Shown here: piece after piece, positions 1-64,000 of the stretch
How positions within the stretch are numbered: position 1 is the stretch's first letter
Layout of the letters: every line of letters starts with the position of its first letter
DNA from: an uncultured Actinomycetes bacterium
GTDB lineage: Bacteria; Actinomycetota; Actinomycetes; Mycobacteriales; Jatrophihabitantaceae
Direction: 5' to 3'
Assembly (NCBI GenBank): GCA_963733615.1
Contig: CAVTEA010000016.1
Span: 10,186-74,185 of the forward strand
DNA: 64,000 bases
The notes under the pieces: generated by a model
What the model was told of the DNA's origin: nothing
The model's input: the letters and a program-made list of their open reading frames with translations, nothing else
Database searches by the model: none
Position numbers and translations under genes: made by a program

Positions 1-1
1 C

Positions 2-1258
2 GGCGGGCTCGCGCTGTTCGGACGCTATGCCGAGCGGTACTTCCGCGCGTCGCCGGCCCGCCTCGTGGCCTTCTGCGGTTGGAGTGTGATCGCAGCGATG
101 GCAGCGCTCGCGGCCGGTGTGCTGATGCCGAGCTTCGCGGCGATGTTCGCGCTGTTGGCAATCCTGTCCACGCTCATCGCGGTTCTTCAACCGGGTCTGA
201 CTGCGATACTTCTGTCGCTCGTCGACGCGCCGCAGCGGCCGCATGTCGCCGCCGTCGTCGGCGCGTTCCTCGGCTCCGGGGCGATCCTCGGCACGGTGTT
301 CCTGAGCCAGATCGATGCCGAGTACGGGCTGACCGTCGCGATCGCTGTGCTCGCGGTACCGGGGGTCGCCGGCGGCCTGATCATCCGCAGCGCCCGGTCG
401 ACCGTGGAAGCCGACCTTGACTCGATGATCACCTCGATCCTGGAGTCGGAGGACATCGCAGCGTTGTCCGCTGCCGGAACGCGGCTGCCGATGCTGTCCA
501 CGCGTGGCGTCAACTTCTCCTATGGACAGTTGCAGGTGCTCTTCGATGTCGACTTCACCGTGGACGACGGCGAGATGGTCGCGCTGCTCGGCACGAACGG
601 TGCCGGGAAGTCGACGCTGCTGAAGGTCATCTCCGGGATCGAGCTCCCGCGGTCGGGCACGGTGCGCCTGCGCGGCCACGACGTGACCTACCTCGACGCC
701 GAGCGGCGGCTGCGTCTGGGCATCACGAAGATCCCCGGCGGACGAGCGGTATTCGGGCCGTTGAACGTCGTGGAGAACATGCGGGCCTTCGCCTGCTCCG
801 TCGGCGCCGGGCGCCGCGATGTCGACTCGGCACTCGATCGATGCTTCGAAACGTTCCCTCGGCTGCACGAACGCGCCGGGTCCGCAGCATCGACGCTGTC
901 TGGCGGCGAGCAGCAAATGCTGGGACTCTGCAAGGCACTGATCCTCGGTTCCGACCTCCGGCTGCTCCTGATCGACGAGCTCTCGCTCGGCCTGGCGCCG
1001 ATCGTGGTCGGTCAGCTGCTCGACATCGTCCGCGACATCAACGCAGCCGGCACCGCCGTCGTCCTGGTCGAGCAGTCGGTCAACGTCGCGCTGTCGCTCG
1101 TCGATCACGCCTACTTCATGGAAAAAGGTGAGATCAAATTCGACGGTCCGGCAGCGCAACTGCTCGAACGCCACGATCTCCTGCGGGCAGTGTTCCTCGA
1201 CGGCGCCGGCCGGCACGGCGACGCGCTTACCCCCGGCGGGGGAGGGCCGCACTCGTGA
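2..1258 (+). CDS. LivF-like (HAAT family) ABC transporter ATP-binding protein fused to an N-terminal polytopic membrane (MFS-like) segment; 5' end lies outside the window
   Basis: ORF 65..1258 stays open to the window edge in the same frame. The first ~110 aa are hydrophobic. Walker A GTNGAGKST, signature LSGGEQQM and Walker B LLLIDE are present. The stop overlaps the next start (GTGA at 1255). Confidence 0.85.
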   Translation, partial: GGLALFGRYAERYFRASPARLVAFCGWSVIAAMAALAAGVLMPSFAAMFALLAILSTLIAVLQPGLTAILLSLVDAPQRPHVAAVVGAFLGSGAILGTVFLSQIDAEYGLTVAIAVLAVPGVAGGLIIRSARSTVEADLDSMITSILESEDIAALSAAGTRLPMLSTRGVNFSYGQLQVLFDVDFTVDDGEMVALLGTNGAGKSTLLKVISGIELPRSGTVRLRGHDVTYLDAERRLRLGITKIPGGRAVFGPLNVVENMRAFACSVGAGRRDVDSALDRCFETFPRLHERAGSAASTLSGGEQQMLGLCKALILGSDLRLLLIDELSLGLAPIVVGQLLDIVRDINAAGTAVVLVEQSVNVALSLVDHAYFMEKGEIKFDGPAAQLLERHDLLRAVFLDGAGRHGDALTPGGGGPHS

Positions 1259-4221
1259 CCGCACGCCTGCGCGCCACCGTCCGCGGGTTGCTCGTCGCCC
1301 GGTCCACTCGATACGCCTGGTACATCCTCGGCCTCGCGGCGGTTTCCGTCCTCGCGCTGTACGTCGTGCTGCCGCGGCTGCTTCGGGTCTCAGGAACGGC
1401 CACGCATCGGTGGCAGACTCCCGCGCCGTACCTTCTGCTCGGCGTGATTCACGGCATGGTGTACGGCCTGCTCGCGGTCGGGCTCGTGTTGATCTACCGC
1501 AGCAACCGGATCATCAACTTCGCGCACGGGCAGGTTGGGGCGTTCGGCGCCACCGTCTTCGCCTGGGCCGTCACCAAGGCGCACGTGCCGTACTTCGTGG
1601 CGTTCGTGCCGGCTCTGGCTGTATCGGCTGTGGCATCTGCCCTGGCCGAAGTCCTGGTCATCCGCCGGCTGCGCAAGGCGCCGCCGTTGATGAGTATCGT
1701 CGCGACGCTCGGCGTCGGCACCGTGCTGGTCGCGTTGGCCGGCGTCATCGGCGGCCAGGTGACGTCAGGGGCGCTCTTCCCGCAGCCACCGCTGCCTCAG
1801 TTCATGGTGGGCCCACTGCTTGTGACACCCGCCTATCTGGCCATGCTGACGCTGTCGCCTCTCGTCGTGATCGGCGTCGGCTGCTTTCTCAAGCTGACGC
1901 GGTTCGGCCTGCACATTCGCGCGTCGGCAGCGAATCCCGAGGCCGCGCGGATGGCCGGGATCTTCGCGTCGAGGATGTCCGGGCTCGCGTGGGCGGTGGC
2001 CGGCGCCATCGCGGCATTCGGAGGCATCCTCACCGCGCCCACGCTCGGCGTCGGAACCGGTGAGGCATTCGGGCCCTCACTACTGCTTCGCGCGCTCGTC
2101 TGTGCCGTGATCGGACGGATGGTCAGCTTCGGCTGGGCCCTCGCGGGCGGCATCGGTTTCGGCGTCATCGAGCAACTGCTGCTTGCCAACTACCCCAACG
2201 GCGGTGCCGTCGACCTCGTGCTGTTCGTGCTCATCCTCGTCGTGATGTTGGTGCAGCGTCAGGTCGTCGGCCGCTCGGACGAGCGGGGCAGTTGGGCAGC
2301 GGTGCAACGGATCGAGCCGCTGCCGGCGCAGCTGCGCCGGGTGTGGCTGCTCCGCAACCTGGGTTGGGTCGTGGGCATCGTCGCGCTCGGCGCCGCGGCG
2401 ATGCTCCCTCTCCTGATGAGCAACAGCAACAGCGCCAAGCTGACGGCCATCGTCGCCTACGTCATCGTCGGGTTGTCGTTGACCGTCGTCACCGGTCTCG
2501 GCGGGCAGGTTTCCCTCGGGCAGTTCGGCGTCGCCGCCATCGGAGCGATCGTCAGCTATCAGGTCGCCAGCCGAACCGGCAACTTCATCGAGTCGTTCGC
2601 TCTCGCCGGATGCGCCGGCGCGATCATGTCGATCGTGCTCGGCCTTCCCGCGCTGCGGGTGAAGGGCCTGTTGTTGACGGTCACCACGCTCGCTTTCGCC
2701 GTCGTCGTGCCGTCCTACGTGGCGGCGCAGCCGTGGGCGTTCGGTAGCGGCGTGTTCCCGGGACGCCCGATCCTGTTCGGCCACGCGATGACGACGGACA
2801 AGGCGTACCTGTCGGTGGCGTTGGCTCTCCTCGCACTGTCGCTGCTGCTGGCCAGCAATGTGCGTCGCGGAGGACTGGGACGCCTGCTCGTCGCGGTCCG
2901 CGACAATGAGGACGCCGCGCGGGGTTTCTCGATCTCGCCGATGAAGGTCAAGCTGGCGGGCTTCGCCGTGGCCGGGCTGATGGCCGGCATCGGCGGGGCG
3001 GTGTACGGCCACCTGTTCTCGTTGCTGACCAGCACGTCGTTCCCGACCCAGACGAGCATCGACATCGTCGTCATGACGGTCATCGGCGGAATCGCGCAGC
3101 TGTCCGGGCCGTTCCTCGGCGCGCTGGTCGTGTTCGTGCTGCCGACCTTCGTAACGCTCAAGTCGTTCGCGATCTTCGCCACGGCCGCCGGGCAGTTGCT
3201 GATCATCATGTACCTGCCGGGCGGAGTGGGTCAGCTGATCACACCGATCAGGAACGGGTTCGCCCGGTGGATCGGCGCCGCGTACGGCATTGACGTGGAT
3301 GCTGCCTTCCGCCGGCAGCGGGCAGAGCCGACGGCCGACGACCTCTACGACGTCCTCGGAACACAGTCGAGCCGCGACAACGCGCGCTACCAGCTCCGCG
3401 AGCGCCGTCCGGCGGCCGGGCAAGAGGGTATTGCCCTGGAAGCAGTCGGCCTGACCAAATCGTTCGGTGGCGTGCAGGCCGTGCGAGGCGTCTCGTTCGA
3501 GGTGGCTTTCGGCGAGACCGTGGGTCTCATCGGCCCGAACGGTGCGGGCAAGACGACGACGTTTGAACTGCTCACCGGATTCACCGCCGTCGATCGCGGG
3601 ACGGTGCACTACGCCGGGAGAGACATCACCGGGCTCAGTCCGCAGGCCCGCGCCAGGACCGGACTCATCCGAAGCTTCCAGGATGCCAGCCTCTTCCAGA
3701 CCCTGACGGTCACCGAATGCGTCCAGGTCGCGCTCGAGCGCGCGAAGCGCACCGCCGTGCTGCCCGCCCTACTCGGCGGAACGCGACGCGAACGATGGAA
3801 GGAACGGCACGCCAACGACCTCGTCGGCTGGATGGGACTGACGCCGTTTCGATCTGCCCGCGTCATGGAGCTGTCGACCGGCACGCGGCGCATCGCCGAG
3901 CTGGCGTGTCTGGTCGCGCTCGAGCCGCAGGTTCTGCTGCTCGACGAACCGTCGTCCGGGATCGCGCAACATGACACCGAGGCGCTCGGCGAGCTGCTGG
4001 TCCGACTGCGCGACGAACTCTCCCTGACCCTGGTTGTCATCGAGCACGACATCCCGCTGATCATGGGATTGGCCGACCGCATCGTGGTCATGGCCGACGG
4101 TTCAGTCATCGCCGCAGGGTCGCCCGAGACCGTACGTAACGACCCCGGTGTCGTCGAGGCGTACCTCGGCGGAAGCGTCGCGGCGATCGAGCGCTCCACC
4201 ACGCGAACCGCAGTCGGTTGA
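1255..4221 (+). CDS. Fused branched-chain amino acid-type ABC transporter: LivH-like permease + LivM-like permease + LivG-like ATPase in one 988-aa polypeptide
   Basis: Uninterrupted 988-aa ORF. There are two polytopic permease halves (IYRSNRIINFAHGQ; GGQVSLGQFGVAAIGA). The C-terminal ATPase has Walker A GPNGAGKTT, signature LSTGTRR and Walker B LLLDEPSSG. Confidence 0.9.
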   Translation: MTARLRATVRGLLVARSTRYAWYILGLAAVSVLALYVVLPRLLRVSGTATHRWQTPAPYLLLGVIHGMVYGLLAVGLVLIYRSNRIINFAHGQVGAFGATVFAWAVTKAHVPYFVAFVPALAVSAVASALAEVLVIRRLRKAPPLMSIVATLGVGTVLVALAGVIGGQVTSGALFPQPPLPQFMVGPLLVTPAYLAMLTLSPLVVIGVGCFLKLTRFGLHIRASAANPEAARMAGIFASRMSGLAWAVAGAIAAFGGILTAPTLGVGTGEAFGPSLLLRALVCAVIGRMVSFGWALAGGIGFGVIEQLLLANYPNGGAVDLVLFVLILVVMLVQRQVVGRSDERGSWAAVQRIEPLPAQLRRVWLLRNLGWVVGIVALGAAAMLPLLMSNSNSAKLTAIVAYVIVGLSLTVVTGLGGQVSLGQFGVAAIGAIVSYQVASRTGNFIESFALAGCAGAIMSIVLGLPALRVKGLLLTVTTLAFAVVVPSYVAAQPWAFGSGVFPGRPILFGHAMTTDKAYLSVALALLALSLLLASNVRRGGLGRLLVAVRDNEDAARGFSISPMKVKLAGFAVAGLMAGIGGAVYGHLFSLLTSTSFPTQTSIDIVVMTVIGGIAQLSGPFLGALVVFVLPTFVTLKSFAIFATAAGQLLIIMYLPGGVGQLITPIRNGFARWIGAAYGIDVDAAFRRQRAEPTADDLYDVLGTQSSRDNARYQLRERRPAAGQEGIALEAVGLTKSFGGVQAVRGVSFEVAFGETVGLIGPNGAGKTTTFELLTGFTAVDRGTVHYAGRDITGLSPQARARTGLIRSFQDASLFQTLTVTECVQVALERAKRTAVLPALLGGTRRERWKERHANDLVGWMGLTPFRSARVMELSTGTRRIAELACLVALEPQVLLLDEPSSGIAQHDTEALGELLVRLRDELSLTLVVIEHDIPLIMGLADRIVVMADGSVIAAGSPETVRNDPGVVEAYLGGSVAAIERSTTRTAVG

Positions 4222-4243
4222 CCGGGGCTTCTCCAGCGCCGTA

Positions 4244-4273
4244 TTGTCACTAAAACATTTAAGTAGATAAGGT
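4244..4273 (+). promoter_or_regulatory. Candidate sigma-70-type promoter (TTGTCA-18-TAAGGT) in an unusually AT-rich 40-bp patch upstream of the CoA-transferase genes
   Basis: Sequence attgtcactaaaacatttaagtagataaggtaatttgatg lies 25-55 bp upstream of the ATG at 4300. It is the only AT-rich patch in this region. Confidence 0.3.
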
Positions 4274-4299
4274 AATTTGATGATGCGCGCGAAGCAGCA

Positions 4300-5433
4300 A
4301 TGAGCGGACCCCTCGCCGGCATCAAGGTGGTCGAGCTGGCCGCCCAGGGCCCGGGCCCGTTCGCGGCCATGCTTCTGGCGGACCTCGGCGCCGAGGTGCT
4401 GCGTGTCGATCGAGCCGCATCGGTCGGCCTGACCACGTCCCATGACCTGATCAACCGTGGCCGGCGGTCGGTCGCCGTCGATCTCAAGACCCCCGAGGGG
4501 GTCGAGGTCGTACTGCGCCTTGCCGAGGGCGCCGATGCGCTGATCGAGGGATTCCGCCCGGGCGTCGTCGAGCGCCTCGGCGTCGGGCCGGCGGCGTGTC
4601 AGGCCCGCAATCCCCGGCTCGTCTACGGCCGGATGACCGGCTGGGGGCAGGCCGGCCCGTACGCGCGGGTGGCGGGCCACGACATCAACTACCTCGCCCT
4701 GTCCGGCACGCTGCACATGATCGGGCGCGCATCGTCCCCGCCGGTCATCCCCGTCAACCTGCTGGGCGACTACGCGGGCGGCGGTTTGCTGCTTGCGTAC
4801 GGGTTGGTCAGCGGACTCCTCGAGGCCGCGCGGTCGGGTCTCGGGCAGGTCATCGATACGGCGATGGTCGACGGTGCGGCGCTGCTCGCCACGTTCGTCC
4901 ACAGTGGACTGGCCGCCGGCACGTGGAGCGAGGATCGCGGGACGAACCTGCTCGACGGCGGCAGCCCGTTCTATGACGTCTACGAAACGGCCGACGGCGA
5001 GTTCATCGCGATCGGCACGATCGAGATCCGATTCTTCCTGGACCTGATCGGCCGTCTCGGTCTCGGCGAGGACGTCGCGAGCTGGCACGGCGATCCCGAG
5101 CGATGGCCCGAGCTGCGGACGCGACTAACGGATACGTTCCGGCGCAAGACGCGCGACCAGTGGTGTGCCGTCCTCGAAGGCATCGACGCGTGCTTCGCGC
5201 CGGTGCTGCGCCCGTCGGAGGCTCCGAAGCATCCGCACCTCGCGTACCGCGAGACGTTCGTCGAGGTCGGCGGTGTGTGCCAGCCCGCTCCGGCACCGCG
5301 CTTCAGTCGGACGCCGGCAGCCATCGAGCGACCGCCCGCCAACCCCGGCGAGCACACGGACGAAGCGTTGCTCGACTGGGGATTCTCCGCGGACGAAGTT
5401 CGCACGCTGCGCTACCGAGACGCGATCGCATGA
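4300..5433 (+). CDS. Family III CoA-transferase (CaiB/BaiF) / alpha-methylacyl-CoA racemase-like protein
   Basis: 377-aa ORF. The N-terminus GIKVVELAAQGPGPFAAMLLADLGAEVLRVDR is typical of the CaiB/BaiF/MCR family. The gene is ATGA-coupled to the next gene. Confidence 0.85.
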   Translation: MSGPLAGIKVVELAAQGPGPFAAMLLADLGAEVLRVDRAASVGLTTSHDLINRGRRSVAVDLKTPEGVEVVLRLAEGADALIEGFRPGVVERLGVGPAACQARNPRLVYGRMTGWGQAGPYARVAGHDINYLALSGTLHMIGRASSPPVIPVNLLGDYAGGGLLLAYGLVSGLLEAARSGLGQVIDTAMVDGAALLATFVHSGLAAGTWSEDRGTNLLDGGSPFYDVYETADGEFIAIGTIEIRFFLDLIGRLGLGEDVASWHGDPERWPELRTRLTDTFRRKTRDQWCAVLEGIDACFAPVLRPSEAPKHPHLAYRETFVEVGGVCQPAPAPRFSRTPAAIERPPANPGEHTDEALLDWGFSADEVRTLRYRDAIA

Positions 5434-6665
5434 GGGCCGGTCCGCGAACGGGCGGCGATGCGGCCGGGTCGCCAGCCGGCCCGCTCGCGGGCGTCCGCGT
5501 CGTCGAGTTGGGCTTCTGGGTCGCTGGGCCGTCGACGGCGGGTCTGCTCTGCGACTGGGGTGCCGAGGTGATCAAGATGGAACCGCCGGCGGGCGACCCC
5601 TTGCGCCGGTTCATCGTCAGTACTGGCGGCGCTGGCGGCAATCCGGCCTTCGAACTCGATAACCGCGGCAAGCGCAGCGTGTCCCTGGACCTGCGCACGG
5701 AAACGGGCGCCGCGATCGCACGGGACCTCGTCTCCGGTGCCGATGTCTTCGTGACGAATCTGCGCCCGGCGGCCCTGACCCGTCTCGGCCTGGACTACGA
5801 GAGCCTCCGGGACGGCTGCCCGGGTCTGGTCTACGCATCCGTGACCGGCTACGGAAGCGGAGGGCCCGACGCGGACCGAGCGGCCTTCGACGCGGGTGCA
5901 TTCTGGTCGCGCGCCGGCGTCGCCCGTGCCATTGCGGGACCCGGCGTACCGCCGCCGGTGCAACGGGGCGGAATGGGCGATCACTGGGCGGGCGTGTCGG
6001 CTGCGGCGGGTGTGTGTGCGGCTCTGCTCCAGCGGGTCACGACCGGTCGGGGCCAACAGGTGTCGACCTCACTGCTGCGCGTCGGCGCCTACACCGTGTC
6101 CTGGGATCTCGACATCGAGCTGCGGACGGGCGCGCCGATCCCGCACTTCACGCGCGAGGTCCCGGGCAACCCGCTGTACAACTCCTACCGAACCAAGGAC
6201 GGAGGCTGGATCTGGCTGCTCTGCCTGGATCCCGAACGGCACTTGGCGGACGTGAAGAACGCCCTCGGCCTGACCGACGGTGATCTGGAGGGCCGATTCA
6301 CCTCGCCGGAAACGTGGGCCGCCGATTCGGCCGAGCTGGTCGGCCGGCTCGAAGCCCTCTTCACCACGCGGACGACGAAGGAGTGGGCGGAGGTTTTGGA
6401 CGCGCACGGGGTGTGGTGGGCGCCCGTCCAGTCACCGAGCGACTTGCTGAGCGACCCGCAAGCCGAGGCCGCCGGCGTCTTCCTCCGCCGCGAGACCGCG
6501 GGCGGTCCTGAGCGGACGGTCGCGGGCCCCGTGGACTTCGCCGGCTTCGCTCCCTGCGTTCGGGACGCACCCGCGGTCGGCGAGCACACCGAAGCAGTCC
6601 TGGTCGAGCTCGGTCTTGATGCCGACGACATCGCCCGCCTGGCGGCGAAGGGAGTTCTCGGGTGA
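5430..6665 (+). CDS. Family III CoA-transferase (CaiB/BaiF family)
   Basis: In-frame ATG at 5430 overlaps the upstream stop (ATGA). Motif GVRVVELGFWVAGPSTAGLLCDWGAEVIKMEPP is present. The part of track ORF 5103..6665 upstream of 5430 overlaps the preceding gene and is not credible. Confidence 0.85.
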   Translation: MRAGPRTGGDAAGSPAGPLAGVRVVELGFWVAGPSTAGLLCDWGAEVIKMEPPAGDPLRRFIVSTGGAGGNPAFELDNRGKRSVSLDLRTETGAAIARDLVSGADVFVTNLRPAALTRLGLDYESLRDGCPGLVYASVTGYGSGGPDADRAAFDAGAFWSRAGVARAIAGPGVPPPVQRGGMGDHWAGVSAAAGVCAALLQRVTTGRGQQVSTSLLRVGAYTVSWDLDIELRTGAPIPHFTREVPGNPLYNSYRTKDGGWIWLLCLDPERHLADVKNALGLTDGDLEGRFTSPETWAADSAELVGRLEALFTTRTTKEWAEVLDAHGVWWAPVQSPSDLLSDPQAEAAGVFLRRETAGGPERTVAGPVDFAGFAPCVRDAPAVGEHTEAVLVELGLDADDIARLAAKGVLG

Positions 6666-6700
6666 TCTCCCAGAACAGTTCCGACGAAGGGAAGAGCCCG

Positions 6701-7627
6701 ATGTCTCACTACCGCTACCTCACCTACGAGCGTTTGGACGGGGGCGCGATCGCCCGGATCCTGCTCAATCGCCCGCGAAGCAGAAACGCGCAGAACCGTG
6801 GGCTGCTGGAAGAGCTCGACCGCGCCTTCATGCAGGCTGAGGCAGACGACGACGTGCGGGTTGTGATCCTGGGCGGGGTCGGGCCCGCGTTCTCGTCCGG
6901 TCACGACCTCGGGTCGAGCGACGACCGCGACGAGCGAAGCGCTGGTCCGGATCAGCTCGCGAGCTACCGGGCCAACGGCGCCACGCGCGGCGGGGCCGAG
7001 GGTCGCATGCTGCAGGAGTGGCACTACTACCTCGAGAACACCCGGCGCTGGCGGAACCTGCGCAAGATCACGATCGCGCAGGTCCACGGCCCGGTCATCG
7101 CCGGCGGTCTCATGCTCATGTGGTGCTGCGATCTGATCGTCGCCGGCGAAGACGCCACGTTCACCGACCTCGTCGGGACCAAGCTGGGAATGTGCGGCGT
7201 GGAGTACTTCGCCCACCCGTGGGAGTTCGGCCCGCGCAAGACGAAAGAACTGCTGCTGACCGGCGATTACCTGGACGCCCACGACGCGCACGCAATCGGC
7301 ATGGTGGCCAAGGTGTTCCCGAATGACACGCTCGCGGAGAGCACTGTGGCGTTTGCCCGTCGCATCGCAGCGTTGCCCAGCATGACCGCACTGCTGGTCA
7401 AGGAATCGGTCAACCAGACCGTCGACAACATGGGCTTCCACAACGCGCTGCAAGCGTGCTTCACCTTGCACCAGCTCAACCATTCGCACTGGGCTGAAGT
7501 GCATCAGAACGGCGCTCCGTGTGGGCTGCCCGAGGACGGTCTGCCCGAGTGGCATCTGGCGCCACGCCCCGCGCACGCGGAAAAGGCGTCCGTTCGGTCC
7601 GCGGCCGTTTCGTCAACTTCAGGTTGA
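6701..7627 (+). CDS. Enoyl-CoA hydratase/isomerase (crotonase superfamily)
   Basis: ATG at 6701 is preceded by gaagggaagag (SD-like). Crotonase motifs VVILGGVGPAFSSGHDLG and GPVIAGGLMLMWCCDLIVA are present. Confidence 0.85.
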   Translation: MSHYRYLTYERLDGGAIARILLNRPRSRNAQNRGLLEELDRAFMQAEADDDVRVVILGGVGPAFSSGHDLGSSDDRDERSAGPDQLASYRANGATRGGAEGRMLQEWHYYLENTRRWRNLRKITIAQVHGPVIAGGLMLMWCCDLIVAGEDATFTDLVGTKLGMCGVEYFAHPWEFGPRKTKELLLTGDYLDAHDAHAIGMVAKVFPNDTLAESTVAFARRIAALPSMTALLVKESVNQTVDNMGFHNALQACFTLHQLNHSHWAEVHQNGAPCGLPEDGLPEWHLAPRPAHAEKASVRSAAVSSTSG

Positions 7628-7656
7628 CTTGGCAGGAGCGTCAACCTGAAGTTGAC
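7612..7656. promoter_or_regulatory. Perfect 17-bp inverted repeat (GTCAACTTCAGGTTGAC - 11 nt - GTCAACCTGAAGTTGAC): a strong hairpin/terminator candidate or a pair of palindromic operators
   Basis: Read directly from the sequence. Arm 1 spans the stop codon of the hydratase gene. Arm 2 spans the TTG start of ORF 7652. Each arm is itself GTCAAC-N5-GTTGAC. No T-tract follows. Confidence 0.5.
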
Positions 7657-8403
7657 GCACGACGACACCTTTCCCGGTACCTCTCGACAATCTCATCGCC
7701 TACGTCAAAGCCCTGCGACCGCAAGGGAAACCGCTCGACGAACTGGCCACGGCGGTCACGGTCGCCGAGCGCCTCGACGAGCAGGCCGACGCACTGATCG
7801 GCCACTTCGTGGACAAGCCCGTCGTTCCGGCGCGTCATGGAGCCAGATCGGGTCGAGCATGGGCGTGTCCAAGCAGGCCGCCCAGAAGCGGTTCGTTCCG
7901 CGGTGGGACGACTCTGACCCAATCCCCGATGAACAGCTGTTCTCCCGGTACACACCGCGGGCCCGTAACGTGCTTGCGATGGCACACGCGCTCGCGGAAT
8001 CCGCCGACGTATCGGCCGGCGCGATCGTGGTTGGACTACTCAGCGAACCGGAGGGCCTCGCGGCCAAGATCCTGCATCAACTCGGCACGACCGACGCGGC
8101 GATGTCCTCCGCGTTCGGACTTCAGCCTCCCGATGCGCGCCCCGACGCCGATCCCGCCGTACTGCGCCAGATGCCGTTCGCCGACGACGCCAAGGCGCTC
8201 CTACGCGGAACCCTGAAGGCCGTGCTGCGGCTCGGGCACAACTATGTCGGCGCCGAACATCTGCTTTAGGCGCCCTGTTCGCCGACGGCGCGCCGGCCAA
8301 GACGCTGCGCGGCCTGGGCGTGACAGCTGAAAGTGTCGAGGCGGGCAGCAGCACCGAGATCGCCCGCATCCACGCTGAACGAACCGGAGAGCAAGCAAGC
8401 TGA
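7652..8403 (+). pseudogene. Clp protease N-terminal (Clp_N) domain protein with an N-terminal HTH-like segment, disrupted by at least 3 frameshifts
   Basis: The coherent protein is only recovered by switching frames. The pieces are PLDNLIAYVKALRPQGKPLDELATAVTVAERLDEQADALIGHFVDK, then ARRSGASWSQIGSSMGVSKQAAQKRF...LRLGHNYVGAEHLL, then GALFADGAPAKTLRGLGVTAESVEAG... Confidence 0.7.
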
Positions 8404-8448
8404 CCAGACACGATCAGGCATCGCAGCTTTGGCCCAGTACGACAGTCG

Positions 8449-9199
8449 GTGTGCCAAGAACGCGGAAGGTGAGGCCGGTGTAGGAGTCCCTCGCTGGATG
8501 CGGTGTTGTGCAGGAGATGAAGGTTGTGGCCCTTCGGCGCCGCCCTGCGGGGGGAGGCGTCAAACCACCTCGAGCTGTGTTGGTTGAAGACCGTCGTGGT
8601 GAGCGTCGAGGAAAAGGCGCACGTGATGTGTCAGGTGGGGATCGGGAAGGCGAGCGTGAGCGAACCGCTGTTGACGTGTCGAGAAGTAGGAGTGACATCG
8701 AAACCGGGCCGATCGGCTGGGGTCCGGGATGAGCCTGGCGGGTGCCCGCTGATTGGCCAGGTGGTGTCCGGCATGAAGGCGGCGCGAGCCCGGTCTGCGG
8801 CTTCTGCATGGAACTTGGGAAGGCAGGCGTCGACACTGTCGATTTCGGCCACTTGGTGGTCCGGTTCGGTGAGAGGGAGCGCGCCCGGCGGCGGAAACCG
8901 TGAGGCGTTGAGTACCGTCGCGAGGCCTGCTGGCGGACCGGCTTGTAGTAGTGAAGAAGCTGCGGTAATCGCGGTGGAGGGAAGGGGCCGGCTCATTCGT
9001 GCCGACGTCGCGTGGGCAACCGGGCATCGTCTGGGAGGACTCGCGTGAGTGCGGCAGGGTTGCAGGACAAGTCGTTTGTGATCTCCAAGCGGTTGGTGTG
9101 GGAGGCATATGAGAAGGTCAAGGCGAACAAGGGCGCGGCTGGGGTCGATAGGGAGTCGCTGACGGCGTTCGAGGCCGATCTGAAGGGCAACCTCATCTG
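8449..9199 (+). mobile_element. 5' fragment of a group II intron (ribozyme domains plus the first ~50 codons of the intron-encoded reverse transcriptase/maturase), truncated at about 9200
   Basis: GTGTG at 8449 resembles the intron 5' consensus GUGYG. ORF 9012..9200 (likely GTG start at 9045) encodes SKRLVWEAYEKVKANKGAAGVDRESLTAFEADLKGNL, the conserved N-terminus of group II intron RTs. It stops abruptly at the IS630 junction. Confidence 0.6.
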
Positions 9200-9789
9200 A
9201 ACCCGCCCGAGGGTGCGGTGGTGCTGTGCGTGGATGAGAAGTCCCAGGTGCAGGCGCTGGCCCGCTCCCAGCCGGCGTTCCCGATGATGCCCGGCATGCC
9301 CGAGAAGCGGACCCACAACTACATCCGACACGGGGTCACCAGCCTGTTCGCGGCGTTCAACACCGCCGACGGCACCGTGATCAGCTCACTGCACCGCCGG
9401 CACCGCACGATCGAGTTCCGCAAGTTCCTCACCAAGATCGACACCGAAGTCCCCGCCCACCTCGACGTGCACCTGGTCTGCGACAACTACGGCACCCACA
9501 AGAGCCCGGCGATCAAGAAATGGCTCGCGAGCCATCCCCGCTTCCACATGCACCACACCCCGACCTACTCCAGCTGGCTCAACCAGGTCGAACGCTGGTT
9601 CGCCTACCTCACCAGCGACCTGCTCCAACGCGGCGACCACCGCAGCGTCCACGCCCTCGAAACCGACATCCGCTCCTGGGTCAAAGCCTGGAACACCAAC
9701 CCCAAACCCTTCATCTGGACCAAGACCGCCGAACAGATCCTCGAATCACTCGCCCGACTTATCGCACGAATTAATGGCGCGGGACACTA
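9200..9789 (+). mobile_element. Truncated IS630-family element: only the C-terminal DDE half of the transposase plus the right terminal inverted repeat and flanking TA
   Basis: ORF 9218..9790 ([29 protein letters not shown]...DNYGTHKSP...SWLNQVERWF) is collinear with the second half of the IS630 copy at 14583..15729. It has the same right end, CACGAATTAATGGCGCGGGACAC-TA. The N-terminal HTH half and the left IR are missing. Confidence 0.85.
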
Positions 9790-9813
9790 GGTGGTGATGA
9801 GCGGGCGTTACTT

Positions 9814-10587
9814 CTACAGTCGCCGGACGCGAAGTACGCCGGTTCGCAATGGCAGGGTGAACTCGCCGCGAGCGGTCTCTGGTCTGCTCGCGAGGCAGGC
9901 ACGGATGCGCTTCAGCGTGGCGTCACGCTCTCGCCCCGGCATGAGAAGCATCCCCGCCCTGGTCGCGAGTGTTGCCACGAGAGAGTCGGCGGTGCGGCGC
10001 TGCCCGTGCGGGAACTCGGCCTGCTCGGACGAACCGAACCGGGCGCGCCTGCCACCGCTCGGAAGGTGCAGGTTTGCCGTCGCGGAACGCCAGCTGCTAC
10101 GTGTGTCGCGCGGACCGATCGCCGCACTCCCGCTGACTCGTTCGAGCACGGCTACCCAGTCGACCCGGTCGTCGACGACGTTCCACAGGCCGGCCAGAAT
10201 CCCGCCGGGTGCGAGAACCCTGGCGATCTCGGGTCCTGCGACGTCCATGTCGAACCAGCGCATGGCATTGCCAGCTACGACGGCGTCAACGGACGCGTCC
10301 GGAAGGGGGATCGTCTCCGCACGACCGGCCAGGGCACCAACCGTCGGCAGCGTCCGCCGCAGCTCGGCCAGCATCGCTGGATCAGGCTCGACCGCGATGG
10401 CTTCGAAGCCCAGCTCGACCAGCGTGGCGGTCAGCTTGCCTGTTCCGGCGCCGAGATCGAGCACCCGCGATCCGGGCGCGGACCCGAGCGCCCACTGCAC
10501 CGCGGCCCGCGCGTAGTCCGGGCGGTGCTCGGCATATGCGGCCGCCGCTATGCCGAACGGCGAGCCGTGGGACGGCTTGCCCGGCAC
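9814..10587 (-). CDS. Class I SAM-dependent methyltransferase
   Basis: 257-aa ORF with SAM-binding motif VLDLGAGTGKLT and a Methyltransf_11-like core (DAVVAGNAMRWFD, LAPGGILAG). Confidence 0.85.
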   Translation of the reverse strand: MPGKPSHGSPFGIAAAAYAEHRPDYARAAVQWALGSAPGSRVLDLGAGTGKLTATLVELGFEAIAVEPDPAMLAELRRTLPTVGALAGRAETIPLPDASVDAVVAGNAMRWFDMDVAGPEIARVLAPGGILAGLWNVVDDRVDWVAVLERVSGSAAIGPRDTRSSWRSATANLHLPSGGRRARFGSSEQAEFPHGQRRTADSLVATLATRAGMLLMPGRERDATLKRIRACLASRPETARGEFTLPLRTGVLRVRRL

Positions 10588-11417
10588 CAGCTGTGTCGTT
10601 CATCGTGTGATCCCTTCCGAGTCGCGAAGGCTCGGCGTCGCCGTGGCTTGGTGGGCTGCCAGCGAAACGATGCACGTGCGGTGAGTGCGCTGGCGAGCGT
10701 CCACGCCGCGAGGATCAGCAGGTCGCGGGTCGGTAGGGCGGCATCGCGGATGGCGTGCTGCGTAGCGTCAACGATCGGTTGAACGGGCAGGTAGCCGGCG
10801 AGCGTGGTCAGCCAGTGGGGTTCGGTAGGCAGCGGCCCGAAGACGCCGGAGATGAGGACGACTGGCAGATAGGTCAGGCCGAGGATGGGGAATGCGCTGG
10901 CCACTGTTGGGATGAACCCGGTAACGGCGGTGGTGCAGGCCGCGCAGGTGAGGGCACCGAGGGTCAGTGCTGCGACCACGACGGCCGCCTGCGCGGGGCC
11001 GAGGTGGGTCGCGAACAGCAGGACACCGGTCAGCACGGTGATCGTTGCAGCCATCACGCCGACGAGCATGCTGGCTGCGACCCGACCGGCGAGATGGCAC
11101 CAGGTGGGCAACGGCGCGGCCCGCCATCGCTTGAGAACACCGGCCTCGCGGGCTGCGACGAGGCCGATGCCGTGCGCGGTCCAGGTGGTCATGGTGAGGC
11201 CCAGAGTTGCGTATCCCGCCAGACGCGAGACCGGCAGGTGTCCCCGTGTCGTGCCGGCGAGCAGCAGCAGTAGCACCGGTAGGACCATCCCGGTGCTGAC
11301 CGCGCGTGGCGTGCGCAGCAGTTGGCGGAGGTGGTGGCGCAGCTGCCCGAGCAGCAGGTCCGGGACGCGGGGCAGCGCACGGGTCGCCGGATCAGGCGAC
11401 ATGATCGGAGAAGGCAT
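10548..11417 (-). CDS. ABC-2 type transporter permease
   Basis: 289-aa polytopic ORF immediately downstream of and overlapping the ABC ATPase gene. About six hydrophobic segments. The C-terminal tail looks non-native, so the native stop may have been lost. Confidence 0.75.
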   Translation of the reverse strand: MPSPIMSPDPATRALPRVPDLLLGQLRHHLRQLLRTPRAVSTGMVLPVLLLLLAGTTRGHLPVSRLAGYATLGLTMTTWTAHGIGLVAAREAGVLKRWRAAPLPTWCHLAGRVAASMLVGVMAATITVLTGVLLFATHLGPAQAAVVVAALTLGALTCAACTTAVTGFIPTVASAFPILGLTYLPVVLISGVFGPLPTEPHWLTTLAGYLPVQPIVDATQHAIRDAALPTRDLLILAAWTLASALTARASFRWQPTKPRRRRAFATRKGSHDERHSWCRASRPTARRSA

Positions 11418-12336
11418 GCAGATCGGGCTCCGGGGTCATCGGTTGGTCGACGAGCGCGAGATAGGCGTCCTCGAGGCTGGGCGGACCGACCTGGACGCCG
11501 GACAGCGTCAGTCGATGCCGGTCCGCCCAGGCCAGCAGTTGGCGCAAGCACCCGGTGACATCGGGCGTGCGGATGTGCAATACCCGGTCGACGGGTCGGA
11601 CGTGCCCGGCGAGACCGGCCGGAAGGTTGTCGACCGGGGCGTGATCGGGCAGCGGGTACGTGATGGTGGCCGGCCCGCTGCGGGCGCGCAGCTCCGCCGG
11701 TGTCGTGTCGGCAGCAATCCGGCCGCCCGCCAGGATGATCAACCGGTCGGCCAGATGGTCGGCCTCGTCGAGATAGTGCGTGGTCAGCAGGACGGTCGCG
11801 CCGGCAGCGGTGATGTCCTCGATGGTGGCCCAGCATCGCCGACGCGCTTCCGGGTCGAGCCCGACCGTCGGTTCGTCGAGGAAAAGGATCTCCGGGCGAC
11901 CGATGACCGCAAGACCCAGATCGACGCGCCGCTGCTGTCCGCCGGACAGGGCGCCGACGCGCAAGGACTTCTCGGCGGTCAGATCGACGAGGTCGAGCAC
12001 CTCCGCGACCGGCCGCGGAGCGGCGTACAAGCCGGCGAACAGTGCCAGCAGTTCCTGCACCGTCGCGTCGCCGTCCAGGCTGGTCGACTGCAGAACCAGA
12101 CCAACCCTGGCTCGCCAGTCCCGACCGGCGCGGCTCGGTTCGGCGCCGAGCACCCGGACGCTTCCACTGGACGGTTCGACGAAACCCTCGAGCGCCTCGA
12201 TCGTCGTGGTCTTACCCGCACCGTTCGGACCCAGCACTGCCACCAGTTGACCCGCGGGAACCTCGAAGCTGATGCCGTCCACAGCCGTGGCCGCGCCGTA
12301 GCGTTTCGTCAGCTGCTCAACCGTGATCGCGTTCAT
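11392..12336 (-). CDS. ABC transporter ATP-binding protein (DrrA/ABC-2 exporter type)
   Basis: Walker A GPNGAGKTT, signature LSGGQQRR and Walker B LFLDEPTVGLD are present, with the C-terminal domain typical of DrrA-like ATPases. Confidence 0.9.
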   Translation of the reverse strand: MNAITVEQLTKRYGAATAVDGISFEVPAGQLVAVLGPNGAGKTTTIEALEGFVEPSSGSVRVLGAEPSRAGRDWRARVGLVLQSTSLDGDATVQELLALFAGLYAAPRPVAEVLDLVDLTAEKSLRVGALSGGQQRRVDLGLAVIGRPEILFLDEPTVGLDPEARRRCWATIEDITAAGATVLLTTHYLDEADHLADRLIILAGGRIAADTTPAELRARSGPATITYPLPDHAPVDNLPAGLAGHVRPVDRVLHIRTPDVTGCLRQLLAWADRHRLTLSGVQVGPPSLEDAYLALVDQPMTPEPDLHAFSDHVA

Positions 12337-12509
12337 GATGGCTTGCGGTCACTGCTCCGGCGCGTCGCCAGGCTGCCCGCGCTCCACACGAGCAGGGCGC
12401 CGCCGATGACCTCGAGCACGACCCGACCGGTAGCGATCCCGACGCCGAGCAGTACAGCCGCGAGCAGTGCCCGGACGGCGGGGTTCTGGATTCCGAATAA
12501 GCGAAGCAT
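12333..12509 (-). CDS. Small (58 aa) two-TM membrane protein, translationally coupled to the ABC ATPase
   Basis: Sequence MLRLFGIQNPAVRALLAAVLLGVGIATGRVVLEVIGGALLVWSAGSLATRRSSDRKPS. Its TGA overlaps the ATG of the ATPase gene (ATGA). The start was chosen at the internal ATG of track ORF 12333..12575. Confidence 0.5.
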   Translation of the reverse strand: MLRLFGIQNPAVRALLAAVLLGVGIATGRVVLEVIGGALLVWSAGSLATRRSSDRKPS

Positions 12510-12720
12510 CACGTTTCCTTGGGGCGTTGTGGATAGGCGCCTCCAAGGCTGCTCCGATGCGTCCTGCGGGCGCATCGGCGCTGAGGCTGATCTTGGCGGT
12601 GGTCATCGGGTCCAACTCTGGTTCGACACGGCGTCCAACCCTCGTGGGATCGCGCGGCATCGACTCCTGGATCGATGTCCGGCGGTTGGTCGAGGGCTTA
12701 TCCTCCGTGGGGTGGACAGC

Positions 12721-13905
12721 ATGTCGACGACCGCGCCGACTCTTGCGGATCTGCGCCAAGCTCGAGCACGTCAGGGCGTCGTCTGGCGGTGGCTGCGGCT
12801 GGTCGGGCCGGTGGTCGTCGCGTTGACGATCCTGGCGGTGGCTGAAACCAGACCGCATCCCAGTCTGCGCGGCGCTGGTCTGGCGATCTCCATCGCACTC
12901 GCCGCGTTCGGTGCCGGGGCCTTCGGTGCGCTCGCCGCCCGGGGCGGGGAGGGCTGGTTGAGACCGACGTTCGTGGGCGTGCTCGTCGCGGCGAGTGCGG
13001 TGCTCATCGGCCTGCAATCTGGCGGACCGGCCCTGCTGGGGCCGTTCGTCGCCCTGGCCATCGTGAGCCGACGGGTGCCCGCCCGCGTCGGCGTCGTTCT
13101 GACCGCGGCGGCTTTGGTGTTCGTGGTCGTCGACGCGACTCGGTCCACCGGCGCCCGACCGGCGCCTGCCGGGCTGGTGACCGGGATTGCGATGGCCGGC
13201 CTCTACGGCATAACCCTGCTGGCCCGGCGGCTCAGTGAGACCAATGAACGGGCCGAACAGCTGCTGATCGAACTCGATCGGACTCGCGAGGCGCAGGCCC
13301 GGGCGGCCGCGCTCGCGGAACGTCAACGGCTTGCGCGCGAGATGCACGACATCCTGGCTCACTCGTTGTCCGGCCTCACGCTCCAGCTCGAGGCTGCCCA
13401 CATCCTCGCGAGCACCCGCGACGACGACCGGTTGTCCGGGACGATCGAGCGCGCCCGTCATCTCGCCAAGTCCGGTCTGGACGAGGCCCGCCGGGCGATC
13501 GGCATGCTCCGCGGCGACGCGCTGCCCGGACCCGACCAGTTGCCCACGCTGTTCGCCAGGTTCGAGCAGGACACCGGCACGCCGTGCGAGTTCACCATCA
13601 CTGGGAACCGACGCCAACTCGGCTCTGAGGTATGTCTAACCCTGTTCCGGGTCGCGCAGGAATCGCTGACCAACATCGCCAAGCACGCACGTGCCGCTCG
13701 CGTGACGGCGACGCTTGCCTACGCGCCGGACCGGGCGCGGCTCACAGTCGAGGACCACGCGCTGGACGGCGGTGGCCCGTTAGCGGTGGGTGAAACAGGC
13801 TACGGGCTCAGCGGCATGCGCGAACGTGCGGAACTGCTCGGCGGCACCCTGACGGCCGGCAGTACGAGATCGGGTTTCCTGGTCGAACTCGAGATTCCGG
13901 CATGA
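12721..13905 (+). CDS. Sensor histidine kinase (HisKA_3 / NarL-partner type)
   Basis: In-frame ATG at 12721 within track ORF 10885..13905. N-terminal TM segments are present. H-box EMHDILAHSLSGL, N-box ESLTNIAKHA and G-box GYGLSGMRERAELLGG are present. Confidence 0.9.
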   Translation: MSTTAPTLADLRQARARQGVVWRWLRLVGPVVVALTILAVAETRPHPSLRGAGLAISIALAAFGAGAFGALAARGGEGWLRPTFVGVLVAASAVLIGLQSGGPALLGPFVALAIVSRRVPARVGVVLTAAALVFVVVDATRSTGARPAPAGLVTGIAMAGLYGITLLARRLSETNERAEQLLIELDRTREAQARAAALAERQRLAREMHDILAHSLSGLTLQLEAAHILASTRDDDRLSGTIERARHLAKSGLDEARRAIGMLRGDALPGPDQLPTLFARFEQDTGTPCEFTITGNRRQLGSEVCLTLFRVAQESLTNIAKHARAARVTATLAYAPDRARLTVEDHALDGGGPLAVGETGYGLSGMRERAELLGGTLTAGSTRSGFLVELEIPA

Positions 13906-14585
13906 GCGACCTGATCCGGGTCCTTGCCGTCGACGACCAGCGGGTCGTCCGCGAAGGCCTGGTGCTTCTGCTCGGCCTGCTGCCTGACGTCGAGGTCGTC
14001 GGAACCGCCGCGGACGGCGACGAAGCCGTCGCACAGGTCGGCGAACTGCACCCGGACGTGGTGCTCATGGACCTGCGCATGCCGCACTGCGACGGCGTCG
14101 AGGCCACCCGCCAACTCAGCGAAACACACTCCGACGTCAAGGTCATCGTGCTCACCACTTACGCCGACGACCAATCGGTCATCGCCGCGCTGCGCGCCGG
14201 CGCGCGCGGCTATCTCACCAAGGACGCCGGAGCCACCGAGATCCAGCACGCGCTGCAGCAAGTTGTCGTTGCCGACCGGGCCGTCATCGACCCAGCAGTG
14301 CAGCACCACCTCGTCGATACCATCGTGCGCAAGAAACCGGCCGGTCACACCACGCAAGCGACGGCGCCCGGCGGCCTGACCCCACGCGAACTCGAAGTAC
14401 TCACCCACATCGCCGAAGGCCGGCCCAACACCGACATCGCCACCCGCCTGGTGATCAGCGAAGCCACCGTCAAAAGCCACATCAATCACCTACTCGCCAA
14501 GATCGGCGCCCGGGACCGCGCCGGCGCCGTCAGCTACGCCTACCAACACGGACTCCTCCCCCGCCGCGGTGACGCGGACGGCTAG
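13902..14585 (+). CDS. NarL/LuxR-family response regulator
   Basis: Receiver domain (VLAVDDQ...DVVLMDLRMP...K) plus LuxR HTH LTPRELEVLTHIAEGRPNTDIATRLVISEATVKSHINHLLAKIG. The gene is ATGA-coupled to the kinase. Confidence 0.9.
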   Translation: MSDLIRVLAVDDQRVVREGLVLLLGLLPDVEVVGTAADGDEAVAQVGELHPDVVLMDLRMPHCDGVEATRQLSETHSDVKVIVLTTYADDQSVIAALRAGARGYLTKDAGATEIQHALQQVVVADRAVIDPAVQHHLVDTIVRKKPAGHTTQATAPGGLTPRELEVLTHIAEGRPNTDIATRLVISEATVKSHINHLLAKIGARDRAGAVSYAYQHGLLPRRGDADG

Positions 14586-15729
14586 TGTCCCGCGCCATTA
14601 ATTCGTGGTGATAAGTTGTAGGTTGAGGCGTGGCGAGGACGGGGCGGCCGAAGCCGAGTTGGTGTTGAGCTGATGGTCGAGCGCGTGCAGTTGGTGCGGT
14701 GGGCGCGGCGGCGAAGTCGGCGGCAGGCGTTGGCACTTGCGGTCGCGGATCGTGTTGGCGAGTGCGCGGCCGGGGCGGCCGAACAAGAGGTGGCGGCGGA
14801 TTTGGGGTGGCGCCGAGCACCGTAGGCAAGTGGCGTCGTCGGTTCGTCGCGGATCGTCTGGACGGGCTGGCGGACGAACCGCGGCCTGGGCGGCCGCCAT
14901 CGATCACGCGCGGATCAGGTCGAGGACGTCGTGGTCGCCACGCTGGAGTCCACTCCGAAGAACGCGACGCACTGGTCGCGGGCGATCGATGGCGGAGAGA
15001 GCGGGCTGTCCGCCTCGACGATCGGGCGGATCTGGCAGGCGTTCGAGCTCAAGCCCCACCGCGCCGAGACGTTCAAACTGTCGAAGGACCCGCTTGTTCG
15101 TGGACAAGGTCTACGACGTCGTCGGGCTGTACCTCAACCCGCCCGAGGGTGCGGTGGTGCTGTGGGTCGACGAGAAGTCGCCAGGTTCAGGCGCTGGCCC
15201 GCTCCCAGCCGGCGTTCCCGATGATGCCCGGCATGCCCGAGAAGCGGACCCACGACTACGTCCGGCACGGCGTCACCAGCCTGTTCGCGGCGTTCAACAC
15301 CGCCGACGGCACCGTGATCTCGCTCCTGCACCGCCGGCATCGCACCATCGAGTTCCGAAGTTCCTGATCAAGATCGACACCGAGGTCCCCGCACGACCTC
15401 GACGTCCACCTGGTCTGCGACAACTACGGCACCCACAAGACCCCGGCGATCACGCAACTGGCTGGCCGCGCCATCCCCGCTTCCACATGCACTTCACCCC
15501 GACCTATTCCAGCTGGATCAACCAGGTCGAACGCTGGTTCGCCTACCTCACCGACGAACTCATCCGGCGCGGCGACCACCGCTCCGTCCAGGCCCTCGAG
15601 AACCGACATCCGCGACTGGGTCAAAGCCTGGAACACCGACCCCAAACCCTTCATCTGGACCAAGACCGCCGAACAGATCCTCGAATCACTCGGACGACTT
15701 ATCGCACGAATTAATGGCGCAGGACACTA
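14583..15729 (+). mobile_element. IS630-family insertion sequence with both terminal inverted repeats and a TA target duplication; the transposase gene carries multiple frameshifts (pseudogene)
   Basis: The left end is TA-GTGTCCCGCGCCATTAATTCGTG and the right end is CACGAATTAATGGCGCAGGACAC-TA. Transposase pieces are spread over three frames (ORFs 14699.., 14737.., 14931..), e.g. [33 protein letters not shown] and [17 protein letters not shown]. Confidence 0.9.
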
Positions 15730-15804
15730 GATGAGTGAGTCCTTTTGCTATTGAGGGCGTGTCGCTGTTCGGAGGGGTAGGCGGAGGGCGTCGAAGATCA
15801 TTTT

Positions 15805-16625
15805 GTGACGAACGACCTGGACGCCCTCCTGACCGCACTCTACGTCGATCTTGATGACCGTGTCCTGCCCGCGCTGGGCTGCTCGCGTGAGCATCTGCCT
15901 GGTCGTAAGCCTCGGTTGAGCGATGCCGAGTTGATCTGTCTGGCGGTGGCGCAGCAGTTGCTCGGGGTCGCTTCGGAGCGGCGCTGGGTCCGCTACGCCC
16001 GCGCCCACCTGCGCGGGTTGTTCCCGTATCTGCCCGAGCAGTCCGGCTACGGCAAGCGGCTGCGCGCGCTGGGTGGGCTGCTGGCGGCGGTGATCACCGA
16101 ACTGGCCCGTGACACCCCCTCGTGGTTCGACGAGCTTCGGCTGCTCGATTCGACTCCGCTGCCGTGCGCCGCGTCGCGGGAGACGGTCAGACGCTCCGAG
16201 CTGGCCGGGCACGCCGGATACGGCTACTGCGCTTCGCATTCCCGTTTCTTCTGGGGGTTTCGGCTCTACCTGATCGCCGCCCCGGACGGGATGCCGATCA
16301 TCTGGGGCCTGGCCAACCCGAAACTCGGCGAACGTGAAGTCACCCAAGCCCTACTCACCCACGACAGCCACCTGATCCGTTCCGGCCAGATCATCCTGGG
16401 CGACAAGGGCTTCGCAGGGCGGGACTTTGAAGCGTTCGTGCGAGACGAACTCGACGCGCACCTGCTGCGCCCAGACCGCAAAAACGAACCAGCCCGGCAC
16501 GGCAAACTCGCCCGCGTGCGGCAATGGATCGAAGCCATCTTCGACACCCTCAAAGGACAACTCACCCTCGAACAACACGCCGGGCGAACCCTGTCCGGCG
16601 TCTACGCCCGCGTCGCCGCACGACT
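15805..16625 (+). pseudogene. IS982-family transposase, C-terminally truncated
   Basis: Matches the IS982 pattern: LDALLTALYVDLDD...LSDAELICLAVAQQLLG...AGYGYCASHSRFFWGFRLYL...GDKGFAGRDFE...RQWIEAIFDTLKGQLTLEQHAGRT. The similarity ends near 16625, where the ORF runs into unrelated sequence. Confidence 0.75.
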
Positions 16626-16699
16626 ACCGGGTCGACGGACCCCACGGCGATCAGTCGTGGGGCCACGACTGGGACTCGGCGTCGCTCACCCCGTTCAAG

Positions 16700-17170
16700 C
16701 GCGCTGGCCAACGCCCGCGGCCGCCGACGAGATCGTCGTCGACGCCGCGTAGGCCGAGCGCAGCGGTATCCGCGTGGGCTCGACGGTGACCGTTCAGGCG
16801 ACCGGCGCGACCAGCTCGGACCGGTCGTCGGCCTGACGACACCCAAGCACGAGCAGCCGGGCCTGCCGTCGCAGTCGTCCGTCTTCTTCTCCCCCGCGCG
16901 GACGCGGCACTCGCGGGTCACCCGGGTCGGGTGGCCGCTCTGGGCGTGTGTCCCGCGCGGGGTACGGATCCGGCGACGTTCGCCTCCACCGTCCGCCGCG
17001 TGTGCTGGCCAGCGCGCCGGTCACCGTGCCGTCGGGGACGGCCCGCGGAGATGCGGGGTTCCCGGCAGCCGCCGACGCCAAGGCAGTGCTGGTCAGTATC
17101 GCCGGCGCGCTCGCGGCAACGTCGCTGTTGATGGCTGTCCTCGTGGTCGTCGGGGTGCCTATCTCGGCAG
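16700..17170 (+). pseudogene. Probable remnant of an FtsX/MacB-type ABC transporter permease, frameshifted and truncated at both ends
   Basis: Peptides typical of actinobacterial FtsX permeases appear in different frames: RWPTPAAADEIVVDAA, ERSGIRVGSTVTVQATG, GTDPATFASTVRRV, APVTVPSGTARGDAGFPAAADAKAVLVSIAGALAATSLLMAVLVVVG. Confidence 0.35.
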
Positions 17171-17187
17171 CCACGGTCGCCGGGTTG

Positions 17188-17859
17188 CTAATTTTGGCCG
17201 GCGACGACGAGTCCACTCTCGTAGGCGATGACGACCAGTTGTGCGCGGTCGCGGGCGTCCAGTTTGGCTAGTAGCCGACTGACGTGGGTTTTGATGGTGG
17301 TGACGCCGAGGGTCAAGAGGTCGGCGATCTCGGCGTTGCTGCGTCCGGTGGCGACCTGTCGCAGCACTTCGCGTTCGCGGTCGGTCACCGTGGCCAACCG
17401 GGAGGTGTCCGGTGCGGCCGTCGGGGCGCGGCGGACGAACTCGGCGACGAGGCGTCGGGTGATCGCGGGAGTGAGCAGCGCCTCGCCCTGTGCGACGACG
17501 CGGATCGCGTCGAGCAGTTGCTCGGGCTGGGTGTCTTTGAGGATGAATCCGCTGGCGCCCGAGCGCAATGCAGCGAACACGTGCTCGTCTTGGTCGAAGG
17601 TGGTTACCACGATCACCCGCGGCGCATCGCCGGCGGTGTTGAGCAGGTGCCGGGTGGCCTCCAGGCCGTCCATGACCGGCATGCGGATGTCCATCAGCAC
17701 AATCTCGGGGGAGCTCTGCCGGGTCAGTTGCACCGCCTGCGCGCCGTTGGACGCCTCACCCACGACACACAGATCGTCTGCCGCTTCGATCAGGGCGCGG
17801 AATCCTGCCCGGACGAGGGCCTCGTCGTCGGCGATCAGCACCCGGATCTCATCGCTCAT
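17188..17859 (-). CDS. NarL/LuxR-family response regulator
   Basis: Receiver domain (IRVLIADDE...IVLMDIRMP) plus LuxR HTH VTDREREVLRQVATGRSNAEIADLLTLGVTTIKTHVSRLLAKLD. Confidence 0.9.
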   Translation of the reverse strand: MSDEIRVLIADDEALVRAGFRALIEAADDLCVVGEASNGAQAVQLTRQSSPEIVLMDIRMPVMDGLEATRHLLNTAGDAPRVIVVTTFDQDEHVFAALRSGASGFILKDTQPEQLLDAIRVVAQGEALLTPAITRRLVAEFVRRAPTAAPDTSRLATVTDREREVLRQVATGRSNAEIADLLTLGVTTIKTHVSRLLAKLDARDRAQLVVIAYESGLVVAGQN

Positions 17860-19039
17860 TGTCGCCTCCGGTCGGGAACGAGGCCGTCACGGCGAACCCG
17901 CCGCCCGGCCGCGGCCCGGCCTGCAGCGTGCCGCCGAACAGGGCCAGTCGTTCGCGCATGCCGACCAGGCCCAAACCCGTGCCCTGTCCCGTGCCGGAAC
18001 GGTTCGGTTCGGCGCGGCCGTCGTCGCATACCCGCACCCGAAGCTCACCCGGGTCGTGCTCGATATCGACGTTGGCCCGGGTGGCGATCGCATGCTTTAC
18101 CACGTTGGTCAACGCCTCCTGTACGACACGGAATGCAGAGGCCTCGAGCAGCGGATCATAGCCACGGGCCTCGCCGATCTCGGTGTAGTCGACGGCCAGA
18201 CCCGCCGCTCGCGTCGCCTCGAGCAGACGGGCCAGGTCGGCCAGCCGCGGCTCGTCGAGCTCGCGGGTGGGCTCCTCACGGGTGCTGCGCAGCACCGCCC
18301 GCACCTCCTGCAGTGCCGACCGGCTGGTCGTCTCGATCGCGGACAGCGCCTGCGGAATCTGCTGCGGGTCGCGGTCGAGCAGTAGCCGCGCGACTCCGGC
18401 CCGAACGGCGATCACGCTCAGTGTGTGCGAGACGACATCGTGCACCTCCCGCGATACCCGCAGCCGTTCCTCGGCCCGGATCCGCGCATCGCGCTCCACG
18501 CCACGCTCGCGGCGTTGCTCGGCGAGGCGGCTGCGGGACTCGCGGGCCCGGCGCAGCGAGTCGCCCAACAACCAAGCCGGGATCGAAAATACCTGCACCG
18601 CGTCGTAGCTGAGCTCCGGATGCAGACGCAGTCCAACCCGGGACGCGGCATCGATCGCCACCAGCGACGACACCGACCACGCCAGCGAAGCGCGCCACCC
18701 CCGCCGGTCCGCGAGCGTGAACACCGCAACCGGCACAACGGGCCCCGCGTTGCTCACGAACGGCGTGAAACGCACACCGGTCAGCGCGGCACCTACCTCG
18801 ACTGCCGTCACCGCGGCCAGCGCGCCCACCGGCCACCTGCGCCGCACCGCCAGCGGCGCAACCGCCAGCACACCGAACACGGCAACCGCCACCCACAACC
18901 CCCGCCCATTGAACAGGGCTGGCGCCGTGAACCCCACGAACGAGGCTACGCAGATGCCGACGTCCACCGACGTCGGATGTCGATCTTGCGCGTCTACCAC
19001 CCGCCGGTACCACGAGGTCCGATCTGACACCGCCTGCAC
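17849..19039 (-). CDS. Sensor histidine kinase (HisKA_3 type)
   Basis: About five N-terminal TM segments. H-box EVHDVVSHTLSVI, N-box EALTNVVKHA and G-box GLGLVGMRERLALFGG are present. The gene overlaps the regulator gene by 11 nt. Confidence 0.9.
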   Translation of the reverse strand: MQAVSDRTSWYRRVVDAQDRHPTSVDVGICVASFVGFTAPALFNGRGLWVAVAVFGVLAVAPLAVRRRWPVGALAAVTAVEVGAALTGVRFTPFVSNAGPVVPVAVFTLADRRGWRASLAWSVSSLVAIDAASRVGLRLHPELSYDAVQVFSIPAWLLGDSLRRARESRSRLAEQRRERGVERDARIRAEERLRVSREVHDVVSHTLSVIAVRAGVARLLLDRDPQQIPQALSAIETTSRSALQEVRAVLRSTREEPTRELDEPRLADLARLLEATRAAGLAVDYTEIGEARGYDPLLEASAFRVVQEALTNVVKHAIATRANVDIEHDPGELRVRVCDDGRAEPNRSGTGQGTGLGLVGMRERLALFGGTLQAGPRPGGGFAVTASFPTGGDNER

Positions 19040-19202
19040 TCCTCGACGCTAACGCTCCGCCATCAGCACCGACGTCCCACCATGGGCCGACCCGCGATCC
19101 ATCCCCAGGAACGACAATGCGGGCCAGCTCCTGCACGAGAACGGCTCTGCAATCAACCGGCGGCCCGACGACAAAGCCACCCGAGCGCACCAGCGTAGAA
19201 TC

Positions 19203-19718
19203 ATGACGACAACCAGCCCATCACCCACAACCATCCAGCGCCGCTGGTCTCGCCCACTGGTCGCCGCCGCCTCGGCCGCGCTCCTGATCGGAATCATTTC
19301 CGGCGGCATCCAGTACCTGACCCGCTCTCCCGCTCATAGGCACCACTCAACCGGCACGGCCGCATGGCCCGTACACATCGTCCTGGCCGTCGCGCTGCTG
19401 ATCACCTCGCTGGCGCGCGGCTGGTCACTGCCGGCGACGCTCACCACCACCGCCGCTGCCCGGCTGCGCACCGCTGCCCGCCAGACGCCGGCACGACTCG
19501 TCCTGGCCGCACCGCTGATCGCACTCGTCCTCTACAACCTGTGGCGTGTCGGCGAGCAGGTACTGGCCGGCCTCGACCCCAACTTCACCGTCAACGCCTG
19601 GGGCGGGCCCACCTACCTCGGCGCGATGTTCTGCCACTACCTCGACGCCGCCCTGCTGACGGCTGCGGTGCTCATTCTGATCGACTGGCTGCTGCCCAAA
19701 CCGGGTCCGTCGCGGTAA
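19203..19718 (+). CDS. Hypothetical integral membrane protein (about 4 TM), divergent from the two-component system
   Basis: 171-aa ORF with alternating hydrophobic stretches (LVAAASAALLIGIISGGI, VHIVLAVALLITSL, LVLAAPLIALVLYNLW, AALLTAAVLILIDWLL). I recognise no family. Confidence 0.55.
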   Translation: MTTTSPSPTTIQRRWSRPLVAAASAALLIGIISGGIQYLTRSPAHRHHSTGTAAWPVHIVLAVALLITSLARGWSLPATLTTTAAARLRTAARQTPARLVLAAPLIALVLYNLWRVGEQVLAGLDPNFTVNAWGGPTYLGAMFCHYLDAALLTAAVLILIDWLLPKPGPSR

Positions 19719-20056
19719 CAATCAGCTCTTGAAGGTTCGGTGTCTCGCCGCGCCGGGTGAGGTCGCGCTGACGCCGAGTCGGATGGCAGATGCGTCCGAA
19801 GGTCGGACGCCTGCCTCCGATTCGGCGCAATCGATCCACCCGGACTCGTCCACGCACGAACCCAACACATACCTGGACACTCATGCTGAGACGTCGAGGG
19901 AGCCGTCGACTAGACATCTCGGCATCACACGAAGGCACAACCCGTCACCCGCAAGGCATCCGCGTTCAGGTCGGCGCTACCGCGATAGTGGGTCCGCTCG
20001 CGAAGAACTCCGATTGCAGCCTTCCCCTGCTCACCCGCAGGGCGTGTCAGATCGGG

Positions 20057-21762
20057 TGTGTAAGTGACGTGGACTGACTCTGAGTTCTAGCGACTCGGAA
20101 AGGGACCACGCGATGACTGACACTGAGATCGTGCCCCGTAAGCGTGATCGTGAGCCGGCGGATCGACGGCCGCTGGTCGACGCTGCGCTGGCCGACGAGC
20201 TGCTGGCGCGGGCGCAGACCGATGGGTGTCGAGCTGCTCGGCCCGGACGGGCTACTGAGCCAGGTGACCAAGTCGGTGCTCGAGCGGGCGCTGGCCGAGG
20301 AGATGACCGAGCACCTGGGCTATGACAAGCACGACCCGGCCGGGCGCGGGTCGGGCAACAGCCGCAACGGCGTCACCGGCAAGCGGCTGTTGACCGAGAT
20401 CGGCGGCATCGACCTAGAGGTGCCCCGCGACCGCGCCGGCAGCTTCAGCCCGCAGATCGTGCGCCAGGGCCAGACCCGCCTGGACGGGTTCAACGACCGC
20501 ATCATCGCCTTGTATGCGCGCGGATTGACCACCCGCGACATCCGGGCGCATCTGCGCGAGATGTATGACGTGGACGTCTCGCCGGACCTGATCAGCCGGG
20601 TGACCGATGCGGTGCTCGAGGAGCTGCAGGACTGGCAGGCGCGTCCGCTGGATCGGGTCTATCCGGTGGTGTTCATCGACGCGCTGATGGTCAAGATCCG
20701 CGACGGTGTTGTCGCGAACCGGCCGGTGTATCTGGCGATCGGGATCGACTGCGACGGCGCGAAGAACGTGCTCGGGCTGTGGGTCGGGCCGAGCACCGGA
20801 GAGCCGAGCAAGTTCTGGCTCACCGTGCTCTCGGAGCTCAAGAGCCGCGGCGTGGCTGACGTGTGCATCGTGTGCTGCGACGGGCTGACCGGCCTGCCCG
20901 ACGCCATCGGGGTGGTCTGGCCGCAAGCGGTCGTGCAGCTGCGCGTCGTGCATCTGATCCGGGCTTGGCTGCGGTATGCCTCGAAGAAGGACTGGGGCGC
21001 GCTGACCAAGGATCTGCGGCTGATCTATACCGCCGTCGACGAGCAGGCCGCAGAAGCCGCGCTCGACACCTTCGAGCAGCGCTGGGCCCAGCGCTACCCG
21101 ACAATCGTGAACCTCTGGCGCAGCCACTGGGTCGAGTTCGTCCCGTTCCTGGCGTTCCCCCCTGAGGTGCGTCGCGTGGTTTATACGACGGATGAAAGTG
21201 TCAACAGTGCCGGCGTCCCAGATGGTCTTGTGCCTTGTGGTCCGCGCCCACCGCCGCTGCCGGGTCCTGCGGCCCGCAGCCGCGGTCAAGGTGGAGCCCC
21301 CGGCGAAGCGACACCCACGGATCCGCGCGCAGCGCAACCGGGCAGGTCGCAGGGGCGGCCAAGTACTAACACGGGCTCGCGGCCCATCGAACAAGAACGG
21401 CCTGCCCACCCTGCTTCACTCCCGGTGTCCCTGTCCCGGACGGTCGCACCGTATGCCGACACAGCAACACCCACCAGGGGCGAGAGGCCGACGGAACCGG
21501 CGGCACCGACACCTTCATACCGGTTACGAATCTGATCGAGTCGATGAACGCCCGGCTGCGCAAGGTAACCCGCAACCGCGGGCAGTTCCCCACCGAGCAG
21601 GCCGCGCTGAAAGTGCTCTACCTCGCCGTGCGCAACCTCGATGAGTACCGCGGTCCGACGGTCGGGACAAGAAGCTCGGGCTGGAAACAAGCACTCCAAG
21701 CGTTCACGATCTACTTCGAGGGACGCATCCCCACACCATGACCGCCACGATCACTTACACAG
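20057..21762 (+). mobile_element. IS256-family insertion sequence (copy 1); the transposase is frameshifted near its 5' end and interrupted by a ~335-bp insert
   Basis: Terminal inverted repeats are TGTGTAAGTGACGTGG (about 20057) and CCACGATCACTTACACAG (about 21745-21762). Transposase pieces are ORF 20113.. (MTDTEIVPRK...), ORF 20144..21535 (GLLSQVTKSVLERALAEEMTEHLGYDKHD...VVYTT) and ORF 21544..21741 (NARLRKVTRNRGQFPTEQAALKVLYLA). Confidence 0.85.
21191..21525. mobile_element. MITE-like non-autonomous insert (~335 bp) with imperfect ~24-bp terminal inverted repeats, inside the IS256 transposase gene
   Basis: It splits the conserved IS256 motif VVYTT|NLIESMNARLRK. The left end is GATGAAAGTGTCAACAGTGCCGGCG. 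The reverse complement of the right end is GTATGAAGGTGTCGGTGCCGCCG. There is no credible ORF inside. Confidence 0.55.
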
Positions 21763-21892
21763 ACGGTCAGTTGTGTCCAAGCCCGTGGTGTTTGATCTTC
21801 GCTCGCTGCTGAGCGTGGCGTCGAGATGTGAGACGGCCACCGCGTGATCCTTCACGAGATCCGACCAAGGTTCCCGAGCGAGGAGCAACGCG

Positions 21893-22664
21893 ATGACCGC
21901 ACCACCCAGTATCGACCCGTCTGGCTGGCTCACCGAGCAGCTGGCCGAGGCGAGTCCGGATCTTCTCCGGCAGATGATCACTACGTTCGTGCAGGCGCTG
22001 ATGGGCGCCGAGGCCGACGCCGTGTGCGGCGCCGAGTACGGGCGCGCGCAGCGACGAGGGAACACCCGCAACGGCTACCGACGCCGGGACTGGGACACCC
22101 GCGCGGGCACGATCGAGCTGGCGATCCCGAAACTGCGCGCAGGTTCGTACTTCCCGGAGTGGCTGCTCGAGCGCCGCAAGCGGGCCGAGGCCGCGCTGGT
22201 CAGCGTCGTGGCGACTTGCTACCTGCTCGGTGTCAGCACGCGGCGGATGGAGAAGCTGGTCGAGACCTTGGGGATCACGCAGGCTGTCGAAGTCGCAGGT
22301 CTCGATCATGGCGAAGGATCTTGACGAGCAGGTCGCGGCGTTCCGCACCCGACCGCTCGGCGACTCGGGGCCGTTCACGTTCGTCGCGGCTGACGCGTTG
22401 ACGATGAAGGTCCGCGAAAACGGCCGGCTGGTCAACGCCGTCGTCCTGGTCGCGACCGGCGTCAATGCCGACGGGCACCGCGAAGTGCTCGGGGTGAAGG
22501 TCGCGACCAGTGAGACGAAGGAGGCGTGGAACGTGTTCTTCGCCGACCTGGTCGCCCGCGGCCTGACCGGGGTCAAGCTGGTCACCTCTGATGCTCACCG
22601 GGGTCTGGTCGAGGCGATCGCGGCCAACCTGCCCGGCACCACCTGGCAGCGGTGTCGCACCCAC
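21893..22664 (+). pseudogene. IS256-family transposase (copy 2), N-terminal two-thirds, with one frameshift and then a split by the ISAzo13-like element
   Basis: ORFs 21893..22324 and 22230..22667 read LLRQMITTFVQALMGAEADAVCGAEYG...RRDWDTRAGTIELAIPKLRAGSYFPEWLLERRKRAE...DAHRGLVEAIAANLPGTTWQRCRTH and end exactly at the inserted element. Confidence 0.85.
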
Positions 22665-22684
22665 TGAAGTCGTAAGAGAACAAC

Positions 22685-24481
22685 GTGTTGCTTTCGATCT
22701 TGGAACTCGTTGGTGTTGGTATGCGCTTCCCCGACGAGGTCTTGTCTCAGCTCGCGTTGAGGTTCCGGGTGTTGTTGCCGCATCTGAACGAGCGGCAGCG
22801 GCGTCTTGTGCTGGCGCAGGAGGCGCGGCTGCTTGGGCACGGCGGGGTGCGGACGGTGGCACGGGTGGCCGGGGTCAGCGAGACCACGGTCCGCAGCGGG
22901 GTGTTCGAGTTGGCGGCTGGTGGTGATCCGCTGCCCGATGGCCGGGTCAGAGTGCCCGGTGGAGGTCGCAAGCCCGCCGAGGATCAGGACTCGGATCTCG
23001 TGCCGGCATTGCTGACCTTGGTGGAGCCGGATGAGCGCGGGGATCCGATGTCGCCGCTGCGCTGGACTACCAAGTCGCTGCGCAATCTGGCCGAGGAGCT
23101 GACCCGGCAAGGCCATCCGGTCTCCGCACCCACCGTGGGCCGGCTGTTGAAGGAACAGGGCTTCAGCCTGCAGGCCAACGCCAAGACGCTGGAAGGCAAG
23201 CAGCACCCGGACAGGGACGCTCAGTTCCGCTACATCAACGAGCAGGCCAAGGCCCATCAGGCCGACGGGCAGCCGGTGATCAGCGTGGATACGAAGAAGA
23301 AGGAACACCTCGGTGACCTGCCCAACTCCGGCCGCCAGTGGCGTCCCCAGGGCGATCCGGTCCGGGTCGAGGACCACAGCTTCTTCCTGACCGGCCCGGA
23401 CGTCCCCCACGCCATCCCCTACGGAATCTACGATCTGGCCGGCGACCGCGGCTGGGTCAACGTCGGGGTGGATCACGACACCTCGGCCTTCGCGGTCGCC
23501 TCGATCCGGCGATGGTGGAGCGCCCGCGGAGCGGGTGACTACCCGGGCGCGTCCCGGCTGCTGATCACCGCGGATTGCGGTGGCTCCAACAGCTACCGCT
23601 ACCGGTTGTGGAAGGCCGAACTGGCCGACTTCGCCGCCGAGACCGGGCTGGCCGTCACGGTCTGCCACTTCCCTCCGGGAACAAGCAAGTGGAACAAGAT
23701 CGAGCACCGACTGTTCTCGCACATCACTATGAACTGGCGTGGCAGACCCCTGACCAGCCATGAGGTCGTCGTCAACAGCATCGCCGCCACCCGCTCCCGC
23801 ACCGGGCTGCGGGTCGAGGCCGCCCTGGACACCGGCGCCTACCCGCTGGGCGTGTCGGTCAGCACCGAACACATGAGCATGCTGCCGATCACACCCCACG
23901 CCGAGCGCGGCGCCTGGAACTACACGATCGGCCCAGACGCTCCCCACGCACGCCTGTCCGCGCCCGACGATCGGCAGCTCATCCGATCACGCGCCTTGGA
24001 CACGCTGGCCGACCCGCGCCTGACCGGCATGAACCGCGAGCAGCTGACCGAGCTGGCCGCGGCCCTGGCCCCAGCACAGGCCGCCCGCGCCGAACAGCGC
24101 TACTTCGAACAGCGCGGCGGCCCGCGCCGCAAAGCCAAGGCCAACCACGGCCGGCCCCTGCTCACCGACGCCGACAAGGTCCTGCTCACCATCGTCTACC
24201 AGCGCCAGATCTGCTCCCAGACCGTCCTGTCCGAGATGCTCGAAATCAGCCAGCCTCCGATCGGGCAGGCGATCGCCGAGACCGGCAAGCTGCTGGCCGC
24301 GCACAGACACACGATCGCACCCACCGTCCTGCGGTTCACCAGCGCCGACGCGCTTCGCCAATTCCTCGCCACCGACACCATGCCCGCACGCCCGAACCGG
24401 CGGGAGAGGCTGGCAGATCCGGTGCTAACCGGGATGAGCCGAGATGACCTGGCAAAACTGATCGAACGGCTCTCCCGGTGA
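22685..24481 (+). CDS. ISAzo13-family (Rhodopirellula-type DDE) transposase with a C-terminal HTH_Tnp_4-like extension; the start is possibly the ATG at 22721
   Basis: Family pattern LNERQRRLVLAQEARLLGHGGV...DERGDPMSPLRWTTKS...ISVDTKKKEHLGD...GIYDL...ITADCGGSNSYRYRLWK...HFPPGTSKWNKIEHRLFSHI. About 160 extra C-terminal residues follow (LTGMNREQLTELAAAL...). Confidence 0.85.
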   Translation: MLLSILELVGVGMRFPDEVLSQLALRFRVLLPHLNERQRRLVLAQEARLLGHGGVRTVARVAGVSETTVRSGVFELAAGGDPLPDGRVRVPGGGRKPAEDQDSDLVPALLTLVEPDERGDPMSPLRWTTKSLRNLAEELTRQGHPVSAPTVGRLLKEQGFSLQANAKTLEGKQHPDRDAQFRYINEQAKAHQADGQPVISVDTKKKEHLGDLPNSGRQWRPQGDPVRVEDHSFFLTGPDVPHAIPYGIYDLAGDRGWVNVGVDHDTSAFAVASIRRWWSARGAGDYPGASRLLITADCGGSNSYRYRLWKAELADFAAETGLAVTVCHFPPGTSKWNKIEHRLFSHITMNWRGRPLTSHEVVVNSIAATRSRTGLRVEAALDTGAYPLGVSVSTEHMSMLPITPHAERGAWNYTIGPDAPHARLSAPDDRQLIRSRALDTLADPRLTGMNREQLTELAAALAPAQAARAEQRYFEQRGGPRRKAKANHGRPLLTDADKVLLTIVYQRQICSQTVLSEMLEISQPPIGQAIAETGKLLAAHRHTIAPTVLRFTSADALRQFLATDTMPARPNRRERLADPVLTGMSRDDLAKLIERLSR

Positions 24482-24820
24482 CAAGCCGCGGAAGCCGAAC
24501 AGCGCAAACACCGCCAGCGCGGTGGCGACCGGCAGACCAGAGCCCGTGGCGGCATCTTCTACGAGAAGATCACCGATGCCGAGCGCGTCCTGGCGACAAT
24601 CCTGTGCCTGCGCAAGGTCTGCAGCCGCGACGTGCTGGCCGAACTGTTCAACGTGAGCCGACGCACCATCGGCAACGCCCTCACCTGGGTCCGCCCGCTG
24701 CTGGAGGACGACGGATACACGATCACCCACTCCGCAACGCGATACTCCAAGACCACCGAGATCCTCAACGCCCTCACACCGCACCAAGACACGCCACACG
24801 CCCCGGAAATGACAGGTTGA
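24482..24820 (+). other. In-frame continuation of the ISAzo13-like transposase ORF after a single TGA (24479-24481); encodes a second HTH_Tnp_4-like module
   Basis: The frame is the same as 22685..24481, with no further stop until 24820. The peptide ...FYEKITDAERVLATILCLRKVCSRDVLAELFNVSRRTIGNALTWVRPLLEDDGYTI parallels the module just upstream. Confidence 0.6.
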
Positions 24821-24835
24821 ATCCTTACGACTTCA

Positions 24836-25065
24836 CTACGCCGCCAACCTCATGTCGGTCTGCCCCAAGGCCGCATGGCCGGCGTGAAGACGATGCGGCA
24901 CTCCGTCTATGACCAGCCCGACGCCGAAGCCGTGCACGCCCAGTTCGACAAGATGCTCGACACGATGGCCGAGCTCGCTGCCGGCGGTGGCCTGCCACCT
25001 CGACACCGCTCGCGCCGACGTGCTCGCCTGCACCAGCTTCCCGAAAGAGATCTGGCGCCAGAGTC
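24836..25065 (+). pseudogene. IS256-family transposase (copy 2), distal fragment, frameshifted and truncated at about 25065
   Basis: YAANLMSVCPKAAWP, VKTMRHSVYDQPDAEAVHAQFDKMLDTMAE and LPAVACHLDTARADVLACTSFPKEIWRQ are read in two frames. The conserved IS256 C-terminus is missing. Confidence 0.75.
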
Positions 25066-25514
25066 CACGAGCGGCGGATCACGTCAGATCGGCCGCCGCG
25101 CTCGCGCGCTTCGCGGTCGACTCGCCAGACCTGACGGATGAGCATCGTCGGCAGTTACTGAACAACGCCGTCTGGTACTTGTCCGAGGCCGGCGGCAAGT
25201 ACGCCACGCGTTATCGAAGTGCGGGAGTGCTATCCCTCGAGGCACATGCCCCGCTGGCGAAGTGGCGGTCAGAGCTGCGCCACGATCACGTGACAACACG
25301 ACGATCGACCCTGGCGCGTCTTACCTCTCCGAGTGCTGACGTCGAGGAAATTCTGCGCTCGGTGGTCTCGTGCACGGTGACGAAGATGGAGCATGAGCGG
25401 CTAACTCAGTTCGATGAAACCTGCGAAGGCTGGGATCGATACATCGCCGCACGGGTCGACGTCTACGACATGGCAACCGGCGCCCTATTCATCCGCAACG
25501 GCATGCGCGCCTGA
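25066..25514 (+). CDS. Orphan C-terminal ~145 aa of an unknown protein, fused in-frame to the IS256 remnant (chimeric ORF 24909..25514)
   Basis: After FPKEIWRQ the ORF switches to unrelated sequence (DSPDLTDEHRRQLLNNAVWYLSEAGGKYATRY...SELRHDHVTTRRSTL...VVSCTVTKMEHERLTQFDETCEGWDRYIAARVDVYD). I recognise no family. Confidence 0.35.
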
Positions 25515-25639
25515 GCAAGCCATATCGTTCATGTGTGCGGACCGCTCGCGTTTCGCGGCGCGCGGGCAGGCGTCATTATGTTGCACAGGACGGCGGCGTG
25601 ACCGTGCTGCCAATCTGTCGGCGCACTCCCGCGCCCCGG

Positions 25640-26230
25640 TCAGCGCCCGCGTTGTCCGCCGAGACCCGGAAGGACTTGGGTGCCCTCGACGCGAACGACG
25701 GTCAGCGCGGTCGGGTCGAGGCCGAGGATGGAGAGGATCGTCGGCGCGACCTGGGTGGTCTCGACCGGGTTGGACTGGACCTGGGCCGGGATGTGCGGGC
25801 CGTTGATAACCATCAGGACGTGCCGGTCGTCGGTGTTCATGCCACTGTGTTCGGCGAGATTGGTCGGCTTCGCGTACACGATGCCTTCCTGGACTTTGCC
25901 GAAGATGTCGGGGTAGCGGGCCGTCGTCGAACGGGACGGCGAAGAAGTTGGCGGCGTCAGTGCCGGCCCAGATCTGGGCCAGGCCCGAGTGCTGGACGGT
26001 GACCGGGTTCTTGTTGACGTCGTAGCCCTGCGCGGTGTGGTCCCCACAGGTAGCTCTTGACGAAATCGCACGCAGCCTGTGATTTGTCCGACAGGTAGGA
26101 CTGCCACAGGTCGTTGTCGGTCCCGGCGACGATCAGGTTCGTGTTGCTCGGGTGCGTCTGCGCCCGGGTGGTGTTGATCGCGTTGATGATCGGGCCGTCC
26201 TGGACCGTGATGAGCTTGTTCGGATCGGAC
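25640..26230 (-). pseudogene. Alkaline phosphatase-superfamily (phosphodiesterase/nucleotide pyrophosphatase-like) protein, C-terminal fragment with a frameshift
   Basis: Two frames carry SDPNKLITVQDGPIINAINTTRAQTHPSNTNLIVAGTDNDLWQSYL and YPDIFGKVQEGIVYAKPTNLAEHSGMNTDDRHVLMVINGPHI...VETTQVAPTILSILGLDPTAL. The N-terminal catalytic part is absent. Confidence 0.5.
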
Positions 26231-26239
26231 GCTGCTTGT

Positions 26240-26752
26240 CGTGGGTGCATTGCGGTGGCTGGCGGAGCGACCCAGCCGCGAGGACAACCGTGCGGACACC
26301 GCACCGGCGAGCGCGCCACACACGACGATCGCGGCGGCGGCAGGGGCAGGCGGTTTGACGGCCATGCAGAACACGATGCCGGCGCCGAGCCCCGCTCTGA
26401 TTAGCACCGCGTTCCACATTCGCGGGTGTCGAAGGCGCGCGGTGACGGTAGGCGAGAGCTTGCCGTGCTCGCCTTCTACCAGGGCGTGCATTGTGCGAAG
26501 CTCACGACCGGTCAGTGGCTCGCCGAGCACGACGTAGGCTTTCCACCCGACTAGCCCAACGATGATCCAGCCCTGCCAAGACCAGGCGTCCACTGCGAGG
26601 TAGATGCCAGCACCGAGGACGGCCAGCCGAGCCCACGGTCCAATGGCCGCGGATATCTCCAGGGTGCGGATCCAGGCGCGGGCGGCTGCCGCTGACTCGG
26701 TGGCGCACAGGCCACTGACGCCCAACCAGTCAGCGGTGAGGCTGGCGAACAT
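26240..26752 (-). CDS. Hypothetical membrane protein fragment; ATG at 26752; the C-terminus runs into the phosphatase remnant
   Basis: Internal segment of chimeric ORF 25640..27052: MFASLTADWLGVSGL...LAVLGAGIYLAVDAWSWQGWIIVGLVGWKAYVVLG...AGLGAGIVFCMAV...AAAIVVCGALAGAV. No family recognised. Confidence 0.3.
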
Positions 26753-27258
26753 CAGGATCCCACAGCCGTTCCGTTGTGGGGTCCCAGACGGCGCCGTGCG
26801 AGGTATTGAGTGCGTAGTCCGCGTGGCAGTAGCTCGGCCGAATGCAGATTGTCGGCGTAAGGCACCAGGGTCGCCCAGATCTTGTGTCCCGTCGTCCAGT
26901 CCACGATCGCGGCCATGTCGTACTGCGCGACGTTGCCGGGCTGCGCTCCAGTGACAACCAGGCGGGACGAGCCCTTGCGTAACTTGAAGTCGCTCCATCG
27001 AGTCGCCGAGATCTCGTTGCTGCTGAATCCCTCGGCGGACGTGGGCAGCCATGTCCGCTCGATCGCAGAGGGACTGTTCCGGTCCGTCGCCGATGGATCG
27101 AAGACGATCAGCTGGCCGGACGCTTGGTCACCCCCGATGATCGGGTAGTCAGTCGGGTCGGCGCTCACCGAGGTCGACGCGACGCCCGTGCCGACGACGC
27201 TTGCGGCCGGGCCGCTTGGCCAGACTTCAGACCCGCAGCACCTCGACTCCGTGGGCAA
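26752..27258 (-). pseudogene. Truncated third copy (N-terminal half only) of the uncharacterised family also encoded at 37749..38633 and 38661..39674
   Basis: SADPTDYPIIGGDQASGQLIVFDPSATD...WLPTSAEGFSS...YADNLHSAELLP aligns with DPQGN..AADQATGQILLLDPTVPD...WQPIEANGFSA...PNAHYAELLP of 38661... Similarity is lost right after AELLP. There is no convincing signal peptide. Confidence 0.55.
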
Positions 27259-28015
27259 TGAACTTCTCAGCGATCTCCTCCGTCGTGCCAGTGTCCGTGA
27301 TCAAGACGTGCACATCCGAGAGATCGCAGATGCGCGCGAACGCCCGGTTGAGCAGCTTGGTGCTATCGGCCACGACGACGACCCGTCGAGCTCGGCTGGT
27401 CATCACGTGGTTGATGTTGGCTTCGTCCTCGTTATCTGCAGAAGCGCCGCTCTCGTCAAGGCCGTCGACGCCGAGGAAGACGATGTCCAGCGTGAGCTCG
27501 CTCATGACGCGGCTCGCGAGCGGTCCCACAAGTTCGTACGATTGCGCTCGTGCCGAACCGCCGGTCACGATGATCTTCACGTTCGGGCGCACGGTCAGCT
27601 CGTTGGCGATGTTGACCGCGTTGGTCACAACCGTCACGCTGCGGGACTTTGAGGCGTGCGAGTTATCCGGGCTCACCTTGCCGGCGATCGCGCGGGCTAC
27701 CTCGGTGGTCGTGGTGCCGCCGTTGAGACCGATGACGGCCGCTTGGCCAGCGAGATCGGCAGCAGCGGCACCGATCCGTTGCTTCTCGGTTGCGTGGCGC
27801 GCTGTCTTGTAACGCAGTGGAAGGTCGTACGCGACGCTGTTGGCGATGGCGCCGCCGTGGGTACGGGTCAGCATCTGCTGGTTCTCCAGATGATCGAGGT
27901 CGCGGCGAATCGTCGCGGACGAGACCTGGCTCTCGCTCGCGACTGTCTCGACGTCAATGCGTCCGGTGCGTGCCAAGACCTCGAGTAACCAACTGAGTCG
28001 CTCTTCCCGATTCAC
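27227..28015 (-). CDS. DeoR-family transcriptional regulator (GlpR-like)
   Basis: GTG at 28015 (in frame within track ORF 27227..28342). The HTH is RLSWLLEVLARTGRIDVETVASESQVSSATIRRDLDHLENQQMLTRTHGGA, followed by a DeoR C-terminal sugar-phosphate sensor domain. Confidence 0.85.
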   Translation of the reverse strand: MNREERLSWLLEVLARTGRIDVETVASESQVSSATIRRDLDHLENQQMLTRTHGGAIANSVAYDLPLRYKTARHATEKQRIGAAAADLAGQAAVIGLNGGTTTTEVARAIAGKVSPDNSHASKSRSVTVVTNAVNIANELTVRPNVKIIVTGGSARAQSYELVGPLASRVMSELTLDIVFLGVDGLDESGASADNEDEANINHVMTSRARRVVVVADSTKLLNRAFARICDLSDVHVLITDTGTTEEIAEKFIAHGVEVLRV

Positions 28016-28410
28016 AGCTGACCCTTCAATAGGTGGATCTGCGCTCGCCGTGTGTGGGCGCAGCGCGGGCGTCACCCCATCGTCGTGTCTATCACGACTG
28101 CGAGCTTTCGCTGGGCTATCCCGTGAGCAGGGGCGCGAAACGGCCGATACCTTGCCGCCTGGCGCAAGATATTGCATGATTACCGGAGAGAACGCGCGTA
28201 TATGCGCATCGACTCCAAAGGGAGGAAGGTGCTCGTTCGTGGGACCCGCGACGTTCGTCGAGGCCGAGGTCGACAGCCATAGGGAGTGTTGGATCCAAGC
28301 GGTCGGCGAGACTCGACGCCTCACCGGTTTCGACCCTCTCACCGTGAGCGCAGGGTCGTCCCGGGTGGGACCGGGCCGTCTCGTTTCGGCCGAACATCTA
28401 TAGGGAGCGC

Positions 28411-30027
28411 GTGGTGCTGCAGACCTGGCTCGCGTCGTCGCTGCGGCGGTTCTATCCGGCGACGTCGTCCGAGCGAGCTGATGCCTTCCGCATTCGGGCC
28501 ACGCGCGGTCAGCGGGTCTCGTTCCAGGCCGTGATTCGTACCGCAGATGAGCCGCGCTCGGTCACTGCGAGTGTGTTCGCGCCGGTGGGTGTGTCAGCGC
28601 TCGTTCGCCGGGTCGGTCACGTGCCGCTGAGACACTTGACGACCGGCGTGCAGGCCGGCGATCTGGACGGCCTCAACTATCTGCCCGGCCTGGTGCCGGA
28701 TCCGCTCTTCGACGAGACGACGCTCGAAGCGGGCCCGTGGGAGACGAACAGTTTCTGGATCACGCTATGGATCGGCCACGATCTGCCGCCCGGGGAGTAC
28801 GAAATCGGAGTGCATCTGACCGCACCCGGAGAGGAACCGCATGAACTGTCGCTACAGCTGTTGGTGTCTCCGGCCGTACAACCCGACCGAGCCGGCTTCC
28901 CGATAACGCATTGGCTGCATGTAGACGCGTTGTGCGACTGGTACGGCCTGGAGACCTTCGACGCGGCGTTCTGGCGGATTCTCGGCTTGTACCTGGATGA
29001 CTATGTCGCGCACGGCTCGGATCTTGTGTACGTCCCTCTGTTCACGCCACCCCTGGACGGGGTTCGGCGACCGACCCAGCTCCTCGGTGTCGAGAGCACG
29101 TCGTCGGGGAACTACGCGTTCGACTGGACATTGGTGCACCGGTGGGTAAGGGAGTGCTCGACGCGAGGAGTCGCCGCGTTCGAGTGGACGCACTTGTTCT
29201 CTCAGTGGGGTGCAGCCCATCCGCCGGCGATATACCACGGACGCGGGGAGGACCGACGAAACCTGTGGCCTCCCGACGTGGCGGCGACGTCTGACGTATA
29301 CGTCGATTTCCTCGCACAGTTCCTGCCGCAGCTCGAACGCTTCTTGAACGTCGAGGGATTGACCGAGCGCAGCTACTTCCACCTGTCCGACGAACCCTCA
29401 GGCGACGAAGCCCTTGGCAGGTATCGACAAGCCCGTCACCTGATCGCTCGGCTCGCGCCCTGGATGAGGGTTATCGATGCGCTCAGCGACATCCGCTTCG
29501 CCGACGAGGGGTTGGTGGACGAACCGGTGGCCCTGCTGCCCGAGGCGGCAGAGTTCGTGCGTCACGGGCTACCCGCGTGGGCTTATTTCTGTTGCTTGCC
29601 GCGGGGTCGCTATCTCAACCGCTTCCTCGACACTCCGCTGACGACGGTGGCTATGTCGGGCTGGCTCTTTCACCGCGTTGGCATCAAGGGATTCCTGCAC
29701 TGGGGCTACAACTATTGGTACCGCTCACAGACCTCCGAACTCATCGACCCTTACCTGGTGACCGACGGCGGTGCCTGGCCCAAATGGCCTGCGGGCGACA
29801 CATGCCAGGTGTATCCGGGCGCGTCAGGTCCGGTGGACTCCATCCGGTGGGAGATCTTCGCCGAAAGCTTGCAAGACCTCGCGATGCTGCGCGCGGTGCA
29901 GCCATCGCGGGAGGGGGCGCTGCTGGAGCCGGTACGAGGCTTCGATGACTTTCCCCGCACCGAGTCGTGGCTGGTGGCGGCACGACACGCGTTGATCGAT
30001 TCGCTCGCCGCCGCGACTCGAAGCTGA
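28411..30027 (+). CDS. DUF4091 / GH123-like domain protein (putative glycoside hydrolase)
   Basis: Intact 538-aa ORF with the SD tagggag 5-10 nt upstream. The N-terminal pattern WLASSLRRFYP plus the overall length and composition fit my recollection of DUF4091 (GH123 catalytic-domain) proteins. The family call is from memory, not a search. Confidence 0.55.
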   Translation: MVLQTWLASSLRRFYPATSSERADAFRIRATRGQRVSFQAVIRTADEPRSVTASVFAPVGVSALVRRVGHVPLRHLTTGVQAGDLDGLNYLPGLVPDPLFDETTLEAGPWETNSFWITLWIGHDLPPGEYEIGVHLTAPGEEPHELSLQLLVSPAVQPDRAGFPITHWLHVDALCDWYGLETFDAAFWRILGLYLDDYVAHGSDLVYVPLFTPPLDGVRRPTQLLGVESTSSGNYAFDWTLVHRWVRECSTRGVAAFEWTHLFSQWGAAHPPAIYHGRGEDRRNLWPPDVAATSDVYVDFLAQFLPQLERFLNVEGLTERSYFHLSDEPSGDEALGRYRQARHLIARLAPWMRVIDALSDIRFADEGLVDEPVALLPEAAEFVRHGLPAWAYFCCLPRGRYLNRFLDTPLTTVAMSGWLFHRVGIKGFLHWGYNYWYRSQTSELIDPYLVTDGGAWPKWPAGDTCQVYPGASGPVDSIRWEIFAESLQDLAMLRAVQPSREGALLEPVRGFDDFPRTESWLVAARHALIDSLAAATRS

Positions 30028-30156
30028 GTGCGCATTTCTGCCCGCACACGCATCAAGACGAACAGCAATGAACTGCTAGCCTGTAGCGGAGTCGCGCCGT
30101 CGCGTCGAGGCGCATGAGGTGCGCTGGAAGCTCTCGCCGAGCGGACGAAGGAGGTC

Positions 30157-31941
30157 GTGATGAGGCCGATCCCAATGGGACTCACCCACCGTCAGGCCGC
30201 GCTAGAGCGACTCGGAACCGAGCAGTTCGACGTCCTCGTCGTCGGTGGCGGCATCGTGGGCGCGGGCGCAGCGCTCGACGCCGCGAGCCGGGGTCTGTCC
30301 GTCGCGCTCGTCGAGGCGCGGGACTGGGCGTCGGGAACGTCGAGCCGCACGAGCAAGCTGATCCACGGTGGCTTGCGGTATCTGGAGCAGGGCGACCTTG
30401 CGCTTGTGCGCGAAGCGCTCAAGGAACGTTCGCTGCTGATCACCCGGCTCGCTCCGCACCTCGTACGACCGGTCGCGATCCTGCTGCCCTTGCGGGGACG
30501 CGTGTGGGAGCGGGCCTACATCGGCGCCGGTCTGGTGTTGTACGACCTGATGGCCGGCGGCAAGGTGCTACCGCGTCATCGGCACCTGGGGCGTCGCCGG
30601 GCGCATCAGCAGGCCCCAGGGCTACGGCCCCGGGCGATGGTCGGTGCAATCCAGTACCACGACGCGCAGATGGACGACGCCCGGTACGCCCTCGCGGTCG
30701 TTCGCACCGCTGTCGCGCAGGGCGCGACCGCTGCGAGCGGTGTACAGGTCGAACGCTTCGTCATCGGATCGGACGGCCGCGTGAGCGGCGCATCGGTGGT
30801 GGACGCGGAAGGCGGTTCTCGCTTCGACATCCGAGCCAAGGCGGTTATCAGTGCAACCGGTGTCTGGACGGACGACATCCAGCGGTTGCTCGACTATCCC
30901 AGCGGCTTCCAGGTCCGAGCATCGAAGGGCGTTCATCTCGTCGTGCCACGAGACCGGATCGATCTCGAGTCCGGCCTCATTCTGCGCACCGAGACGAGCG
31001 TGCTGTTCGTCCTCCCGTGGGAGACGCACTGGCTGATCGGTACGACGGACACCGAATGGGAATTCGACAAGACGCACCCGGCGGCTACTGACGCCGACAT
31101 CGACTACCTGTTGCAGCAGGTCAACGCCGTGCTCGAGACGCCGATCGCCCGCTCGGACATTGCGGGTGTCTATGCCGGTCTACGTCCTTTGGTGTCGGGC
31201 GATACCGAGTTGACCGTGCGGCTGTCGCGCGAACATGCCGTGGTGGCGCCAGCACCTGGACTGACTGTCATCGCCGGCGGAAAGTTCACTACCTACCGCA
31301 TCATGGCCAAGGATGCTGTCGACGTAACGGCGCGCGGGCTCGATACGAGCGTGCCCGAATCGGTGACCGATCGACTGCCGCTGCTCGGTGCCGATGGGTT
31401 CGTCGGTCTCTGGCATCGACGACACTCCCTTGCCGACAGCGCGAATCTGCCGGTCTCGAGGATAGAGCGCTTGCTGCGCCGCTACGGGTGGTGTGCAACC
31501 GAATTGCTCGACCTCATCGCCAGCGATGCCGACCTCGGCCGGCCGATTTTCGGCGCCGAGGATTACCTACGCGCAGAGGTGATCTACGCGGTCAATCATG
31601 AGGACGCGCGGCATCTCGACGACGTACTCACACGGCGGACACGCATATTCATGGAGACGTCGGACCGGGGTGCTGAATGCGCTGCTGAGATCGCTCGCCT
31701 GATGGCGCGGGTGCTTGGCTGGGATGAGCGCACAGAACGCGAGGAGATCCGGTGCTGCCTGGACGGGATCGAAGCCGACCGGCAAGCGCAGCGCCAACCG
31801 GACGACCGTAGTGCGAATGCCGTGCGACAGCGCACCGGCCGGATCCACGCGTCAGGGCCCGATGAGGACTCTCGCCCGGTTCGGCCGGCTGACTTCCAGC
31901 AAGCCGACCCGGCAATCGCAGAGCACCGCGCGGCCTCGTGA
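30157..31941 (+). CDS. glpD: FAD-dependent glycerol-3-phosphate dehydrogenase
   Basis: SD gaaggagg lies upstream. The Rossmann motif is DVLVVGGGIVGAGAALDAASRG. GTSSRTSKLIHGGLRYLEQGD is characteristic of GlpD. The C-terminal alpha-helical GlpD domain is present, plus a ~60-aa tail. Confidence 0.9.
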   Translation: MMRPIPMGLTHRQAALERLGTEQFDVLVVGGGIVGAGAALDAASRGLSVALVEARDWASGTSSRTSKLIHGGLRYLEQGDLALVREALKERSLLITRLAPHLVRPVAILLPLRGRVWERAYIGAGLVLYDLMAGGKVLPRHRHLGRRRAHQQAPGLRPRAMVGAIQYHDAQMDDARYALAVVRTAVAQGATAASGVQVERFVIGSDGRVSGASVVDAEGGSRFDIRAKAVISATGVWTDDIQRLLDYPSGFQVRASKGVHLVVPRDRIDLESGLILRTETSVLFVLPWETHWLIGTTDTEWEFDKTHPAATDADIDYLLQQVNAVLETPIARSDIAGVYAGLRPLVSGDTELTVRLSREHAVVAPAPGLTVIAGGKFTTYRIMAKDAVDVTARGLDTSVPESVTDRLPLLGADGFVGLWHRRHSLADSANLPVSRIERLLRRYGWCATELLDLIASDADLGRPIFGAEDYLRAEVIYAVNHEDARHLDDVLTRRTRIFMETSDRGAECAAEIARLMARVLGWDERTEREEIRCCLDGIEADRQAQRQPDDRSANAVRQRTGRIHASGPDEDSRPVRPADFQQADPAIAEHRAAS

Positions 31942-32229
31942 GCGCTTCGCCGCCCTCTTGGGACGTGCGACATACCGAACGACGGCGCGGCCGCCGCGCG
32001 CACCACGCTGGCCACGAAGAAGTCGTTGAGCCGATCCGCCCGTACTCGACAGCAGGTAGGGCGTAGGCGCCGTACACATTCGGCTTGTCCCGAGCCGATC
32101 CTCCCGCGGCGGTCGGTCTGCATGACCCATCTCTTGGCCACCTGGAACGCAGCATGAGCTCCTCGTGTCGCCTCGCTTCGACCAATGCCCCGATCGGGCG
32201 TTCCGTCCGATCTGCGGAACGCGGAGCGT

Positions 32230-32270
32230 AGTCAACAGAGTGTTGACGGTTGCATGTTCAGGCCATAGAG
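32230..32270 (+). promoter_or_regulatory. Strong sigma-70-like promoter (TTGACG-17 nt-TAGAGT, 32242-32270) overlapped by a perfect palindrome GTCAACA-GAG-TGTTGAC (32230-32246)
   Basis: Read directly from the sequence, about 85 bp upstream of the ATG of the solute-binding protein gene (32354). The palindrome covers the -35 hexamer, a classic repressor-operator arrangement. Confidence 0.55.
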
Positions 32271-32353
32271 TGCGCATCAATGAACATCCACCGTTGATTA
32301 TGGGCAGTGTTATCACCTGTTTTGACCAATTGGGATCGAGATGGGGATCGATC

Positions 32354-33670
32354 ATGCATATCTACTCACGCTCGCTTCGGAGCACCGTGGCCACGGCGGC
32401 TGTGGCTGCCATCGCCATTGCTGGCCTCGTCGCCTGTAGTTCGTCGTCTAGCGGCGATGGTGGTACGGGGACGAAGGAGTTCACCTACTGGTCGATGTAC
32501 ACCAAGGACGAGCCGACTGCGAAGGTCATCCAGGCGGGCATCGCGTCGTTCGAGAAGGACACGGGCGTGCAGGTACACGCGCAGTGGCAGGGTCGCGACG
32601 TCCTGACGAAGGTCAAAGCGGCGCTGAACACGAACAAGGTGCCTGACCTGGTCGACCAGGGCTTTCCCGGGCTGAAGGCGACGCTCGCGCTGAGTCACCA
32701 GGCGCTCGATCTCAAGCCGGTGTATGACATGGCGATCCCGGGGGAGAACGGCAAGACCGTGCGCGACGCGGTGCCGACGAGCTACGACTCGCTGACTGCG
32801 GCCGACGGCAAGACGATCCAGGTTCCGTACTACATCTCGACGAACAGCATCTGGTACAGCGCCAAGCAGTACCCGAACCTCGTCAAGAGCCCGCCGACGA
32901 CGTGGGACGAGTTCACCAAGACGTTCGCGGCGGTGAAGGCCAATGGTCAGGCGCCGCTGGCGCACGACACGGACATCCTCGACTACGACTCGACGTTCGT
33001 GGACGCCGCCCTCGAGCGGGCGCTCGGCCCGGGCAAGCTGCACGACCTGGTCGCCGACCACTCCGGCAACGGCTGGGACGACCCAAAGGTCAAGTCCGCG
33101 CTCGGCGCCATCGCTCAGCTAGCCGCGGACAAGGACTACGTCCCGGGCTACGACTCGAGCAAGTACCCGGTGATGGAGAAAGACTGGGCGCACGGTAAGG
33201 CCGCCTACATCTACATGGGCAGCTGGGTACCCCAGTACGACGGCCCGGATGTTGCGAAGGACTACGACATGCGGACCTTCAACTTCCCGCAGCTCGTCGG
33301 CACCGATCAGTCGATGCCGGTCACCACGTACGGATACGCCGTTCCGAGCAAGGCGAAGAACGCGCCGGCCGCGGAGAAGTTCATCGCGTACTTCCTCGGC
33401 CGCACGTGGCTCACCCAGCTGTCGCAGACCGCGCTGATCCTGACGCCGGATCCGACCGTCGCTGTTCCGGCCGTCCTGAAGGACCTGCAGACGCTGATGA
33501 AGACCAACGCTCCCTACCCGGCCGACGACGGCGTCAGTGCAGACTTCCCGGATCTCAGCAAGCAGTTCGACGCGCTCAACCAGGGTCTTATTACCGGCAA
33601 GGACGACGTCGACGCGTACGTGTCGAAGGCGAAGTCGGCGCAGTCGCAGTACTGGAAGTTGAACGGTTGA
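32354..33670 (+). CDS. ABC transporter extracellular solute-binding lipoprotein (family 1, CUT1 sugar / glycerophosphate type)
   Basis: ATG at 32354. The signal peptide has lipobox IAGLVAC followed by a Ser/Gly linker. The 438-aa SBP_bac_1-like body lies upstream of two MalFG-type permease genes. Confidence 0.85.
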   Translation: MHIYSRSLRSTVATAAVAAIAIAGLVACSSSSSGDGGTGTKEFTYWSMYTKDEPTAKVIQAGIASFEKDTGVQVHAQWQGRDVLTKVKAALNTNKVPDLVDQGFPGLKATLALSHQALDLKPVYDMAIPGENGKTVRDAVPTSYDSLTAADGKTIQVPYYISTNSIWYSAKQYPNLVKSPPTTWDEFTKTFAAVKANGQAPLAHDTDILDYDSTFVDAALERALGPGKLHDLVADHSGNGWDDPKVKSALGAIAQLAADKDYVPGYDSSKYPVMEKDWAHGKAAYIYMGSWVPQYDGPDVAKDYDMRTFNFPQLVGTDQSMPVTTYGYAVPSKAKNAPAAEKFIAYFLGRTWLTQLSQTALILTPDPTVAVPAVLKDLQTLMKTNAPYPADDGVSADFPDLSKQFDALNQGLITGKDDVDAYVSKAKSAQSQYWKLNG

Positions 33671-33681
33671 GCGGCACCACC

Positions 33682-34638
33682 GTGGTGGCCACCGAAGACC
33701 ACCGGGTGGCGCAGGCGAAGCCGGCGGCGCGAAGGTCGGGCACACGCAGCTCGCTGGAGAAGCGTCGTCGGCGCCTGTTCTACCCGTTCGTCCTGCCCGC
33801 CCTGACGCTCTACCTGATCTTCTTCATCGCACCGTCCGTCGCCGCGGTCTGGATCAGCTTCAACCGATGGACCGGGTCTGGGCCGATGACCTGGCGCGGC
33901 ACTCGCAACTACACGGTGCTCTTCCAGGACCGGGTGTTCCATAAGGCATTCGAGAACACGCTGATCATCCTGGTCGTCGTCGGACTGGTCGTGTTCACGC
34001 TCAGCTTCGCGTTGACGATGGTCCTGCGCGAGATGCGACGCGGAGGAAAGGCCGTCCGATCGATTCTTTTCTTCCCCTACATCGTCTCGCCGATTGTGCT
34101 GTCGATAATCTGGGGTTTCATCTTTCAGTACAACGGCCTGGTCAACACGATGCTGCAGCATCTCGGGACCGGTCCGGTCAAGTGGCTGTCCGCTGACAAC
34201 CTGTTCAAGATGATTCTGGTCGGCATGGTGTGGATCAACGTGGGCCTGTACGCGACGATCATTCTCGCCGCGGTGGACCGGATCCCGGCACAGTTCTACG
34301 AGGACTCCGCGCTCGCCGGCACGAACGCCTTCCAGCGGTTCCGGTACATCACGCTGCCGATGACGTGGGACGTCGTCTCCGTCGTGGCAATCCTGTGGAC
34401 GATCAACTCGTTGAAAATGTTCGAGTTCATCTTCGCCTTCGGTGGCACCTCGAACGACCTACCAAACCAGTCGGTATGGAACTCGGCGCTGTTTGTGTAC
34501 AGCGCGTCTTTCGGTGGCCGCCAGCCGTCCTACGCCTTGGGGTACGCGTCCGCGGCCGCGATCACGATGCTCGCGCTGTTCGCCGTGTTCGTGCTGCTCC
34601 TGCGGCGCATGTTCCGGCGCGAGCGGATCGAGTTCTGA
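33682..34638 (+). CDS. Carbohydrate ABC transporter permease (MalF/UgpA-like)
   Basis: GTG at 33682, 12 nt after the SBP stop. Polytopic. The N-terminus RRRLFYPFVLPALTLYLIFFIAPSV is typical of CUT1 permeases. Confidence 0.85.
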   Translation: MVATEDHRVAQAKPAARRSGTRSSLEKRRRRLFYPFVLPALTLYLIFFIAPSVAAVWISFNRWTGSGPMTWRGTRNYTVLFQDRVFHKAFENTLIILVVVGLVVFTLSFALTMVLREMRRGGKAVRSILFFPYIVSPIVLSIIWGFIFQYNGLVNTMLQHLGTGPVKWLSADNLFKMILVGMVWINVGLYATIILAAVDRIPAQFYEDSALAGTNAFQRFRYITLPMTWDVVSVVAILWTINSLKMFEFIFAFGGTSNDLPNQSVWNSALFVYSASFGGRQPSYALGYASAAAITMLALFAVFVLLLRRMFRRERIEF

Positions 34639-34660
34639 CGCCGTGATCGGAGACACGGAG

Positions 34661-35572
34661 ATGACCGCGGTAGCCGTAGCACCTGAGGCAGCGCCGAAGA
34701 AGGCACTTAAGGGTGGCCGCCCGGCTCCGGGCACCGAGCGCCGAGCGGTGTTCCAGATCGTCGGTAGCGCGTGCACGTGGCTGCTCGCGGCGTTCAACGT
34801 ATTCGTCCTGCTCTTCATGCTCTTCTCGTCGTTCAAGACGACCAGCCAGATCTTCGACTCGCCGTGGTCGCCGCCGAAGACCCTCCACTGGGGCAACTGG
34901 TCGCAGGCTTGGAACGACAGCGGGTTCGGGCGGGCCGCGTTCAACACCGTGATCCTTGTGTCGGCTGCGTCGGTCACGATCATCGCGATCGCCGCCCCTG
35001 CGGCGTACATGCTGTCCCGGACGCAGACCCGCTCGGCCGAGGCCCTGACCGTCTTCTTCACCATTGGCATCGGCATCCCGACCCAGGTCACGATCATCCC
35101 GCTGTTCGTGATGATGTCGCACGCGAACCTGATCAATAGCCTGTTCGGGCTCTACATCACCTACACGGCGATCTCGCTGCCCTTCACGGTGTTCCTGTTG
35201 ACCGGGTTCTTCAGTTCGCTGCCCGGCCGGCTGGAAGAGGCGGCGACCCTCGACGGCGCGGGCACCGTGCGCACGTTCGTCCAGATCATGCTCCCGCTCG
35301 CCCGCTCCGGTCTGGTCACGGCGCTGATCCTGAACATCATCGGCCTGTGGAACGAGACGTTGATCGCGCTGGTGTTCATCCAGGACCAGAGCAAGTCGAC
35401 GTTGTCGCTGTCGCTGCTGTCGTTCATGTCCACGATCACGCAGTACAGCGCCCATGCCAACTACGGTGCCCTGTTCGCCGGGGTGTCCATCCTCGTGCTG
35501 CCGATGCTCGTCATCTACGTCTGGCTGGGTCGGCGGATCGTGCAGGGAATCACGCTCGGGGCCACGAAATGA
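34661..35572 (+). CDS. Carbohydrate ABC transporter permease (MalG/UgpE-like)
   Basis: ATG at 34661 with ggagacacggag upstream. Polytopic. EAATLDGAG is the EAA-loop motif of the BPD_transp_1 family. Confidence 0.85.
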   Translation: MTAVAVAPEAAPKKALKGGRPAPGTERRAVFQIVGSACTWLLAAFNVFVLLFMLFSSFKTTSQIFDSPWSPPKTLHWGNWSQAWNDSGFGRAAFNTVILVSAASVTIIAIAAPAAYMLSRTQTRSAEALTVFFTIGIGIPTQVTIIPLFVMMSHANLINSLFGLYITYTAISLPFTVFLLTGFFSSLPGRLEEAATLDGAGTVRTFVQIMLPLARSGLVTALILNIIGLWNETLIALVFIQDQSKSTLSLSLLSFMSTITQYSAHANYGALFAGVSILVLPMLVIYVWLGRRIVQGITLGATK

Positions 35573-35588
35573 ATCCAGGAGTCTCCTG

Positions 35589-36680
35589 ATGGCAGATGTC
35601 GTATTCGACAAGGCGACGCGGATCTACGCAGGCGCGGACACGGCCGCGGTCGACGCGCTCGACGTGCGCGTCGAGGACGGCGAGCTCATCGTGCTGGTCG
35701 GCCCCTCCGGCTGCGGCAAGTCGACGACCCTGCGCATGCTCGCGGGTCTTGAGGGCGTCGACGACGGCACCATCCACATCGGTGGCCGCGACGTCACCCA
35801 TGTGCCGCCCAAGAGCCGCGACATCGCGATGGTGTTCCAGGACTACGCCTTGTACCCACACATGACCGTCGCGCAGAACATTGGCTTCCACCTCAAGATC
35901 GCCAAGCTGCCCAAGCAGCAGATCGCCAGTCGGGTCGCTGACGCGGCGCGGCTGCTGGACCTCACCGACTACCTCGGTCGCAAGCCGGCGAAGCTCTCCG
36001 GCGGGCAGCGGCAACGGGTTGCGATGGGTCGCGCTATCGTCCGCGAGCCCAAGGTCTTCCTGATGGACGAACCGTTGTCGAACCTCGACGCGAAACTGCG
36101 CGTCCAGACCCGCACCCAGATCGCCTCGCTCCAGCGTCGCCTGGGAGTTACGACGGTCTACGTGACACACGATCAGGTCGAGGCGATGACGCTCGGCGAT
36201 CGTGTCGCTGTGATGAAGGATGGACTCCTGCAGCAGGTCGACCGGCCACGTGTGCTGTTCGACCGGCCGGTAAACACGTTTGTCGCCGGATTCATCGGCT
36301 CACCGCCCATGAACCTCCTGCATGGCGAACTGGCCGGCGAGGACGTCCACGTCGGTGAGCTCGTGCTGCGCGTGGGCCGGCAGCAGCGGACGGCGCTTAC
36401 CAGCGGCGGAGTGGTCGTCGGTATCCGAACGGACGCTTTCACGATGGAGAGCGACGGCGATGACAAACGGGGCCTTCGCGCGATCGTGGAGCTGGTCGAG
36501 GACCTGGGGTCGGACGCCTACGCGTACTGCACGACCGACGTCGGCGGACGCGAGATCCAGGTGGCGGTTCGCGTGCATCCCGACGACGTCCCTGAACGCG
36601 GGGCCAAGGTGAGCTTGGTTTCGCAACCGCACGCCGTGCACCTGTTCGACGCGGCTACCGGCGCTCGGCTGCCCGATTGA
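35589..36680 (+). CDS. Sugar ABC transporter ATP-binding protein (MalK/UgpC/MsiK-like)
   Basis: Walker A GPSGCGKST, signature LSGGQRQRVAMGRA and Walker B FLMDEPLSNLD are present, plus a C-terminal TOBE-like regulatory domain. Confidence 0.9.
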   Translation: MADVVFDKATRIYAGADTAAVDALDVRVEDGELIVLVGPSGCGKSTTLRMLAGLEGVDDGTIHIGGRDVTHVPPKSRDIAMVFQDYALYPHMTVAQNIGFHLKIAKLPKQQIASRVADAARLLDLTDYLGRKPAKLSGGQRQRVAMGRAIVREPKVFLMDEPLSNLDAKLRVQTRTQIASLQRRLGVTTVYVTHDQVEAMTLGDRVAVMKDGLLQQVDRPRVLFDRPVNTFVAGFIGSPPMNLLHGELAGEDVHVGELVLRVGRQQRTALTSGGVVVGIRTDAFTMESDGDDKRGLRAIVELVEDLGSDAYAYCTTDVGGREIQVAVRVHPDDVPERGAKVSLVSQPHAVHLFDAATGARLPD

Positions 36681-37740
36681 TGGGTGCTCGTTCGAACCTC
36701 GTCCTTGTCGCTGCGGATCAATGGCGCGGTGACTGTCTCTCAGTGGCCGGGCACGAGGTGGTACGCACGCCCACTCTGGATCAGCTGGCGGCCCGCGGCA
36801 CGCGATTCAGCAACGCTTACAGTGCCACCCCGACCTGCATTCCGGCGCGCACGGCGCTGATGACAGGCCTCGCCCAGGAGACGCACCGGCGAGTCGGCTA
36901 CCGCGACGGCGTGCCGTTCGACTATCCGATCACGCTTGCCGGTGAGTTCCGGCGAGGTGGGCATCAGACGCGGGCGATCGGGAAGATGCACGTCTGGCCG
37001 GAGCGGGCACGCATCGGCTTTGACGACGTCGCCCTGCACGACGGATACGTCCACTTCTCGCGCCGGCGATCGCGGGCCACCGAGCTGTTCGACGACTACC
37101 TGCCCTGGCTTCGGCAGCGGGCTGGCGACGCGGCGGCGGACTACGCCGATCACGGCCTGGACTGCAACGCCATCCTCGCTCGTCCGTGGGACAAGGACGA
37201 GGCACTGCACCCGACGAACTGGGTCGTCAGCGAGGCGATCTCCTGGCTGTATCGGCGCGACGTCACCGCGCCGTTCTTCCTGTACCTGTCCTTCCATCGG
37301 CCGCACCCGCCATACGACCCGCCGCAGTGGGCCTTCGACCAATACCTCGACACGCCGCGGAGTTGCCGATTCCCGAGGACCTGGACGGCCGAAGTGTATT
37401 GCCCTTGACGCAAGGGATCCGCCCGCCGTGGCGTGAGTACCTGCACGGCGAACACACGCTGCTCGATCAATCCATGCAGTGGCTCACCGATGGCCGGGAG
37501 AAGTACGTCTGGCTGTCCGGCAGCGGCCGGGAGCAGCTGTTCGACCTCGTCGCCGACCCGGCCGAGCGCCAAGACCTCGCACTGTCACCGCAGCACGCGC
37601 ACCGGGCGAGGCCCTGGCGTTCGCGGATGGTCGAGGTGCTGAGCGGGCGCGAGGAAGGCTACGTCGTCGACGGCGACCTCGTGGCGGGTCGACCGGTGCT
37701 GGATCTGCTGTCTACGGCCGCGCCCTGGAAGCCGTCGTGA
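36677..37740 (+). pseudogene. Sulfatase (formylglycine-dependent), disrupted by a frameshift and probably an internal deletion near 37360
   Basis: ORF 36677..37408 carries the C-x-P-x-R motif (TPTCIPARTALMTG) and the sulfatase N-domain. The C-terminal part (LPIPEDLDGRSVLPL...EQLFDLVADPAERQDL) continues in another frame (ORF 37186..37740). The combined length is about 100 aa shorter than I expect for this family. Confidence 0.6.
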
Positions 37741-37748
37741 CGGCGCGC

Positions 37749-38633
37749 ATGCCGCAGAGCAGCGCACGGTTGATTGCGGTCACCGATCAGTCGATCGGGC
37801 GCATCCTCGTCTTCGACTTCGATCTTGACGGGTCGCTCGTCGAGGGTTGCCCGCCCGGGACGGTCTGGTGTTGGCAGCCGGATAGCGCCGCGTGGGGGAG
37901 GCCCTCAGACGTCCGCCTTCGGCGCGACGGATCCGGCGCGCAGTGCATGCTCGTCGCGGACTCGTACGGCCTGGCCGCAGTGGTCGGCGCGGACGGTGAG
38001 CTGCTGTGGTGTGCGGACGTCGGGCCGACCGCGAACCCGCACGCCGCCGAGCTTCTGCCCAATGGTCGGGTCGCGGTTGCGGCGAGCACGGCTGGTTGGG
38101 TACGCGTCTATGCCGGCCTGTCGGCGCCACACGACGAACGCTTCGTGGAGTTCAGGTTGCCCGGCGCGCACGGCGTCCTGTGGGATCAGGCCCGTGGTGT
38201 GCTGTGGGTGCTCGGTACGGATCGGCTCTGCAGCCTGCGGCCGAGCGGCGACGCCACCGTACTCGCGCCGCTCACCGATGACGAACTCCCCAGCCGCGGC
38301 GGTCACGATCTGCAACCGGTCTACGAGAACAGCGATCTGCTGTGGCTGACGACGTCCAGTGAGGTCTACCAGTTCTCGACGAGCGGGCGGAGCTGGTCCA
38401 CGACGTACCCGCATGCGACGTCGGCGAATCGCGCGAACGTCAAGAGCGTCGGCTCGAACCCGTTGAGCGGCGAGATCCTGCAGACGGTGCCGGCGCCCGG
38501 CGCGGTGCCCGAATGGGTGACCGACACCATCGACATCTGCGCAGCGAGCCGTCGCAGCATCCGTAGCGAAGGGCAGTTCTACAAGGCGCGCTACTGGATC
38601 GCTGACCCAGTGACGCAACACCGACCCGCGTAG
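37749..38633 (+). CDS. Uncharacterised protein, paralog A (no signal peptide; possibly beta-propeller-like)
   Basis: ATG at 37749 (alternative GTG at 37737 overlaps the sulfatase stop). It shares blocks with 38661..39674: AELLPNGRVAVAASTAGWVRVY, AHGVLWD, GGHDLQPVY, VKSVGSNPLSGEILQTVP and FYKARYW. Confidence 0.7.
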   Translation: MPQSSARLIAVTDQSIGRILVFDFDLDGSLVEGCPPGTVWCWQPDSAAWGRPSDVRLRRDGSGAQCMLVADSYGLAAVVGADGELLWCADVGPTANPHAAELLPNGRVAVAASTAGWVRVYAGLSAPHDERFVEFRLPGAHGVLWDQARGVLWVLGTDRLCSLRPSGDATVLAPLTDDELPSRGGHDLQPVYENSDLLWLTTSSEVYQFSTSGRSWSTTYPHATSANRANVKSVGSNPLSGEILQTVPAPGAVPEWVTDTIDICAASRRSIRSEGQFYKARYWIADPVTQHRPA

Positions 38634-38660
38634 CCCGCGGGAACTCGAGAAGGGACGCGA

Positions 38661-39674
38661 ATGCGAGCCGGCAGAACGATTCGGATAGGTGTCGCGCTGA
38701 TTGCGGCCGGCGTGCTGTTCGGCGTCGGAATGGACGCCGCGGTCGGCGACCCGCAGGGGAACCGGTCGCCCACGCTCGTCGCTGCGGCCGACCAGGCAAC
38801 CGGTCAGATCCTGCTGCTGGATCCGACCGTGCCCGATTGGAGCGCGGCCAACGACGCGACCGCGCTCAAGTGGGCCTGGCAACCCATCGAGGCCAATGGA
38901 TTCAGTGCCGCTGACCTGGCGAGCTGGGGACCGGCCTCGAGCGCGCGGCTGAGGCACAGTAACCAGCTGCACTCGGACGCCCTGCTTACCACGGCATCCA
39001 ATGGGTTCGTCGGGGTCGCGTCCTACCCGTCGGGTCAGCGCGTCTGGTCGACCGACGTGGGCGCACCACCGAACGCGCACTATGCCGAGCTGTTACCCAA
39101 CGGGAACGTCGCGATGGCGGCCACGACGCCCGGCTGGGTCCGGATCTACACCGCCCCGCAGGGCCCGAACTCGGCCAACTACGTTCAGTTCGACCTCGAC
39201 GCGGCGCACGCCGTGTTGTGGGATCCGAAGCTGGACGTGCTGTGGGCGGTCGGCCTGAACGACATCGTCGCGTTGAAGATCACCGGCCCGGCCGGTGACC
39301 CGAAGATCGAAGTCGTTCGGGACACGCTACTGCCCCAGGGCGGCGCACACGATGTCGAGCCGGTATATGGCAACACGGACCGGCTGTGGGTCTCGACCGG
39401 CAGCTTCGTGTACCAGTACCTCAAATCGTCTGACACGTGGTCGACGAGTTACCCGGCTGCGCGGTCGATCGACCGGCGAGGGGTGAAGAGCGTCGGCAAT
39501 GATCCGCAGACCGGTCAAGTGTTGGAGACGGTTCCGAGCGACCTCGCGAACCCGGGCAGCTGCGCCACCACGTGGTGTACCGCAACGGTCGACTTCTTCC
39601 TGCCGGACCAGACCCGAACGCGGCCCGACGCGCAGTTCTACCGCGTCGTGTGGTGGGTCGACCGGTACCAGTAG
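38661..39674 (+). CDS. Uncharacterised secreted protein, paralog B (with signal peptide)
   Basis: Signal-peptide-like N-terminus MRAGRTIRIGVALIAAGVLFGVGMDAAVG. The conserved blocks are AELLPNGNVAMAATTPGWVRIY, AHAVLWD, GGAHDVEPVY, VKSVGNDPQTGQVLETVP and FYRVVWW. Confidence 0.75.
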   Translation: MRAGRTIRIGVALIAAGVLFGVGMDAAVGDPQGNRSPTLVAAADQATGQILLLDPTVPDWSAANDATALKWAWQPIEANGFSAADLASWGPASSARLRHSNQLHSDALLTTASNGFVGVASYPSGQRVWSTDVGAPPNAHYAELLPNGNVAMAATTPGWVRIYTAPQGPNSANYVQFDLDAAHAVLWDPKLDVLWAVGLNDIVALKITGPAGDPKIEVVRDTLLPQGGAHDVEPVYGNTDRLWVSTGSFVYQYLKSSDTWSTSYPAARSIDRRGVKSVGNDPQTGQVLETVPSDLANPGSCATTWCTATVDFFLPDQTRTRPDAQFYRVVWWVDRYQ

Positions 39675-39699
39675 TCGAGAGGGCTGCGGCCGGGCGTGC

Positions 39700-40345
39700 C
39701 CCGGTCGCAGCCGAGAGGGGCGGCAACTGCTCAACACGCTGCTCATGGCGGTCGGGCGCACCGCCGGACAGCTCGTGTGCTGCTCGCTCGCCGCCTTCGT
39801 CTTTGCGCGACTCGAATTCCGGTTCAAGACCGCGCTATTCCTGCTGGTCATGTCGCTGACCATGGTCCCGGGGCAGCTGTTTCCTCGGGCCGCAGTACGA
39901 AATCATGGTGCATCTGGGCTGGACGAACACGCTGCGCGCGCTGATCCTGCCCGGCATGTTCAGCGCGCTGGGCATCTTCCTGCTCCGCCAGTTCTTCCTC
40001 GGCCTGCCGCGAGAGCTCGACGAGAGCGCGAAGCTCGACGGCTGCAACCCGTTACAGACCTACTGGTACGTGGCCCTGCCGCTGGCCCGGCCGGGCCTGA
40101 TCGCCCTCGGCATCATCACCATGGTGTGGTCGTGGAATGACTTCCTGTGGCCGCTGATCGTGAACACCGACCCGAACAAGATGACCGTCTCGGCCGGCCT
40201 CACCACGCTGCAGGGGCAGTACCAAACCAACTACCCCGTCCTGATGGCTGGTGGGCTGTTGGCCACCCTGCCGGTGATCGCCGTCTTCGCATTCCTGCAG
40301 CGGCAGTTCATCGAAGGGATCGCGACGACAGGCAACAAGGGATAA
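39700..40345 (+). pseudogene. Carbohydrate ABC transporter permease (MalG-like), N-terminally truncated with a frameshift near 39880
   Basis: LLNTLLMAVGRTAGQLVCCSLAAFVFARLEFRFKTALFLLVMSLTMVPGQL is read in one frame. YEIMVHLGWTNTLRALILPGMFSALGIFLLRQFFLGLPRELDESAKLDGC... is read in another (ORF 39905..40345). The first ~70 aa of the family are missing. Confidence 0.75.
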
Positions 40346-40483
40346 CCACGCACAGCGTCGCCGTCGGCTCTGGGTTCTACCGCGCGCCGGCCAGGTGAGC
40401 GGTCCGGCCTCTGGCGGTTGCCAGGCGCTCGCTCGGCGACGATGTCCTCCGAGGTTCGGGTGCCCCCGCACGCACGCTGCCGG

Positions 40484-41626
40484 CTATGTTCTGGCGCCGG
40501 TCTTGGTCCAGGCGCGGTCGGCGGTGAACGTCTCCAGTTCGGCGAGCGCCTCGGGCAGGTTCGCGCGGCCCAGGCCGACGCGGAAGAAGCCGCCAGGTGT
40601 GTCGAACAGGGTTCCGGGCACGAGCAGCACGCCGCGCTGCTCCAGCAACGAGCGGGTGAAGTCGCCGATCGGTATGGGCAAGCGCAGTTCGGGGAAGCAG
40701 ACGCTGCCGGCCTGCGGCTCCAGCCACCGGTAGACGTCCGGCCAGCGGGCGGCGAAATCGCGTACCAGCGCGGTGTTGGCAACGATCCGCTGCCGGCCGG
40801 CAGCGATGATCGGTTCGCTTGCTTGTACCGCGATCTTGGCCAGCACCTCGCTGGGGGCGCTGTTGCAGATCGTGGTGTAGTCCTTCGCGGCTACCAGGGC
40901 GCGGCAAAGCTGCCGGTCGCGGCATGCGATCCAGCCAAGGCGCAGCCCGGGCAGCCCATACGCTTTGGACAGCCCGGCCATGCTGATACCGCGTTCGTAC
41001 ATGTCGGCCGCGGGCGGCAGGCGATCGTCCGGGTCGTGTTCGAGGCCGCGGTAGACCTCGTCGCTGAGAAGGTAGGTGCCATTGCGTCTGGCCAGCTCGA
41101 CGATGTGCCGGAGCGCCTCGCGGGTGATCATTGCGCCCGTCGGGTTATGCGGAAAGTTGAGGTAGATCAACTTTGTCGTGGGACGCATCGCTGCGGCGAG
41201 CTCATCCACGTCCAAGGTCCACCGCGTCGACGCGTGCAGTGCCACGAGCGTGACCTCGGCTCCGATAGCGCGCGGGATCTCATAGGAGGATTGGTACGCC
41301 GGGGTCATCCCGATGAAGTGGTCACCGGGTTCCAGAATCGTGTTGGCGAGGTGGAAGATGGCCTCCTCAGGCGCGGCGAACACCACGACATCCTGTGGAT
41401 TCGCTGTCGAGTAGTGCGCCGCGACCGCCTCGCGCAGCGCGGGTGCGCCCTGCGAGTCGGTATAACCCAGCCGCAGCTCGTCCCAATCCTGCTGGGTGGC
41501 CGGGTCGGCGTACGCCAGCAGCTCGGCTACCGACATCGTCTCCGGGTCGCTGCTGCTCAACAGGAACCGAGCAGTGAACTCGTGTTCGCCGAAGTAACGC
41601 TCCAGCAGGAACTCACGAATGCGCAT
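40484..41626 (-). CDS. Class I/II PLP-dependent aminotransferase
   Basis: ATG at 41626 within chimeric track ORF 40484..42685. The start is MRIREFLLERYFGEHEF. The PLP-lysine context is SMAGLSKAYGLPGLRLGW, with NPTG upstream. Confidence 0.85.
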   Translation of the reverse strand: MRIREFLLERYFGEHEFTARFLLSSSDPETMSVAELLAYADPATQQDWDELRLGYTDSQGAPALREAVAAHYSTANPQDVVVFAAPEEAIFHLANTILEPGDHFIGMTPAYQSSYEIPRAIGAEVTLVALHASTRWTLDVDELAAAMRPTTKLIYLNFPHNPTGAMITREALRHIVELARRNGTYLLSDEVYRGLEHDPDDRLPPAADMYERGISMAGLSKAYGLPGLRLGWIACRDRQLCRALVAAKDYTTICNSAPSEVLAKIAVQASEPIIAAGRQRIVANTALVRDFAARWPDVYRWLEPQAGSVCFPELRLPIPIGDFTRSLLEQRGVLLVPGTLFDTPGGFFRVGLGRANLPEALAELETFTADRAWTKTGART

Positions 41627-42006
41627 AGCCGATCCTGCACCGGCCGAGCCAGCGCCAGCCAAGCGGGGTGCTGCCCGGGAACCTGCGAATCGCGTATTCG
41701 CAAGCAGTTGATCCTTGCTCCGTAGGTCCAGGTACGCCGGGATCGCCATCGGGCCTGGCAAGGGCCGTCGTGGTCGCGGTAGTCCCGGACGGAGCCCGGC
41801 GAGGGCGCGGCATCCAGATGCGGATGGCCCCTGGTTTGTCCTTACGCAGCAGGGTGAAACTCGACGTTCGGGTGCTCCGGCTCGGCCGGTCAGCGCCCGG
41901 ACGTGGGATGGGCGGGTCCGCTGGCTTCCGGCGTCTCGCGCATTGAAGAGCGCGCACTCTGTTCGTGGCCGGTCCCGTGGCCGCAGTTGCTTGATGGGGT
42001 GCCTGC

Positions 42007-43427
42007 TCAGACGCGTGCCAGCTGGTTCGGCGATCGGCGCAGGTAGACGAACCAGGTCAGCGCGAAGCACGCGGCATAGAATGCGATGAACGCGACGTAG
42101 GCGGCGTTGCCGTTGTGGTAGGTGAGGAACGACTGCCGGAACGCGATGTTGACGAGCACGCCGCCGAAGGCGCCGATCGCGCCGGCGATGCCGATGAGCG
42201 CGTTGGCGAGTCGGCGGGCTTCGCGCTCGGCCGTCGCGGCATCGGCGCCGGCCTCGACCTGCCGGTGGGCCTTGCTGCGGAAGATCGCCGGGATCATCTT
42301 GTACGTCGAGCCGTTGCCGATGCCGCTGAACACGAACAGCGCGATGAAGCCGACGAAGAACAGCACCAGCGACTTCTGCGTCGAGGCGATGAGCACGACA
42401 GCGGCGGACCCTGCCATGAGGACGAAGTTCCAGAACGTCGTCCGCGCGCCACCGATTCGGTCGGCCAGCCAGCCTCCCGCCGGCCGGATCAGCGAACCGA
42501 CCAGCGGGCCGAGGAAGGTCAGGTAGGCGACCTTGACGGGGTCGACGACGTGCTTGCCGCTCGCGTAGAAGTGGGCCGGGAACTGGTTCTGCAGCACCTG
42601 CCCGAACGCGAAGCCGAAGCCGATGAACGAGCCGAACGTGCCGATGTAGAGGAACGACATGACCCAGGTGTGCGGGTCGCGGCACACGTCGCGCATCGCC
42701 CGCTTGTCGTTGCTGACGTGGCGATGTTGTCCATGAACAGCGCGGCGCCGAGTGCGGCGACGACGATCAGCGGGATGTAGACGCCCAGCATCACCCGGGG
42801 GTGGCCCTTGCCGGCAGTGGCCAGCACCGCCAGGCCGACAGCTGCACCGCGGCGACGCCGAGGTTGCCGCCGCCGGCGTTGAGGCCCAGGGCCGCACCCT
42901 TGAGTCGCTGCGGGTAGAAGGAGTTGATGTTCGCCATGGACGAGGCGAAGTTGCCGCCGCCGACGCCGGCCAGCGCCGCGAGCGAACGAGCAGCGTGCCG
43001 AAGGAGACGCCCGGCTTCGAGGGCAACCGCGACGGCGATGCCGGGACGAGCAGCAGCAGCGCGCTGACGATCGTCCAGTTGCGGCCGCCGAACTTCGCGA
43101 CGGCGAACGTGTACGGCAGCCGCAGCGACGGATCCCAGCGCAGTCGGCAGCGTGGTCAGCAGGAACTTCTCCGCCGCGGCCTGCTTGGGGTCGGCGCTGA
43201 AGCCGTAGGCGGGCGTCAGGAACAGGACGAACACCGACCACAGGCTCCAGACCGAGAAGCCGATGTGCTCGGAGAAGATGCTGGACACGCAGGTTGCGGC
43301 GCGCGATTTCGGCGCCGGCGCGTTCCCAGAATGCCGGACTCTCCGGGTCCCAGATGTCGAGCCACCGGCCGCGCACGACGGGAGCCGGCGCGGCGCGCGT
43401 CGCCTGGGGGCTAACGGTCTCGGTCAT
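42007..43427 (-). pseudogene. narK: Nitrate/nitrite MFS transporter, with multiple frameshifts
   Basis: The protein is spread over three minus-strand frames (ORFs 42519..43427, 42791..43288, 42007..43026). Pieces include RWLDIWDPESPAFWERAG, SIFSEHIGFSVWSLWSVFVLFL, GGGNFASSMANINSFYPQRLKGAALGLNAGGGNLG and FLYIGTFGSFIGFGFAFGQVLQ...GNGSTYKMIPAIF. Confidence 0.8.
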
Positions 43428-43551
43428 GAGGCGGCCTCGCTGTTCGGGCCGCCGGGGTGCTCGGTCATGAGGCGGCCTCGCTGTTCGGGCCGCCGGGGTG
43501 CTCGGTCATGAGGCGGCCTCGCTGTTCGGGCCGCCGGGGTGCTCGGTCATG
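43420..43551 (-). repeat. 41-bp tandem repeat, 3 full copies plus a 9-10 nt partial copy, overlapping the narK start codon
   Basis: The unit on the minus strand is ATGACCGAGCACCCCGGCGGCCCGAACAGCGAGGCCGCCTC. Units start at 43542, 43501 and 43460, and the narK ATG is at 43427... The three copies are identical. Confidence 0.95.
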
Positions 43552-43770
43552 ACAGGTCCTTCCGCTCGGTCGTGGGCGACGCTAGGAACGGCACGTTTCG
43601 GCTGCGGGCGGGTTTCCGAGGCATCCGTGCAACGAATCCCGCACATGTCCTCGCAACTCGTGTGAGGACGCCCGGACCGCACACCCATCGGCGTGGTCGG
43701 AGAGGGCTCCGTAGCGAGGCGTTAACGTCGCTGACTCGGGCCCGGAACCATCGGTGCGGACGGTTGAGCG

Positions 43771-45853
43771 GTGCCCATCGCGACGCATTGCCCGTACTGC
43801 GCGCTGCAGTGCGGGATGGCGCTGCGCGTCGACGGCGGCGCTGTCACGGTCGAGGCGCGCGGGACTTCCCGACCAACCGCGGCGGCCTGTGCCAGAAGGG
43901 CTGGACGTCGGCCGAGCTGCTCGACTCCCCGGAGCGGCTGACGACGCCGCTGGTGCGGGCGCACGGGCGCGCCGCTCGTCCCGGCCAGCTGGGACGAGGC
44001 GCTGGACCGCGTCGCGGCGGAATCCGCGGCGGCGCAGACCGCGTACGGCGCCGACGCGGTCGCCGTCTTCGGCGGCGGCGGCCTGACCAACGAGAAGGCG
44101 TACGCGCTGGGCAAGTTCGCCCGGGTCGCGCTGCGCACGCCGAACATCGACTACAACGGCCGGTTCTGCATGTCCTCGGCGGCGGCGGCCGGTAATGCGC
44201 GCGTTCGGGGTCGACCGCGGGCTGCCGTTCCCGCTGTCGGACATCGCCCGCGGCGGACGCGATCCTGCTCGTCGGCAGCAACGCCGCCGAGACGATGCCG
44301 CCGTTCATGCGGTGGCTCGCCGAGCAGCGGGACGGCGGCGGCGCGCTGATCGTCGTCGACCCGCGGCGGACGCCGACCGCGCGGCACGGCCACGCTGCAC
44401 CTGCAGCCGACGCCCGGCACCGACCTCGCGCTGGCCAACGGCCTGCTGCACCTCGCGATCACGACCGGCCGGGTCGACGAGGCCTACATCGCGGCCGCGG
44501 ACGACGCGGCTTCGACGAGGTCCGCCACGCGGTCGCCGGGTACTGGCCGGAGCGGGTCGAGCGCGATCACCGGCGTGACCGTCGCCGAGCAGCACGCCGC
44601 CGTCGAGCTGCTGACGACGCGCGAACGCGCGATGGTGCTGACCGCGCGCGGCGCCGAGCAGCACGCGAAGGGCGACCGACACGGTGTCCGCGCTGATCAA
44701 CCTCGCGCTCGCGCTCGGCCTGCCGGGCCGGCCGAGCAGCGGCTACGGCTGCCTCACCGGCCAGGGCAACGGGCAGGGCGGGCGCGAGCACGGGCAGAAG
44801 GCCGACCAGCTGCCCGGCTATCGCGCGCATCGACGACCCGGCGGCGCGCGCGCACGTCGCCGCCGTCTGGGGCGTCGACGCCGGCCGGCCTGCCCGGGCC
44901 CGGGCCGCTCGGCGTACGAACTGCTCGATCGCGCTCGGGTACGCCCGACGGCCCGCGCGCGCTGCTGGTGATCGGCAGCAACGTCGCGGTGTCGGCGCCG
45001 TCGAGCCGGCCGGATCCGCGAACGGCTGGCCGCACTGGACTTTCTCGTGGTGTGCGACATCGTGCTGTCCGAGACGGCGGCGCTGGCCGACGTCGTGCTG
45101 CCGGTCGCGCAGTGGGCCGAGGAGAACGGCACGATGACCAACCTCGAGGGCCGGGTGCTGCTGCGGCGACGCGCCGTCGCGCCGCCGCCGGGGGTGCGCA
45201 CCGACCTGGACGTGATCAGCCGAGCTGGCCGACGGCTCGGCGCGCCGGGCGAGTGGCCAGCCGAGCCGGCGGCAGGTGTTCGACGAGCTGCGCCGCGCCA
45301 GCGCCGGCGGCCCCGCCGACTACGCCGGCATCAGCTACGAGCGGATCGCCGCCGAGGACGGCGTGTTCTGGCCGTGCCCGAGCGCCGACCATCCCGGCAC
45401 GCCGCGGCTGTTCGCCGACCGGTTCGCGACGCCGGACGGGCGGGCCCGGTTCGTCGCGGTCGAGCACCGCGCCGGCCGCCGAGGACATCGACGCCGCGTA
45501 CCCCGTCTACCTCACCACCGGCCGGGTGCTGCAGCAGTACCAGAGCGGCGCGCAGACCCGCCGGATCGAGCGCTGCGCAGCCGCAGCCCGAACCGTTCGT
45601 CGAGATGCACCCGGACCTCGCCGACCGCGCACGGCGTCGAGCGACGGCGACCTGGTGCGCGTGGTGAGCCGCCGCGGCGCGGCGGAGGGCCCGGCGCGGA
45701 TCACCGACACGATCCGCGCCGACACGGTGTTCATGCCGTTCCACTGGGGCGGCGCCGGCTCGCGCCAACCTGGTCACCAACCCCGCCCTGGACCCGATCT
45801 CGCGCATGCCCGAGTTCAAGGTGTGCGCCGTCCGGCTGGAGGCCGTCGCATGA
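43771..45853 (+). pseudogene. Assimilatory nitrate reductase catalytic subunit (molybdopterin oxidoreductase, NasA/NasC/NarB type), heavily frameshifted
   Basis: Family peptides are recovered only by hopping frames: [152 protein letters not shown] and FMPFHWGG. Confidence 0.8.
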
Positions 45854-47287
45854 CGTCGTCCGTTGTCGGCAACGGCATGGCGGGCGCCCGCTTGGTGCAG
45901 GAGCTGCGCGGCGCGGGACGGCGACCGCGCCGAGATCACCGTCGATCGGCGCCGAGCCGGCGGCGCGTACAACCGGATGCTGCTGTCGCAACGTGCTGGC
46001 CGGCACAGCCCGAGCGCGACGACATCGAGCTGGCCAGCGAGGACTGGTACGCGCGCCACGACGTGACGCTGCTGGCCGGCGTCCGCGGCCATCAGCGATC
46101 GACCGCGCGGCGCGCACGGTGCCGTACTCGACGACGGCCGCGACGTCGCCGTACAGACGTGCTCGTGCTCGCCACCGGCAGCACGCGCGGTCGCTGCCGC
46201 CGATCGCGGGGCTGTCGACGACGGGCGGCGCGCACGTCGCAGTCCTTCCGCACCCTGGACGACTGCGCGGCCATCGTCGAGCGCGCGGCGTGCGCCGCCC
46301 GCGCGGTGGTGCTCGGCGGCGGGCTGCTCGGCCTCGAGGCGGCCCGCGGGCTGGCCGGCCGCGGGCTTGCCGGTGACCGTGGTGCAGCGCGGCCGGCAGC
46401 TGATGGAGCGCCAGCTCGACGCGGGCGCCGGCGAGTGCTCGAGCCGCACCCTGCGCGAGCTCGGCGTCGAGGTGCTGACCGGCGTCGTCGCACGACGGCG
46501 GTGCGGTCGAGACCGGCGTGGCGCCTGGACGACGGCCGGCACGTGGCCGGCGACTGCTGGTGCTGTGCCTGCGGGGTGCGCCCCGACGTCGACCTCGCCC
46601 GCGACGCCGGGCTCGCCGTCGACCGCGGCGTCGTCGTCGACGACCAGCTGCGCAGCGTCAGCGACCCGGCGCATCTATCGCGATCGGCGAGTGCGCCGAG
46701 CACGCGGGCAGGTGTACGGGCTGGTCGCCCCGGCCTGGGAGCAGGCCCGTGTCGCCGGCCGACGTGCATCACCGGCCGTAGCCGCCGGCGCTACGCGGAC
46801 TCGGCATCGGTCACCCGGCTCAAGGCGACCGGCATCGAGCTGGCCGCCATGGGCGAGACGGACGCCGCCGACGCCGACGACTGTAGAAATCGTGACCTTC
46901 GTCGACGCCGCGCGCGGCATCTACCAGAAGCTGGTGCGTCCGCGACGAGCGGCTGGTCGGGGCGATCCTGCTCGGCGACACCCGCGCCGCCGGCACGGTC
47001 ACCCAGCTCTTCGACCGCGGCGCGTCGCTGCCCGGCGACCGGGCCGCGCTGCTGCTCGGCCGGCGCGACAGCGCCGCGGCCGAGCGCCGAGTCGCCCGAC
47101 CGCGCATCCCGGACGGGCGACCGTCTGCCAGTGCAACGGCGTGACGAAGGCGCGATCTGCGCCGCCTGGCAGGCCGGCGCCCGCGACGTCGCCGGCGTCG
47201 CCGAGCGCGACCCGCGCGACCACCGGCTGCGGCACCTGCCGCGACGCGGTCGGCGGCATCTGCTCGACTGGCTCGCGCGCGCGCTGA
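45850..47287 (+). pseudogene. NirB-like FAD/NAD(P)H pyridine-nucleotide-disulfide oxidoreductase with a BFD-like [2Fe-2S] tail, heavily frameshifted
   Basis: The ATG at 45850 overlaps the upstream stop (ATGA). Pieces in several frames are [75 protein letters not shown] and TTGCGTCRDAV. Confidence 0.65.
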
Positions 47288-47327
47288 TCCGCGCCGCGAT
47301 GAGCCCGCGTTGCCGAGGCCTGCCTGA

Positions 47328-49885
47328 GTGCAGAGCGAGCTGCGTCGTCGTCGGCAACGGCATGGTCGGCCAGCGGCTCGTCGAGGCGCTGCGCGACCGC
47401 GACACCGCGGCACCGTGGCGGATCACCGTGCTGGCCGAGGAGAGCCGCGCCGCGCCTACGACCGGGTCGCGCTGTCGTCGCTACTTCGACGGCGTCACGC
47501 GCGGACGACCTCGATCTCGTCGCGCGACGGCTGCTACGACAGGCCGCTACGCGCTGTACCTCGACGAGGCGGTCGCTGCGCATCGACCGGGACGGCCCGG
47601 GCCGTCACGACCGGACGCGGGCGTACGGATCGGCTACGACGCGCTGGTGCTGGCCACCGGCTCGTACCCGTTCGTCCCGCCGGTGCCCGGCCACGACCTG
47701 CCGGGCTGCTTCGTCTACCGCACCCTCGACGACCTCGACGCGATCCGGGCGGCCGCGGCGGCGGCCGCAGCGCGCACCGGGCGGCGGGCCGGCCTGGTCG
47801 TCGGCGGCGGGCTGCTCGGCCTCGAGGCGGCGCGCGCGCTGCGGCTGCTGGGCCTGTCCCCGCACGTCGTCGAGCTCGCGCCGCGGCTGATGCCGCTGCA
47901 GGTGGACGAGGGCGGCGGGCAGCTGCTGCGCCGAGCTGATCGAGGAGCTCGACGTCACCGTGCACTGCGGCACGTCGGTCGGCCGGCATCGAGCCGCGAC
48001 GGCGACCGGCTGCTGGCCACCCTGGCCAACGGCACCGAGCTCGACCTCGACCTGGTGGTGTTCTCCGCCGGCGTGCGCCCCCGCGACGAGCTCGCCCGCG
48101 ACGGCCGGACTGGCGGTCGGCGACGCGCGGCGGCGTCGTCGTCGACGACGCGTGCCGGACCGCCGACGAGCACATCTACGCGATCGGCGAGTGCGCCTGC
48201 ATCGACGGCCGCGTGTACGGCCTGGTCGGCCCGGGCTACGCGATGGCCGAGGTGGTCGCCGACCGGCTGCTCGGCGGCGCCGGCGACGTTCGCCGGCGCC
48301 GACACCGTCCACCAAGCTCAAGCTGCTCGGCGTCGACGTCGCGAGCTTCGGCGACGCGCTCGCGACCACCGAGGGCGCGCTCGAGGTCACGCTCAACGAC
48401 CCGGTCGCGCGGCAGCTACGCGAAGCTCGTCGTGTCCGACGACGCGACGACGCTGCTCGGCGGCATCCTGGTCGGCGACGCGCTCGCGGTACGCGACGCT
48501 GCGCCCGCTGGTCGGCCGGCCGCTGCCGGGCGATCCGGTCGCGATGATCGCGCCGTGCCGGCGCGGCGAGTCGGCGTCGGCGCGCTGCCCGACGACGCGC
48601 AGGTCTGCTCGTGCAACGCCGTCACGCAAGGGCGACGATCTGCGCGGCGATCGCCGAGCACGGGCCTGACCGACGTCGCCGAGCGTCAAGGCCTGCACCA
48701 GGGCCGGCACCGGCTGCGGCTCGTGCGTGCCGCTGCTCAAGACGCTGCTGGCCGAGAGCGGCGTCGCGACGAGCACGGCGCTGTGCGAGCACTTCGCGCA
48801 TACCCGGGCCGCAGCTGTTCGACATCGTCCGGGTACCGAGCGATCACGCACGTTCACCGAGCTCGTCGAGCGGCACGGCACCGGGCGCGGCTGCGACATC
48901 TGCAAGCCGGCCGTCGCCTCGATCCTGGCCAGCCTGGGCAGCGGCCACATCCTCGACGGCGAGCAGGCGGCGCTGCAGGACACCAACGACCACTTCCTGG
49001 CCAACCTGCAGCGCAACGGCACGCTACTCGGTCGTGCCGCGCATCCCGGGCGGCGAGATCACGCCGGAGAAGCTGCATCGTGATCGGCGAGGTCGCCCGC
49101 GACTTCGGCCTCTACACGAAGATCACCGGCGGGCAGCGCATCGACCTGTTCGGCGCCCGGGTCGAGCAGCTGCCCGCGATCTGGCGGCGGCTCGTCGACG
49201 CCGGCTTCGAGTCCGGCCACGCCTACGGCAAGGCGCTGCGCACGGTGAAGTCCTGCGTCGGCTCGACCTGGTGCCGCTACGGCGTGCAGGACTCGGTCGG
49301 CGCTCGCCATCGACGCTCGAGCTGCGCTACCGCGGCCTGCGCGCGCCGCACAAGATCAAGGCCGGCGGTCTCCGGCTGCGCGCGCGAGTGCGCCGAGGCC
49401 CAGAGCAAGGACGTCGGCGTGATCGCCACCGAGAACGGCTGGAACCTCTACGTCGGCGGCAACGGCGGCTTCCGGCCGCGGCACGCCGACCTGCTGCTGC
49501 ACCGACGTCGACACCGACGACGCTGGTCCGCACCATCGACCGGTTCCTGATGTTCTACATCCGCACCGCCGACCGGCTGCAGCGCACGGCGCCGTGGATC
49601 GAGTCGCTTCGGAGCGGCGGGCTGGCTCGACTACCTGCGGGCGGTGATCGTCGACGACGCGCTCGGCATCTGCGCCGAGCTCGACGCGGCGATGGCCGAG
49701 CACGTCGGCGGCTACGCGACGAGTGGGCCGGCGTGCTGGACGACCCGCAGCGGCTGGCGCCGGTTCGTCTCGTTCGTCAACGCCCCGGACACGCCCGGAC
49801 CCGAGCATCACGCTTCGTCAGCGAACGGGGCCAGCCGCGGCCCGCCCTGCCGCTGGCGGCTGGTGCCGATGACCGCCGGCCGTGA
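47328..49885 (+). pseudogene. nirB: NAD(P)H-dependent assimilatory nitrite reductase large subunit, heavily frameshifted
   Basis: Pieces in several frames are [144 protein letters not shown] and GWNLYVGGNGGFRPRHADLL. Confidence 0.8.
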
Positions 49886-50239
49886 CGACGCGACCGATCG
49901 ACGTGGGTGGCCGCGTGCCCGATCGACGCGGATGCCAGCCCGAACGCGGCGTCGCGGCGCTGGTCGACGGGCGAGCAGGTGCGCTCTGTTCCGTACCTAT
50001 GACGGGCACGCTGTACGCGCTCGGACAACCTGGACCCGTTCAGCGGTGCGTACGTGCTCTCCCGCGGCATCGTCGGCACCCGCGGCGACGTGCCGACGGT
50101 CGCATCCCCGCTGCACAAGCAGGCATTCGACCTGCGCACCGGCGTCTGCCTGGACGAGGACACCGCGTCAGCCGTTGCCGACGCACCCGGTGCGGGTGCG
50201 CCGGACGGCCGAGGTCGAGGTCCGAGCGTGCGGCACTGA
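49882..50239 (+). pseudogene. nirD: Nitrite reductase small subunit (Rieske-like NirD), frameshifted
   Basis: The GTG at 49882 overlaps the nirB stop (GTGA). Pieces are PERGVAALVDG, GTLYAL and VLSRGIVGTRGDVPTVASPLHKQAFDLRTGVCLDEDT (ORF 50054..50239), in different frames. Confidence 0.75.
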
Positions 50240-50242
50240 GCC

Positions 50243-51447
50243 GGCGATCGGAGCCGCTGGCCGGCTACACCGTCGGCATCACCGCGGCCCGGCGCCGCGA
50301 GGAGCTCGGGGCGGCGCTGGAGCGGCGCGGCGCCAAGGTCGTGTACGCGCCCGGCGATCCGCATCGTCCCGCTCGCCGACGACACCGACTGCTGGCCGCC
50401 ACCGAGCGCTGCCTGGCCGCGCCGCTCGACATCGTCGTCGCCACCACCGGGATCGGCTTCCGCGGCTGGATGGAGGCGGCCGACGCCTGGGGCCTGGCCG
50501 ACGCCGCTGTTCGAGCGCCTCGACGCGGCCACGCTGCTGGCCCGCGGGCCCAAGGCGCGCGGGGCCGTGCGGGCGGCCGGGCTGCGCGAGGCGTGGTCGC
50601 CGGAGTCCGAGTCGTGCAGCGAGGTGCTCGAGCACCTGCTGCGCCAGCCGACCTGACCGGCCGGCGCGTCGCGGTGCAACTGCACGGCGAGCCGCTGCCC
50701 GATCTCGTCGCAATCCCTCGCGGCGGCCGGCGCCGACGTGATCGAGGTGCCCGTCTACCGCTGGGTGCCGCCGGATGACATGACGCCGCTGCGCCGGCTG
50801 GTCGGCGCCGTCGCCACCCGGCAGGTCGACGCGTCGCGTTCACCAGCGCCCCGGCCGCGGCGAGCTTCCTGCACGCGGCCGACGACGAGCTCGGGCACGC
50901 CGTCGACGCGCTGCGCTCGGGCGTCGCTGGCCTGCTGCGTCGGGCCGGTGACGGCCGCGCCGCTGCAGCGCGCCGACGTCCCGGTCATCGCAGCCGGACC
51001 GGCCGCGCCTCGGGGCGCTGGTCCGCGAGATCGTCGAGCAGGTGCCGGCCCGCTGCGGACTGGTGCTGCCGGCGGCCGGCCACACGCTCGGCGTGCGCGG
51101 CCACGCGGTCGTGGTCGACGGCACGATGGTGCCGCTCGGCGCGACGGCAATGTCGCTGCTGCGCGATGCTCGCCCACCATCCCGGACAGGTCGTGTCGCG
51201 GGCGCAACTGCTCGCCGCGCTGCCGAACGACGGGCAGGACGAGCACGCCGTCGAGGTCGCCATCGGGCGGCTGCGCACCGCGCTCGGCGACCCGCGCATC
51301 GTGCAGACAGTCGTCAAGCGCGGCTATCGGCTGGCCTATGAGCCCGAGCGCGCTGGATCCTGCACCACCGACGAGGTGAACGTCGAAGCGGCGCCGGCGT
51401 ACGCCGTGTCCGCACGGCATACCTGGATTTGCCGAGCGACCAGCTGA
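50243..51447 (+). pseudogene. Uroporphyrinogen-III synthase (HemD-like) fused to a C-terminal OmpR-type winged-helix domain, frameshifted
   Basis: Pieces are LAGYTVGITAARRREELGAALERRGAKVVYAP, LDIVVATTGIGFRGWMEAADAWGL, IEVPVYRWVPPDD and the C-terminal QVVSRAQLLAALPNDGQDEHAVEVAIGRLRTALGDPRIVQTVVKRGYRLA, read in at least 4 frames. Confidence 0.7.
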
Positions 51448-51497
51448 GCGGCCGGCCGAGCGACCAGATCAGCAGGCGACGGGAGTATCCGACCAAC

Positions 51498-53128
51498 GGC
51501 TCTGGCGCACTTTCGGTGGTTGGTCGGGCGTGTCGGCGGCCGGCGCGGGATCTCTTGTTGATCACGATCGTGCGTGATCGATGCGGATGTGGTGGTCGGG
51601 ACGGTCTTTTCGGGGTTGACGGCGTTGACGATCTACGGGATCGAGGACGCTGGCGAGGTGATTGTGGTGCACGCTCGCACCCGTGGCGGCGCGGTGAAAT
51701 GCCCGAGCTGCGGCACCCTCACCGGGCACGTCCACGCGTTCGGTGAGCGGGTGCCGGCGGACGTGCCTGTCGACGGACGGCGGGTGCTGGTCCGTGTTCG
51801 GGTGCGACGGATGCGCTGCCGGGCCGAGGACTGCGCGAGACAGACGTTCCGCGAACAGGTTCCTGGTGTGCTGGAGCGCTATCAACGCCGGACAGTGCGG
51901 CTGAATGCGCAACTGCGCAGCGTGGTGCGGGAGCTGGCCGGCCGCGCCGCGGCCCGGCTACTGCCGGTGATGGGCATCGTCGCGGGCAAGGACACGGCGG
52001 TGCGTGCACTGCTGGGCATCGCGCTACCTGAGCGTCCGGTGCCGCGGGTGTTGGGGATCGATGACTTCGCGCTGCGGCGCAGCCGCCAGTACGCCACGGT
52101 GGTGATCGACGCCGAAACCGGCGAGCGGATCGATGTGCTGCCCGGTCGCGGCGCCGGCGTGGTCAGCGACTGGCTACGTTCCCATCCCGGCGTCGAGGTC
52201 GTGTGCCGCGACGGGTCGAGCACCTATGCCCAAGCCGTCCGCGACGCGTTACCGAGCGCGGTGCAGGTGGCCGACCGCTGGCACCTATGGCACGGTCTCG
52301 CCGAGGCTGCGCTGAAGGAAGTCGCGGCCCACTCAGCCTGCTGGGCCGGAGCAACCGGCGTCCAGAACGGGCCACTGGCCCGCACAACGTCCGAACGCTG
52401 GCATCAGGTGCACGACCTGCTCAAGCAAGGTCACGGGCTGCTGGAGTGCTCGCGGCGGCTGAATCTGTCGCTGAACACTGTCAAGCGGTATGCCCGAGCC
52501 AGCGAACCGACTCGGATGCAGCGCGTGCCGAAATACCGCCCCACGTTGGTCGATCCCTACCGCGATCACCTCCGACAGCGGCGCGCTGAGCAGCCTGGCG
52601 TGCCCGTGACGCAGCTGCTAGCCGAGATCCGTCAGCTTGGTTACCCGGGCAGCGCGAACCTGCTGACCCGCTACCTCAACCAGGGCCGCGCCGAGGACAA
52701 GCAACAACATCTCTCACCCCGGCGCGCGGCTCGCCTGCTGCTGACCAGACCGGCCAATCTCACCGACCGGCAACGCGAGCGTCTCCACCAAATCGCCGAC
52801 GCGTGTCCCGAAATCGCCGCTGTCCGCAACCTTGTCGCCGCGTTCGCCGCGTTGCTCACACCCGAGCAGGACAATCCAGCCAGGCTGCAGGCGTGGATGG
52901 ACGCGGCACGCAGCAGCGACCTGCCGCACGTGCATTCCTTCGTCCGCGGGCTCACCCAGGACATCGAGGCCGTCAACGCCGCGCTGAGAACGCCGCACCA
53001 CAACGGCAGAACCGAGGGCGTCAACACCAGAACGAAAATGATCAAACGACAGATGTACGGCCGCGCCGGCTTCGAGCTTCTTCGACACCGAATCCTTCTC
53101 GGCTAACCACCGAAAGTGCGCCAGAGCC
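51498..53128 (+). mobile_element. ISL3-family insertion sequence, copy A
   Basis: The terminal IRs are GGCTCTGGCGCACTTTCGGTGGTT (51498) and AACCACCGAAAGTGCGCCAGAGCC (ending at 53128). They enclose an intact 510-aa transposase ORF. Confidence 0.9.
51574..53106 (+). CDS. ISL3-family transposase (copy A)
   Basis: Intact 510-aa ORF with N-terminal zinc-ribbon CPSCG...H, DDFALRRSRQYATVVIDAETGERIDVL, VADRWHLWHGL and the C-terminal HHNGRTEGVNTRTKMIKRQMYGRAGFELLRHRILL, typical of ISL3. Confidence 0.9.
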   Translation: MIDADVVVGTVFSGLTALTIYGIEDAGEVIVVHARTRGGAVKCPSCGTLTGHVHAFGERVPADVPVDGRRVLVRVRVRRMRCRAEDCARQTFREQVPGVLERYQRRTVRLNAQLRSVVRELAGRAAARLLPVMGIVAGKDTAVRALLGIALPERPVPRVLGIDDFALRRSRQYATVVIDAETGERIDVLPGRGAGVVSDWLRSHPGVEVVCRDGSSTYAQAVRDALPSAVQVADRWHLWHGLAEAALKEVAAHSACWAGATGVQNGPLARTTSERWHQVHDLLKQGHGLLECSRRLNLSLNTVKRYARASEPTRMQRVPKYRPTLVDPYRDHLRQRRAEQPGVPVTQLLAEIRQLGYPGSANLLTRYLNQGRAEDKQQHLSPRRAARLLLTRPANLTDRQRERLHQIADACPEIAAVRNLVAAFAALLTPEQDNPARLQAWMDAARSSDLPHVHSFVRGLTQDIEAVNAALRTPHHNGRTEGVNTRTKMIKRQMYGRAGFELLRHRILLG

Positions 53129-53164
53129 GCTAACTTGACACGCTCTCGACTGGGCACCCGGGCG

Positions 53165-53637
53165 CGGGCACTGGCTACTGGCCCGCCGCTCGATCAGCGA
53201 CCCAACCGAGATCGCCTACTACATCTGCTACGGGCCCCGCCGATCCAGTCTGGTGGACCTGGCCTGGATCGCCGGGTCCCGCTGGCGGGTCGAAGAGTGC
53301 TTCCAACAGGCCAAGAACGAGGCCGGTCTGGACCACTACCAAGTGCGCAGCTGGCGGGCCTGGTATGCCCACATCACCCTGTCCATGCTCGCCCTGGCCT
53401 GGCTTAGCGGCACCAAAGCCCTTGCCGCAAAAGGGGAATCGGCGTCCACGACCAAGACATGATCAACTACACGTTACCGGAGATCCGCCGCCTGCTCGTG
53501 CACCTCATCCTGCGACACACCCACCGACCCGACCACGTCTGGTCCTGGTCACGCTGGCGACGACGACGCCAACACCAAGCCCGCGCCAGCCACTACCGAC
53601 GACGCGGCTACCCACCCGAAGTGCCGTTGCAGTATTA
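53165..53637 (+). pseudogene. IS701-family (IS4-like DDE) transposase, C-terminal fragment with a frameshift near 53455, truncated by ISL3 copy A
   Basis: Pieces are RRSISDPTEIAYYICYGPRRSSLVDLAWIAGSRWRVEECFQQAKNEAGLDHYQVRSWRAWYAHITLSMLALAWL and, in another frame, INYTLPEIRRLLVHLI...WSWSRWRRRRQHQARASHYRRRG. Confidence 0.7.
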
Positions 53638-53646
53638 GAGCTCGTT

Positions 53647-53930
53647 TCAGAATGAGCGGTTGAGTTGTTGGTGGCAGATCAGGGCGCAGGCGAGTTGGAG
53701 TAGGCCGAGGTGGATGTCGGCGCGTCGTTCGTATCGGGGGCGGAGTCGTTTGAACTGATGGAGCCAGGCGAAGCCGCGTTCGACAACCCAGCGGACCTTG
53801 CCCAGTCCAGAACCGTGCGCGGTACCGCGGCGGGCGATGCGTGGCCGGATGCCGCGTGTGTCGAGCAGTCGGCGGTACTTGTCGAAGTCGTAGCCACGGT
53901 CGGCGAACAGCTCACGGGGCATCTCAGCCA
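53647..53930 (-). pseudogene. IS5-family (IS427-like) transposase, C-terminal fragment
   Basis: ORF 53647..54015 contains ADRGYDFDKYRRLLDTRGIRPRIARRGTAHGSGLGKVRWVVERGFAWLHQFKRLRPRYERRADIHLGLLQLACALICHQQL. This is the conserved tail of IS5-family DDE transposases, and the N-terminal part is absent. Confidence 0.75.
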
Positions 53931-54041
53931 CGTCTCGGTCGGGTGCGTAGCGAACTGGTTGAACTCGGCGATCTTTGTGGAAGCCTGGCACCATCGCTGG
54001 AATGTGCTGCGTCATTCGACGCCTCTCATCGCGTCATATGT

Positions 54042-54593
54042 ATGAGTCCAGGGGAAGGCCAAAGGGTGGAATGGGACGTGAGTTTTGTTGAGTTCGTCCG
54101 TGATCAGGCGGACGAACTGTATCGGGCGTCGTACCTTTTGGTCGGTGAGCCGTCCGGGGCAGCCGATCTGGTCCAGGAAACGCTGACTCGGCTGTATCCC
54201 AAGTGGGATCGGGTGTTGGGGGCCGATTCTGCCCTCGCGTACGTCCGCAAGGCGGTCGTGAATCAGTATTTGTCCGGGGCGCGACGATTGCGATCGAGGG
54301 AAGTTCTGCTGGCCGATGTGCCGGACACGGGCGTGGATGACGAGGTCGCGTCACGCTTCATGGATCAAGCCGTGCTTGATCGTCCGCTGGCCACCCTATC
54401 GCCGAAGCAGCGAACGGCGGTGGTACTTCGCTACTTCCACGACCTGTCCGATCACGAGTCAGCAGTTGTGATGGGCTGTTCTGTGCCGACGTTCCGTAGC
54501 CATCTTCGACGCGGCTTGGCGGCGCTTAGGAGGCAACTCACGACGAGCGAGACCCCGCCCGTAGACGGTCGTAATCTGAGGAGCCCACGATGA
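54042..54593 (+). CDS. ECF-type RNA polymerase sigma factor (actinobacterial SigE/SigM-like subgroup)
   Basis: The sigma-2 region is FVEFVRDQADELYRASYLLVGEPSGAADLVQETLTRLYPKWDRV. The sigma-4 HTH is LSPKQRTAVVLRYFHDLSDHESAVVMGCSVPTFRSHLRRGLAALRRQL. ATG at 54042 (alternative GTG at 54066). The region is visibly lower in G+C than the host. Confidence 0.85.
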   Translation: MSPGEGQRVEWDVSFVEFVRDQADELYRASYLLVGEPSGAADLVQETLTRLYPKWDRVLGADSALAYVRKAVVNQYLSGARRLRSREVLLADVPDTGVDDEVASRFMDQAVLDRPLATLSPKQRTAVVLRYFHDLSDHESAVVMGCSVPTFRSHLRRGLAALRRQLTTSETPPVDGRNLRSPR

Positions 54594-55246
54594 GCACCGA
54601 GTTCGAGCAACACCTGCGTGACCGACTGCGCCGCGCTGCCGAGACAGCGCCAAGCCAACCGGGACTACTTCGCCAAATTGAAGCCGGGACCGTCAGCGAC
54701 GCGTTGCCGGGGCTCCCGCATCGAACACGACTCCGCAGATGGCTGCCTCTGCTGGCTAGCGCGGCGATCGCCCTCACCGCCGCAACTGCCATCGCGCTTG
54801 CATCGGTGGCAAATCACCGCTCCGCGCCACCGGGGGTGGGAGCGTCGTTGTCATGCGGGGTGCTGCCGCAGGCGTGTCGGCTTTCGGCGCCACCGGCCGG
54901 CCACGCGAGTGATCAAGAGGCGCACCCATTACCGAAGGGCGCTACCTTGCTCACACGCAGTCAAGCCGAGGCACATGCTGTCGGAGCGAACCACATTACC
55001 TCGCGCACGTTCAGCGCCCTGATGACTGGTGCGCAAGCCGACGCTCGGTTCGAAGTCGGCCGCGCAAGCAGCTATGACGAGACACGGCCGGTCTGGGTTG
55101 TCACCGTCCACGCGTCTGTCGGGACCGACGGTGGACCAGGGGCACGTCCTACGAGAAAGGACGTGTATTCCATAGTTCTTGACGCTCACACCGGACGCAT
55201 AACAGACGCGTGCACGGGGTGCGCATGGCTAACTGCTAGCTTGTGA
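54590..55246 (+). CDS. Membrane-anchored sigma-factor partner (putative anti-sigma-like protein) with a conserved extracytoplasmic C-terminal domain
   Basis: ATGA-coupled to the sigma gene. The N-terminus EQHLRDRLRRAAE is followed by a single TM (WLPLLASAAIALTAATAIALASV). The C-terminal block RPVWVVTVHASVGTDGGP...KDVYSIVLDAHTGRITDACTGCAWLT is shared with 55386..56000. Confidence 0.65.
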   Translation: MSTEFEQHLRDRLRRAAETAPSQPGLLRQIEAGTVSDALPGLPHRTRLRRWLPLLASAAIALTAATAIALASVANHRSAPPGVGASLSCGVLPQACRLSAPPAGHASDQEAHPLPKGATLLTRSQAEAHAVGANHITSRTFSALMTGAQADARFEVGRASSYDETRPVWVVTVHASVGTDGGPGARPTRKDVYSIVLDAHTGRITDACTGCAWLTASL

Positions 55247-55385
55247 CGGCCGTCCGATCTCTCAGCACGTTGTATCGTGTCCCGCGTCTACAACACAGCA
55301 TCACTTTACGGCTGACGCTTCAGGGGCCTCGACAAATACTAATAGCGAATGGTCCAGCCGTTTGAAGTCTGCTCGGGCTGTTCGT

Positions 55386-56000
55386 TCACGAGCCCTGCGT
55401 TAGCCAGGCGCACCCGATGCACATGTCGGTCACTCTGCCACTGGCAGCATCGATCACGACCGAGAATGCATCCTTGGCTTTACCTGCAGCCGCTGGCCCG
55501 CCGTCAGTAGCCACGTGCGCGTGCACGGCGACGACCCAGACCGGTCGGCTCGAGTCATAAGACAGCGGACGCCCGATGCTGAATTTCGCGTCCGCTTGCA
55601 CACCGGACATCATTGCGCTGTATGTTGGAGACGTAATCGTCGAAGAACCAATTGCGACCGCCTCTGCACTGGCGCGGGCCATGAGTGCCGCGCCTTGTGG
55701 AATTGGGGCGGTTTCGGTCTCGCTCCCGAAGTCCTGCTTGTACGCGGCCGAATTGCAAATCTGGTGAGCTTGCATGCACGCCTTCAACGCAGGATCGTTT
55801 AGGCCTGTGTAGCCGGGTGGCACTGATGGCGAGTTCACACCTGAAGGTATCGGTCCCTCAGTCGGCGCGGCGCCAGGCGGTGGAGTGGTGTCGGTGCCGT
55901 GTGCCGAGGTCTGGCTGAGCAAGACAGCCGTGATGACTACTGCTACCGCACCGACAGTGATCTGCAGCGGTCGCTTGCGAAGTGCCTCAGCTATCTTCAT
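55386..56000 (-). CDS. Membrane-anchored paralog of the sigma partner's C-terminal domain (alternative GTG start at 56021)
   Basis: Single TM (LQITVGAVAVVITAVLL) and a Pro-rich linker. The C-terminal block is RPVWVVAVHAHVATDGGP...KDAFSVVIDAASGRVTDMCIGCAWLT. The ATG at 56000 shares one nt with the TGA of the upstream gene (TGATG). Confidence 0.65.
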   Translation of the reverse strand: MKIAEALRKRPLQITVGAVAVVITAVLLSQTSAHGTDTTPPPGAAPTEGPIPSGVNSPSVPPGYTGLNDPALKACMQAHQICNSAAYKQDFGSETETAPIPQGAALMARASAEAVAIGSSTITSPTYSAMMSGVQADAKFSIGRPLSYDSSRPVWVVAVHAHVATDGGPAAAGKAKDAFSVVIDAASGRVTDMCIGCAWLTQGS

Positions 56001-56752
56001 CAGTTCTTCCTCGCCTTCCACTCCGTCATGTACGGAGTCCAGCTGAAGCAGTACCCGTTAGGCCAGTTTGGTGTAACGCCATATTGGTTGCACGGGTAAT
56101 CGACCCAATCGACATGGTAGCCAAAAGGACCCCAAGCGCCCGATGTTGTTTCCGTCTGCAGCGATGTCCAGTCGCCTTGCGACGTGTGGGTCACTGGAGT
56201 CGGTTGATTCTGATTGTCCTCAAGGCCTACCTGAAATTGGAACCCTTGCCACCCGTTATTGGTTGGTTGGTTCGTTGACATTCCGATGTAATTTGCATCA
56301 AGGAATACGTCCCAATGATTGGTGCTTGATGCACGCTCAGTCGTGTAGGTGTGATGCGCAAGATCGATGCTGGCGTTCCCGAAGGTGTGGAGATGTTCGT
56401 TCCCAGCGGCATCAAAGTCCGCCCAGAACCATGTGTAGCCGGTATTGGTTCCCGTCACGTCTACGCCGTTTCGGAGGCCGAACTCTACCCACTGTGCGAG
56501 GTCTGCACGGGTGTAGAACCATTGCTCGGCATTCACGTGATAGGTGTTGACGTACGGAGCGCTGATATTCAGCGCGATATTATCGAATTCACTGTAACCG
56601 CCGGCGTATCGGTCGCTATGGGACCCGTCCAGGCATTCCGTCGCGCTGGGATTACCTCCGTGCGCGCAATCAGCTGACGCCGCCGGCACCCCAACGATCG
56701 CGGTGCCTATCAACGCCACACCACTTGCAATTAAGGCTGCGGTGAATCGCAC
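56000..56752 (-). CDS. Secreted hypothetical protein (250 aa), low-GC, Trp/Asn/Thr-rich, family unknown
   Basis: The signal peptide is MRFTAALIASGVALIGTAIVGVPAASA. The mature part has paired Cys near both ends (DCAHGG..ATEC; YPCNQ..GYC). My hand count on 200 nt gives about 52% G+C. It is translationally coupled to the downstream gene. Confidence 0.7.
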   Translation of the reverse strand: MRFTAALIASGVALIGTAIVGVPAASADCAHGGNPSATECLDGSHSDRYAGGYSEFDNIALNISAPYVNTYHVNAEQWFYTRADLAQWVEFGLRNGVDVTGTNTGYTWFWADFDAAGNEHLHTFGNASIDLAHHTYTTERASSTNHWDVFLDANYIGMSTNQPTNNGWQGFQFQVGLEDNQNQPTPVTHTSQGDWTSLQTETTSGAWGPFGYHVDWVDYPCNQYGVTPNWPNGYCFSWTPYMTEWKARKN

Positions 56753-56836
56753 CCTCCCACCCCCCTTTACCGTTGCGACGAGCTGCTAGAGGTTGTCCCG
56801 CTCCCCGTTGAACTTCGGTGGCAGTCCTCATGATCG

Positions 56837-57490
56837 TCAGGCGGCGATCACGTTGTCATCTTGACGCACGGCACTGACAGTTTGCGCGGCGACATGCTCA
56901 TCGAGTGCGACGCGGAGCGCGGGCAGGTGGAGGTGGCCGTTGACGCGGCGGAACTGCTTGCTGGCTTCGATCATCCCGGCGGCGCACCAGCGCAGCGCCA
57001 TGTTGCCGTTCTGCCAGTTCTTCACGTTCGTGGAGTGGTCGCGGGCGATCGAGATCATCGACTCGATGCTGTTCGTGCTGCGCAGCGTTCGGGCCAACGT
57101 GGGTGACACACCCAGCCGCAGCACGGTCAGCGTCTCGGCCAGTCCTTCGCGCAGTGACGCGGCGGCGCCGGGATGGGTGCGTTCGAGTTCCTTCGCGAGC
57201 GCTTCGAGCTGTGCCTCGGCCACAATCGCGGACTCGGCGTGGTAGGCCTGCCGCATCCGCTTGGTTACGGTCGAGGCGAGATGGTCGGGCAGCTTGTCGG
57301 CCAAGTTTCTGATCTTGTGAAGTTGGCAGCGGCCGATCACCGGATGATCGAACACTCGCACGACTGCGGCCCGCAGCGCTTTGCCGCCGTCGATGCCGAC
57401 GAAGATCGGCCGGGTGGTGCCCAGGCCGCGGTCGCGCAGCCCGGTCAGCAGATCGGTGACCACGCTGGTGTTCTCGGTCGGGGGTGTCAA
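56837..57490 (-). pseudogene. IS256-family transposase, C-terminal fragment, truncated by ISL3 copy B
   Basis: Contains RPIFVGIDGGKALRAAVVRVFDHPVIGRCQLHKIRNLADKLP...RSTNSIESMISIARDHSTNVKNWQNGNMALRWCAAGM, the distal half of mutator-type transposases. The ORF begins at the ISL3 boundary. Confidence 0.75.
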
Positions 57491-57496
57491 CTGGCT

Positions 57497-59141
57497 GGCT
57501 CTGGCTCACTTTCGGTGGTGACCGGTGTTGGGGCTAGGCGAGCAGGATGCGGTGGCGTAGGAGGTCGAAGCTGGCACGTCCGTACATCTGTCGTTTCAGC
57601 ATTTTCGTGCGGGTGTTGACGCCCTCGGTTCTGCCGTTGTGGTGCGGCATAGTCAGCGCCGCGACGACAGCATCGCGGTCTTGCTCGATCCCGCGGACGA
57701 AGGAGTGCACGTGCGGTAGGTCGATGCTGCGCGCCGCGTGTGTCCACTCCTGCAGCCTGGCTGGATTGCTCTGGCCGGGCGTGAGCAGGGCCGCGAACGC
57801 GTCGACAAGACCGCGCAGAGCGGTGATCTCGGGACACGCACCGGCGAGCTGATCGAGACGTTCGCGTTGCCGGTCGGTGAGATTGGCCGGCCTGGTCAGC
57901 AGTAGCCGTGCAGCCCGCCGGGGCGAGAGGTGCTGCTGCTTGTCCTCAGCTCGGCCCTGGTTGAGATAGCGGGTCAGCAGGTTCGCGCTGCCCTGGTAGC
58001 CGAGCTCGCGGATCTCGCGAAGCAGCTGGGTCACTGGCACACCAGGCTGTTCAGCGCGTCGAGACCGAAGGTGATCACGGTAGGGATCCACGAGCGTGGG
58101 GCGGTATTTCGGCACGCGCTGCAGGCGGGTCGGTTCGCTGGCGCGGGCGTAGCGTTTGACGGTGTTCAGGGACAGGTTCAACCGCCGGGAGCACTCGAGC
58201 AGTCCGAGACCTTGCTTGAGCAGGCCATGCACCTGATGCCAGCGTTCGGTCGTGGTGCGGGCCAGCGGCCCGTCCTGGACCCCGGTTGCTCCGGCCCAGC
58301 AGGCTGAGTGGGCCGCGACCTCTTTGGCCGCTGCTTCGGCCAAGCCGTGCCACAGATGCCACCGGTCCGCGACCTGCACTACAGCGGGAACGGCGTCGCG
58401 TACGGCTTGGGCGTAGGTGCTCGACCCGTCGCGGCACACGATTTCGACTCCAGGATGGCTACGCAGCCAGTCGCTGACAACACCGGCGCCGCGGTCGGGC
58501 AGCACATCGATCCGAACACCGGTTTCGGCGTCGATCAACACCGTGGCGTACTGGCGGCTGCGCCGCAACGCGAAGTCGTCGATCCCCAACACTCGCGGCA
58601 CCGGCCGGTCGGGCAGCACGATGCCTAGCAGAGCGCGCAGGGCGGTGTCCTTGCCTGCGGCGATTCCCATCACGGGTAGCAGCCGAGCCGACGCGCGACC
58701 GGCAAGCTCCCTGACGACACCGCGCAGTTGCTCGCTCAATCGCACCGTGCGCCGCTGATAACGCTCGAGCACACCAGGGACTTGCTCGCGGAACGTCTGC
58801 CGCACGCAGCCCTGCGCGCGGCAGCGCATTCGTCGTACTCGGACACGCACCAGCACGCGTCGCCCATCGATCGGGACGTCTGCTGGCACCCGCTCATGGA
58901 AGGCATGCACGCGCCCCGTTAGGGTCCCGCAGGTCGGGCATCGCACCGCACCGCCACGGGTGCAAGCGCGAACCACGATCACCTCGCCGGCGTCCTCGAT
59001 CTCATCGATCGTCAACGCCGCCAACCCCGAAAAGACCGTCCCGATCAGGACTTCCGCATCGATCATGGCCGATCTTGATCAAGCCGACCTCCCGCGCCGG
59101 CCGACGACACGCCCGGTCACCACCGAAAGTGAGCCAGAGCC
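57497..59141 (-). mobile_element. ISL3-family insertion sequence, copy B (inverted relative to copy A)
   Basis: The terminal IRs are GGCTCTGGCTCACTTTCGGTGGTG (57497) and CACCACCGAAAGTGAGCCAGAGCC (ending at 59141). They differ from copy A at one or two positions. Confidence 0.9.
57534..59066 (-). CDS. ISL3-family transposase (copy B)
   Basis: Intact 510-aa ORF collinear with copy A. There are scattered substitutions throughout (roughly nine in ten residues identical by eye). Confidence 0.9.
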   Translation of the reverse strand: MIDAEVLIGTVFSGLAALTIDEIEDAGEVIVVRACTRGGAVRCPTCGTLTGRVHAFHERVPADVPIDGRRVLVRVRVRRMRCRAQGCVRQTFREQVPGVLERYQRRTVRLSEQLRGVVRELAGRASARLLPVMGIAAGKDTALRALLGIVLPDRPVPRVLGIDDFALRRSRQYATVLIDAETGVRIDVLPDRGAGVVSDWLRSHPGVEIVCRDGSSTYAQAVRDAVPAVVQVADRWHLWHGLAEAAAKEVAAHSACWAGATGVQDGPLARTTTERWHQVHGLLKQGLGLLECSRRLNLSLNTVKRYARASEPTRLQRVPKYRPTLVDPYRDHLRSRRAEQPGVPVTQLLREIRELGYQGSANLLTRYLNQGRAEDKQQHLSPRRAARLLLTRPANLTDRQRERLDQLAGACPEITALRGLVDAFAALLTPGQSNPARLQEWTHAARSIDLPHVHSFVRGIEQDRDAVVAALTMPHHNGRTEGVNTRTKMLKRQMYGRASFDLLRHRILLA

Positions 59142-59181
59142 CGACCAACGGTGTACTTGGCCGGTGCCAGCGGCCCCAGGC

Positions 59182-59625
59182 TCACCGTTTGGTGTGTTCC
59201 ACGAGCACGGCGGCCGCCCGGTCAAGCAGTTGGCTCAACACGGCGCGCTCCTTGGCCGTGAACGCCCGCCCGAACTGACGCTCCAGTTCTACGACCTCTG
59301 CGTAGGCCTCGGTCAACAGCGTCGTGCCGTCCCTCGTCAGAGTGACGATCTGAACCTTCGCATGCACGGATGACGGTTCGCGGCAGACCAGATCCTTTGC
59401 TTCCAGGACCTTGAGAACGCTGGCCATCGTCTGCTGGGTTACGCCGCAGGCTCGGGCAAGCTGAGATCCCGATTGGCCCGGTGCGCGAGACAGAGTGAGC
59501 AGCACGGCGTACTGGGTCATCGTCAAGCCGCGCCGGCGCAGTACGGACTCATGGTGCGCCGTCAGAGCCTGTTCGGCTGAGCGGATGCGAGTGCACAGGT
59601 ACTCCTCGCTGGTGGGTACCGTCAT
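59182..59625 (-). CDS. MarR-family transcriptional regulator
   Basis: ATG at 59625 within track ORF 59182..59907. The winged-helix core is LTMTQYAVLLTLSRAPGQSGSQLARACGVTQQTMASVLKVLEAKDLVCRE...VTLTRDG. Confidence 0.85.
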   Translation of the reverse strand: MTVPTSEEYLCTRIRSAEQALTAHHESVLRRRGLTMTQYAVLLTLSRAPGQSGSQLARACGVTQQTMASVLKVLEAKDLVCREPSSVHAKVQIVTLTRDGTTLLTEAYAEVVELERQFGRAFTAKERAVLSQLLDRAAAVLVEHTKR

Positions 59626-59650
59626 CGCTGACCTTTCACAGAGCACGTTG

Positions 59651-59696
59651 TTGACTTCGATAGCTGTCATAGTTACCTTCACTAACACAGGTAACT
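59651..59696 (+). promoter_or_regulatory. Divergent MarR/oxidoreductase control region: candidate promoter TTGACT-17-TACCTT and inverted repeat AGTTACC-12 nt-GGTAACT
   Basis: Read directly from the sequence. TTGACT is at 59651-59656. The IR arms are at 59671-59677 and 59690-59696. Both lie in the 93-bp gap between the divergent genes. Confidence 0.4.
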
Positions 59697-59718
59697 GTAA
59701 CTCGACAGGAGACTGGCT

Positions 59719-60669
59719 ATGAAGGCAATCATCTTGGACGACCGTGACAATCTCCAGGTAGGGGAGGTGGCAGATCCGGAACCAGGACCAGGAGAGGTGT
59801 CCATCGCTGTCGCCTACGCAGGAGTCCAATGGGGCGATGTCCTCGTCCGACAAGGGCATTTTCCGACTCCGCGGCCCTACGTTCCCGGTTTCGAGGCTGC
59901 CGGGCACATCGTCGGTGTCGGCGCTGGGATCGACCCCGCTCGGCTCGGTGAACCCGTTACCGCGCTGACGAGCGGCGGCGCTTTCGCCGAACGCGTCACG
60001 GTGCCCGCCAGCCTGGCGCTGGCGTTAGACGGCATTGACGTCCGTACTGGGGCGGCGTTCGGTTGGGTGACGCCGACCGCGTACGACCTGATCAACACGA
60101 TCGGCGCCGTAGACGCTGGTGATCGAGTTCTGATTCACGCGGCTGCCGGTGGCGTCGGCAGCCGTGCGGTGCAGTTCGCCCGCGCGGCCGGAGCCGCCGA
60201 CATCACTGGCGTGGTCGGCACGCCACAGCAGATCGAATACGCCTCCGGGATCGGCTGTACCCGCGTGATCGACAAGGATCAGTACCCCGGAGAACTCTCC
60301 GACTCTCACTTCGACGTGATCCTGGACCCGATCGGCGGGCCGACACGCGCCGCCAACGTGGAGCGTCTCGCGCCGCACGGCCGCCTCGTCGTGTACGGCA
60401 ACATCGCAAGCTGGGACTCCTATGAGGCGTCAGCCAACGACTTGTTGATGAAGGGCCAGTCGCTGCTGACCTACAACAGCAATCTCCTCAGTCAGACCGC
60501 ACCCGACCGGCTCGCGGCAAGCGCACGAGCCGCGCTCGAAGTTGTCAGAACCGGCACCGTCGCGATCCAGGTCACCGCGGAGTACCCGCTCAGCGAAGCA
60601 GCGAAGGCCGTCGACGACCTTGCCGCCGGAGCCACGTTCGGCAAGACCATCCTTCGCGTCGCCGCATGA
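59719..60669 (+). CDS. Zinc-type alcohol dehydrogenase / NADPH:quinone oxidoreductase (MDR superfamily)
   Basis: 316-aa ORF with a GroES-like N-domain (VSIAVAYAGVQWGDVLVRQG) and the Rossmann motif HAAAGGVGSRAVQFARAAGA. Confidence 0.85.
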   Translation: MKAIILDDRDNLQVGEVADPEPGPGEVSIAVAYAGVQWGDVLVRQGHFPTPRPYVPGFEAAGHIVGVGAGIDPARLGEPVTALTSGGAFAERVTVPASLALALDGIDVRTGAAFGWVTPTAYDLINTIGAVDAGDRVLIHAAAGGVGSRAVQFARAAGAADITGVVGTPQQIEYASGIGCTRVIDKDQYPGELSDSHFDVILDPIGGPTRAANVERLAPHGRLVVYGNIASWDSYEASANDLLMKGQSLLTYNSNLLSQTAPDRLAASARAALEVVRTGTVAIQVTAEYPLSEAAKAVDDLAAGATFGKTILRVAA

Positions 60670-60806
60670 CGTGACGTCGATCGCCTACCAGTCAGGACTG
60701 AGATTCGGCGATCGCCGAGAACCGCCGGAGGCATGGCGGTTCTCGGCCCGGCTGTCGGTGCCGGCTGTGATTCAGCGCGCCGCGGAACCGTTCCGGTTGT
60801 GCCGCG

Positions 60807-62285
60807 TCACGACAGGCCGACGGACTCGAGTAGCGGCGTGTCGGCCGCGGTGATTAGCTCGGTCTCGCCGCGACTGTTGACGGTCCGCATGGCGATCACG
60901 GCGGTGGCGAGGAGGAAGACGCTCTCGGCGAGCAACGCGCGGTGGATGCCGGACGTCAGGGCGTGCCTGGAGGAGTCGTGCAGGTGCACGAGGTGGTTCG
61001 TCCGGGCCGTAGCGATGGCGGAGAAGATCGCCAGGCCGAGGGCACCGCCCACCTGCTGCGACGCATTCATGAGTGCGGCGGCCAAGCCGGCCTTGTCGGC
61101 GGGCACTCCGGCGTTGGCGGCCGTCGTCACTGACACGAACAGCGCGCCCAGACCGATGGAGATGACCATCTGCGCGGGAAGAAGATTCTGGGGGTACGAG
61201 CCGTGGACGGGCACCTTCGAGAGCCAGTAGAGCCCGCCGGCGCCCAGCAGGGCACCGACGATGATCAGCGGGCGGGTCCCGACCTTGAGCAGCAGCTGGG
61301 AGCAGATGCCCGCGGAGACGGCGACGCCTGCGGTGAACGGCAGGTACGACGCGCCGGCCTTGATCGGCGAGTAGCCCAGAACGACCTGGACGTAGAGCGT
61401 GATGAAGAAGAACATCGCGATCAGGCCGGCCGCCGCGATGAGCAGCGTGAGGTTGGCCGCCGCCAGGCCGCGGATGCGGAAGGTGGACAACGGCATCAGC
61501 GGGTTGCGGCCGGTCTGCTCCTTGATCAGGAACAGTGCCAGCAGGATCCCGGCGCCGACCAGTTCACCGATCGTCCGGCCCGATCCCCAGCCCTGGTCCG
61601 GTGCCTTGACCAGGCCGTAGACGAGCAGCAGCATGCCGCTGGTGACGAGGACCGTGCCGACCATGTCGAAGTTGGCGAGCGTTGGCCGGCGCTGCTCACC
61701 CGGGATCATTCTGAAGATCGCGACGAGCAGCAGGACGGCGATCGGGGGATTGACGAACAGCACCCAGCGCCAGCCGGGGCCCTCGGTCAGCAGGCCGCCG
61801 AGGAACACGCCGGCGGCCGAGGCGAGCCCGGCGACGCCGCCCCACGCGCCGAGCGCGGTGTGCCGGTCCTTGCCCTCCTTGAAGTAGGTGGTCAGCAGCG
61901 ATAGGGCGGCCGGCAGCATCATCGCGGCACCGAGTCCCTGGACGAGCCGGGCGCCGACGAGGGTGCCGGAGTTCTGTGCCAGGCCGCCGATGAACGACGA
62001 CACCGCGAAGATCGTGGTGCCGGCGACGAGCACGCGGCGCCGGCCCAGCAGGTCCGCGAGCCGGCCTCCGAGCAGCATCAGCCCCCCGTAGGTGAGCAGA
62101 TAGCCGCTGAGCACCCACTGCAGGTTCTGTACCGAGAAGTTCAGGTCCTTGCGGATGTCGGGTAGAGCGATGTTGACGATCGACGCGTCGACGAAGTCGA
62201 GGAATCCGATCGAGCAAAGCAGGGCGAGGGTGAGCTTGCCCCGGCGTGTCGCGAGGAACGACGGGGAAGTGGTGGTCGCGACCAT
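60807..62285 (-). CDS. MFS transporter, DHA2 (EmrB/QacA, 14-TMS) drug:H+ antiporter family
   Basis: 492-aa polytopic ORF. The N-terminal motif is LDFVDASIVNIALPDI, motif A-like GRLADLLGRRRV is present, and there are about 14 hydrophobic segments. Confidence 0.85.
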   Translation of the reverse strand: MVATTTSPSFLATRRGKLTLALLCSIGFLDFVDASIVNIALPDIRKDLNFSVQNLQWVLSGYLLTYGGLMLLGGRLADLLGRRRVLVAGTTIFAVSSFIGGLAQNSGTLVGARLVQGLGAAMMLPAALSLLTTYFKEGKDRHTALGAWGGVAGLASAAGVFLGGLLTEGPGWRWVLFVNPPIAVLLLVAIFRMIPGEQRRPTLANFDMVGTVLVTSGMLLLVYGLVKAPDQGWGSGRTIGELVGAGILLALFLIKEQTGRNPLMPLSTFRIRGLAAANLTLLIAAAGLIAMFFFITLYVQVVLGYSPIKAGASYLPFTAGVAVSAGICSQLLLKVGTRPLIIVGALLGAGGLYWLSKVPVHGSYPQNLLPAQMVISIGLGALFVSVTTAANAGVPADKAGLAAALMNASQQVGGALGLAIFSAIATARTNHLVHLHDSSRHALTSGIHRALLAESVFLLATAVIAMRTVNSRGETELITAADTPLLESVGLS

Positions 62286-62385
62286 GGCGGGCCTCCGTAC
62301 GACGAAGTGGCGGTGAATCTCACAAGGGATGTCGTGTCGGCGTCGCGCAAGGTGACCGCATGTGACGAACTCCCGCGGCCGTCAC

Positions 62386-62535
62386 ATGGAGGCGGCGCGA
62401 TCCGTCTTGAGGACCGCTCTGGCTCGCGCGCGGCCGGACGCCCGGCTGGTCGACGTGGCCGACAGCTACTCGCTCGTCCCGCTAAACCAGCGGGAGCTGC
62501 TCGCGGACCTCATCGCCGAATTCGTCGCCGAGTGA
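62386..62535 (+). pseudogene. Possible C-terminal remnant of an alpha/beta-hydrolase
   Basis: Short ORF ending ...ARLVDVADSYSLVPLNQRELLADLIAEFVAE. It resembles the last strand and helix (xGHxxxxExPexxxxxIxxFl) of alpha/beta-hydrolases, but with Ser/Tyr in place of the catalytic His context. This is weak. Confidence 0.2.
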
Positions 62536-62550
62536 CACGGCCCGCTACCG

Positions 62551-62934
62551 TCAGAACATCGTGTGGGAGTTCGCCGCCTCGTCCGGCACCGGCTGCAGCA
62601 CGTCCCAGTGCTCGACGATCTTGCCGTCCTCGAACCGGAAGATGTCGATGATCGCCGCGCCCGACGTTCCCGGCACGCGCACGCCGTGCACGTGGCCGAC
62701 CACGAGGTCGCCCTCGGCGACGAGCCGCTTGACCTGCATGGTGAGGCCGGGGAACGAGTCGCGCAGGTAGGTGAGGAAGGCTTCGAGCCCGTCCACCCCG
62801 TCGGCGATCTGCGGGTTGTGCTGGATGTAGCCCGGACCGATCAGGCTCCGCGCCGCCGCGAAGTCCTTCTCTACGATCGCGTACCGGTAGAACGCCAGGA
62901 CGGTCTGCTTGTTCTGCTCGATGGCGTCGGTCAT
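62551..62934 (-). CDS. SnoaL-like / NTF2-family protein (polyketide-cyclase-like fold)
   Basis: ATG at 62934 within chimeric ORF 62551..63906. The sequence is NKQTVLAFYRYAIVEKDFAAARSLIGPGYIQHNP...DLVVGHVHG...IDIFRFEDGKIVEHWDVLQ. Confidence 0.8.
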   Translation of the reverse strand: MTDAIEQNKQTVLAFYRYAIVEKDFAAARSLIGPGYIQHNPQIADGVDGLEAFLTYLRDSFPGLTMQVKRLVAEGDLVVGHVHGVRVPGTSGAAIIDIFRFEDGKIVEHWDVLQPVPDEAANSHTMF

Positions 62935-62984
62935 CTGATTCTCCTGTTCTCGGTGGTTGCTGGTCATTTCTCGGTGGTCGCCGG

Positions 62985-64000
62985 TCAGGCGACGGAGGGG
63001 AGTTCTCGGCTGCGCTTGCGTATGGGCAGGACGAGGGTGACGAGGACCGCCGCGGACACGACGAAGCCCATGGCCGACCAGCTCGCCACGTTGAACCCGT
63101 GCACGACGCCGACGACCGGCGCCGCGTGGTGGGAGGTGAGGTACGAGGCCGCCGCCTTGCTCGCGATCGTGCTGAGCAGTGCGGTGCCCAGCGAGGCGCC
63201 GACCTGCTGGGATGTCATGACCATCGCGCCGGCGACGGACGTGTCTGCGCCGGCATCCAGCGTGGCCGTGCTGTTCGCCGTCACGAGCACCCACCCGGTG
63301 CCGAGGCCGATCAGCAGGAACACGGGCATGATCCGCAGCCAGTAGCCGCTGTCGACGCCGGTCGTCGCGAGCAGCACGAGGCCGCCCGAGATGGCCAGCA
63401 GCCCCGGGGGCAGCAGCGCAACCGACGACCCGCGGCTCAGCAACGGCGTCACGAGTCGGACGCCCGCGATCAGGCCGACGGTCAAGGGCAGGAAGGCGAG
63501 ACCGGCCTTCACCGGAGAGTAGTGGCGCACGTCCTGCAGGTAGAAGGTCAGGAAGAACAACGCGCCGAACATGCCGACCGCGAGGCTGAGCACGGCCAGG
63601 TACGACCCGGCACGACGACGGTCGAGGACCACGCGCAGCGGCAGCAACGGCGCCGCCACGCGAGTCTGCGACGAGACGAACAGGGCGAGCAGGACGACGC
63701 CGGTGACGAGCGCGCCGACGGTCAGGTGGGCGCTCCACCCGTCGGTCTCGGACTTGGCGAACCCGAACACGAGCGCCATCAGCCCTGTCGTGGCCAAGAC
63801 GGCGCCGAGCAGGTCGATAGGCCGGCGGACGGCGGGTACCGAACGGACGGAGTAGATCGCTCCCGCGCCCGCCATCGCTGCGATCGGCAGGTTCACGAAC
63901 ATGCACCAGCGCCAGTCGAGGTACTGGGTGAGGACACCGCCGAGCAGGACACCGATCCCGGACGAACTGCCCATCGCCGTGCCGTAGATGCCGAAGGCCT
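62985..64000 (-). CDS. MFS transporter (DHA2-like), C-terminal part; the 5' end lies beyond the window
   Basis: ORF 62985..63974 remains open to the window edge. It is polytopic. WRWCMFVNLPIA and the following TMS pattern match the central and C-terminal part of 14-TMS MFS exporters. Confidence 0.85.
   Translation of the reverse strand, partial: AFGIYGTAMGSSSGIGVLLGGVLTQYLDWRWCMFVNLPIAAMAGAGAIYSVRSVPAVRRPIDLLGAVLATTGLMALVFGFAKSETDGWSAHLTVGALVTGVVLLALFVSSQTRVAAPLLPLRVVLDRRRAGSYLAVLSLAVGMFGALFFLTFYLQDVRHYSPVKAGLAFLPLTVGLIAGVRLVTPLLSRGSSVALLPPGLLAISGGLVLLATTGVDSGYWLRIMPVFLLIGLGTGWVLVTANSTATLDAGADTSVAGAMVMTSQQVGASLGTALLSTIASKAAASYLTSHHAAPVVGVVHGFNVASWSAMGFVVSAAVLVTLVLPIRKRSRELPSVA

Follow-up and report, generated by a model that had tools for sequence, protein, structure and literature searches.

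Dense frameshifts in an actinobacterial nitrate assimilation cluster are very probably a local consensus error in a metagenome contig

The window, i.e., the whole 64,000-nt stretch of DNA analysed here, carries six genes for nitrate and nitrite assimilation that are interrupted by numerous small insertions and deletions (indels) and lie beside an insertion sequence. The features of this region are the following (window coordinates, strand, description).

42007..43427, minus strand, narK, an NNP-family MFS nitrate/nitrite transporter gene with 5-7 frameshifts, depending on the reference
42720..51169, no strand, indel patch, 8.45 kb with ~95 changes of frame (1.1% per nt), Poisson-like spacing and an abrupt left edge
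43419..43552, no strand given, 41-nt unit repeated perfectly in tandem (3.3 copies) in the intergenic region between the divergent narK and nasC
43771..45853, plus strand, nasC, assimilatory nitrate reductase catalytic subunit, 18 frameshifts
44575..48669, plus strand, 1364-aa open reading frame (ORF) that runs through nasC, the nasB-like gene and nirB in a GC-rich frame poor in stops
45850..47327, plus strand, nasB-like NAD(P)H flavin oxidoreductase with a BFD-type [2Fe-2S] domain, ~22 frameshifts
47299..49885, plus strand, nirB, nitrite reductase large subunit, ~34 frameshifts
49882..50241, plus strand, nirD, Rieske-like nitrite reductase small subunit, 5-6 frameshifts
50254..51447, plus strand, hemD-wHTH, an NnaR-type regulator of nitrate/nitrite assimilation, 9 frameshifts, the last at 51169
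51525..53108, plus strand, ISL3-like insertion sequence with a 510-514 aa transposase ORF, directly to the right of the cluster; inverted partner at 57532-59115

Once their frames are corrected, the proteins of the cluster give full-length Pfam matches, which bears out the impression of well-kept family motifs recorded in an earlier note on this DNA. Corrected NarK (472 aa) matches MFS_1 and shares 80-84% amino acid identity, depending on the alignment, with its ortholog in L001. NasC is a molybdopterin enzyme with an N-terminal 4Fe-4S domain; in its corrected form Molybdop_Fe4S4, Molybdopterin and Molydop_binding are matched at or near full profile length, and its identity to proteins named assimilatory nitrate reductase by their sources reaches at most 84%. 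Corrected NirB, which may start at ATG 47299 or at GTG 47328, matches Pyr_redox_2, Fer2_BFD, NIR_SIR_ferr and NIR_SIR, and corrected NirD matches Rieske_2 over profile positions 2-97 of 104. The regulator joins a HemD-like domain to a winged-helix domain of the OmpR type (HEM4 positions 2-230 of 231, Trans_reg_C positions 2-77 of 77). In NnaR itself, a uroporphyrinogen-III-synthase-like domain stands at the N-terminus and a DNA-binding domain at the C-terminus (PMC6277429). The nasB-like gene is the one that had previously been called a nirB-like oxidoreductase.

The locus therefore holds what marks an actinobacterial assimilation cluster, namely NarK, a molybdopterin nitrate reductase, NirB together with NirD, and an NnaR-type regulator. 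In gene set and domain architectures it resembles the regulon of Streptomyces coelicolor and Mycobacterium smegmatis (NarK, NasA/NasC, NirBD, NnaR), from which the frame-corrected cluster does not differ substantively, and the gene order is that of relatives such as L004. The nearest proteins, from Jatrophihabitantaceae-like MAGs, are merely 80-84% identical. The couplings between genes are intact, as had been noticed before: the nasC stop and the nasB-like start overlap as ATGA, and the TGA of nirB is overlapped by the GTG of nirD (GTGA). The narK ATG and a mini-ORF of 14 codons recur in every copy of the 41-nt repeat between narK and nasC; the duplication may be real, or the assembly may have stuttered here.

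As the DNA stands, the six genes can be read only by changing frame every ~60-300 nt. Frameshift-aware protein-to-DNA alignment against orthologs counted ~95 such changes, including the 18 in nasC and 5-7 in narK where reading by hand had found at least 15 and at least 4, respectively. The frame that carries the GC3 signal likewise switches every 60-300 nt from ~42700 to 51400. Consecutive changes lie 95 nt apart on average (median 65 nt, coefficient of variation 0.99), i.e., with Poisson-like spacing. The claim that the entire cluster is frameshifted holds for 42720-51169 and needs slight narrowing at both ends: all narK frameshifts fall within 42720-43288, and no frame change occurs in the 3' stretch of that gene (42007-42719, 713 nt) or in the final 278 nt of the regulator gene. 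The left edge is abrupt and lies within narK, where 713 clean nucleotides have a probability of 3e-4 at the patch rate, and it coincides with no matching step in G+C. A composition-only HMM on GC3 frames, run over the whole window, recovered too few of the patch frame changes (34 of ~95) and produced false positives in the flanks, e.g., at position 5477, which proved to be two adjacent full-length CoA-transferase genes; its calls were taken as an upper bound for the flanks only. Flank genes are long and intact, two CoA-transferases, for example, each matching a full 366-position Pfam profile.

We aligned the DNA of each gene with six orthologs, in line with a comparison that the earlier note had proposed. 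Within the patch, 77 insertions peculiar to the window (62 of them of 1 nt) were counted against 15 deletions, a net gain of ~75 nt, and nearly all indels are 1-2 nt long. Frame shifts run in both directions (59 of +1, 17 of +2, 10 of -1, 4 of -2). Among the inserted bases, C (29) and G (20) outnumber A (8) and T (3), roughly as local composition would have it, and homopolymers are avoided, with 2 of 60 single-base insertions in runs of at least 3 as against 8% of background bases. The ~95 frame-change sites share no common or slippery sequence context, and the cluster genes contain no large deletions or insertion sequences.

The underlying coding information is preserved. No in-frame stop was met in the recovered gene bodies, as reported before, and up to 81% of amino acids are shared with the nearest ortholog. 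On near-invariant columns defined from 120 intact homologs, corrected NasC keeps 319 of 322 residues; its 3 deviations compare with a median of 2 among the controls, which reach 10 at most, and one of the three adjoins a frameshift junction. GC3 along the recovered frames is 0.94-0.98, without AT-ward drift. In bacterial mutation spectra substitutions far outnumber indels, so that dozens of altered invariant residues would be expected under decay. The cluster thus shows none of the signs of a decaying pseudogene, be it an excess of substitutions, loss of conserved residues or nonsense codons. The 1364-aa ORF carries only patches of Molydop_binding and Pyr_redox domains, which come from three different genes; it is therefore a stop-poor read-through artefact and not a gene, in agreement with the earlier assessment. 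Exact look-up of this ORF and of the ORF at 50738-51379 found no record of either, and a 93-aa fragment of the regulator was present only on the 96,498-nt source contig (NCBI and ENA).

To place the density of events, the same aligner was applied to 257 orthologous genes in 80 other GTDB genomes, where it made 12 frameshift calls, or 0.03 per kb versus ~11 per kb here. Related sequence (76-83% protein identity) is found on two metagenome contigs in ENA whose names are in Flye style, ERZ25039489 contig_192227 and ERZ25039458 contig_17066; both of them, referred to below as L082 and L083, have similarly dense indel patches in different genes and positions. In L082 there are 15 frameshifts in narK, 7 in hemD and 0 in nasC; in L083 there are 17 in nasC, 18 in the nasB-like gene, 9 in nirB and 0 in hemD. 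Lesions inherited in common with L083 were considered and rejected, as the coincidence of NasC frameshifts is about that expected by chance (~5 within ±5 residues, a rough estimate of our own and not a formal test). The patch thus consists of random small indels in otherwise intact coding sequence with clean neighbours, at positions not homologous to the lesions of L082 and L083, and is absent from the 80 GTDB loci.

A local sequencing or assembly error is strongly favoured by the kind of indels seen, by coding information that is intact beneath them, by the abrupt edge and by the patches in sister assemblies. Judged on these sequence features, the ~95 frame changes are very probably a local consensus error in a 96.5-kb long-read metagenome contig, probably at low or mixed read depth, and the nitrate assimilation genes are most probably intact in the organism. 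The organism would then carry an ordinary actinobacterial nitrate/nitrite assimilation cluster, with narK divergent from nasC, the nasB-like gene, nirB, nirD and nnaR, and the consensus errors, mostly spurious single-base insertions, would be confined to the 8.45-kb stretch. A likely cause would be very low or mixed read support over this stretch at consensus calling. One possible reason for poor support is that few cells carry the cluster, as an accessory island flanked by IS elements; another is cross-mapping of reads that belong to related nitrate clusters elsewhere in the community. The contig appears to stem from a long-read (Flye/Nanopore-type) assembly, and read depth within the patch was presumably low, the one indirect hint of this being that no near-identical NarK fragment from the patch turned up in Logan or ENA gene calls.

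In textbook Nanopore consensus, homopolymer deletions dominate the residual errors, which differs from the bias seen here towards insertions outside homopolymers. As this bias fits no textbook profile, an attempt to name the sequencing platform from the error spectrum was abandoned. Nanopore assemblies and MAGs are known to contain indels that shift the reading frame where coverage is limited (PMC9262707), and ENA includes Nanopore-only Flye plus Medaka soil assemblies of such a kind (PMC12313526). As in two accounts of long-read assembly and MAG errors, dense 1-nt indels break genes whose corrected translation is normal (PMC9262707; PMC12007338). The likeness extends to the occurrence in metagenome contigs, with recurrence in sister ENA assemblies; the known errors are coverage-dependent. 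In contrast to the usual residual errors, which are homopolymer indels spread assembly-wide (PMC9262707), the present ones form one sharp 8.45-kb patch in an otherwise clean contig, are biased towards insertions and avoid homopolymers. Errors of Nanopore or PacBio consensus are gauged by the IDEEL score (the share of full-length predicted proteins) and corrected with proovframe or Kastor.

Since ~95 random small indels look like consensus error and not like decay, this genome/MAG should not be scored as having lost nitrate/nitrite assimilation. Protein catalogues should leave out the 1364-aa ORF as well as the numerous fragmentary ORFs at 42.7-51.2 kb. An otherwise clean long-read metagenome contig can evidently hide a kilobase-scale, sharply bounded stretch with ~1% indel errors, which would escape whole-contig quality scores.

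We considered whether the error might be driven by composition, i.e., whether base-calling, polishing or short-read coverage failed systematically because the DNA has ~77% G+C. The earlier note had offered sequencing or assembly error in extremely GC-rich DNA as one of its two explanations; the error itself is strongly favoured by our results, and the link to G+C is doubtful. The patch does largely overlap the stretch of the window that is richest in G+C: values per kb are 0.745-0.771 over 44-51 kb, except for 0.726 at 49-50 kb, and 0.58-0.71 elsewhere. The cluster has 74-78% G+C versus 62-70% around it, in keeping with the ~78% versus ~67% noted before. The insertion-biased patch of L083 likewise lies in sequence of 0.75-0.78 GC. 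However, the 5' half of narK, at 0.71 GC, has the same density of ~1% as the genes at 0.76-0.78 GC, and the edge at 42720 is accompanied by no GC step. In addition, hemD of L083 (0.75 GC) is clean, and in L082 the affected genes are the lower-GC narK and hemD, whereas nasC and nirB at 0.73-0.75 GC are clean. The errors are also random, tied to neither a motif nor homopolymers. We therefore reject G+C as the sole cause on the narK density, the edge without a GC step and the L082/L083 pattern, and regard a GC-driven systematic error as unlikely.

The other explanation offered in the earlier note was indel-dominated decay of a horizontally acquired or compositionally extreme cluster, with nitrate assimilation lost; on this reading, a GC-rich island would be decaying by an unusual local process that mostly inserts single bases. 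The compositional half of this claim stands. The cluster's difference in composition next to the ISL3 element is real, with GC3 of 0.94-0.98 along the recovered frames versus 0.77-0.86 for most flank genes (~0.97 versus ~0.83), and this distinctness together with the adjoining ISL3 element makes a horizontally acquired or accessory island plausible. The ISL3-like assignment was made by eye from the sequence, and exact look-up of the transposase with seven alternative starts found none on record. Decay would also be in keeping with the many frameshifts across functionally linked genes, as in reductive genomes, with two disrupted-looking flank genes that an independent k-mer assembly reproduces, and with the lack of an intact near-identical copy in our searches: the best match was 84% identical to the corrected 689-aa NasC, 86% (none at or above 90% in the protein collection) to 121 aa of corrected NarK that cross two frameshifts, and 83% in a scan of genome contigs.

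The decay half finds no support in the indel spectrum, the intact coding information or the patch edge, all of which speak against it. Unlike in pseudogene decay, the ~95 indels come without a detectable surplus of substitutions at invariant residues and without nonsense codons, GC3 is undiminished, and the genes are free of large deletions and IS insertions. Spontaneous indels in bacteria are expected to be biased towards deletion and to arise by slippage in runs. Here the opposite is seen, with insertions prevailing 5:1 and homopolymers avoided, and the patch shows neither a focus on homopolymers or repeats nor deletions equal to or in excess of insertions, as replication slippage would leave. 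The boundary is sharp and lies mid-gene in narK, and comparable patches occur elsewhere in the sister assemblies and in none of the 80 other genomes. Real pseudogenisation with loss of nitrate assimilation is thus highly improbable.

Recoding, in which the genes would be expressed through programmed ribosomal frameshifting, transcriptional slippage or RNA editing, is consistent with the perfectly preserved coding information, but it can practically be dismissed, as the ~95 sites lack any shared slippery or other context, shifts run both ways, orthologs in 80 genomes are unshifted, and the few sites per gene with a conserved slippery motif shared with orthologs that mark programmed frameshifting are not seen. 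We know of no bacterial recoding system of such a kind. More generally, that the indels are real, with either a localised mutational or error-prone copying process inserting single bases at ~1% over 8.45 kb of an IS-flanked, GC-rich island, almost without substitutions, or an unknown recoding that compensates for them, would imply a mutational process without known bacterial precedent; on the evidence here this is very unlikely, and we give it barely any credence.

Outside the stretch of probable consensus error, the clean flanks have independent support, in that short Logan contigs of run ERR11523651 match the window at 36168-40114 and 40085-42177 with 100% identity. The two flank genes that look disrupted are a sulfatase, split near 37350, and a permease, truncated near 39880; a Logan contig reproduces both disruptions exactly, and some gene disruptions of this genome may therefore be real.

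Using a GC3 frame plot, we found that the best frame switches each 60-300 nt from ~42700 to 51400, across a cluster of nitrate-assimilation genes (42007-51447; narK on the minus strand, divergent from nasC, a nasB-like reductase gene, nirB, nirD and a HemD-wHTH regulator gene on the plus strand). The ORF listing of this region holds overlapping fragment ORFs only, including a 1364-aa ORF at 44575-48669. We searched GTDB species representatives with the clean C-terminal portion of NarK, collected 80 orthologous loci and counted frameshifts with a purpose-written frameshift-aware protein-to-DNA aligner, which gave concordant results with several references.

Frameshifts per cluster gene, by frameshift-aware alignment
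narK: 5-7, varying by reference
nasC: 18
nasB-like reductase gene: about 22
nirB: about 34
nirD: 5-6
HemD-wHTH regulator gene: 9

The whole patch (42720-51169) contains about 95 events, with a mean spacing of 95 nt and a median of 65 nt. The aligner is specific: across the 80 other genomes it examined 257 orthologous genes and made only 12 frameshift calls (0.03 per kb versus about 11 per kb in the patch). An earlier note, made from the sequence alone, had described these genes as readable only by switching frame every ~60-300 nt, with at least 15 frame changes in the nitrate reductase gene and at least 4 in narK; this observation was borne out in all particulars.

After frame correction, no internal stops were found in the recovered gene bodies, as the note had also reported, and the ATGA (nasC/next gene) and GTGA (nirB/nirD) couplings that it had called intact are both present. 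The gene order, likewise said to be intact, agrees with that of relatives such as the orthologous locus L004, and the nearest ortholog of the cluster proteins comes from a Jatrophihabitantaceae MAG (about 80% identity). All six products match Pfam at full or near-full length and NasC retains near-invariant columns, in agreement with the claim that the recovered peptides keep their family motifs.

Pfam matches of the frame-corrected products
NarK: MFS_1
NasC: Molybdop_Fe4S4, Molybdopterin, Molydop_binding
nasB-like product: Pyr_redox_2, Rubredoxin_C, Fer2_BFD
NirB: Pyr_redox_2, Rubredoxin_C, Fer2_BFD, NIR_SIR_ferr, NIR_SIR
NirD: Rieske_2
Regulator (last gene): HEM4, Trans_reg_C

The architecture of the regulator, HEM4 with Trans_reg_C, is that of NnaR, the nitrate/nitrite assimilation regulator of Streptomyces and mycobacteria (PMC6277429). 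The 1364-aa ORF, already called an artefact in the note, is a stop-poor read-through; the only Pfam matches within it are domain pieces, which belong to three separate genes. The cluster itself is of a known kind, and its frameshifts are very probably not a biological feature.

The ortholog comparison proposed in the earlier note was extended to indel calls by DNA alignment of every cluster gene against six orthologs. This yielded 77 window-only insertions (62 of 1 nt, 11 of 2 nt) and 15 window-only deletions, and the cluster genes exceed their codon-count requirement by about 75 nt overall. The composition of the insertions (C 29, G 20, A 8, T 3) is roughly that of the local sequence, only 2 of 60 single-base insertions lie inside runs of 3 or more, and the lesion spacing (coefficient of variation 0.99) matches random placement. 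The left edge of the patch is abrupt and lies within narK, whose 3' 713 nt are event-free (p = 3e-4 at the patch rate). At NasC columns at least 97% invariant among 120 intact homologs, corrected NasC differs from the consensus in 3 of 322, one of the three adjoining a frameshift junction; intact homologs put through this test one by one differed at a median of 2 columns and at no more than 10. The coding information of the cluster is undamaged.

We consider it very probable that the frameshifts are artefactual. The patch would represent unpolished or badly polished consensus within a long-read metagenome contig. The mechanism we prefer, by inference, is that an accessory, IS-flanked island was covered at low or mixed depth. 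Such consensus would account for all the lesion features and for their recurrence in sister assemblies, though it does not explain in detail why insertions outside homopolymers are so strongly favoured.

A protein collection searched with a corrected NarK stretch from the patch gave no match at ≥90% identity, and the 93-aa regulator fragment of the window has an exact protein match on the source contig only (96,498 nt, deposited in NCBI and ENA). The NarK fragment search returned mostly short NarK fragments on long ENA contigs, which suggests that frameshift patches are widespread in such assemblies. Two of these contigs, L082 (ERZ25039489 contig_192227) and L083 (ERZ25039458 contig_17066), were fetched for comparison; they carry Flye-style names, come from relatives (76-83% protein identity to the window) and also contain dense, kilobase-scale frameshift patches within this gene cluster, in other genes and at other positions than the window.

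Frameshifts in the two sister contigs
L082, patch 9600-12200: narK 15, hemD 7, nasC 0
L083, patch 14800-20570: nasC 17, nasB-like 18, nirB 9, hemD 0

The L083 patch (0.75-0.78 GC) is insertion-biased, as in the window, and that of L082 (0.67-0.73 GC) is balanced or deletion-biased. By our rough estimate, NasC frameshift positions in L083 and the window do not overlap above chance. ENA holds Nanopore-only soil assemblies of such kind, made with Flye plus Medaka (PMC12313526), and frameshift-causing indels like those in the patch are documented for Nanopore assemblies and MAGs at limited coverage (PMC9262707).

The earlier note had offered local sequencing or assembly error in extremely GC-rich DNA as one of two explanations. 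Error is the reading favoured here, but GC content as the sole cause does not explain the patch, since the 5' half of narK, at 0.71 GC, is as error-dense as the 0.76-0.78 GC genes, hemD of L083 is free of frameshifts, and the L082 patch lies in DNA of lower GC. In bacterial mutation spectra, substitutions are far more frequent than indels, which cluster in runs and tend to be deletions. The other explanation, real decay into pseudogenes, is not supported: it needs about 95 indels alongside essentially zero substitutions, insertions favoured 5:1, homopolymers avoided, large deletions absent and a boundary in mid-gene, a combination that runs counter to these spectra and is not credible. As a probable consensus error, the patch is a warning for annotation.

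The cluster is nevertheless compositionally distinct, as had been noted: G+C per kb is 0.745-0.771 over 44-51 kb (save 0.726 at 49-50 kb) versus 0.58-0.71 elsewhere in the window, and the recovered reading frames have a GC3 of 0.94-0.98 (~0.97 for the cluster versus ~0.83 outside). In relatives, the same genes exceed the G+C of their own locus by just 0-0.035, and no useful taxonomic signal came from the closest homologs of the adjacent aminotransferase. Together, these results make an accessory or horizontally acquired origin plausible, though unproven.

Two Logan contigs of run ERR11523651 are 100% identical to window positions 36168-40114 and 40085-42177, tiling it with an exact 30-nt overlap (40085-40114). 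The left junction, where the flank meets the narK 3' end, thus has independent support, and the flanks are accurate. One contig stops at 42177 (last 30 nt 42148-42177), about 540 nt short of the first frameshift, a possible sign that the ERR11523651 read set branches (strain variation) near the island start. In the flanks, most genes are long and intact.

Selected flank genes
Two CoA-transferases: each spans the complete 366-position Pfam profile
MFS transporter: profile positions 1-346 of 347
36677-37740: sulfatase, split near 37350; Sulfatase positions 2-185 of 301, weak C-terminal SGSH_C match in another frame
39499-40345: ABC permease, truncated near 39880 (146-161 aa); BPD_transp_1 positions 45-178 of 184

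The sulfatase and permease disruptions are base-for-base the same in the independent Logan contig L084 and may therefore be real pseudogenes, not consensus errors.

Insertion sequences lie directly right of the cluster and beyond.

51525-53108: putative ISL3-like element, 514-codon open frame
56840-57505: Mutator-family transposase fragment
57532-59115: putative ISL3-like element, inverted second copy, 4.4 kb onward, 514-codon open frame

The inverted arms (1584 nt) are 84% identical, and we take both to be ISL3-like by eye from the ORF translation. They enclose a 4.4-kb segment of lower GC (0.58-0.64), which includes the Mutator-family fragment, and the layout resembles a composite transposon abutting the nitrate cluster. 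Fragmentary IS genes also occur at 14699-16752: at 14.7-15.7 kb, the HTH_32 and DDE_3 (IS630-like) pieces do not share a frame, and 15805-16752 encodes a DDE_Tnp_1 transposase.

Between the divergent narK and nasC genes is a perfect 41-nt tandem repeat (43419-43552; 3.3 copies, 100% identical). On the narK strand, every copy contains ATGACCGAG, the narK start, and a mini-ORF of 14 codons whose end forms an ATGA overlap. Either the narK 5' end has truly been duplicated here, or the assembly may have stuttered within the error patch. Tandem paralog pairs are found at 4300-6665 (two full-length family III CoA-transferases) and 37479-39674 (two DUF6528 proteins).

What the first reader, a model, noticed from the sequence alone, without database searches (positions are those of the whole stretch)
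43420..43551. 41-bp tandem repeat creates three identical, chained 14-codon mini-ORFs feeding into the narK start codon
On the minus strand the unit ATGACCGAGCACCCCGGCGGCCCGAACAGCGAGGCCGCCTC occurs three times in perfect tandem. It is followed by ATGACCGAG ACCGTT..., the narK start.

- 41 = 45 - 4, so each unit encodes MTEHPGGPNSEAAS.
- The TGA of each unit overlaps the ATG of the next unit (ATGA).
- The last mini-ORF is coupled in the same way to narK.
- A good SD (GGAAGGA, 6 nt spacing) precedes only the first ATG.
- The repeat length is not a multiple of three, and the copies are identical. This suggests recent slipped-strand or duplication events, and possibly copy-number variation.

The repeat could act as a translational relay or attenuator, a contingency (VNTR-like) switch for narK expression, or simply another lesion in the decaying cluster.
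Basis: seen in the sequence. Interest (0 to 1): 0.6.

Follow-up and report, generated by a model that had tools for sequence, protein, structure and literature searches.

The report
MIRU-like start-codon repeat at dead narK
The three identical 41-bp repeats in front of narK are real, but they are copies of a small scattered DNA element that lands on gene start codons and carries its own mini reading frame, as the MIRU repeats of mycobacteria are described to do; here it sits in front of a gene that is already broken.

Summary
Observation confirmed: window 43419-43552 (minus strand) holds 3.3 perfect copies of a 41-bp unit. Each unit is a 14-codon ORF whose TGA overlaps the next ATG, and the last one overlaps the narK ATG (43427).

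It is not a local duplication of narK leader. Orthologous narK loci in two congeners read SD-ATGACCGAA-narK with no core (empty site). The same unit forms arrays at five other gene starts in this genome. It occurs at about 30 loci in three congeneric MAGs and as 1-4 units in 24 of 142 genomes of the family, often before nuoK, rpsH or ftsZ.

Each unit is about 9 nt of the host gene's start plus a 32-nt core. The core holds a 7-bp hairpin kept by compensatory changes (168/168 cells paired). Orthologous sites differ in presence and copy number (0/2/3, 1/3, 2/3).

This is the anatomy described for mycobacterial MIRUs, which are said to insert at start codons with a -4 nt coupled ORF. Ribosome relay is inferred, not shown.

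narK carries seven frame-breaking indels and its neighbouring nitrate-assimilation genes are also broken, so the array cannot regulate anything here.

This scan has noted MIRU-like start-codon repeats before on other DNA (113 notes). Verdict: new member of a known kind, moderate interest.

The parts
43419..43552 (-). Tandem array: 3 full 41-bp units (43550-43510, 43509-43469, 43468-43428) plus the 9-nt partial copy ATGACCGAG, which is the narK start. It is a 123-bp insertion relative to the empty orthologous sites.
   Evidence: TRF; sequence; empty sites in G012 and G011.
43512..43535 (-). Hairpin of unit 1 (GGCGGCC-10 nt-GGCCGCC). It lies inside the mini-ORF and its 3' arm ends 2 nt before the next ATG. 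The same hairpin is at 43471-43494 (unit 2) and 43430-43453 (unit 3).
   Evidence: Centroid fold with one hairpin per unit; -18 kcal/mol per unit; covariation 168/168 cells paired.
43557..43563 (-). Native narK Shine-Dalgarno GGAAGGA, 6 nt before the first unit's ATG. In the relatives it directly serves narK.
   Evidence: Sequence; alignment of G000/G011/G012 junctions.
43579..43584 (-). TAGCGT, a candidate -10 box of the narK promoter, conserved in G011 and G012 (inferred, not tested).
   Evidence: Sequence.
42010..43427 (-). narK (MFS nitrate/nitrite transporter) pseudogene. Frame-breaking indels lie near 43290 (+1), 43125 (+1), 43042 (-1), 43017 (+1), 42988 (+2), 42840 (-1) and 42723 (-1). 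There are also in-frame deletions of 3 and 12 nt.
   Evidence: tblastn of the intact 477/481-aa orthologues falls in frames -3,-1,-2,-1,-3,-2; DNA alignment; Pfam MFS_1 on the intact orthologue.
43768..45841 (+). Divergent molybdopterin-type assimilatory nitrate reductase gene, broken (frames +1,+2,+3,+1,+2). Context only: it shows that the whole cluster is decayed.
   Evidence: tblastn; Pfam on the intact G011 orthologue.
47116..49861 (+). NirB-type nitrite reductase gene, broken across frames. Context only.
   Evidence: tblastn; Pfam.

Best explanation
The array is an insertion of a small dispersed repeat of the MIRU type. The element is a 32-nt core (CACCCCGGC-NN-CC-loop-GG-NN-GCC-TC) that lands on a start codon of the form (TC)ATGAC. 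About 9 nt of the gene's own start are duplicated, so one filled site reads start9-core-start9-gene. The 41-bp unit then multiplies in tandem, with the units of an array kept alike (shown). Because 41 = 45 - 4, each unit is a 14-codon ORF whose TGA overlaps the next ATG, and the last overlaps the host gene's ATG. The inferred mechanism: ribosomes that start at the original SD (or at the 5' end of a leaderless mRNA) translate the mini-ORF, melt the stable hairpin that lies inside it, terminate, and restart 4 nt back. The host gene therefore stays expressed, probably with some loss per unit, and the insertion is tolerated. At narK the insertion is recent: three identical units, identical to a unit at another locus and 1 nt from a third. 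It sits in front of a gene that is dead, within a decayed nitrate-assimilation cluster, so in this window it has no working function. How the core moves is unknown.
For: Dispersed family: arrays on C13, C18, C4 (two loci) and C2 besides the window. The strict pattern gives 13/12/11 hits in G000/G005/G004 and 0 for the reversed control. The covariance model finds 15, 16 and 26 units and 24 of 142 genomes in the family.

Empty and filled sites: narK in G011/G012; echA empty in 6 congeners and filled in 3; SHMT empty in 9 and filled in 2, with the locus-specific ATGACTCAG heading every unit.

Always on a start codon in the gene's orientation: about 30 loci.

Hairpin: all 168 cells paired. The two pairs left free in the search pattern show CG/GC/AU and AU/GC/GU, and slid controls give 29-67% paired. 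Further complementary arm pairs appear. Stability is -14 to -18 kcal/mol.

Copy-number differences and concerted change between species.

Tolerated at working genes: the five other G000 arrays precede intact ORFs with full-length Pfam matches.

Published description of the same design for MIRUs: PMC12548453 (citing Supply et al. 1997) and PMC3184786.
Against: No transcription or translation data: relay and per-unit loss are inferred from anatomy only. No mobilising enzyme was found, and the core has no terminal inverted repeats. The 9-nt duplication could also come from microhomology-guided copying rather than transposition. The nuoK-associated units in another genus have degenerate stems, so the hairpin is not kept everywhere. 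Sequence relatedness to true mycobacterial MIRUs could not be tested, because no reference sequence was on hand. Copy number at narK is not verified by reads.
Confidence: 0.8

Rival explanations
1. Local slipped-strand duplication of the native narK 5' region, giving a narK-specific translational attenuator or contingency switch.
For: Perfect identity of the three copies and a period that is not a multiple of three. Copy number does vary between species at other loci.
Against: The 32-nt core is absent from the narK leader of G011 and G012. It is present at many unrelated genes. narK is a pseudogene.
Confidence: 0.03
2. A domesticated cis-regulatory leader: the mini-ORF plus hairpin is a regulated translational gate (the hairpin masks the restart site and the weak GAGG unless the mini-ORF is translated). 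It would have been kept by selection at core operon junctions (nuoJ-K, before rpsH, before ftsZ), and the arrays in this clade would be a side product.
For: Single units at the same junctions in several genera. The stem is kept by compensatory change. The hairpin's 3' arm ends 2 nt before the ATG and covers GAGG.
Against: Presence and absence vary at orthologous sites within one genus. The peptide is not conserved where the stem changes. There are no runs of regulatory codons. The nuoK units have lost the stem. There is no expression data.
Confidence: 0.1
3. A REP-like or IS200/IS605-derived palindromic element moved by a Y1 (HUH) transposase.
For: Its size (32 nt) and single G+C-rich hairpin resemble REPs. 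The unit junction TCATGA is constant.
Against: No Y1_Tnp (PF01797) match in any of the 13 genomes of the genus, while 6 control genomes ring. REPs lie outside genes, typically after them, not on start codons. A 9-nt duplication is not expected for that mechanism.
Confidence: 0.03
4. Assembly artefact: the copy number, or the array itself, at narK is a mis-assembly of a repeat present elsewhere in the genome.
For: The unit is identical to one on C18, and the genome is a 55%-complete MAG in 44 contigs. Reads could not be consulted.
Against: The array is only 134 bp and has unique flanks on both sides that match the narK locus of relatives. Arrays of 2-4 units occur at orthologous sites in independent assemblies.
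Confidence: 0.04

Closest known systems
MIRUs (mycobacterial interspersed repetitive units; Supply et al. 1997, Mol Microbiol 26:991, as summarised in PMC12548453 and PMC3184786)
   Same: Short (40-100 bp) dispersed units, often in tandem with variable copy number. They sit at start codons or intercistronic junctions in the orientation of the genes. Each unit carries an ORF coupled to the next start with a -4 nt (ATGA) overlap. Unit lengths are 2 mod 3 (41 here; 53 and 77 for MIRUs). Empty and filled sites have short direct repeats. Internal G+C-rich inverted repeats are noted by PMC3184786.
   Different: The host is an uncultured actinobacterium related to Jatrophihabitans, not Mycobacterium. 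The unit is only 41 bp. The duplication is about 9 nt rather than the tetranucleotide described. The hairpin is supported here by covariation. Sequence similarity to MIRUs was not tested.
Long-unit (65-83 bp) start-codon repeats in other families of the same order, found here with model R1
   Same: The same 5' 22 nt and 3' 11 nt as the 41-mer, the same ATGA junctions, a mini-ORF of 22-28 codons, tandem arrays, and position at gene starts.
   Different: The hairpin interior is 27-42 nt longer; the 41-mer looks like an internally shortened derivative. I found no published description of these either.
REP elements and their RAYT transposases
   Same: Size, a single stable G+C-rich hairpin, many scattered copies.
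   Different: REPs are extragenic, carry no coupled ORF and are not on start codons. No Y1 transposase was found in this genus.
MITEs
   Same: A non-autonomous small element with a target duplication (about 9 nt here).
   Different: There are no terminal inverted repeats: the only inverted repeat is internal. 32 nt is far below usual MITE size, and no parent IS was identified.

Membership tests
MIRU-type start-codon repeat (by design) | Short unit dispersed at many loci of one genome | tested here: met
   6-7 loci and 15 units in G000, 16 units in G004, 26 in G005.
MIRU-type start-codon repeat (by design) | Unit carries an ORF whose stop overlaps the next start by 4 nt (ATGA), the last one being the host gene's start, in the same orientation as the gene | tested here: met
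   About 30 loci inspected, all with ..TC|ATGA (a few GTGA) junctions and a 14-codon ORF.
MIRU-type start-codon repeat (by design) | Tandem arrays whose copy number varies between strains or species | tested here: met
   SHMT 0/2/3, msrB 2/3, DUF4873 gene 1/3, echA 3/3/4, nuoK 1-3. This is between species only; variation within a population was not testable.
MIRU-type start-codon repeat (by design) | Empty versus filled orthologous sites with a short direct repeat | tested here: met
   narK, echA, SHMT. The repeat is 7-9 nt of the gene start.
MIRU-type start-codon repeat (by design) | Transcribed within the host mRNA, with the mini-ORF translated | not testable with these tools
MIRU sensu stricto (Mycobacterium) | Sequence similarity to the mycobacterial MIRU consensus, and occurrence in Mycobacterium | not tested
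   No MIRU reference sequence could be obtained. The hosts are MAGs labelled uncultured Actinomycetota, Jatrophihabitans sp. and Pseudonocardiales. I therefore do not file it as a MIRU proper.
REP/RAYT | Associated Y1 (RAYT) transposase in the genome | tested here: not met
   PF01797 gives 0 of 13 genomes, and the controls ring in 6 of 14.
MITE | Terminal inverted repeats flanked by a target-site duplication | tested here: not met
   The duplication is present, but the inverted repeat is internal (positions 16-22/33-39 of the unit) and not terminal.
Known RNA families (Rfam 15) | Match to a curated covariance model | tested here: not met
   No match at E <= 1 in window 43000-44000.

The most novel reading that the evidence does not exclude
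The 32-nt hairpin core is the complete cis-requirement of a mobile element that targets (TC)ATGAC start codons and makes a 9-nt duplication, moved in trans by an enzyme not yet recognised. Array length then acts as a heritable dial on translation of the host gene. At core operon junctions (before nuoK, rpsH, ftsZ) single units have been kept as coupling devices. Mycobacterial MIRUs would be one branch of a superfamily spread over the whole order.
Probability: 0.2. Interest if true: 0.7.

Novelty: new member of a known kind. Interest (0 to 1): 0.4.

Why it matters
MIRUs are used worldwide for typing tuberculosis strains, yet how they move and what they do to gene expression are still open questions. 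One paper in the library describes them as confined to mycobacteria (PMC4213456). This family is smaller and cleaner: one hairpin with covariation, a clear 9-nt duplication, clean empty and filled sites, and a recent burst in three related genomes. It also has longer relatives across the order. That makes it a convenient model for two questions: what the minimal requirements for start-codon insertion are, and how much each coupled mini-ORF costs in translation. For this window the practical message is simpler. The array is an insertion in front of a dead gene, not a narK control device, and genome annotators should expect such arrays to shift or hide true start codons.

Tried and rejected
- Rfam on the region: nothing at E <= 1.
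- GC3 frame tracker for frameshifts: too noisy to use. It was replaced by tblastn of intact orthologues and a DNA alignment.
- Assembly-wide indel errors as the cause of the broken narK: rejected. The genome has many intact coding-like ORFs over 1000 aa, the five other array-bearing genes are intact, and the narK indels are not in homopolymers.
- Y1/RAYT transposase: absent from the genus.
- Getting a Mycobacterium genome for a direct MIRU comparison: the control genomes are not exposed as handles, genome G027, taken from another family of the order in case it was one (its identity is unknown), had no R1 hit, and the papers found give unit lengths but no sequences.
- Literature search for 'MIRU-like' elements outside mycobacteria: no hit for the term.
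- Metagenome scan for a filled narK junction: 0 hits.
- The 92-bp array on C11 as a second start-codon family: not obviously so, since it lies after a gene end.
- One Pfam call failed on a wrong frame, and one paper look-up failed on term syntax.

Full report
**1. The observation**

The minus strand of window 43419-43552 holds 3.3 perfect copies of a 41-bp unit (TRF: 100% matches, no indels, score 268). Read directly:

- The units are 43550-43510, 43509-43469 and 43468-43428. They are followed by ATGACCGAG ACCGTT, with the narK ATG at 43427.
- Each unit is ATG + 13 codons + TGA (MTEHPGGPNSEAAS*), and each TGA overlaps the next ATG as ATGA.
- GGAAGGA stands 6 nt before the first ATG.

So the description is correct. 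There are two small corrections. The first ATG is at 43550. Each unit also contains GAGG 7 nt before the next ATG, so 'SD only before the first ATG' is too strong.

**2. It is an insertion of a dispersed element, not a duplication of narK leader**

The array segment matched other places in the same genome and in two congeners. The narK flanks matched G011 and G012 with almost nothing between them.

| Genome | Sequence at the narK start |
|---|---|
| G012 | GGAAGGACACGTC\|ATGACCGAA\|GCC.. |
| G011 | GAGGAGGACACACC\|ATGACCGAA\|GCC.. |
| Window | GGAAGGACCTGTC\|[ATGACCGAG + 32-nt core] x3\|ATGACCGAG\|ACC.. |

In the relatives, narK (intact, 477 and 481 aa) starts at the SD-proximal ATG and the 32-nt core is absent. 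The window therefore carries a 123-bp insertion.

In G000 itself, TRF and BLAST find arrays of the same or a diverged unit at these sites:

- C13:58405-58537 (x3.2, 1 nt different)
- C18:17335-17440 (x2.5)
- C4:47765-47858 (x2.3)
- C2:110560-110695 (x3.3)
- a single unit at C4:55252-55297

**3. Anatomy of the family**

Every array ends exactly on the ATG of a gene in the same orientation.

- In G000 the genes are narK, an enoyl-CoA hydratase, a fumarylacetoacetase-like gene, SHMT, UDP-glucose dehydrogenase and a DUF4873 gene. All but narK are intact ORFs, and Pfam confirmed the four that were scanned.
- In G004 and G005 the genes include msrB, ABC ATPases, coxL after coxS, nuoL and opcA after zwf.
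- About 30 loci were inspected and none was an exception.

A unit is about 9 nt of the host gene's own start plus a 32-nt core. The SHMT locus shows this best. Empty sites read ATGACCCAG or ATGAGCCAG. Filled sites carry the locus-specific ATGACTCAG at the head of every unit and at the gene. At echA, G005's first unit still begins with the ancestral ATGACGGAT seen in six empty congeners.

The core holds a 7-bp inverted repeat.

- In an alignment of 24 distinct units, all 168 cells are paired. The two pairs that the search pattern had left free show CG 13/GC 9/AU 2 and AU 16/GC 7/GU 1, with none unpaired. Structures slid by 1-3 columns give 29-67% paired and no double changes.
- Further complementary arm pairs turned up later: GCCGACC/GGTCGGC, GCGGGCC/GGCCCGC, GGCCGGC/GCCGGCC and GGCCGCC/GGCGGCC.
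- These sequences are related, so the number of independent changes is perhaps eight, not dozens.
- The hairpin is stable (-14 to -18 kcal/mol). It forms once per unit in the centroid fold of the narK array. It lies inside the mini-ORF and its 3' arm ends 2 nt before the next ATG.

**4. Distribution**

- The strict pattern occurs 13, 12 and 11 times in G000, G005 and G004. It does not occur in the other ten genomes of the genus, and the reversed control never occurs.
- The named scan identifies G004 and G005 as uncultured Actinomycetota MAGs of one soil survey. Single units stand before ftsZ in Jatrophihabitans sp. and Pseudonocardiales MAGs.
- The covariance model R1 finds units in 24 of 142 genomes and 6 of 42 genera of the family, mostly 1-4 per genome. 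They sit at junctions of core operons: before nuoK (seven genomes, 1-3 units), before rpsH (six genomes, 1-3 units), before ftsZ and before nuoL.
- In other families of the order, R1 picks up units of 65-83 bp, all 2 mod 3 in length. They share the 5' 22 nt and 3' 11 nt of the 41-mer and have a longer hairpin, again at gene starts and sometimes in tandem. The 41-mer looks like a shortened derivative.
- The JGI metagenome collection holds only four single units, all intercistronic.

**5. Dynamics**

| Locus | Units per genome |
|---|---|
| SHMT | 0 (G005 and eight others), 2 (G000), 3 (G004) |
| msrB | 2 (G005), 3 (G004) |
| DUF4873 gene | 3 (G000), 1 degenerate (G005) |
| echA | 3 (G000), 3 (G004), 4 (G005), empty in six congeners |

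- At echA, G000 and G004 differ by one base that is the same in all three units of each array. This shows concerted change or re-expansion.
- At the UDP-glucose dehydrogenase gene, G000 has fused a degenerate second unit into the coding sequence.
- The narK array's units are identical to each other and to a unit on C18, so the narK insertion and its expansion are recent.

**6. The gene behind the array is dead**

- Against the intact orthologues, narK falls into frames -3, -1, -2, -1, -3, -2.
- The DNA alignment shows seven frame-breaking indels (+1, +1, -1, +1, +2, -1, -1), none in a homopolymer.
- The divergent molybdopterin nitrate reductase (43768-45841) and the NirB-type nitrite reductase (47116-49861) are also broken (names).
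- The genome elsewhere has many intact coding-like ORFs over 1000 aa, and the other array-bearing genes are intact.

This points to local decay rather than a general assembly fault. Whatever the array does at working genes, it does nothing for narK here.

**7. Mechanism**

Shown: position, structure, duplication, empty and filled sites, copy-number change, and tolerance at intact genes.

Inferred: ribosomes starting at the original SD (or at the 5' end of a leaderless mRNA, as the conserved TAGCGT-7 nt-ATG at echA suggests) translate the mini-ORF, open the hairpin, terminate and restart at the overlapping ATG. The gene then stays expressed, with some loss per unit.

Unknown: how the core moves. 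No Y1 transposase is present in the genus, the core has no terminal inverted repeats, and microhomology-guided copying is not excluded.

**8. Comparison with what is known**

[quoted passage not shown] It says this likely minimises the impact on expression, citing Supply et al. 1997.
- PMC3184786 adds a size of 40-100 bp, 40-50 copies, empty and filled sites with tetranucleotide repeats, and internal G+C-rich inverted repeats.
- MIRU units of 53 and 77 bp obey the same 2 mod 3 rule as 41.
- By design, this is therefore a MIRU-type element. I do not file it as a MIRU proper: the hosts are not mycobacteria, and sequence similarity could not be tested.
- Rfam has no model for it, and the term 'MIRU-like' gave no paper.
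- This scan has noted MIRU-like start-codon repeats on other DNA many times (113 notes). I used those notes only as context.

**9. Verdict**

The regulatory reading for narK is not supported. The element is an undescribed family of a known kind, with unusually clean evidence for its hairpin, its target duplication and its turnover.

**Limits:** no reads, no expression data, and no direct comparison with mycobacterial MIRUs.

Noticed in passing
L114:1730-1817 (G000:C4, upstream of the SHMT gene): A ZMP/ZTP riboswitch (RF01750, 58.6 bits against a gathering score of 39) precedes the SHMT gene. The 41-bp array (x2 in G000, x3 in G004, absent in G005 and eight congeners) is wedged between the riboswitch/SD and the start codon.
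   Followed up: partly
L032:1489-1600 (G000:C4:55252-55360): The UDP-glucose dehydrogenase gene of G000 begins MTSSPGDRTE-SLPKLTVIG. A degenerate second unit has been fused in frame to the gene, whereas G004 and G005 keep two separate units.
   Followed up: partly
L102-L113 (echA locus across the genus): A conserved TAGCGT/TAGTGT box lies 7 nt before the ATG in all congeners, which suggests a leaderless mRNA. In filled genomes the array would then lie at the very 5' end of the transcript.
   Followed up: no
window 43768-51366 (+): The whole nitrate-assimilation cluster is decayed. The molybdopterin nitrate reductase (43768-45841) and the NirB-type nitrite reductase (47116-49861) each match intact orthologues only in pieces across several frames. 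The HemD-OmpR-type gene (50254-51366) matches in one frame at 45% identity.
   Followed up: partly
L092-L101 (other families of the order): Units of 65-83 bp share the termini of the 41-mer but have a longer hairpin. They stand at gene starts (atpD-like, ABC ATPase, ilvN-like, PP2C phosphatase-like and others) and are tandem in G239.
   Followed up: partly
G000:C15:29378-29721, C11:76126-76346, C37:6270-6543: Other perfect or near-perfect long-period arrays: 90 bp x3.8, 92 bp x2.4 and 60 bp x4.6. The 92-bp array lies after a gene end and is not obviously a start-codon element.
   Followed up: partly
L071, L077, L078, L084 (nuoJ-nuoK junction, genus g51): Units before nuoK keep the ATGA junctions and the 14-codon ORF, but their stems are degenerate (GGCTCGC..GCTCGCC). 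The hairpin is therefore not maintained at every site.
   Followed up: no

Follow-up and report, generated by a model that had tools for sequence, protein, structure and literature searches.

An 8-bp duplication around two diverged, inverted ISL3-family elements points to a composite transposon in an uncultured actinobacterium

A segment of 7,644 bp (positions 51498 to 59141) in a 64,000-nucleotide stretch of actinobacterial DNA, hereafter the window, is most likely a composite (compound) transposon whose ends are two different but related insertion sequences (IS) of the ISL3 family in inverted orientation. Its features are a pair of related IS, complete outer inverted repeats (IRs) and a single IS-typical target-site duplication that surrounds the unit only. 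We consider it probable that the whole 7.6-kb unit, consisting of ISL3 copy A, 4.4 kb of cargo and ISL3 copy B, transposed as one piece into its present site. A sequence-only reading of the same DNA had proposed this model; it remains the most economical one and has been strengthened by a target rule of the ISL3 clade described below, while the mobility of the unit is something that we infer from its structure. The host is an uncultured actinobacterium known as a metagenome-assembled genome (MAG) from a single sample.

Copy A occupies 51498-53128 on the plus strand (1631 bp) with a transposase gene at 51574-53106, and copy B occupies 57497-59141 on the minus strand (1645 bp) with a transposase gene at 57534-59066, also on the minus strand; both genes encode 510 aa. 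Each copy has perfect 22-bp IRs, and since the copies are inverted, both outer ends are left (IRL) ends. The window contains exactly four occurrences of the IR sequence, GGCTCTGGC[G/T]CACTTTCGGTGG, against about 0.01 expected: on the plus strand at 51498-51519 (IRL of copy A) and 57497-57518 (right end, IRR, of copy B), and on the minus strand at 53107-53128 (IRR of copy A) and 59120-59141 (IRL of copy B). A single one of the 22 positions distinguishes the two copies, position 10 being G in A and T in B. Aligned to the reverse complement of copy B, copy A shows 83% DNA identity, uniform over the whole length and with no mosaic block, and the transposases are 87% identical, values at which the usual naming thresholds treat them as two different IS. 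The description of two diverged, inverted ISL3 copies with these boundaries and nearly identical IRs therefore stands as first given.

Members of the ISL3 family are 1.3-2.3 kb long and carry one ORF, IRs beginning with GG and an 8-bp duplication by ISfinder conventions. The two copies have the corresponding lengths and perfect 22-bp IRs starting GGCTCTGG, and 8-bp duplications are found in their relatives. Both transposases contain DDE_Tnp_ISL3 (PF01610) and the N-terminal zinc ribbon Zn_ribbon_ISL3 (PF14690), and against NCBIfam NF033550 they score 352 bits (copy A) and 340 bits, the cutoff being 180. Both ORFs are full length and intact, and their scores lie far over this cutoff. The nearest relatives of copy A are metagenomic copies at 92% identity. 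The suggestion that one transposase could act on both ends is plausible, because the 22-bp IR is kept among relatives whose transposases are just 50-90% identical, and because G/T variation at IR positions 8 and 10 is seen even between the ends of single elements. Two ISL3 copies that are 13-17% apart apparently cooperate here.

The 8-mer CGACCAAC lies flush with the outer IR tip of copy A (51490-51497) and, in direct orientation on the same plus strand, with the outer IR tip of copy B (59142-59149). The inner flanks, GCTAACTT (53129-53136) and AACTGGCT (57489-57496), match neither each other nor the outer 8-mer, so that neither copy A alone nor copy B alone has a duplication of its own, in agreement with the sequence-only reading. 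That reading had also allowed that CGACCAAC might prove to belong to the IS terminus; among the closest relatives it does not, the adjoining 8-mers being CATCTAAC, AAACGAAC, AGACGGCC and others. What has to be revised is the significance attached to the match. Its chance had been put at about 1 in 65,000, the naive value for an 8-mer being 1.5e-5, and this understates the chance 30- to 200-fold. The duplicated 8-mer falls within a semi-conserved target, and coincidence is for that reason far less unlikely: if 8-mers are drawn independently from the flanks of related copies, all eight positions agree with a probability of about 5e-4, and among 1804 actual pairs taken across loci, 6 have identical 8-mers, so that a chance match is expected at about 1 in 300 to 2,000. 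One relative (L006) carries CGACTAAC-GGTGT, a 7/8 match to the duplicated 8-mer. The duplication thus exceeds chance, at less extreme odds than first claimed.

The target rule was drawn from about 170 related ISL3 loci. Among copies with both flanks recovered, 11 show a perfect 8-bp duplication, which bears out 8 bp as the duplication length, and every one of these lies within GGGWCTGTC-[N8]-GGTGT, the motif into which the clade inserts almost exclusively. Judged from its place in related sequences, IS256-family elements carry this motif as their terminal IR; GGGWCTGTC-N8-GGTGTAAC stands at the tip of an element encoding an IS256 transposase in four relatives (L087, L092, L165 and L120). In L087, from Raineyella antarctica, the ISL3 copy interrupts the IRL of an IS256-family element whose intact IRR is GGGTCTGTC CAGAAAAC GGTGTAACT, and in L092 it lies within the IRR of an IS256 element. 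Furthermore, IS256 transposase genes adjoin the class II flanks in L008, L017, L025, L113, L120 and L165. The target also resembles the clade's own ISL3 IR, GGCTCTGTC-GCACTTTC-GGTGG, and insertions into the IRs of other ISL3 elements were seen in L020, L029 and L103. The central N8 is variable yet recurrent within IS256 IR types (for instance TCGCTAAC and AGACGGCC).

Both outer flanks of the unit conform to this rule and are complementary halves of one GGGWCTGTC-N8-GGTGT motif. The left half-site, GGGAGTATC (51481-51489, plus strand), is host or relic DNA outside the transposon and matches the class I profile GGGWCTGTC of related ISL3 copies, the left outer 17-mer having p=8e-6 when compared with every 17-mer in the window. 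The right half-site, GGTGTACTTGG (59150-59160, plus strand), is likewise host or relic DNA, matches the class II profile (p=8e-6) and resembles GGTGTAACT and GGTGTTTCCGG of IS256-family IRs. Removal of the unit together with one CGACCAAC restores GGGAGTATC-CGACCAAC-GGTGTAC, and this rebuilt site, at 18.5 bits, ranks at the top of 112,616 window positions (runner-up, 10.8 bits); it falls to third when more distant ISL3 subfamilies enter the profile. The loose pattern GGNNTRTM-N8-GGTGT is expected 0.07 times per window, and no other site of the rebuilt-target type occurs in the window. The site falls within the 82 bp that separate a MarR gene from the convergently oriented last gene of the nitrate/nitrite cluster. 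An IR of a resident IS256 element was considered as the insertion site and rejected: the motif is present but is not followed by an IS256 gene, the stop codon of MarR being 32 bp away. The site is accordingly either a mimic or a solo relic.

Significant half-sites (p from 8e-6 to 4e-4) are present at each of the four ISL3 ends of the window, the inner two as relics of earlier targets. At 53129-53145 (minus strand), a 17-bp relic that reads GAGCGTGTC AAGTTAGC towards the IS (class I, p=1.6e-5) would represent either the outer half of an IR of IS256 type or a look-alike, and homology to a full-length Rhodococcus IS701 gene begins only at 53146. At 57480-57496 (plus strand), a second 17-bp relic, GGGGGTGTC AACTGGCT (class I, p=4e-4), has no homology to the adjoining IS256 gene, and homology to the IS256 gene of Rhodococcus sp. 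WAY2 ends at 57479. We read these 17-mers as discrete halves of older targets of the same type, each filling exactly the gap from an ISL3 tip to the IS701 or IS256 fragment. The earlier proposal that the inner ends truncate an IS701-like and an IS256-like gene is correct in that both are C-terminal fragments, but the ISL3 tips do not cut them directly, a 17-bp relic standing between each tip and its fragment.

The cargo is made up of IS debris, an extracytoplasmic function (ECF) sigma factor with a putative anti-sigma partner, and two predicted secreted proteins. The debris comprises a C-terminal fragment of an IS701-family transposase (53146-53637, plus strand; NF033540 profile positions 277-360 of 363), which has a frameshift near 53460 and is 78-79% identical in DNA to IS701 copies on Rhodococcus plasmids; a C-terminal fragment of an IS5/IS4-type (DDE_Tnp_1) transposase (53647-54015, minus strand; Pfam PF01609 and PF13586); and a C-terminal fragment of an IS256-family transposase (56837-57479, minus strand; NF033543 profile positions 164-337 of 338; Pfam Transposase_mut). 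The sigma factor, of the SigE family (54042-54593, plus strand, 183 aa), scores 149 bits against TIGR02983 (cutoff 141.6), contains Pfam Sigma70_r2 and r4_2, and is also called on Logan contig L005. Its stop codon is overlapped (ATGA) by the start of a gene for a 218-aa membrane protein (54590-55246, plus strand), a putative anti-sigma factor by its position and transmembrane segment; this protein matches no Pfam or NCBIfam family, and its C-terminal domain is 50% identical to the paralogous domain of a neighbouring predicted secreted or membrane protein of 204 to 211 aa (55386-56021, minus strand). Finally, a 250-aa predicted secreted protein (56000-56752, minus strand) is an orphan with no Pfam or NCBIfam match, itself being the sole match among 5.8 billion proteins. 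Three of the cargo proteins are unannotated.

Independent Logan contigs from the same sample contain the B-side junction and the cargo core at 100% identity; one of them, L001, covers the outer 121 bp of copy B plus the junction. This independent assembly support concerns the B-side junction and not the left, A-side junction, where the flank is anomalous, with a GC content of 76% against 67%, many frameshifts and an abrupt change exactly at 51498. The sequence-only reading had suggested looking for the empty site in related strains or metagenomes and for further copies of the unit or its cargo. A 26-mer of the empty site had no match in a metagenome-contig and a genome-contig collection, no second copy of unit or cargo was found, and the proteins of cargo and flanks turned up nowhere but in the source contig and in Logan contigs of the same sample. 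For the flanking genes, the nearest relative reaches just 73% identity and has only the MarR-ADH gene pair in common, so that the mobility of the unit rests on one locus in one metagenome-assembled contig.

Several other histories could lead to identical outer 8-mers. Pure coincidence, in which two unrelated ISL3 insertions happen to share their adjacent 8 bp and nothing was mobilised as a unit, might draw on the occurrence of CGACCAAC seven times on both strands of the window, against about three expected; we regard it as very improbable, given that the match is position-exact and in direct orientation, that the half-sites are complementary, that no other position in the window scores as high as the rebuilt site and that neither copy has its own duplication. 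Assembly in place is unlikely as well. A single resident ISL3 element would have made the CGACCAAC duplication, a circle with A-cargo-B would have joined it by homologous recombination, and surplus DNA would have been lost between the 22-30-bp direct repeats of the IR tips. Both outer junctions would survive such a course, the region is rich in IS, and many related ISL3 copies have mismatched flank combinations, as expected with frequent recombination; many of these, however, come from 2-kb short-read contigs that are possibly chimeric across the repeat. Moreover, three events are needed, one of them a precise deletion on very short homology, and there is neither a trace of a plasmid backbone nor a hybrid IS, A and B being uniformly about 83% identical.

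We give an equally low probability to an origin of the two CGACCAAC from two copies of one IS256-type IR, hit independently by ISL3 elements and then united, either through a genome rearrangement or through a chimeric join made during assembly of the long-read metagenome. The recurrence of the target to which the 8-mer belongs and the identical cross-locus pairs noted above speak for it, as do the sharp shift in GC content and frame integrity at 51498 and the one-sided confirmation of the junctions. Yet neither outer flank runs into an IS256 interior, the nitrate cluster preceding the class I half and the MarR stop lying 32 bp past the class II half. Two separate solo relics with identical N8 would be required in a window without other sites of this type, the chance of an 8/8 match is still just 5e-4 to 3e-3, and the different N8 at the inner flanks call for extra flank-swapping events. 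The flush duplication, the target motif of the clade, the fit of the rebuilt site and the inner relics make one-piece transposition the best explanation.

Under one-piece transposition, copies A and B would each have inserted separately in another IS-rich stretch of DNA, each into a GGGWCTGTC-N8-GGTGT site, an IS256-type terminal IR or mimic, abutting the IS701 fragment in one case and the IS256 fragment in the other. The transposase of either A or B would then have brought the two outer 22-bp IRs together in a synapse and mobilised all 7,644 bp, probably through a circular intermediate, since ISL3 is grouped with the copy-out-paste-in families (PMC9333248). Integration would have followed at yet another target of this kind, the third in the series, GGGAGTATC-CGACCAAC-GGTGTAC, with duplication of CGACCAAC.

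The unit resembles Tn10/IS10 and Tn5/IS50 in its inverted IS pair, the use of the outer ends, a single duplication around the whole and a cargo unrelated to transposition. IS10 and IS50 move by cut-and-paste, in contrast to the copy-out-paste-in grouping of ISL3. In Tn10 and Tn5 the IS copies are near-identical, whereas the bounding IS here belong to the ISL3 family and are only 83% (DNA) and 87% (protein) identical, and the cargo is mostly IS debris and a sigma/anti-sigma module with no resistance gene. In Enterococcus faecium, a putative ISL3-bounded composite around liaSR, with the pair in direct orientation, has been reported in a paper that also describes composite transposons in general (PMC9484755); there, too, an ISL3-family pair flanks host genes proposed to move as a unit, but the copies described here are inverted and diverged, with an 8-bp duplication in a consensus target. 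Like the ISL3 family (the IS204, IS1001, IS1096 and IS1165 group), the two IS are about 1.6 kb long, encode one DDE_Tnp_ISL3 transposase whose N-terminus bears a zinc ribbon, have IRs that begin with GG and are associated with 8-bp duplications; they differ in that their closest sequences are metagenomic copies at no more than 92% identity, and in that this actinobacterial clade strongly favours IS256-type IRs and its own IRs as targets, a preference of which we found no description in the literature searched. Insertion directed to terminal IRs or look-alikes is known from the IR-targeting of IS30 and the targeted transposition of IS911 (PMC9333248). The target here similarly resembles the ISL3 IR; in contrast, integration takes place within the IR (positions 10-17) and yields the normal 8-bp duplication, and the usual victim is from another IS family, IS256.

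As a composite transposon the unit is textbook biology, and it contributes a natural case, bounded by ISL3 elements and marked by a clean duplication, of a kind little documented. Because it carries an ECF sigma/putative anti-sigma pair and two predicted secreted proteins, of which one is an orphan, the unit could transfer a small envelope-signalling module from one replicon to another. The target rule, comprising IS256-type and ISL3-type IRs, is the more useful by-product: it explains the pile-up of these elements in IS-rich islands and separates true duplications from conserved flank motifs in the annotation of actinobacterial genomes and MAGs, and it cautions that, for target-specific IS, a duplication is less significant than a 4^-8 calculation suggests. 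We tentatively advance, as a possibility that falls somewhat short of an even chance, that the clade is specialised in hitting other IS. Its transposase would pick targets resembling its own terminal repeat (GGnTCTGTC-N8-GGTG) and would therefore integrate at positions 10-17 of IS256-family IRs and also of ISL3 IRs, thereby disabling or piggybacking on other IS, stacking IR modules (as in copies with 39-bp extended IRs) and seeding composite transposons from diverged pairs. If true, this would be IR-targeting that crosses families while retaining the normal 8-bp duplication.

Four occurrences of the 22-bp motif GGCTCTGGC[G/T]CACTTTCGGTGG, and no more, are present in the window, where 0.01 would be expected. 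They bound two inverted ISL3 insertion sequences, the 1631-bp copy A on the plus strand (51498-53128) and the 1645-bp copy B on the minus strand (57497-59141). The terminal inverted repeats (IRs) are perfect inside each copy and differ at one position between the copies. At the DNA level, copy A and the reverse complement of copy B are 83% identical, evenly over their whole length, and the encoded transposases (510 aa each) are 87% identical. Both transposases belong to the ISL3 family by domain matches (PF01610 and PF14690), and both clear the 180-bit cutoff of NF033550, scoring 352 and 340 bits; exact look-ups of the two proteins returned no record. The 8-mer CGACCAAC occurs as a direct repeat at 51490-51497 and 59142-59149, immediately next to the two outer IR tips, and the inner flanks, GCTAACTT for A and AACTGGCT for B, match nothing. 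The sequence-only reading, which had described two inverted, diverged ISL3 copies sharing an 8-mer at their outer ends and having no matching flanks for either copy alone, is thus confirmed with its coordinates unchanged. Its concern that CGACCAAC might be part of the IS terminus was also settled, as the closest relatives (85-92% identical) carry other 8-mers in its place, which puts it outside the IS. The reverse complement of this 8-mer, GTTGGTCG, is found inside copy A right after its left IR (IRL), at 51519-51526, giving a left junction of the form CGACCAAC-21 bp-GTTGGTCG; because the same sequence is present in the related loci L164 and L120, this subterminal 8-mer belongs to the IS.

The insertion habits of these elements were derived from ~170 loci encoding relatives of the two transposases, drawn from metagenomes and Actinomycetota isolate genomes. 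The 22-bp IR is kept across this clade, and 11 related copies are flanked by a perfect 8-bp duplication, in agreement with the length previously taken as typical of ISL3. The sequences beside the IR are non-random and fall into two classes which, reading towards the IS, consist of GGG[A/T]CTGT[C/A] and then 8 bp (class I) or of ...ACACC and then 8 bp (class II). Because each perfect duplication combines a class I with a class II flank, the uninterrupted target can be written as GGGWCTGTC-N8-GGTGT(A/T)(A/T)C, N8 being the 8 bp duplicated on insertion. Mismatched flank pairs from 2-kb metagenome contigs were left out of the duplication evidence, since assembly through the repeat may have made such contigs chimeric. 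The target motif GGGWCTGTC-N8-GGTGT is the terminal IR of IS256-family elements, into which the clade inserts at positions 10-17 (GGGWCTGTC-N8-GGTGTAAC) with an 8-bp duplication; this was seen among loci L006-L178, for instance in L087 (9928-11571), L092 (9947-11576) and L165 (18-1648). In L087, from Raineyella antarctica, the IRL interrupted by ISL3 belongs to an IS256-type element that has its Mutator-type transposase starting 37 bp beyond and an intact right IR (IRR; GGGTCTGTC CAGAAAAC GGTGTAACT), and in L092 the ISL3 lies inside the IRR of an IS256. Class II flanks are adjoined by IS256 genes in L008, L017, L025, L113, L120 and L165.

Other arrangements were observed among the relatives. 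Class I 17-mers lie on both sides of 19 copies (L013, L029, L030, L036, L007, L088 and others), resulting in effective 39-bp IRs, and a perfect 8-bp duplication follows immediately beyond the 17-mers in 4 of the 19; these copies may be extended elements capable of moving, or shells of IS256 that remained once it had been hit twice and had undergone a deletion. A reading of copy A as a symmetric element, its IRs extended to 39 bp and a separate duplication lying beyond the 17-mers, was rejected: CAGGCGAC and TCGACTGG mismatch, and its two 17-mers agree at only 8/17 bases. In L097 (9939-13199; Micromonospora matsumotoense), a tandem ISL3 pair with a spacer of exactly 8 bp (AAATTAAT) may have arisen as an IS dimer or by insertion of one copy next to the other. 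In the Amycolatopsis nalaikhensis chromosome (L120, 9925-14376), an ISL3 interrupted by ~2.8 kb and flanked by the duplication CCAAGATC sits within an IS256 IRL; this IS256 element also bears an IS110-family insertion, making three nested IS levels. The window itself contains a resident IS256-family element (20040-21790) with a frameshifted transposase (matches at 20225-21744), the IRL of which (GGGCGTGTC AGATCGGG TGTGTAAGTGACGTGG) is unoccupied and corresponds to the kind of site used by a 91%-identical relative of the copy A transposase (L165-L174; duplication AGACGGCC).

When the outer junctions were read against this rule, the flank of copy A proved to be a class I half (GGGAGTATC CGACCAAC; p=8e-6) and that of copy B a class II half (CGACCAAC GGTGTACTTGG; p=8e-6). 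Removal of 51498-59141 together with one CGACCAAC rebuilds GGGAGTATC-CGACCAAC-GGTGTAC, which ranks first among 112,616 window positions, at 18.5 bits versus 10.8 for the next, under a clade-restricted profile of ten independent perfect-duplication targets; a relaxed form of the motif has an expectation of 0.07 per window. A broader profile including distant ISL3 subfamilies (TGAACAAAGCC-type target) diluted the signal, placing the rebuilt site third, and the clade-restricted profile was preferred. Given the complementary half-sites and the top rank of the rebuilt site, the outer junctions behave like matching parts of a single true insertion site, as expected if one transposition used the left tip of A together with the right tip of B. 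The earlier proposal that 51498-59141 transposed in one piece is supported by these results and is, judging from the sequence, probably correct; the unit would have moved in one event using those two tips.

Several other origins of the matching flanks were weighed. An inversion between A and B was rejected on logic, since it leaves the outer flanks unchanged and cannot create their identity, as had been argued before. Pure coincidence is scarcely credible, but the chance of 1 in 65,000 previously attached to it is too small, N8 being semi-conserved: independent draws give 5e-4, and 8/8 matches occur in 6/1804 cross-locus pairs. This semi-conservation makes it worth considering that the two copies inserted independently into two copies of one IS256-type IR and were later joined by rearrangement or chimeric assembly; the related locus L006 has CGACTAAC-GGTGT. 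However, no IS256 interior is present beyond either outer flank and the window lacks any other site of the rebuilt-target type, which leaves independent insertion improbable. We consider it just as doubtful that the unit was assembled in place by a single insertion, homologous integration of an A-cargo-B circle and a precise short-homology deletion; the junctions would be preserved by this route, yet it requires three events that left no trace.

If the unit moved in one piece, its inner junctions may keep a record of where it was put together. The inner tip of A adjoins GAGCGTGTC AAGTTAGC (53129-53145, read towards the IS; p=1.6e-5) and that of B adjoins GGGGGTGTC AACTGGCT (57480-57496; p=4e-4). 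In alignments with full-length genes from Rhodococcus plasmids, homology to IS701 begins at 53146 and homology to IS256 stops at 57479, in each case just outside the 17-mer. Because the homology limits fall exactly there, the ISL3 copies did not cut these genes directly. The sequence-only reading was hence right that IS701- and IS256-like gene fragments lie at the inner ends and wrong about direct truncation, as 17-bp target halves intervene. At an earlier stage, each copy would have entered a preferred-type site abutting an IS701 or IS256 gene fragment, and the pair would then have moved with the inner half of the old target retained beside each copy, a scheme that fits the suggested assembly in another IS-rich context.

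Between the two copies, the cargo (53129-57496) begins with a C-terminal fragment of an IS701 transposase and a DDE fragment of IS5/IS4 type, followed by the gene for an ECF sigma factor of the SigE family (54042-54593). The next gene, which overlaps the stop codon of the sigma gene, encodes a 218-aa membrane protein and putative anti-sigma factor. After it come a protein of 204 to 211 aa that shares 50% identity with the 218-aa protein over the C-terminal domain, a secreted protein of 250 aa (56000-56752, minus strand) and, last, a C-terminal fragment of an IS256 transposase. The 250-aa protein has no homologue besides itself among 5.8 billion proteins. The C-terminal domain common to the 218-aa and 211-aa proteins (54590-56021) contains cysteine and has no family assignment.

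The left flank calls for caution. From ~43.8 kb to 51.49 kb, over the nitrate/nitrite assimilation cluster, GC content is 74-78% versus ~67% elsewhere, and a GC3 frame plot shows about 26 frame switches in the 9.7 kb at 41.8-51.5 kb, with long and stable frames elsewhere; the step in GC content and quality falls at the outer end of copy A. Either consensus errors of long-read assembly in very GC-rich DNA or the decay of a foreign island could explain this flank. A chimeric join at the end of copy A is made less likely by the exactness of the duplication and by half-sites that complement each other. An occurrence of CGACCAAC at 43870, considered as the far edge of the GC-rich island, was discarded since it falls where the nitrate reductase gene encodes its conserved FPTNRGGLC motif. 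Two repeats were noted in this region: a perfect 41-bp tandem repeat (3.3 copies, 43419-43552) over the start region of a narK-like transporter gene on the minus strand, either a real start-region duplication or an assembly artefact, and a 12-bp repeat, GCCGAGCGACCA (3.1 copies, 51431-51467), which lies just left of the insertion site and spans the 3' end of the last nitrate-cluster gene and its downstream spacer.

Searches for the empty site and for a second copy, both previously proposed, returned no match for the empty-site 26-mer GGGAGTATCCGACCAACGGTGTACTT in metagenome_contigs or genome_contigs and no copy of the unit in the plasmid collection, which held just distant ISL3 (68% or less) and IS701/IS256 relatives. 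For ADH, MarR and the cargo, including the 218-aa protein, exact protein look-ups led only to the source contig and to short Logan contigs assembled from its own sample (ERR11523651). The nearest flank-gene relative, L002 (ADH 73% identical), has only the MarR-ADH pair in common and is uninformative on the insertion site, since the left neighbour of the pair there is kdpE. Among the Logan contigs, one matches the B-MarR junction (59021-61769) and another, L005, the cargo core (53740-56857), both at 100% identity; the junction between the nitrate cluster and copy A is covered by none of them. Positions 1-100 of L005 show 19 mismatches to window 53643-53739 and drift into another IS5-like copy, which is repeat-induced path switching in a short-read contig.

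In structure, the unit is a Tn10/Tn5-type compound transposon, but the ISL3-family elements at its ends count, by the usual thresholds, as two different IS. To our knowledge, natural ISL3-bounded composites are little documented. The ISL3 family has been placed among the copy-out-paste-in families (PMC9333248), and an Enterococcus faecium structure with ISL3 in direct repeat was called new for the family in 2022, transposition evidence being absent (PMC9484755). For the target preference of the clade, IS256 and ISL3 IRs, no description was found in the searched literature. It is reminiscent of IR-targeting by IS30 (PMC9333248), whereas the ISL3 clade inserts inside the IR, with a normal duplication and mostly in the IR of another family. 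The ISL3 IR GGCTCTGTC GCACTTTC GGTGG is itself similar to the target motif, and L020, L029 and L103 contain insertions into other ISL3 IRs in the same register; from this similarity and these insertions we infer that the transposase of the clade may select targets that resemble its own end.

What the first reader, a model, noticed from the sequence alone, without database searches (positions are those of the whole stretch)
54042..56752. Low-GC mobile cargo: ECF sigma factor, two membrane proteins sharing a novel C-terminal domain, and a secreted protein of unknown fold
The cargo of the composite transposon is compositionally foreign. My hand counts give about 52% G+C on 200 nt of the secreted-protein gene and about 58-60% by eye for the sigma gene, versus about 67% for the host.

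It has two convergent units:
- An ECF sigma factor, ATGA-coupled to a single-pass membrane protein.
- A 250-aa secreted Trp/Asn-rich protein, coupled (TGATG) to a second single-pass membrane protein.

The two membrane proteins share a ~100-aa extracytoplasmic domain ending RPVWVV-VHA-V-TDGGP...KD--S-V-DA--GR-TD-C-GCAWLT.

- The ...DA-TG... ending is reminiscent of PepSY-type inhibitor/propeptide domains. This is only a resemblance.
- The sigma partner lacks the classical zinc anti-sigma motif (HxxxCxxC).

A self-contained sigma/sensor/secreted-effector module riding on a transposon could rewire envelope-related gene expression in a new host. I do not recognise it as a described system.
Basis: partly seen in the sequence, partly recalled or inferred. 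Interest (0 to 1): 0.65.

Follow-up and report, generated by a model that had tools for sequence, protein, structure and literature searches.

The report
Mobile secreted peptidase, partner, sigma switch
A small transposon-borne gene block encodes a rare, previously unclassified secreted enzyme with the fold and catalytic residues of plant neprosin-type glutamic proteases, a membrane-anchored partner that almost always accompanies it, and a sigma/anti-sigma pair whose sensor is a copy of that partner, which suggests, but does not prove, a switch that senses the protease.

Summary
Four intact genes lie at 54042-56752 as two convergent, translationally coupled pairs. The cargo is 60% G+C against 68% for the window. 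It sits among IS debris inside a 7.6-kb ISL3 composite transposon with an 8-bp target duplication.

The interpretation needs revising.
- **Secreted protein (SEC):** its fold is not unknown. The AlphaFold model (pLDDT 88) matches neprosin and eqolisin glutamic peptidases best. The family keeps neprosin's catalytic positions (E76/W78/E90/E178 correspond to Q173/W175/E188/E297). It has no prodomain and no Pfam match. Only 59 cluster representatives exist among 1.84 billion proteins.
- **Conserved unit:** it is the pair, not the four-gene set. SEC lies directly upstream of a single-pass membrane protein (MP) in 10 of 11 loci, often beside integrases or IS elements.
- **MP domain:** it matches no family. 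PepSY likeness is only sub-threshold.
- **Sigma pair:** the ECF sigma (SigE family) plus MP1 occurs next to SEC-MP only here. MP1 is an old paralogue of MP2 (51% identity).

Best reading: a secreted glutamic peptidase with a membrane-tethered inhibitor or trans-prodomain, plus an anti-sigma factor that borrowed that binding domain. Biochemistry is untested, and the native promoters appear displaced by IS fragments.

The parts
51490..51497 (.). Left copy of the 8-bp target-site duplication CGACCAAC
   Evidence: Identical to 59142-59149, directly outside the outer inverted repeats.
51498..53128 (+). ISL3-family insertion sequence, left arm of the composite transposon (transposase 51574-53106)
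   Evidence: NF033550 transpos_ISL3, E 3e-105. Terminal inverted repeats at 51498-51520 and 53106-53128.
53647..54015 (-). IS5-family transposase fragment (C-terminal third only); it ends 27 nt before the sigma ATG
   Evidence: NF033580 profile positions 168-257 of 258; Pfam DDE_Tnp_1.
54042..54593 (+). ECF sigma factor, SigE family (183 aa)
   Evidence: TIGR02983 149 bits against a cutoff of 141.6; Sigma70_r2 and r4_2.
54590..55246 (+). MP1: probable anti-sigma factor (218 aa). About 50 aa cytoplasmic, a TM segment at about 51-73, and an extracytoplasmic MP domain
   Evidence: ATGA overlap with sigma. 50% identity to MP2 over 151 aa, E 2e-41. Keeps all family-invariant residues. Its role as an anti-sigma factor is inferred.
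55386..55997 (-). MP2: membrane-anchored partner of the secreted enzyme (204 aa, P0002). N-terminal TM, Cys-x6-Cys helical stalk, C-terminal alpha/beta domain ending CxGCAW
   Evidence: TGATG coupling to SEC. Homologues lie directly downstream of SEC homologues in 10 of 11 loci. AF2 gives the C-terminal domain pLDDT above 90.
56000..56752 (-). SEC: Sec-secreted enzyme of the neprosin/eqolisin glutamic-peptidase fold (250 aa). Signal peptide about 1-27; proposed catalytic residues E90 and E178 with E76 and W78
   Evidence: AF2 pLDDT 88.4. Foldseek top hits are neprosin 7zvc/7zvb/9qr8. hhalign is collinear with neprosin's catalytic residues. Conservation: W78 40/40, E90 39/40, E178 38/40.
56837..57490 (-). 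IS256-family transposase fragment (C-terminal half); it ends 85 nt upstream of the SEC start
   Evidence: NF033543 profile positions 164-337 of 338; Pfam Transposase_mut.
57497..59141 (-). ISL3-family insertion sequence, right arm (transposase 57534-59066); 84% identical to the left arm and inverted
   Evidence: NF033550, E 2e-101. Perfect 29-nt terminal inverted repeats (I4). Arm-to-arm identity from I1.
59142..59149 (.). Right copy of the 8-bp target-site duplication CGACCAAC

Best explanation
**Core unit (fold and pairing shown; function inferred).**
- The functional core is a mobile two-gene operon.
- SEC is exported by a Sec signal peptide. It folds as the two-sheet beta-sandwich of glutamic peptidases.
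- It carries a neprosin-like active site: E90 and E178 as the acid pair, with E76 and W78 in the places of neprosin Q173 and W175.
- It lacks the N-terminal prodomain that keeps neprosin and eqolisins latent.
- MP2 is made in fixed stoichiometry by translational coupling. It is a single-pass membrane protein with a compact extracytoplasmic alpha/beta domain that is weakly PepSY-like.
- The MP domain has invariant Arg151, Trp154 and Asp183, and a usually present C-terminal CxGC.
- Inferred role: this domain binds the peptidase at the producer's surface. It would act as a prodomain supplied in trans, an inhibitor or an immunity factor, with the invariant Arg possibly plugging the di-glutamate site as Lys118 does in pro-neprosin.

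**Sigma pair (sigma identity shown; the rest inferred).**
- The second pair is a SigE-family ECF sigma factor and its likely anti-sigma factor, MP1.
- MP1 has a short cytoplasmic segment (too short for a four-helix ZAS domain and without Cys), one TM helix, and an old paralogue of the MP domain.
- Inferred logic: MP1 senses the same ligand as MP2, namely the peptidase or a related foreign one, by binding it or being cut by it, and then frees the sigma factor.

**Mobility (shown).** The block was delivered as cargo of a 7.6-kb ISL3 composite transposon.
For: **SEC fold and active site**
- AF2 gives pLDDT 88.4 and pTM 0.84.
- The best Foldseek hits are neprosin (E 6e-8, TMq 0.62). The eqolisins 2ifr and 1s2b give TMt 0.61.
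- The hhalign alignment to neprosin is collinear: E76=Q173, W78=W175, E90=E188, G92=G190, E178=E297.
- These residues are shown to be catalytic or essential in neprosin (PMC9343461).
- The same positions are the most conserved in the 40-sequence family alignment.

**SEC-MP pairing**
- A SEC gene lies immediately upstream of an MP gene, often with a 4-nt overlap, in the window, L001, L003 (Nocardioides marmorisolisilvae), L004, L006, L007, L008, L010, L012 and L015.
- Possible fusion proteins exist: P0057 and P0022.

**MP domain**
- It is confidently folded. PepSY is the only recurrent Pfam hint.

**Sigma and MP1**
- The sigma factor passes TIGR02983.
- MP1 overlaps the sigma gene by ATGA and retains every invariant MP residue.
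- MP1 and MP2 are sister sequences but only 51% identical. The duplication is therefore old and the adjacency has persisted.

**Transposon**
- Inverted repeats and the 8-bp duplication.
Against: **Peptidase assignment**
- Sequence-level significance to neprosin is weak: hhalign E 0.0085, probability 5%. There is no Pfam PF03080 or PF01828 hit even at E 1.
- GH16 jelly-rolls also score well in Foldseek E-value, though with lower TM.
- I could not inspect model coordinates, so I could not confirm that E90 and E178 face each other.

**MP domain**
- It has no significant structural match (best E 0.07). The PepSY hits are sub-threshold.
- An inhibitor role rests on analogy alone. The fusion evidence is weak (E 0.003-0.007 over short stretches).

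**Sigma link**
- No other SEC-MP locus carries a sigma factor.
- MP1's cytoplasmic segment matches no anti-sigma family.
- No ECF-type promoter motif lies upstream of either unit. IS fragments abut both 5' ends, so the present regulation may be broken or hijacked.
Confidence: 0.5

Rival explanations
1. SEC is not a protease. It is a carbohydrate-active or carbohydrate-binding jelly-roll protein (GH16-like glucanase, lyase or lectin) acting on cell-wall or environmental glycans. MP is its immunity or anchoring partner.
For: - Foldseek returns many GH16 lichenases, CBM66, PL7 and LamG domains at E 1e-7 to 3e-4.
- SEC is rich in Trp, Tyr and Asn, as sugar-binding clefts are.
- Two conserved glutamates about 90-100 residues apart are also typical of retaining glycosidases.
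- One MP locus lies beside a penicillin-binding transpeptidase.
Against: - TM-scores to GH16 are 0.3-0.46, against 0.62 for neprosin and 0.5-0.6 for eqolisins.
- The GH16 ExDxxE motif is absent (direct reading).
- Four neprosin active-site positions, including the Trp that stabilises the tetrahedral intermediate, align collinearly and are the most conserved columns.
Confidence: 0.2
2. MP is not an inhibitor. It is a folding or secretion helper, or a surface anchor that holds active SEC on the cell. Alternatively MP is itself the physiological substrate. MP1 would then signal by being cleaved rather than by binding.
For: - Strict synteny and translational coupling fit any obligate partner equally well.
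- SEC lacks a prodomain, and prodomains in other protease families double as foldases (general knowledge).
- MP has a long, low-confidence Pro/Ala-rich stalk that would present the domain away from the membrane.
Against: Nothing here separates these roles. The sub-threshold PepSY likeness and the invariant Arg lean towards active-site occlusion, but only by analogy.
Confidence: 0.25
3. The four-gene adjacency has no function as a set. IS-mediated shuffling placed a sigma/anti-sigma pair beside a SEC-MP cassette, promoters were lost, and the block is inert or decaying cargo.
For: - The IS5 and IS256 fragments lie 27 and 85 nt from the two 5' ends.
- There is no ECF-type promoter motif.
- The sigma factor is not found beside any other SEC-MP pair.
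- All four proteins are singletons at 90% identity.
Against: - All four ORFs are intact with coupled starts.
- MP1 and MP2 are each other's closest relatives yet only 51% identical, which implies long co-residence rather than a recent accident.
- MP1 keeps every invariant residue of the family.
- Sampling is very thin: about 17 MP sequences in all.
Confidence: 0.25

Closest known systems
Neprosin (Nepenthes glutamic prolyl endopeptidase; Pfam PF03080/DUF239; PDB 7ZU8, 7ZVB, 9QR8)
   Same: - Best structural match.
- Same beta-sandwich fold.
- Collinear equivalents of W175, E188 and E297, with Glu in place of Q173.
- Secreted.
   Different: - About 11% identity and no PF03080 HMM hit.
- No N-terminal Neprosin_AP prodomain.
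- Bacterial (actinobacterial-type) rather than plant.
- Always paired with a membrane protein.
- Specificity and pH optimum unknown.
Eqolisins, MEROPS G1 (scytalidoglutamic peptidase 2IFR/1S2B; Pfam PF01828)
   Same: Same fold (TMt 0.61), with the general-base Glu on the equivalent strand.
   Different: - G1 uses a Gln/Glu dyad; SEC has Glu at the first position, as neprosin does.
- No Pfam hit.
- No propeptide.
PepSY domains (PF03413): M4 protease propeptides, YpeB, YpmB
   Same: - A small helix-plus-sheet extracytoplasmic domain ending in a ...vDA.tG.v... strand.
- Proposed in the literature to restrain secreted peptidases near the cell.
- It is the only recurrent Pfam hint.
   Different: - Sub-threshold only (best E 0.031, 2 of 16 members).
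- No significant Foldseek match.
- Extra invariant Arg/Trp, a Cys-x6-Cys stalk and a C-terminal CxGC.
- The partner would be a glutamic peptidase, not a metallopeptidase.
Protease-inhibitor operons (for example serralysin AprA with Inh/AprI; staphopain with staphostatin)
   Same: A secreted protease is co-transcribed with a dedicated protein that protects the producer (general knowledge).
   Different: Unrelated folds and catalytic class. Here the partner is membrane-tethered, and inhibition is inferred, not shown.
SigV-RsiV (the anti-sigma factor acts as receptor for lysozyme)
   Same: As a concept: the anti-sigma factor's extracytoplasmic domain directly binds a hydrolytic enzyme, which triggers sigma release (general knowledge).
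   Different: No homology. The ligand for MP1 is unproven, and the sigma factor belongs to the actinobacterial SigE family (TIGR02983).

Membership tests
Neprosin family (Pfam PF03080) | Sequence match to the family HMM above the gathering score | tested here: not met
   No Pfam hit for SEC or any of 40 relatives at E up to 1. No PDB sequence hit with the family profile.
Neprosin family (Pfam PF03080) | Two-sheet beta-sandwich catalytic domain | tested here: met
   AF2 pLDDT 88.4. Foldseek top hits 7zvc, 7zvb and 9qr8 at E 6e-8, TMq 0.61-0.63.
Neprosin family (Pfam PF03080) | Glu/Glu catalytic dyad (E188, E297) with the supporting residues Q173 and W175 | tested here: met
   The collinear hhalign alignment puts E90, E178, E76 and W78 at these positions, conserved in 39/40, 38/40, 32/40 and 40/40 sequences. 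The alignment is statistically weak, and the geometry was not checked on coordinates.
Neprosin family (Pfam PF03080) | N-terminal activation prodomain (Neprosin_AP, PF14365) giving a zymogen | tested here: not met
   The mature SEC begins about 20 residues before the first core strand. No PF14365 hit.
Neprosin family (Pfam PF03080) | Peptidase activity at acidic pH | not testable with these tools
   Needs biochemistry.
Eqolisins (MEROPS G1, PF01828) | Gln/Glu catalytic dyad and a family HMM match | tested here: not met
   No PF01828 hit. The position equivalent to the catalytic Gln is Glu (E90).
Glycoside hydrolase family 16 | Catalytic ExDxxE motif on the inner sheet | tested here: not met
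   The motif is absent from SEC and from the family consensus. TM-scores are only 0.3-0.46.
PepSY domain (PF03413) | HMM match above the gathering score | tested here: inconclusive
   2 of 16 MP proteins hit PepSY below threshold (best E 0.031). No other family recurs.
PepSY domain (PF03413) | Helix packed on a small antiparallel sheet, similar to solved PepSY structures | tested here: inconclusive
   The model has H-E-H-E-E-E with pLDDT above 90. Foldseek found nothing significant; a YpmB model ranks 48th at probability 0.33.
ECF sigma factors, SigE family (TIGR02983) | Score above the curated cutoff, with regions 2 and 4 present | tested here: met
   149.1 bits against a cutoff of 141.55. 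Sigma70_r4_2 E 1e-11; r2 E 5e-5.
Zinc-binding anti-sigma factors (ZAS) | HxxxCxxC motif in the cytoplasmic domain | tested here: not met
   MP1 residues 1-85 contain no cysteine.
Anti-sigma factor (generic) | Co-transcribed with the sigma gene; N-in single-pass topology; binds the sigma factor | tested here: inconclusive
   The ATGA overlap and the topology are seen. No anti-sigma family matches. Binding is not testable here.
Composite transposon | Two IS elements with intact ends bracket the cargo, and one target-site duplication lies at the outer ends | tested here: met
   Inverted repeats I4, I5 and I6. CGACCAAC lies on both outer flanks, and the inner flanks differ. The arms are only 84% identical, so they are related but not sister copies.

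The most novel reading that the evidence does not exclude
A new kind of envelope signalling. An ECF anti-sigma factor uses, as its sensor, a paralogue of a dedicated protease-binding (trans-prodomain or inhibitor) domain. The cell would thereby monitor a secreted prodomain-less glutamic peptidase, its own or a competitor's. The whole peptidase/guard/sensor/sigma set travels on a transposon. This would also establish a new bacterial family of neprosin-like glutamic peptidases regulated in trans by a membrane protein.
Probability: 0.2. Interest if true: 0.75.

Novelty: new variant of a known kind. Interest (0 to 1): 0.55.

Why it matters
- **A rare enzyme class in bacteria.** Glutamic peptidases are the least populated and least studied catalytic class. 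Neprosin-type enzymes are almost entirely plant proteins and are of applied interest for gluten degradation.
- **A new way to control such an enzyme.** A bacterial, prodomain-less relative that always travels with a membrane-tethered partner offers a new sequence family. It may also show a new way of keeping such an enzyme in check.
- **A possible direct test of the PepSY hypothesis.** That hypothesis, dating from 2004, holds that PepSY-like domains restrain peptidases at the cell surface. This system could test it.
- **A possible new signalling mode.** If the anti-sigma paralogue really senses the peptidase, it would be a second example, after RsiV and lysozyme, of an anti-sigma factor acting as receptor for a hydrolytic enzyme.

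Tried and rejected
- **Word-indexed homologue search with SEC.** It found only itself. The exhaustive phmmer search was needed to find the family.
- **Family and structure libraries.** Pfam, NCBIfam and PADLOC scans of the three non-sigma proteins gave nothing. PDB sequence searches with the SEC and MP profiles gave nothing meaningful.
- **Plasmid collection.** tblastn with SEC and MP1 found no match.
- **ECF-type promoter.** A scan for AAC-N16-17-CGT and GGAAC-type motifs found none in the two upstream regions. Hits inside genes occur at background frequency. The sigma-70 and terminator scan was at shuffle level.
- **Foldseek on the MP model.** No significant hit, so neither PepSY nor any other fold could be assigned.
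- **Fusion proteins as Rosetta-stone evidence.** P0057 and P0022 gave only weak hhalign support, so I treat them as suggestive only.
- **Rejected readings.** GH16 membership (no ExDxxE, low TM), a ZAS anti-sigma factor (no Cys), and an anti-phage defence system (no PADLOC hit).
  - I could not superpose coordinates to measure the E90-E178 geometry.
  - I could not classify the sigma factor into a numbered ECF group.
Full report
**1. What is there**

The region 54042-56752 holds four intact ORFs in two convergent pairs.
- A 183-aa sigma factor (54042-54593, +) overlaps by ATGA a 218-aa protein, MP1 (54590-55246, +).
- On the other strand, a 250-aa protein, SEC (56000-56752), overlaps by TGATG a 204-aa protein, MP2 (55386-55997).
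- The sigma factor passes the curated cutoff of NCBIfam TIGR02983, the SigE family (149 bits against 141.6), and has regions 2 and 4.
- MP1, MP2 and SEC match nothing in Pfam, NCBIfam or PADLOC.
- MP1 and MP2 are 50% identical over 151 C-terminal residues (E 2e-41).
- MP1 has about 50 cytoplasmic residues without any cysteine, then a TM helix. It therefore has no zinc anti-sigma motif.
- MP2 has only about 10 residues before its TM helix.
- SEC starts with a typical signal peptide (...PAASA|DC...).

**2. Composition and mobility**

- The window averages 67.8% G+C. The cargo 54016-56836 is 60.4%, SEC is 55.5%, and cargo GC3 is 64-67% against 71-84% in the adjoining genes.
- The block is bounded by an IS5 fragment (53647-54015, ending 27 nt before the sigma ATG) and an IS256 fragment (56837-57490, 85 nt from the SEC start).
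- Outside these lie two ISL3 elements in inverted orientation, each with its own terminal inverted repeats, 84% identical to each other.
- The 8 bp directly outside the two outer ends are identical (CGACCAAC at 51490-51497 and 59142-59149), while the inner flanks differ.
- An 8-bp duplication is what ISL3 elements make. The 7.6-kb unit 51498-59141 therefore inserted as one piece, and the composite-transposon reading is supported.

**3. The secreted protein belongs to a rare family with a glutamic-peptidase fold**

- The word-indexed search found only the protein itself.
- The exhaustive phmmer search found 59 cluster representatives among 1.84 billion.
- In an alignment of 40 of them (A3), the most conserved positions are W78 (40/40), G92 (40/40), E90 (39/40), G176 (39/40), E178 (38/40) and E76 (32/40).
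- AlphaFold2 on this alignment gives an all-beta model with pLDDT 88.4 and pTM 0.84.
- The best Foldseek matches in the PDB are the neprosin structures (7zvc, 7zvb, 7zu8, 9qr8; E 6e-8 to 2e-7, TMq 0.61-0.63).
- Scytalidoglutamic peptidase follows at TMt 0.61. GH16 lichenases have similar E-values but TM of only 0.3-0.46.
- I recovered the neprosin sequence from the PDB search and aligned the family profile to it.
- The local hhalign hit is weak (E 0.0085), but it puts E178 on neprosin E297.
- The extended alignment is collinear and also pairs E76 with Q173, W78 with W175, E90 with E188 and G92 with G190.
- In neprosin, E188 and E297 are the catalytic dyad. Q173 positions E188, and W175 stabilises the tetrahedral intermediate (PMC9343461).
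- SEC thus has the fold and the active-site constellation of a neprosin-type glutamic peptidase.
- It lacks the family's sequence signature (no PF03080 hit) and its N-terminal prodomain.
- The GH16 motif ExDxxE is absent.

**4. The conserved unit is SEC plus MP**

MP homologues are even rarer. I recovered about 17 sequences: 14 from the database searches, the two window copies, and one read from L003.

A SEC homologue lies immediately upstream of the MP gene, usually with overlapping stop and start, wherever the upstream DNA is visible:

| Locus |
|---|
| L001 |
| L003, Nocardioides marmorisolisilvae, beside sucCD |
| L004 |
| L006 |
| L007 |
| L008, 3' end of SEC only |
| L010/L011 |
| L012/L013 |
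| L015, the closest SEC relative |

- Only the most divergent MP (L014, 38% G+C) lacks a SEC neighbour.
- Several loci sit beside integrases, a large serine recombinase or IS remnants, so the pair is itself mobile.
- None of the loci with usable flanks has a sigma factor next to the pair.
- All four window proteins are singletons at 90% identity.
- The only other copy is an identical 3.2-kb contig from a sequencing run (L002).

**5. The MP domain**

- Invariant or nearly invariant positions are C74 and C81 in a helical stalk, R151, W154, V156, D183, A184, and a C-terminal CxGC that a few members have lost.
- The AF2 model is confident only for the C-terminal about 100 residues (pLDDT above 90; helix-strand-helix-strand-strand-strand).
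- Foldseek finds no significant neighbour (best E 0.07).
- Scanning all 16 members against Pfam, PepSY is the only family hit more than once, and it is sub-threshold (2 of 16, E 0.031).
- Two longer proteins look like SEC-MP fusions. P0057 has a C-terminal ...TLTIVVDAATGVVTD..., and P0022 has a TM helix and the Cys stalk. The statistics are weak.

**6. How it most likely works**

- Shown: the fold, the conserved acidic pair, secretion signals, strict synteny and coupling, the paralogy of MP1 and MP2, the sigma family, and the transposon.
- Inferred, SEC and MP2:
  - SEC is an active glutamic peptidase.
  - Because it lacks a prodomain, its coupled membrane partner supplies that function in trans, binding and restraining or maturing it at the producer's surface.
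  - The invariant Arg could occupy the di-glutamate site, as Lys118 does in pro-neprosin.
- Inferred, sigma and MP1:
  - MP1 is the anti-sigma factor of the upstream sigma factor.
  - Because its sensor is an MP paralogue that keeps every invariant residue, it responds to the same ligand.
- MP1 and MP2 are sister sequences but only 51% identical, about as far from each other as from P0003. The duplication is therefore old and the adjacency is unlikely to be a fresh accident.
- Against a working circuit in this host: IS fragments sit almost on both 5' ends, and no ECF-type promoter motif lies upstream of either unit.

**7. Verdict**

- The unknown-fold claim is replaced by a specific assignment.
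- The four-gene module is not seen elsewhere. The two-gene SEC-MP cassette is a real, rare and mobile unit.
- I rate it a new variant of known kinds: a glutamic-peptidase fold, a protease-partner operon and an ECF sigma/anti-sigma pair.
- Interest is moderate to good because the family is undescribed and the proposed sensing logic can be tested directly.

Noticed in passing
window 51574-53106 and 57534-59066: Both ISL3 transposases are long (510 aa). They carry an internal stretch (about residues 281-377) that matches the N-terminal HTH region of IS21-family transposases (E 3e-13 and 7e-14). This suggests an inserted DNA-binding module in this ISL3 subgroup.
   Followed up: no
window 44000-52000: This stretch is markedly G+C-richer (74-79%) than the rest of the window (about 68%). 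It includes a 1364-aa ORF that combines a molybdopterin-binding domain with pyridine-nucleotide disulphide oxidoreductase domains. It may be a separate compositional island next to the transposon insertion site.
   Followed up: no
window 51431-51478: A short 12-nt tandem array (GCCGAGCGACCA-like, overlapping 24-nt copies) lies just left of the transposon's target duplication (D1).
   Followed up: no
window 53130-53646: Between the left ISL3 and the IS5 fragment there is more apparent IS debris. One example is ORF 53253-53462, '...RWRVEECFQQAKNEAGLDHYQVRSW...', which resembles transposase C-termini from memory. It has no Pfam hit at 1e-5.
   Followed up: partly
window 62551-63906 (-): A 451-aa ORF has a C-terminal SnoaL-like domain. 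It could be an ECF sigma factor with a SnoaL extension or an unrelated enzyme. The N-terminal part was not examined.
   Followed up: no
P0061 and P0040: SEC-like domains also occur in much larger proteins. One is a 3977-aa protein with four SEC-like stretches. Another is a 492-aa protein in which a Trp-rich repeat region precedes the SEC domain.
   Followed up: no
L007, L010/L011, L012: SEC-MP cassettes in metagenomic contigs repeatedly sit next to tyrosine integrases, a large serine recombinase, IS66/IS605 genes and an IS256 fragment. The pair seems to be habitual cargo of mobile elements.
   Followed up: partly
L003 5084-6447 (Nocardioides marmorisolisilvae NZ_RJSG01000002.1): This was the only hit when the MP-domain alignment was scanned across 185,579 species-representative genomes. 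It is a chromosomal SEC-MP pair just downstream of sucC-sucD, close to an M23-peptidase-like gene, with no IS or sigma factor nearby.
   Followed up: partly
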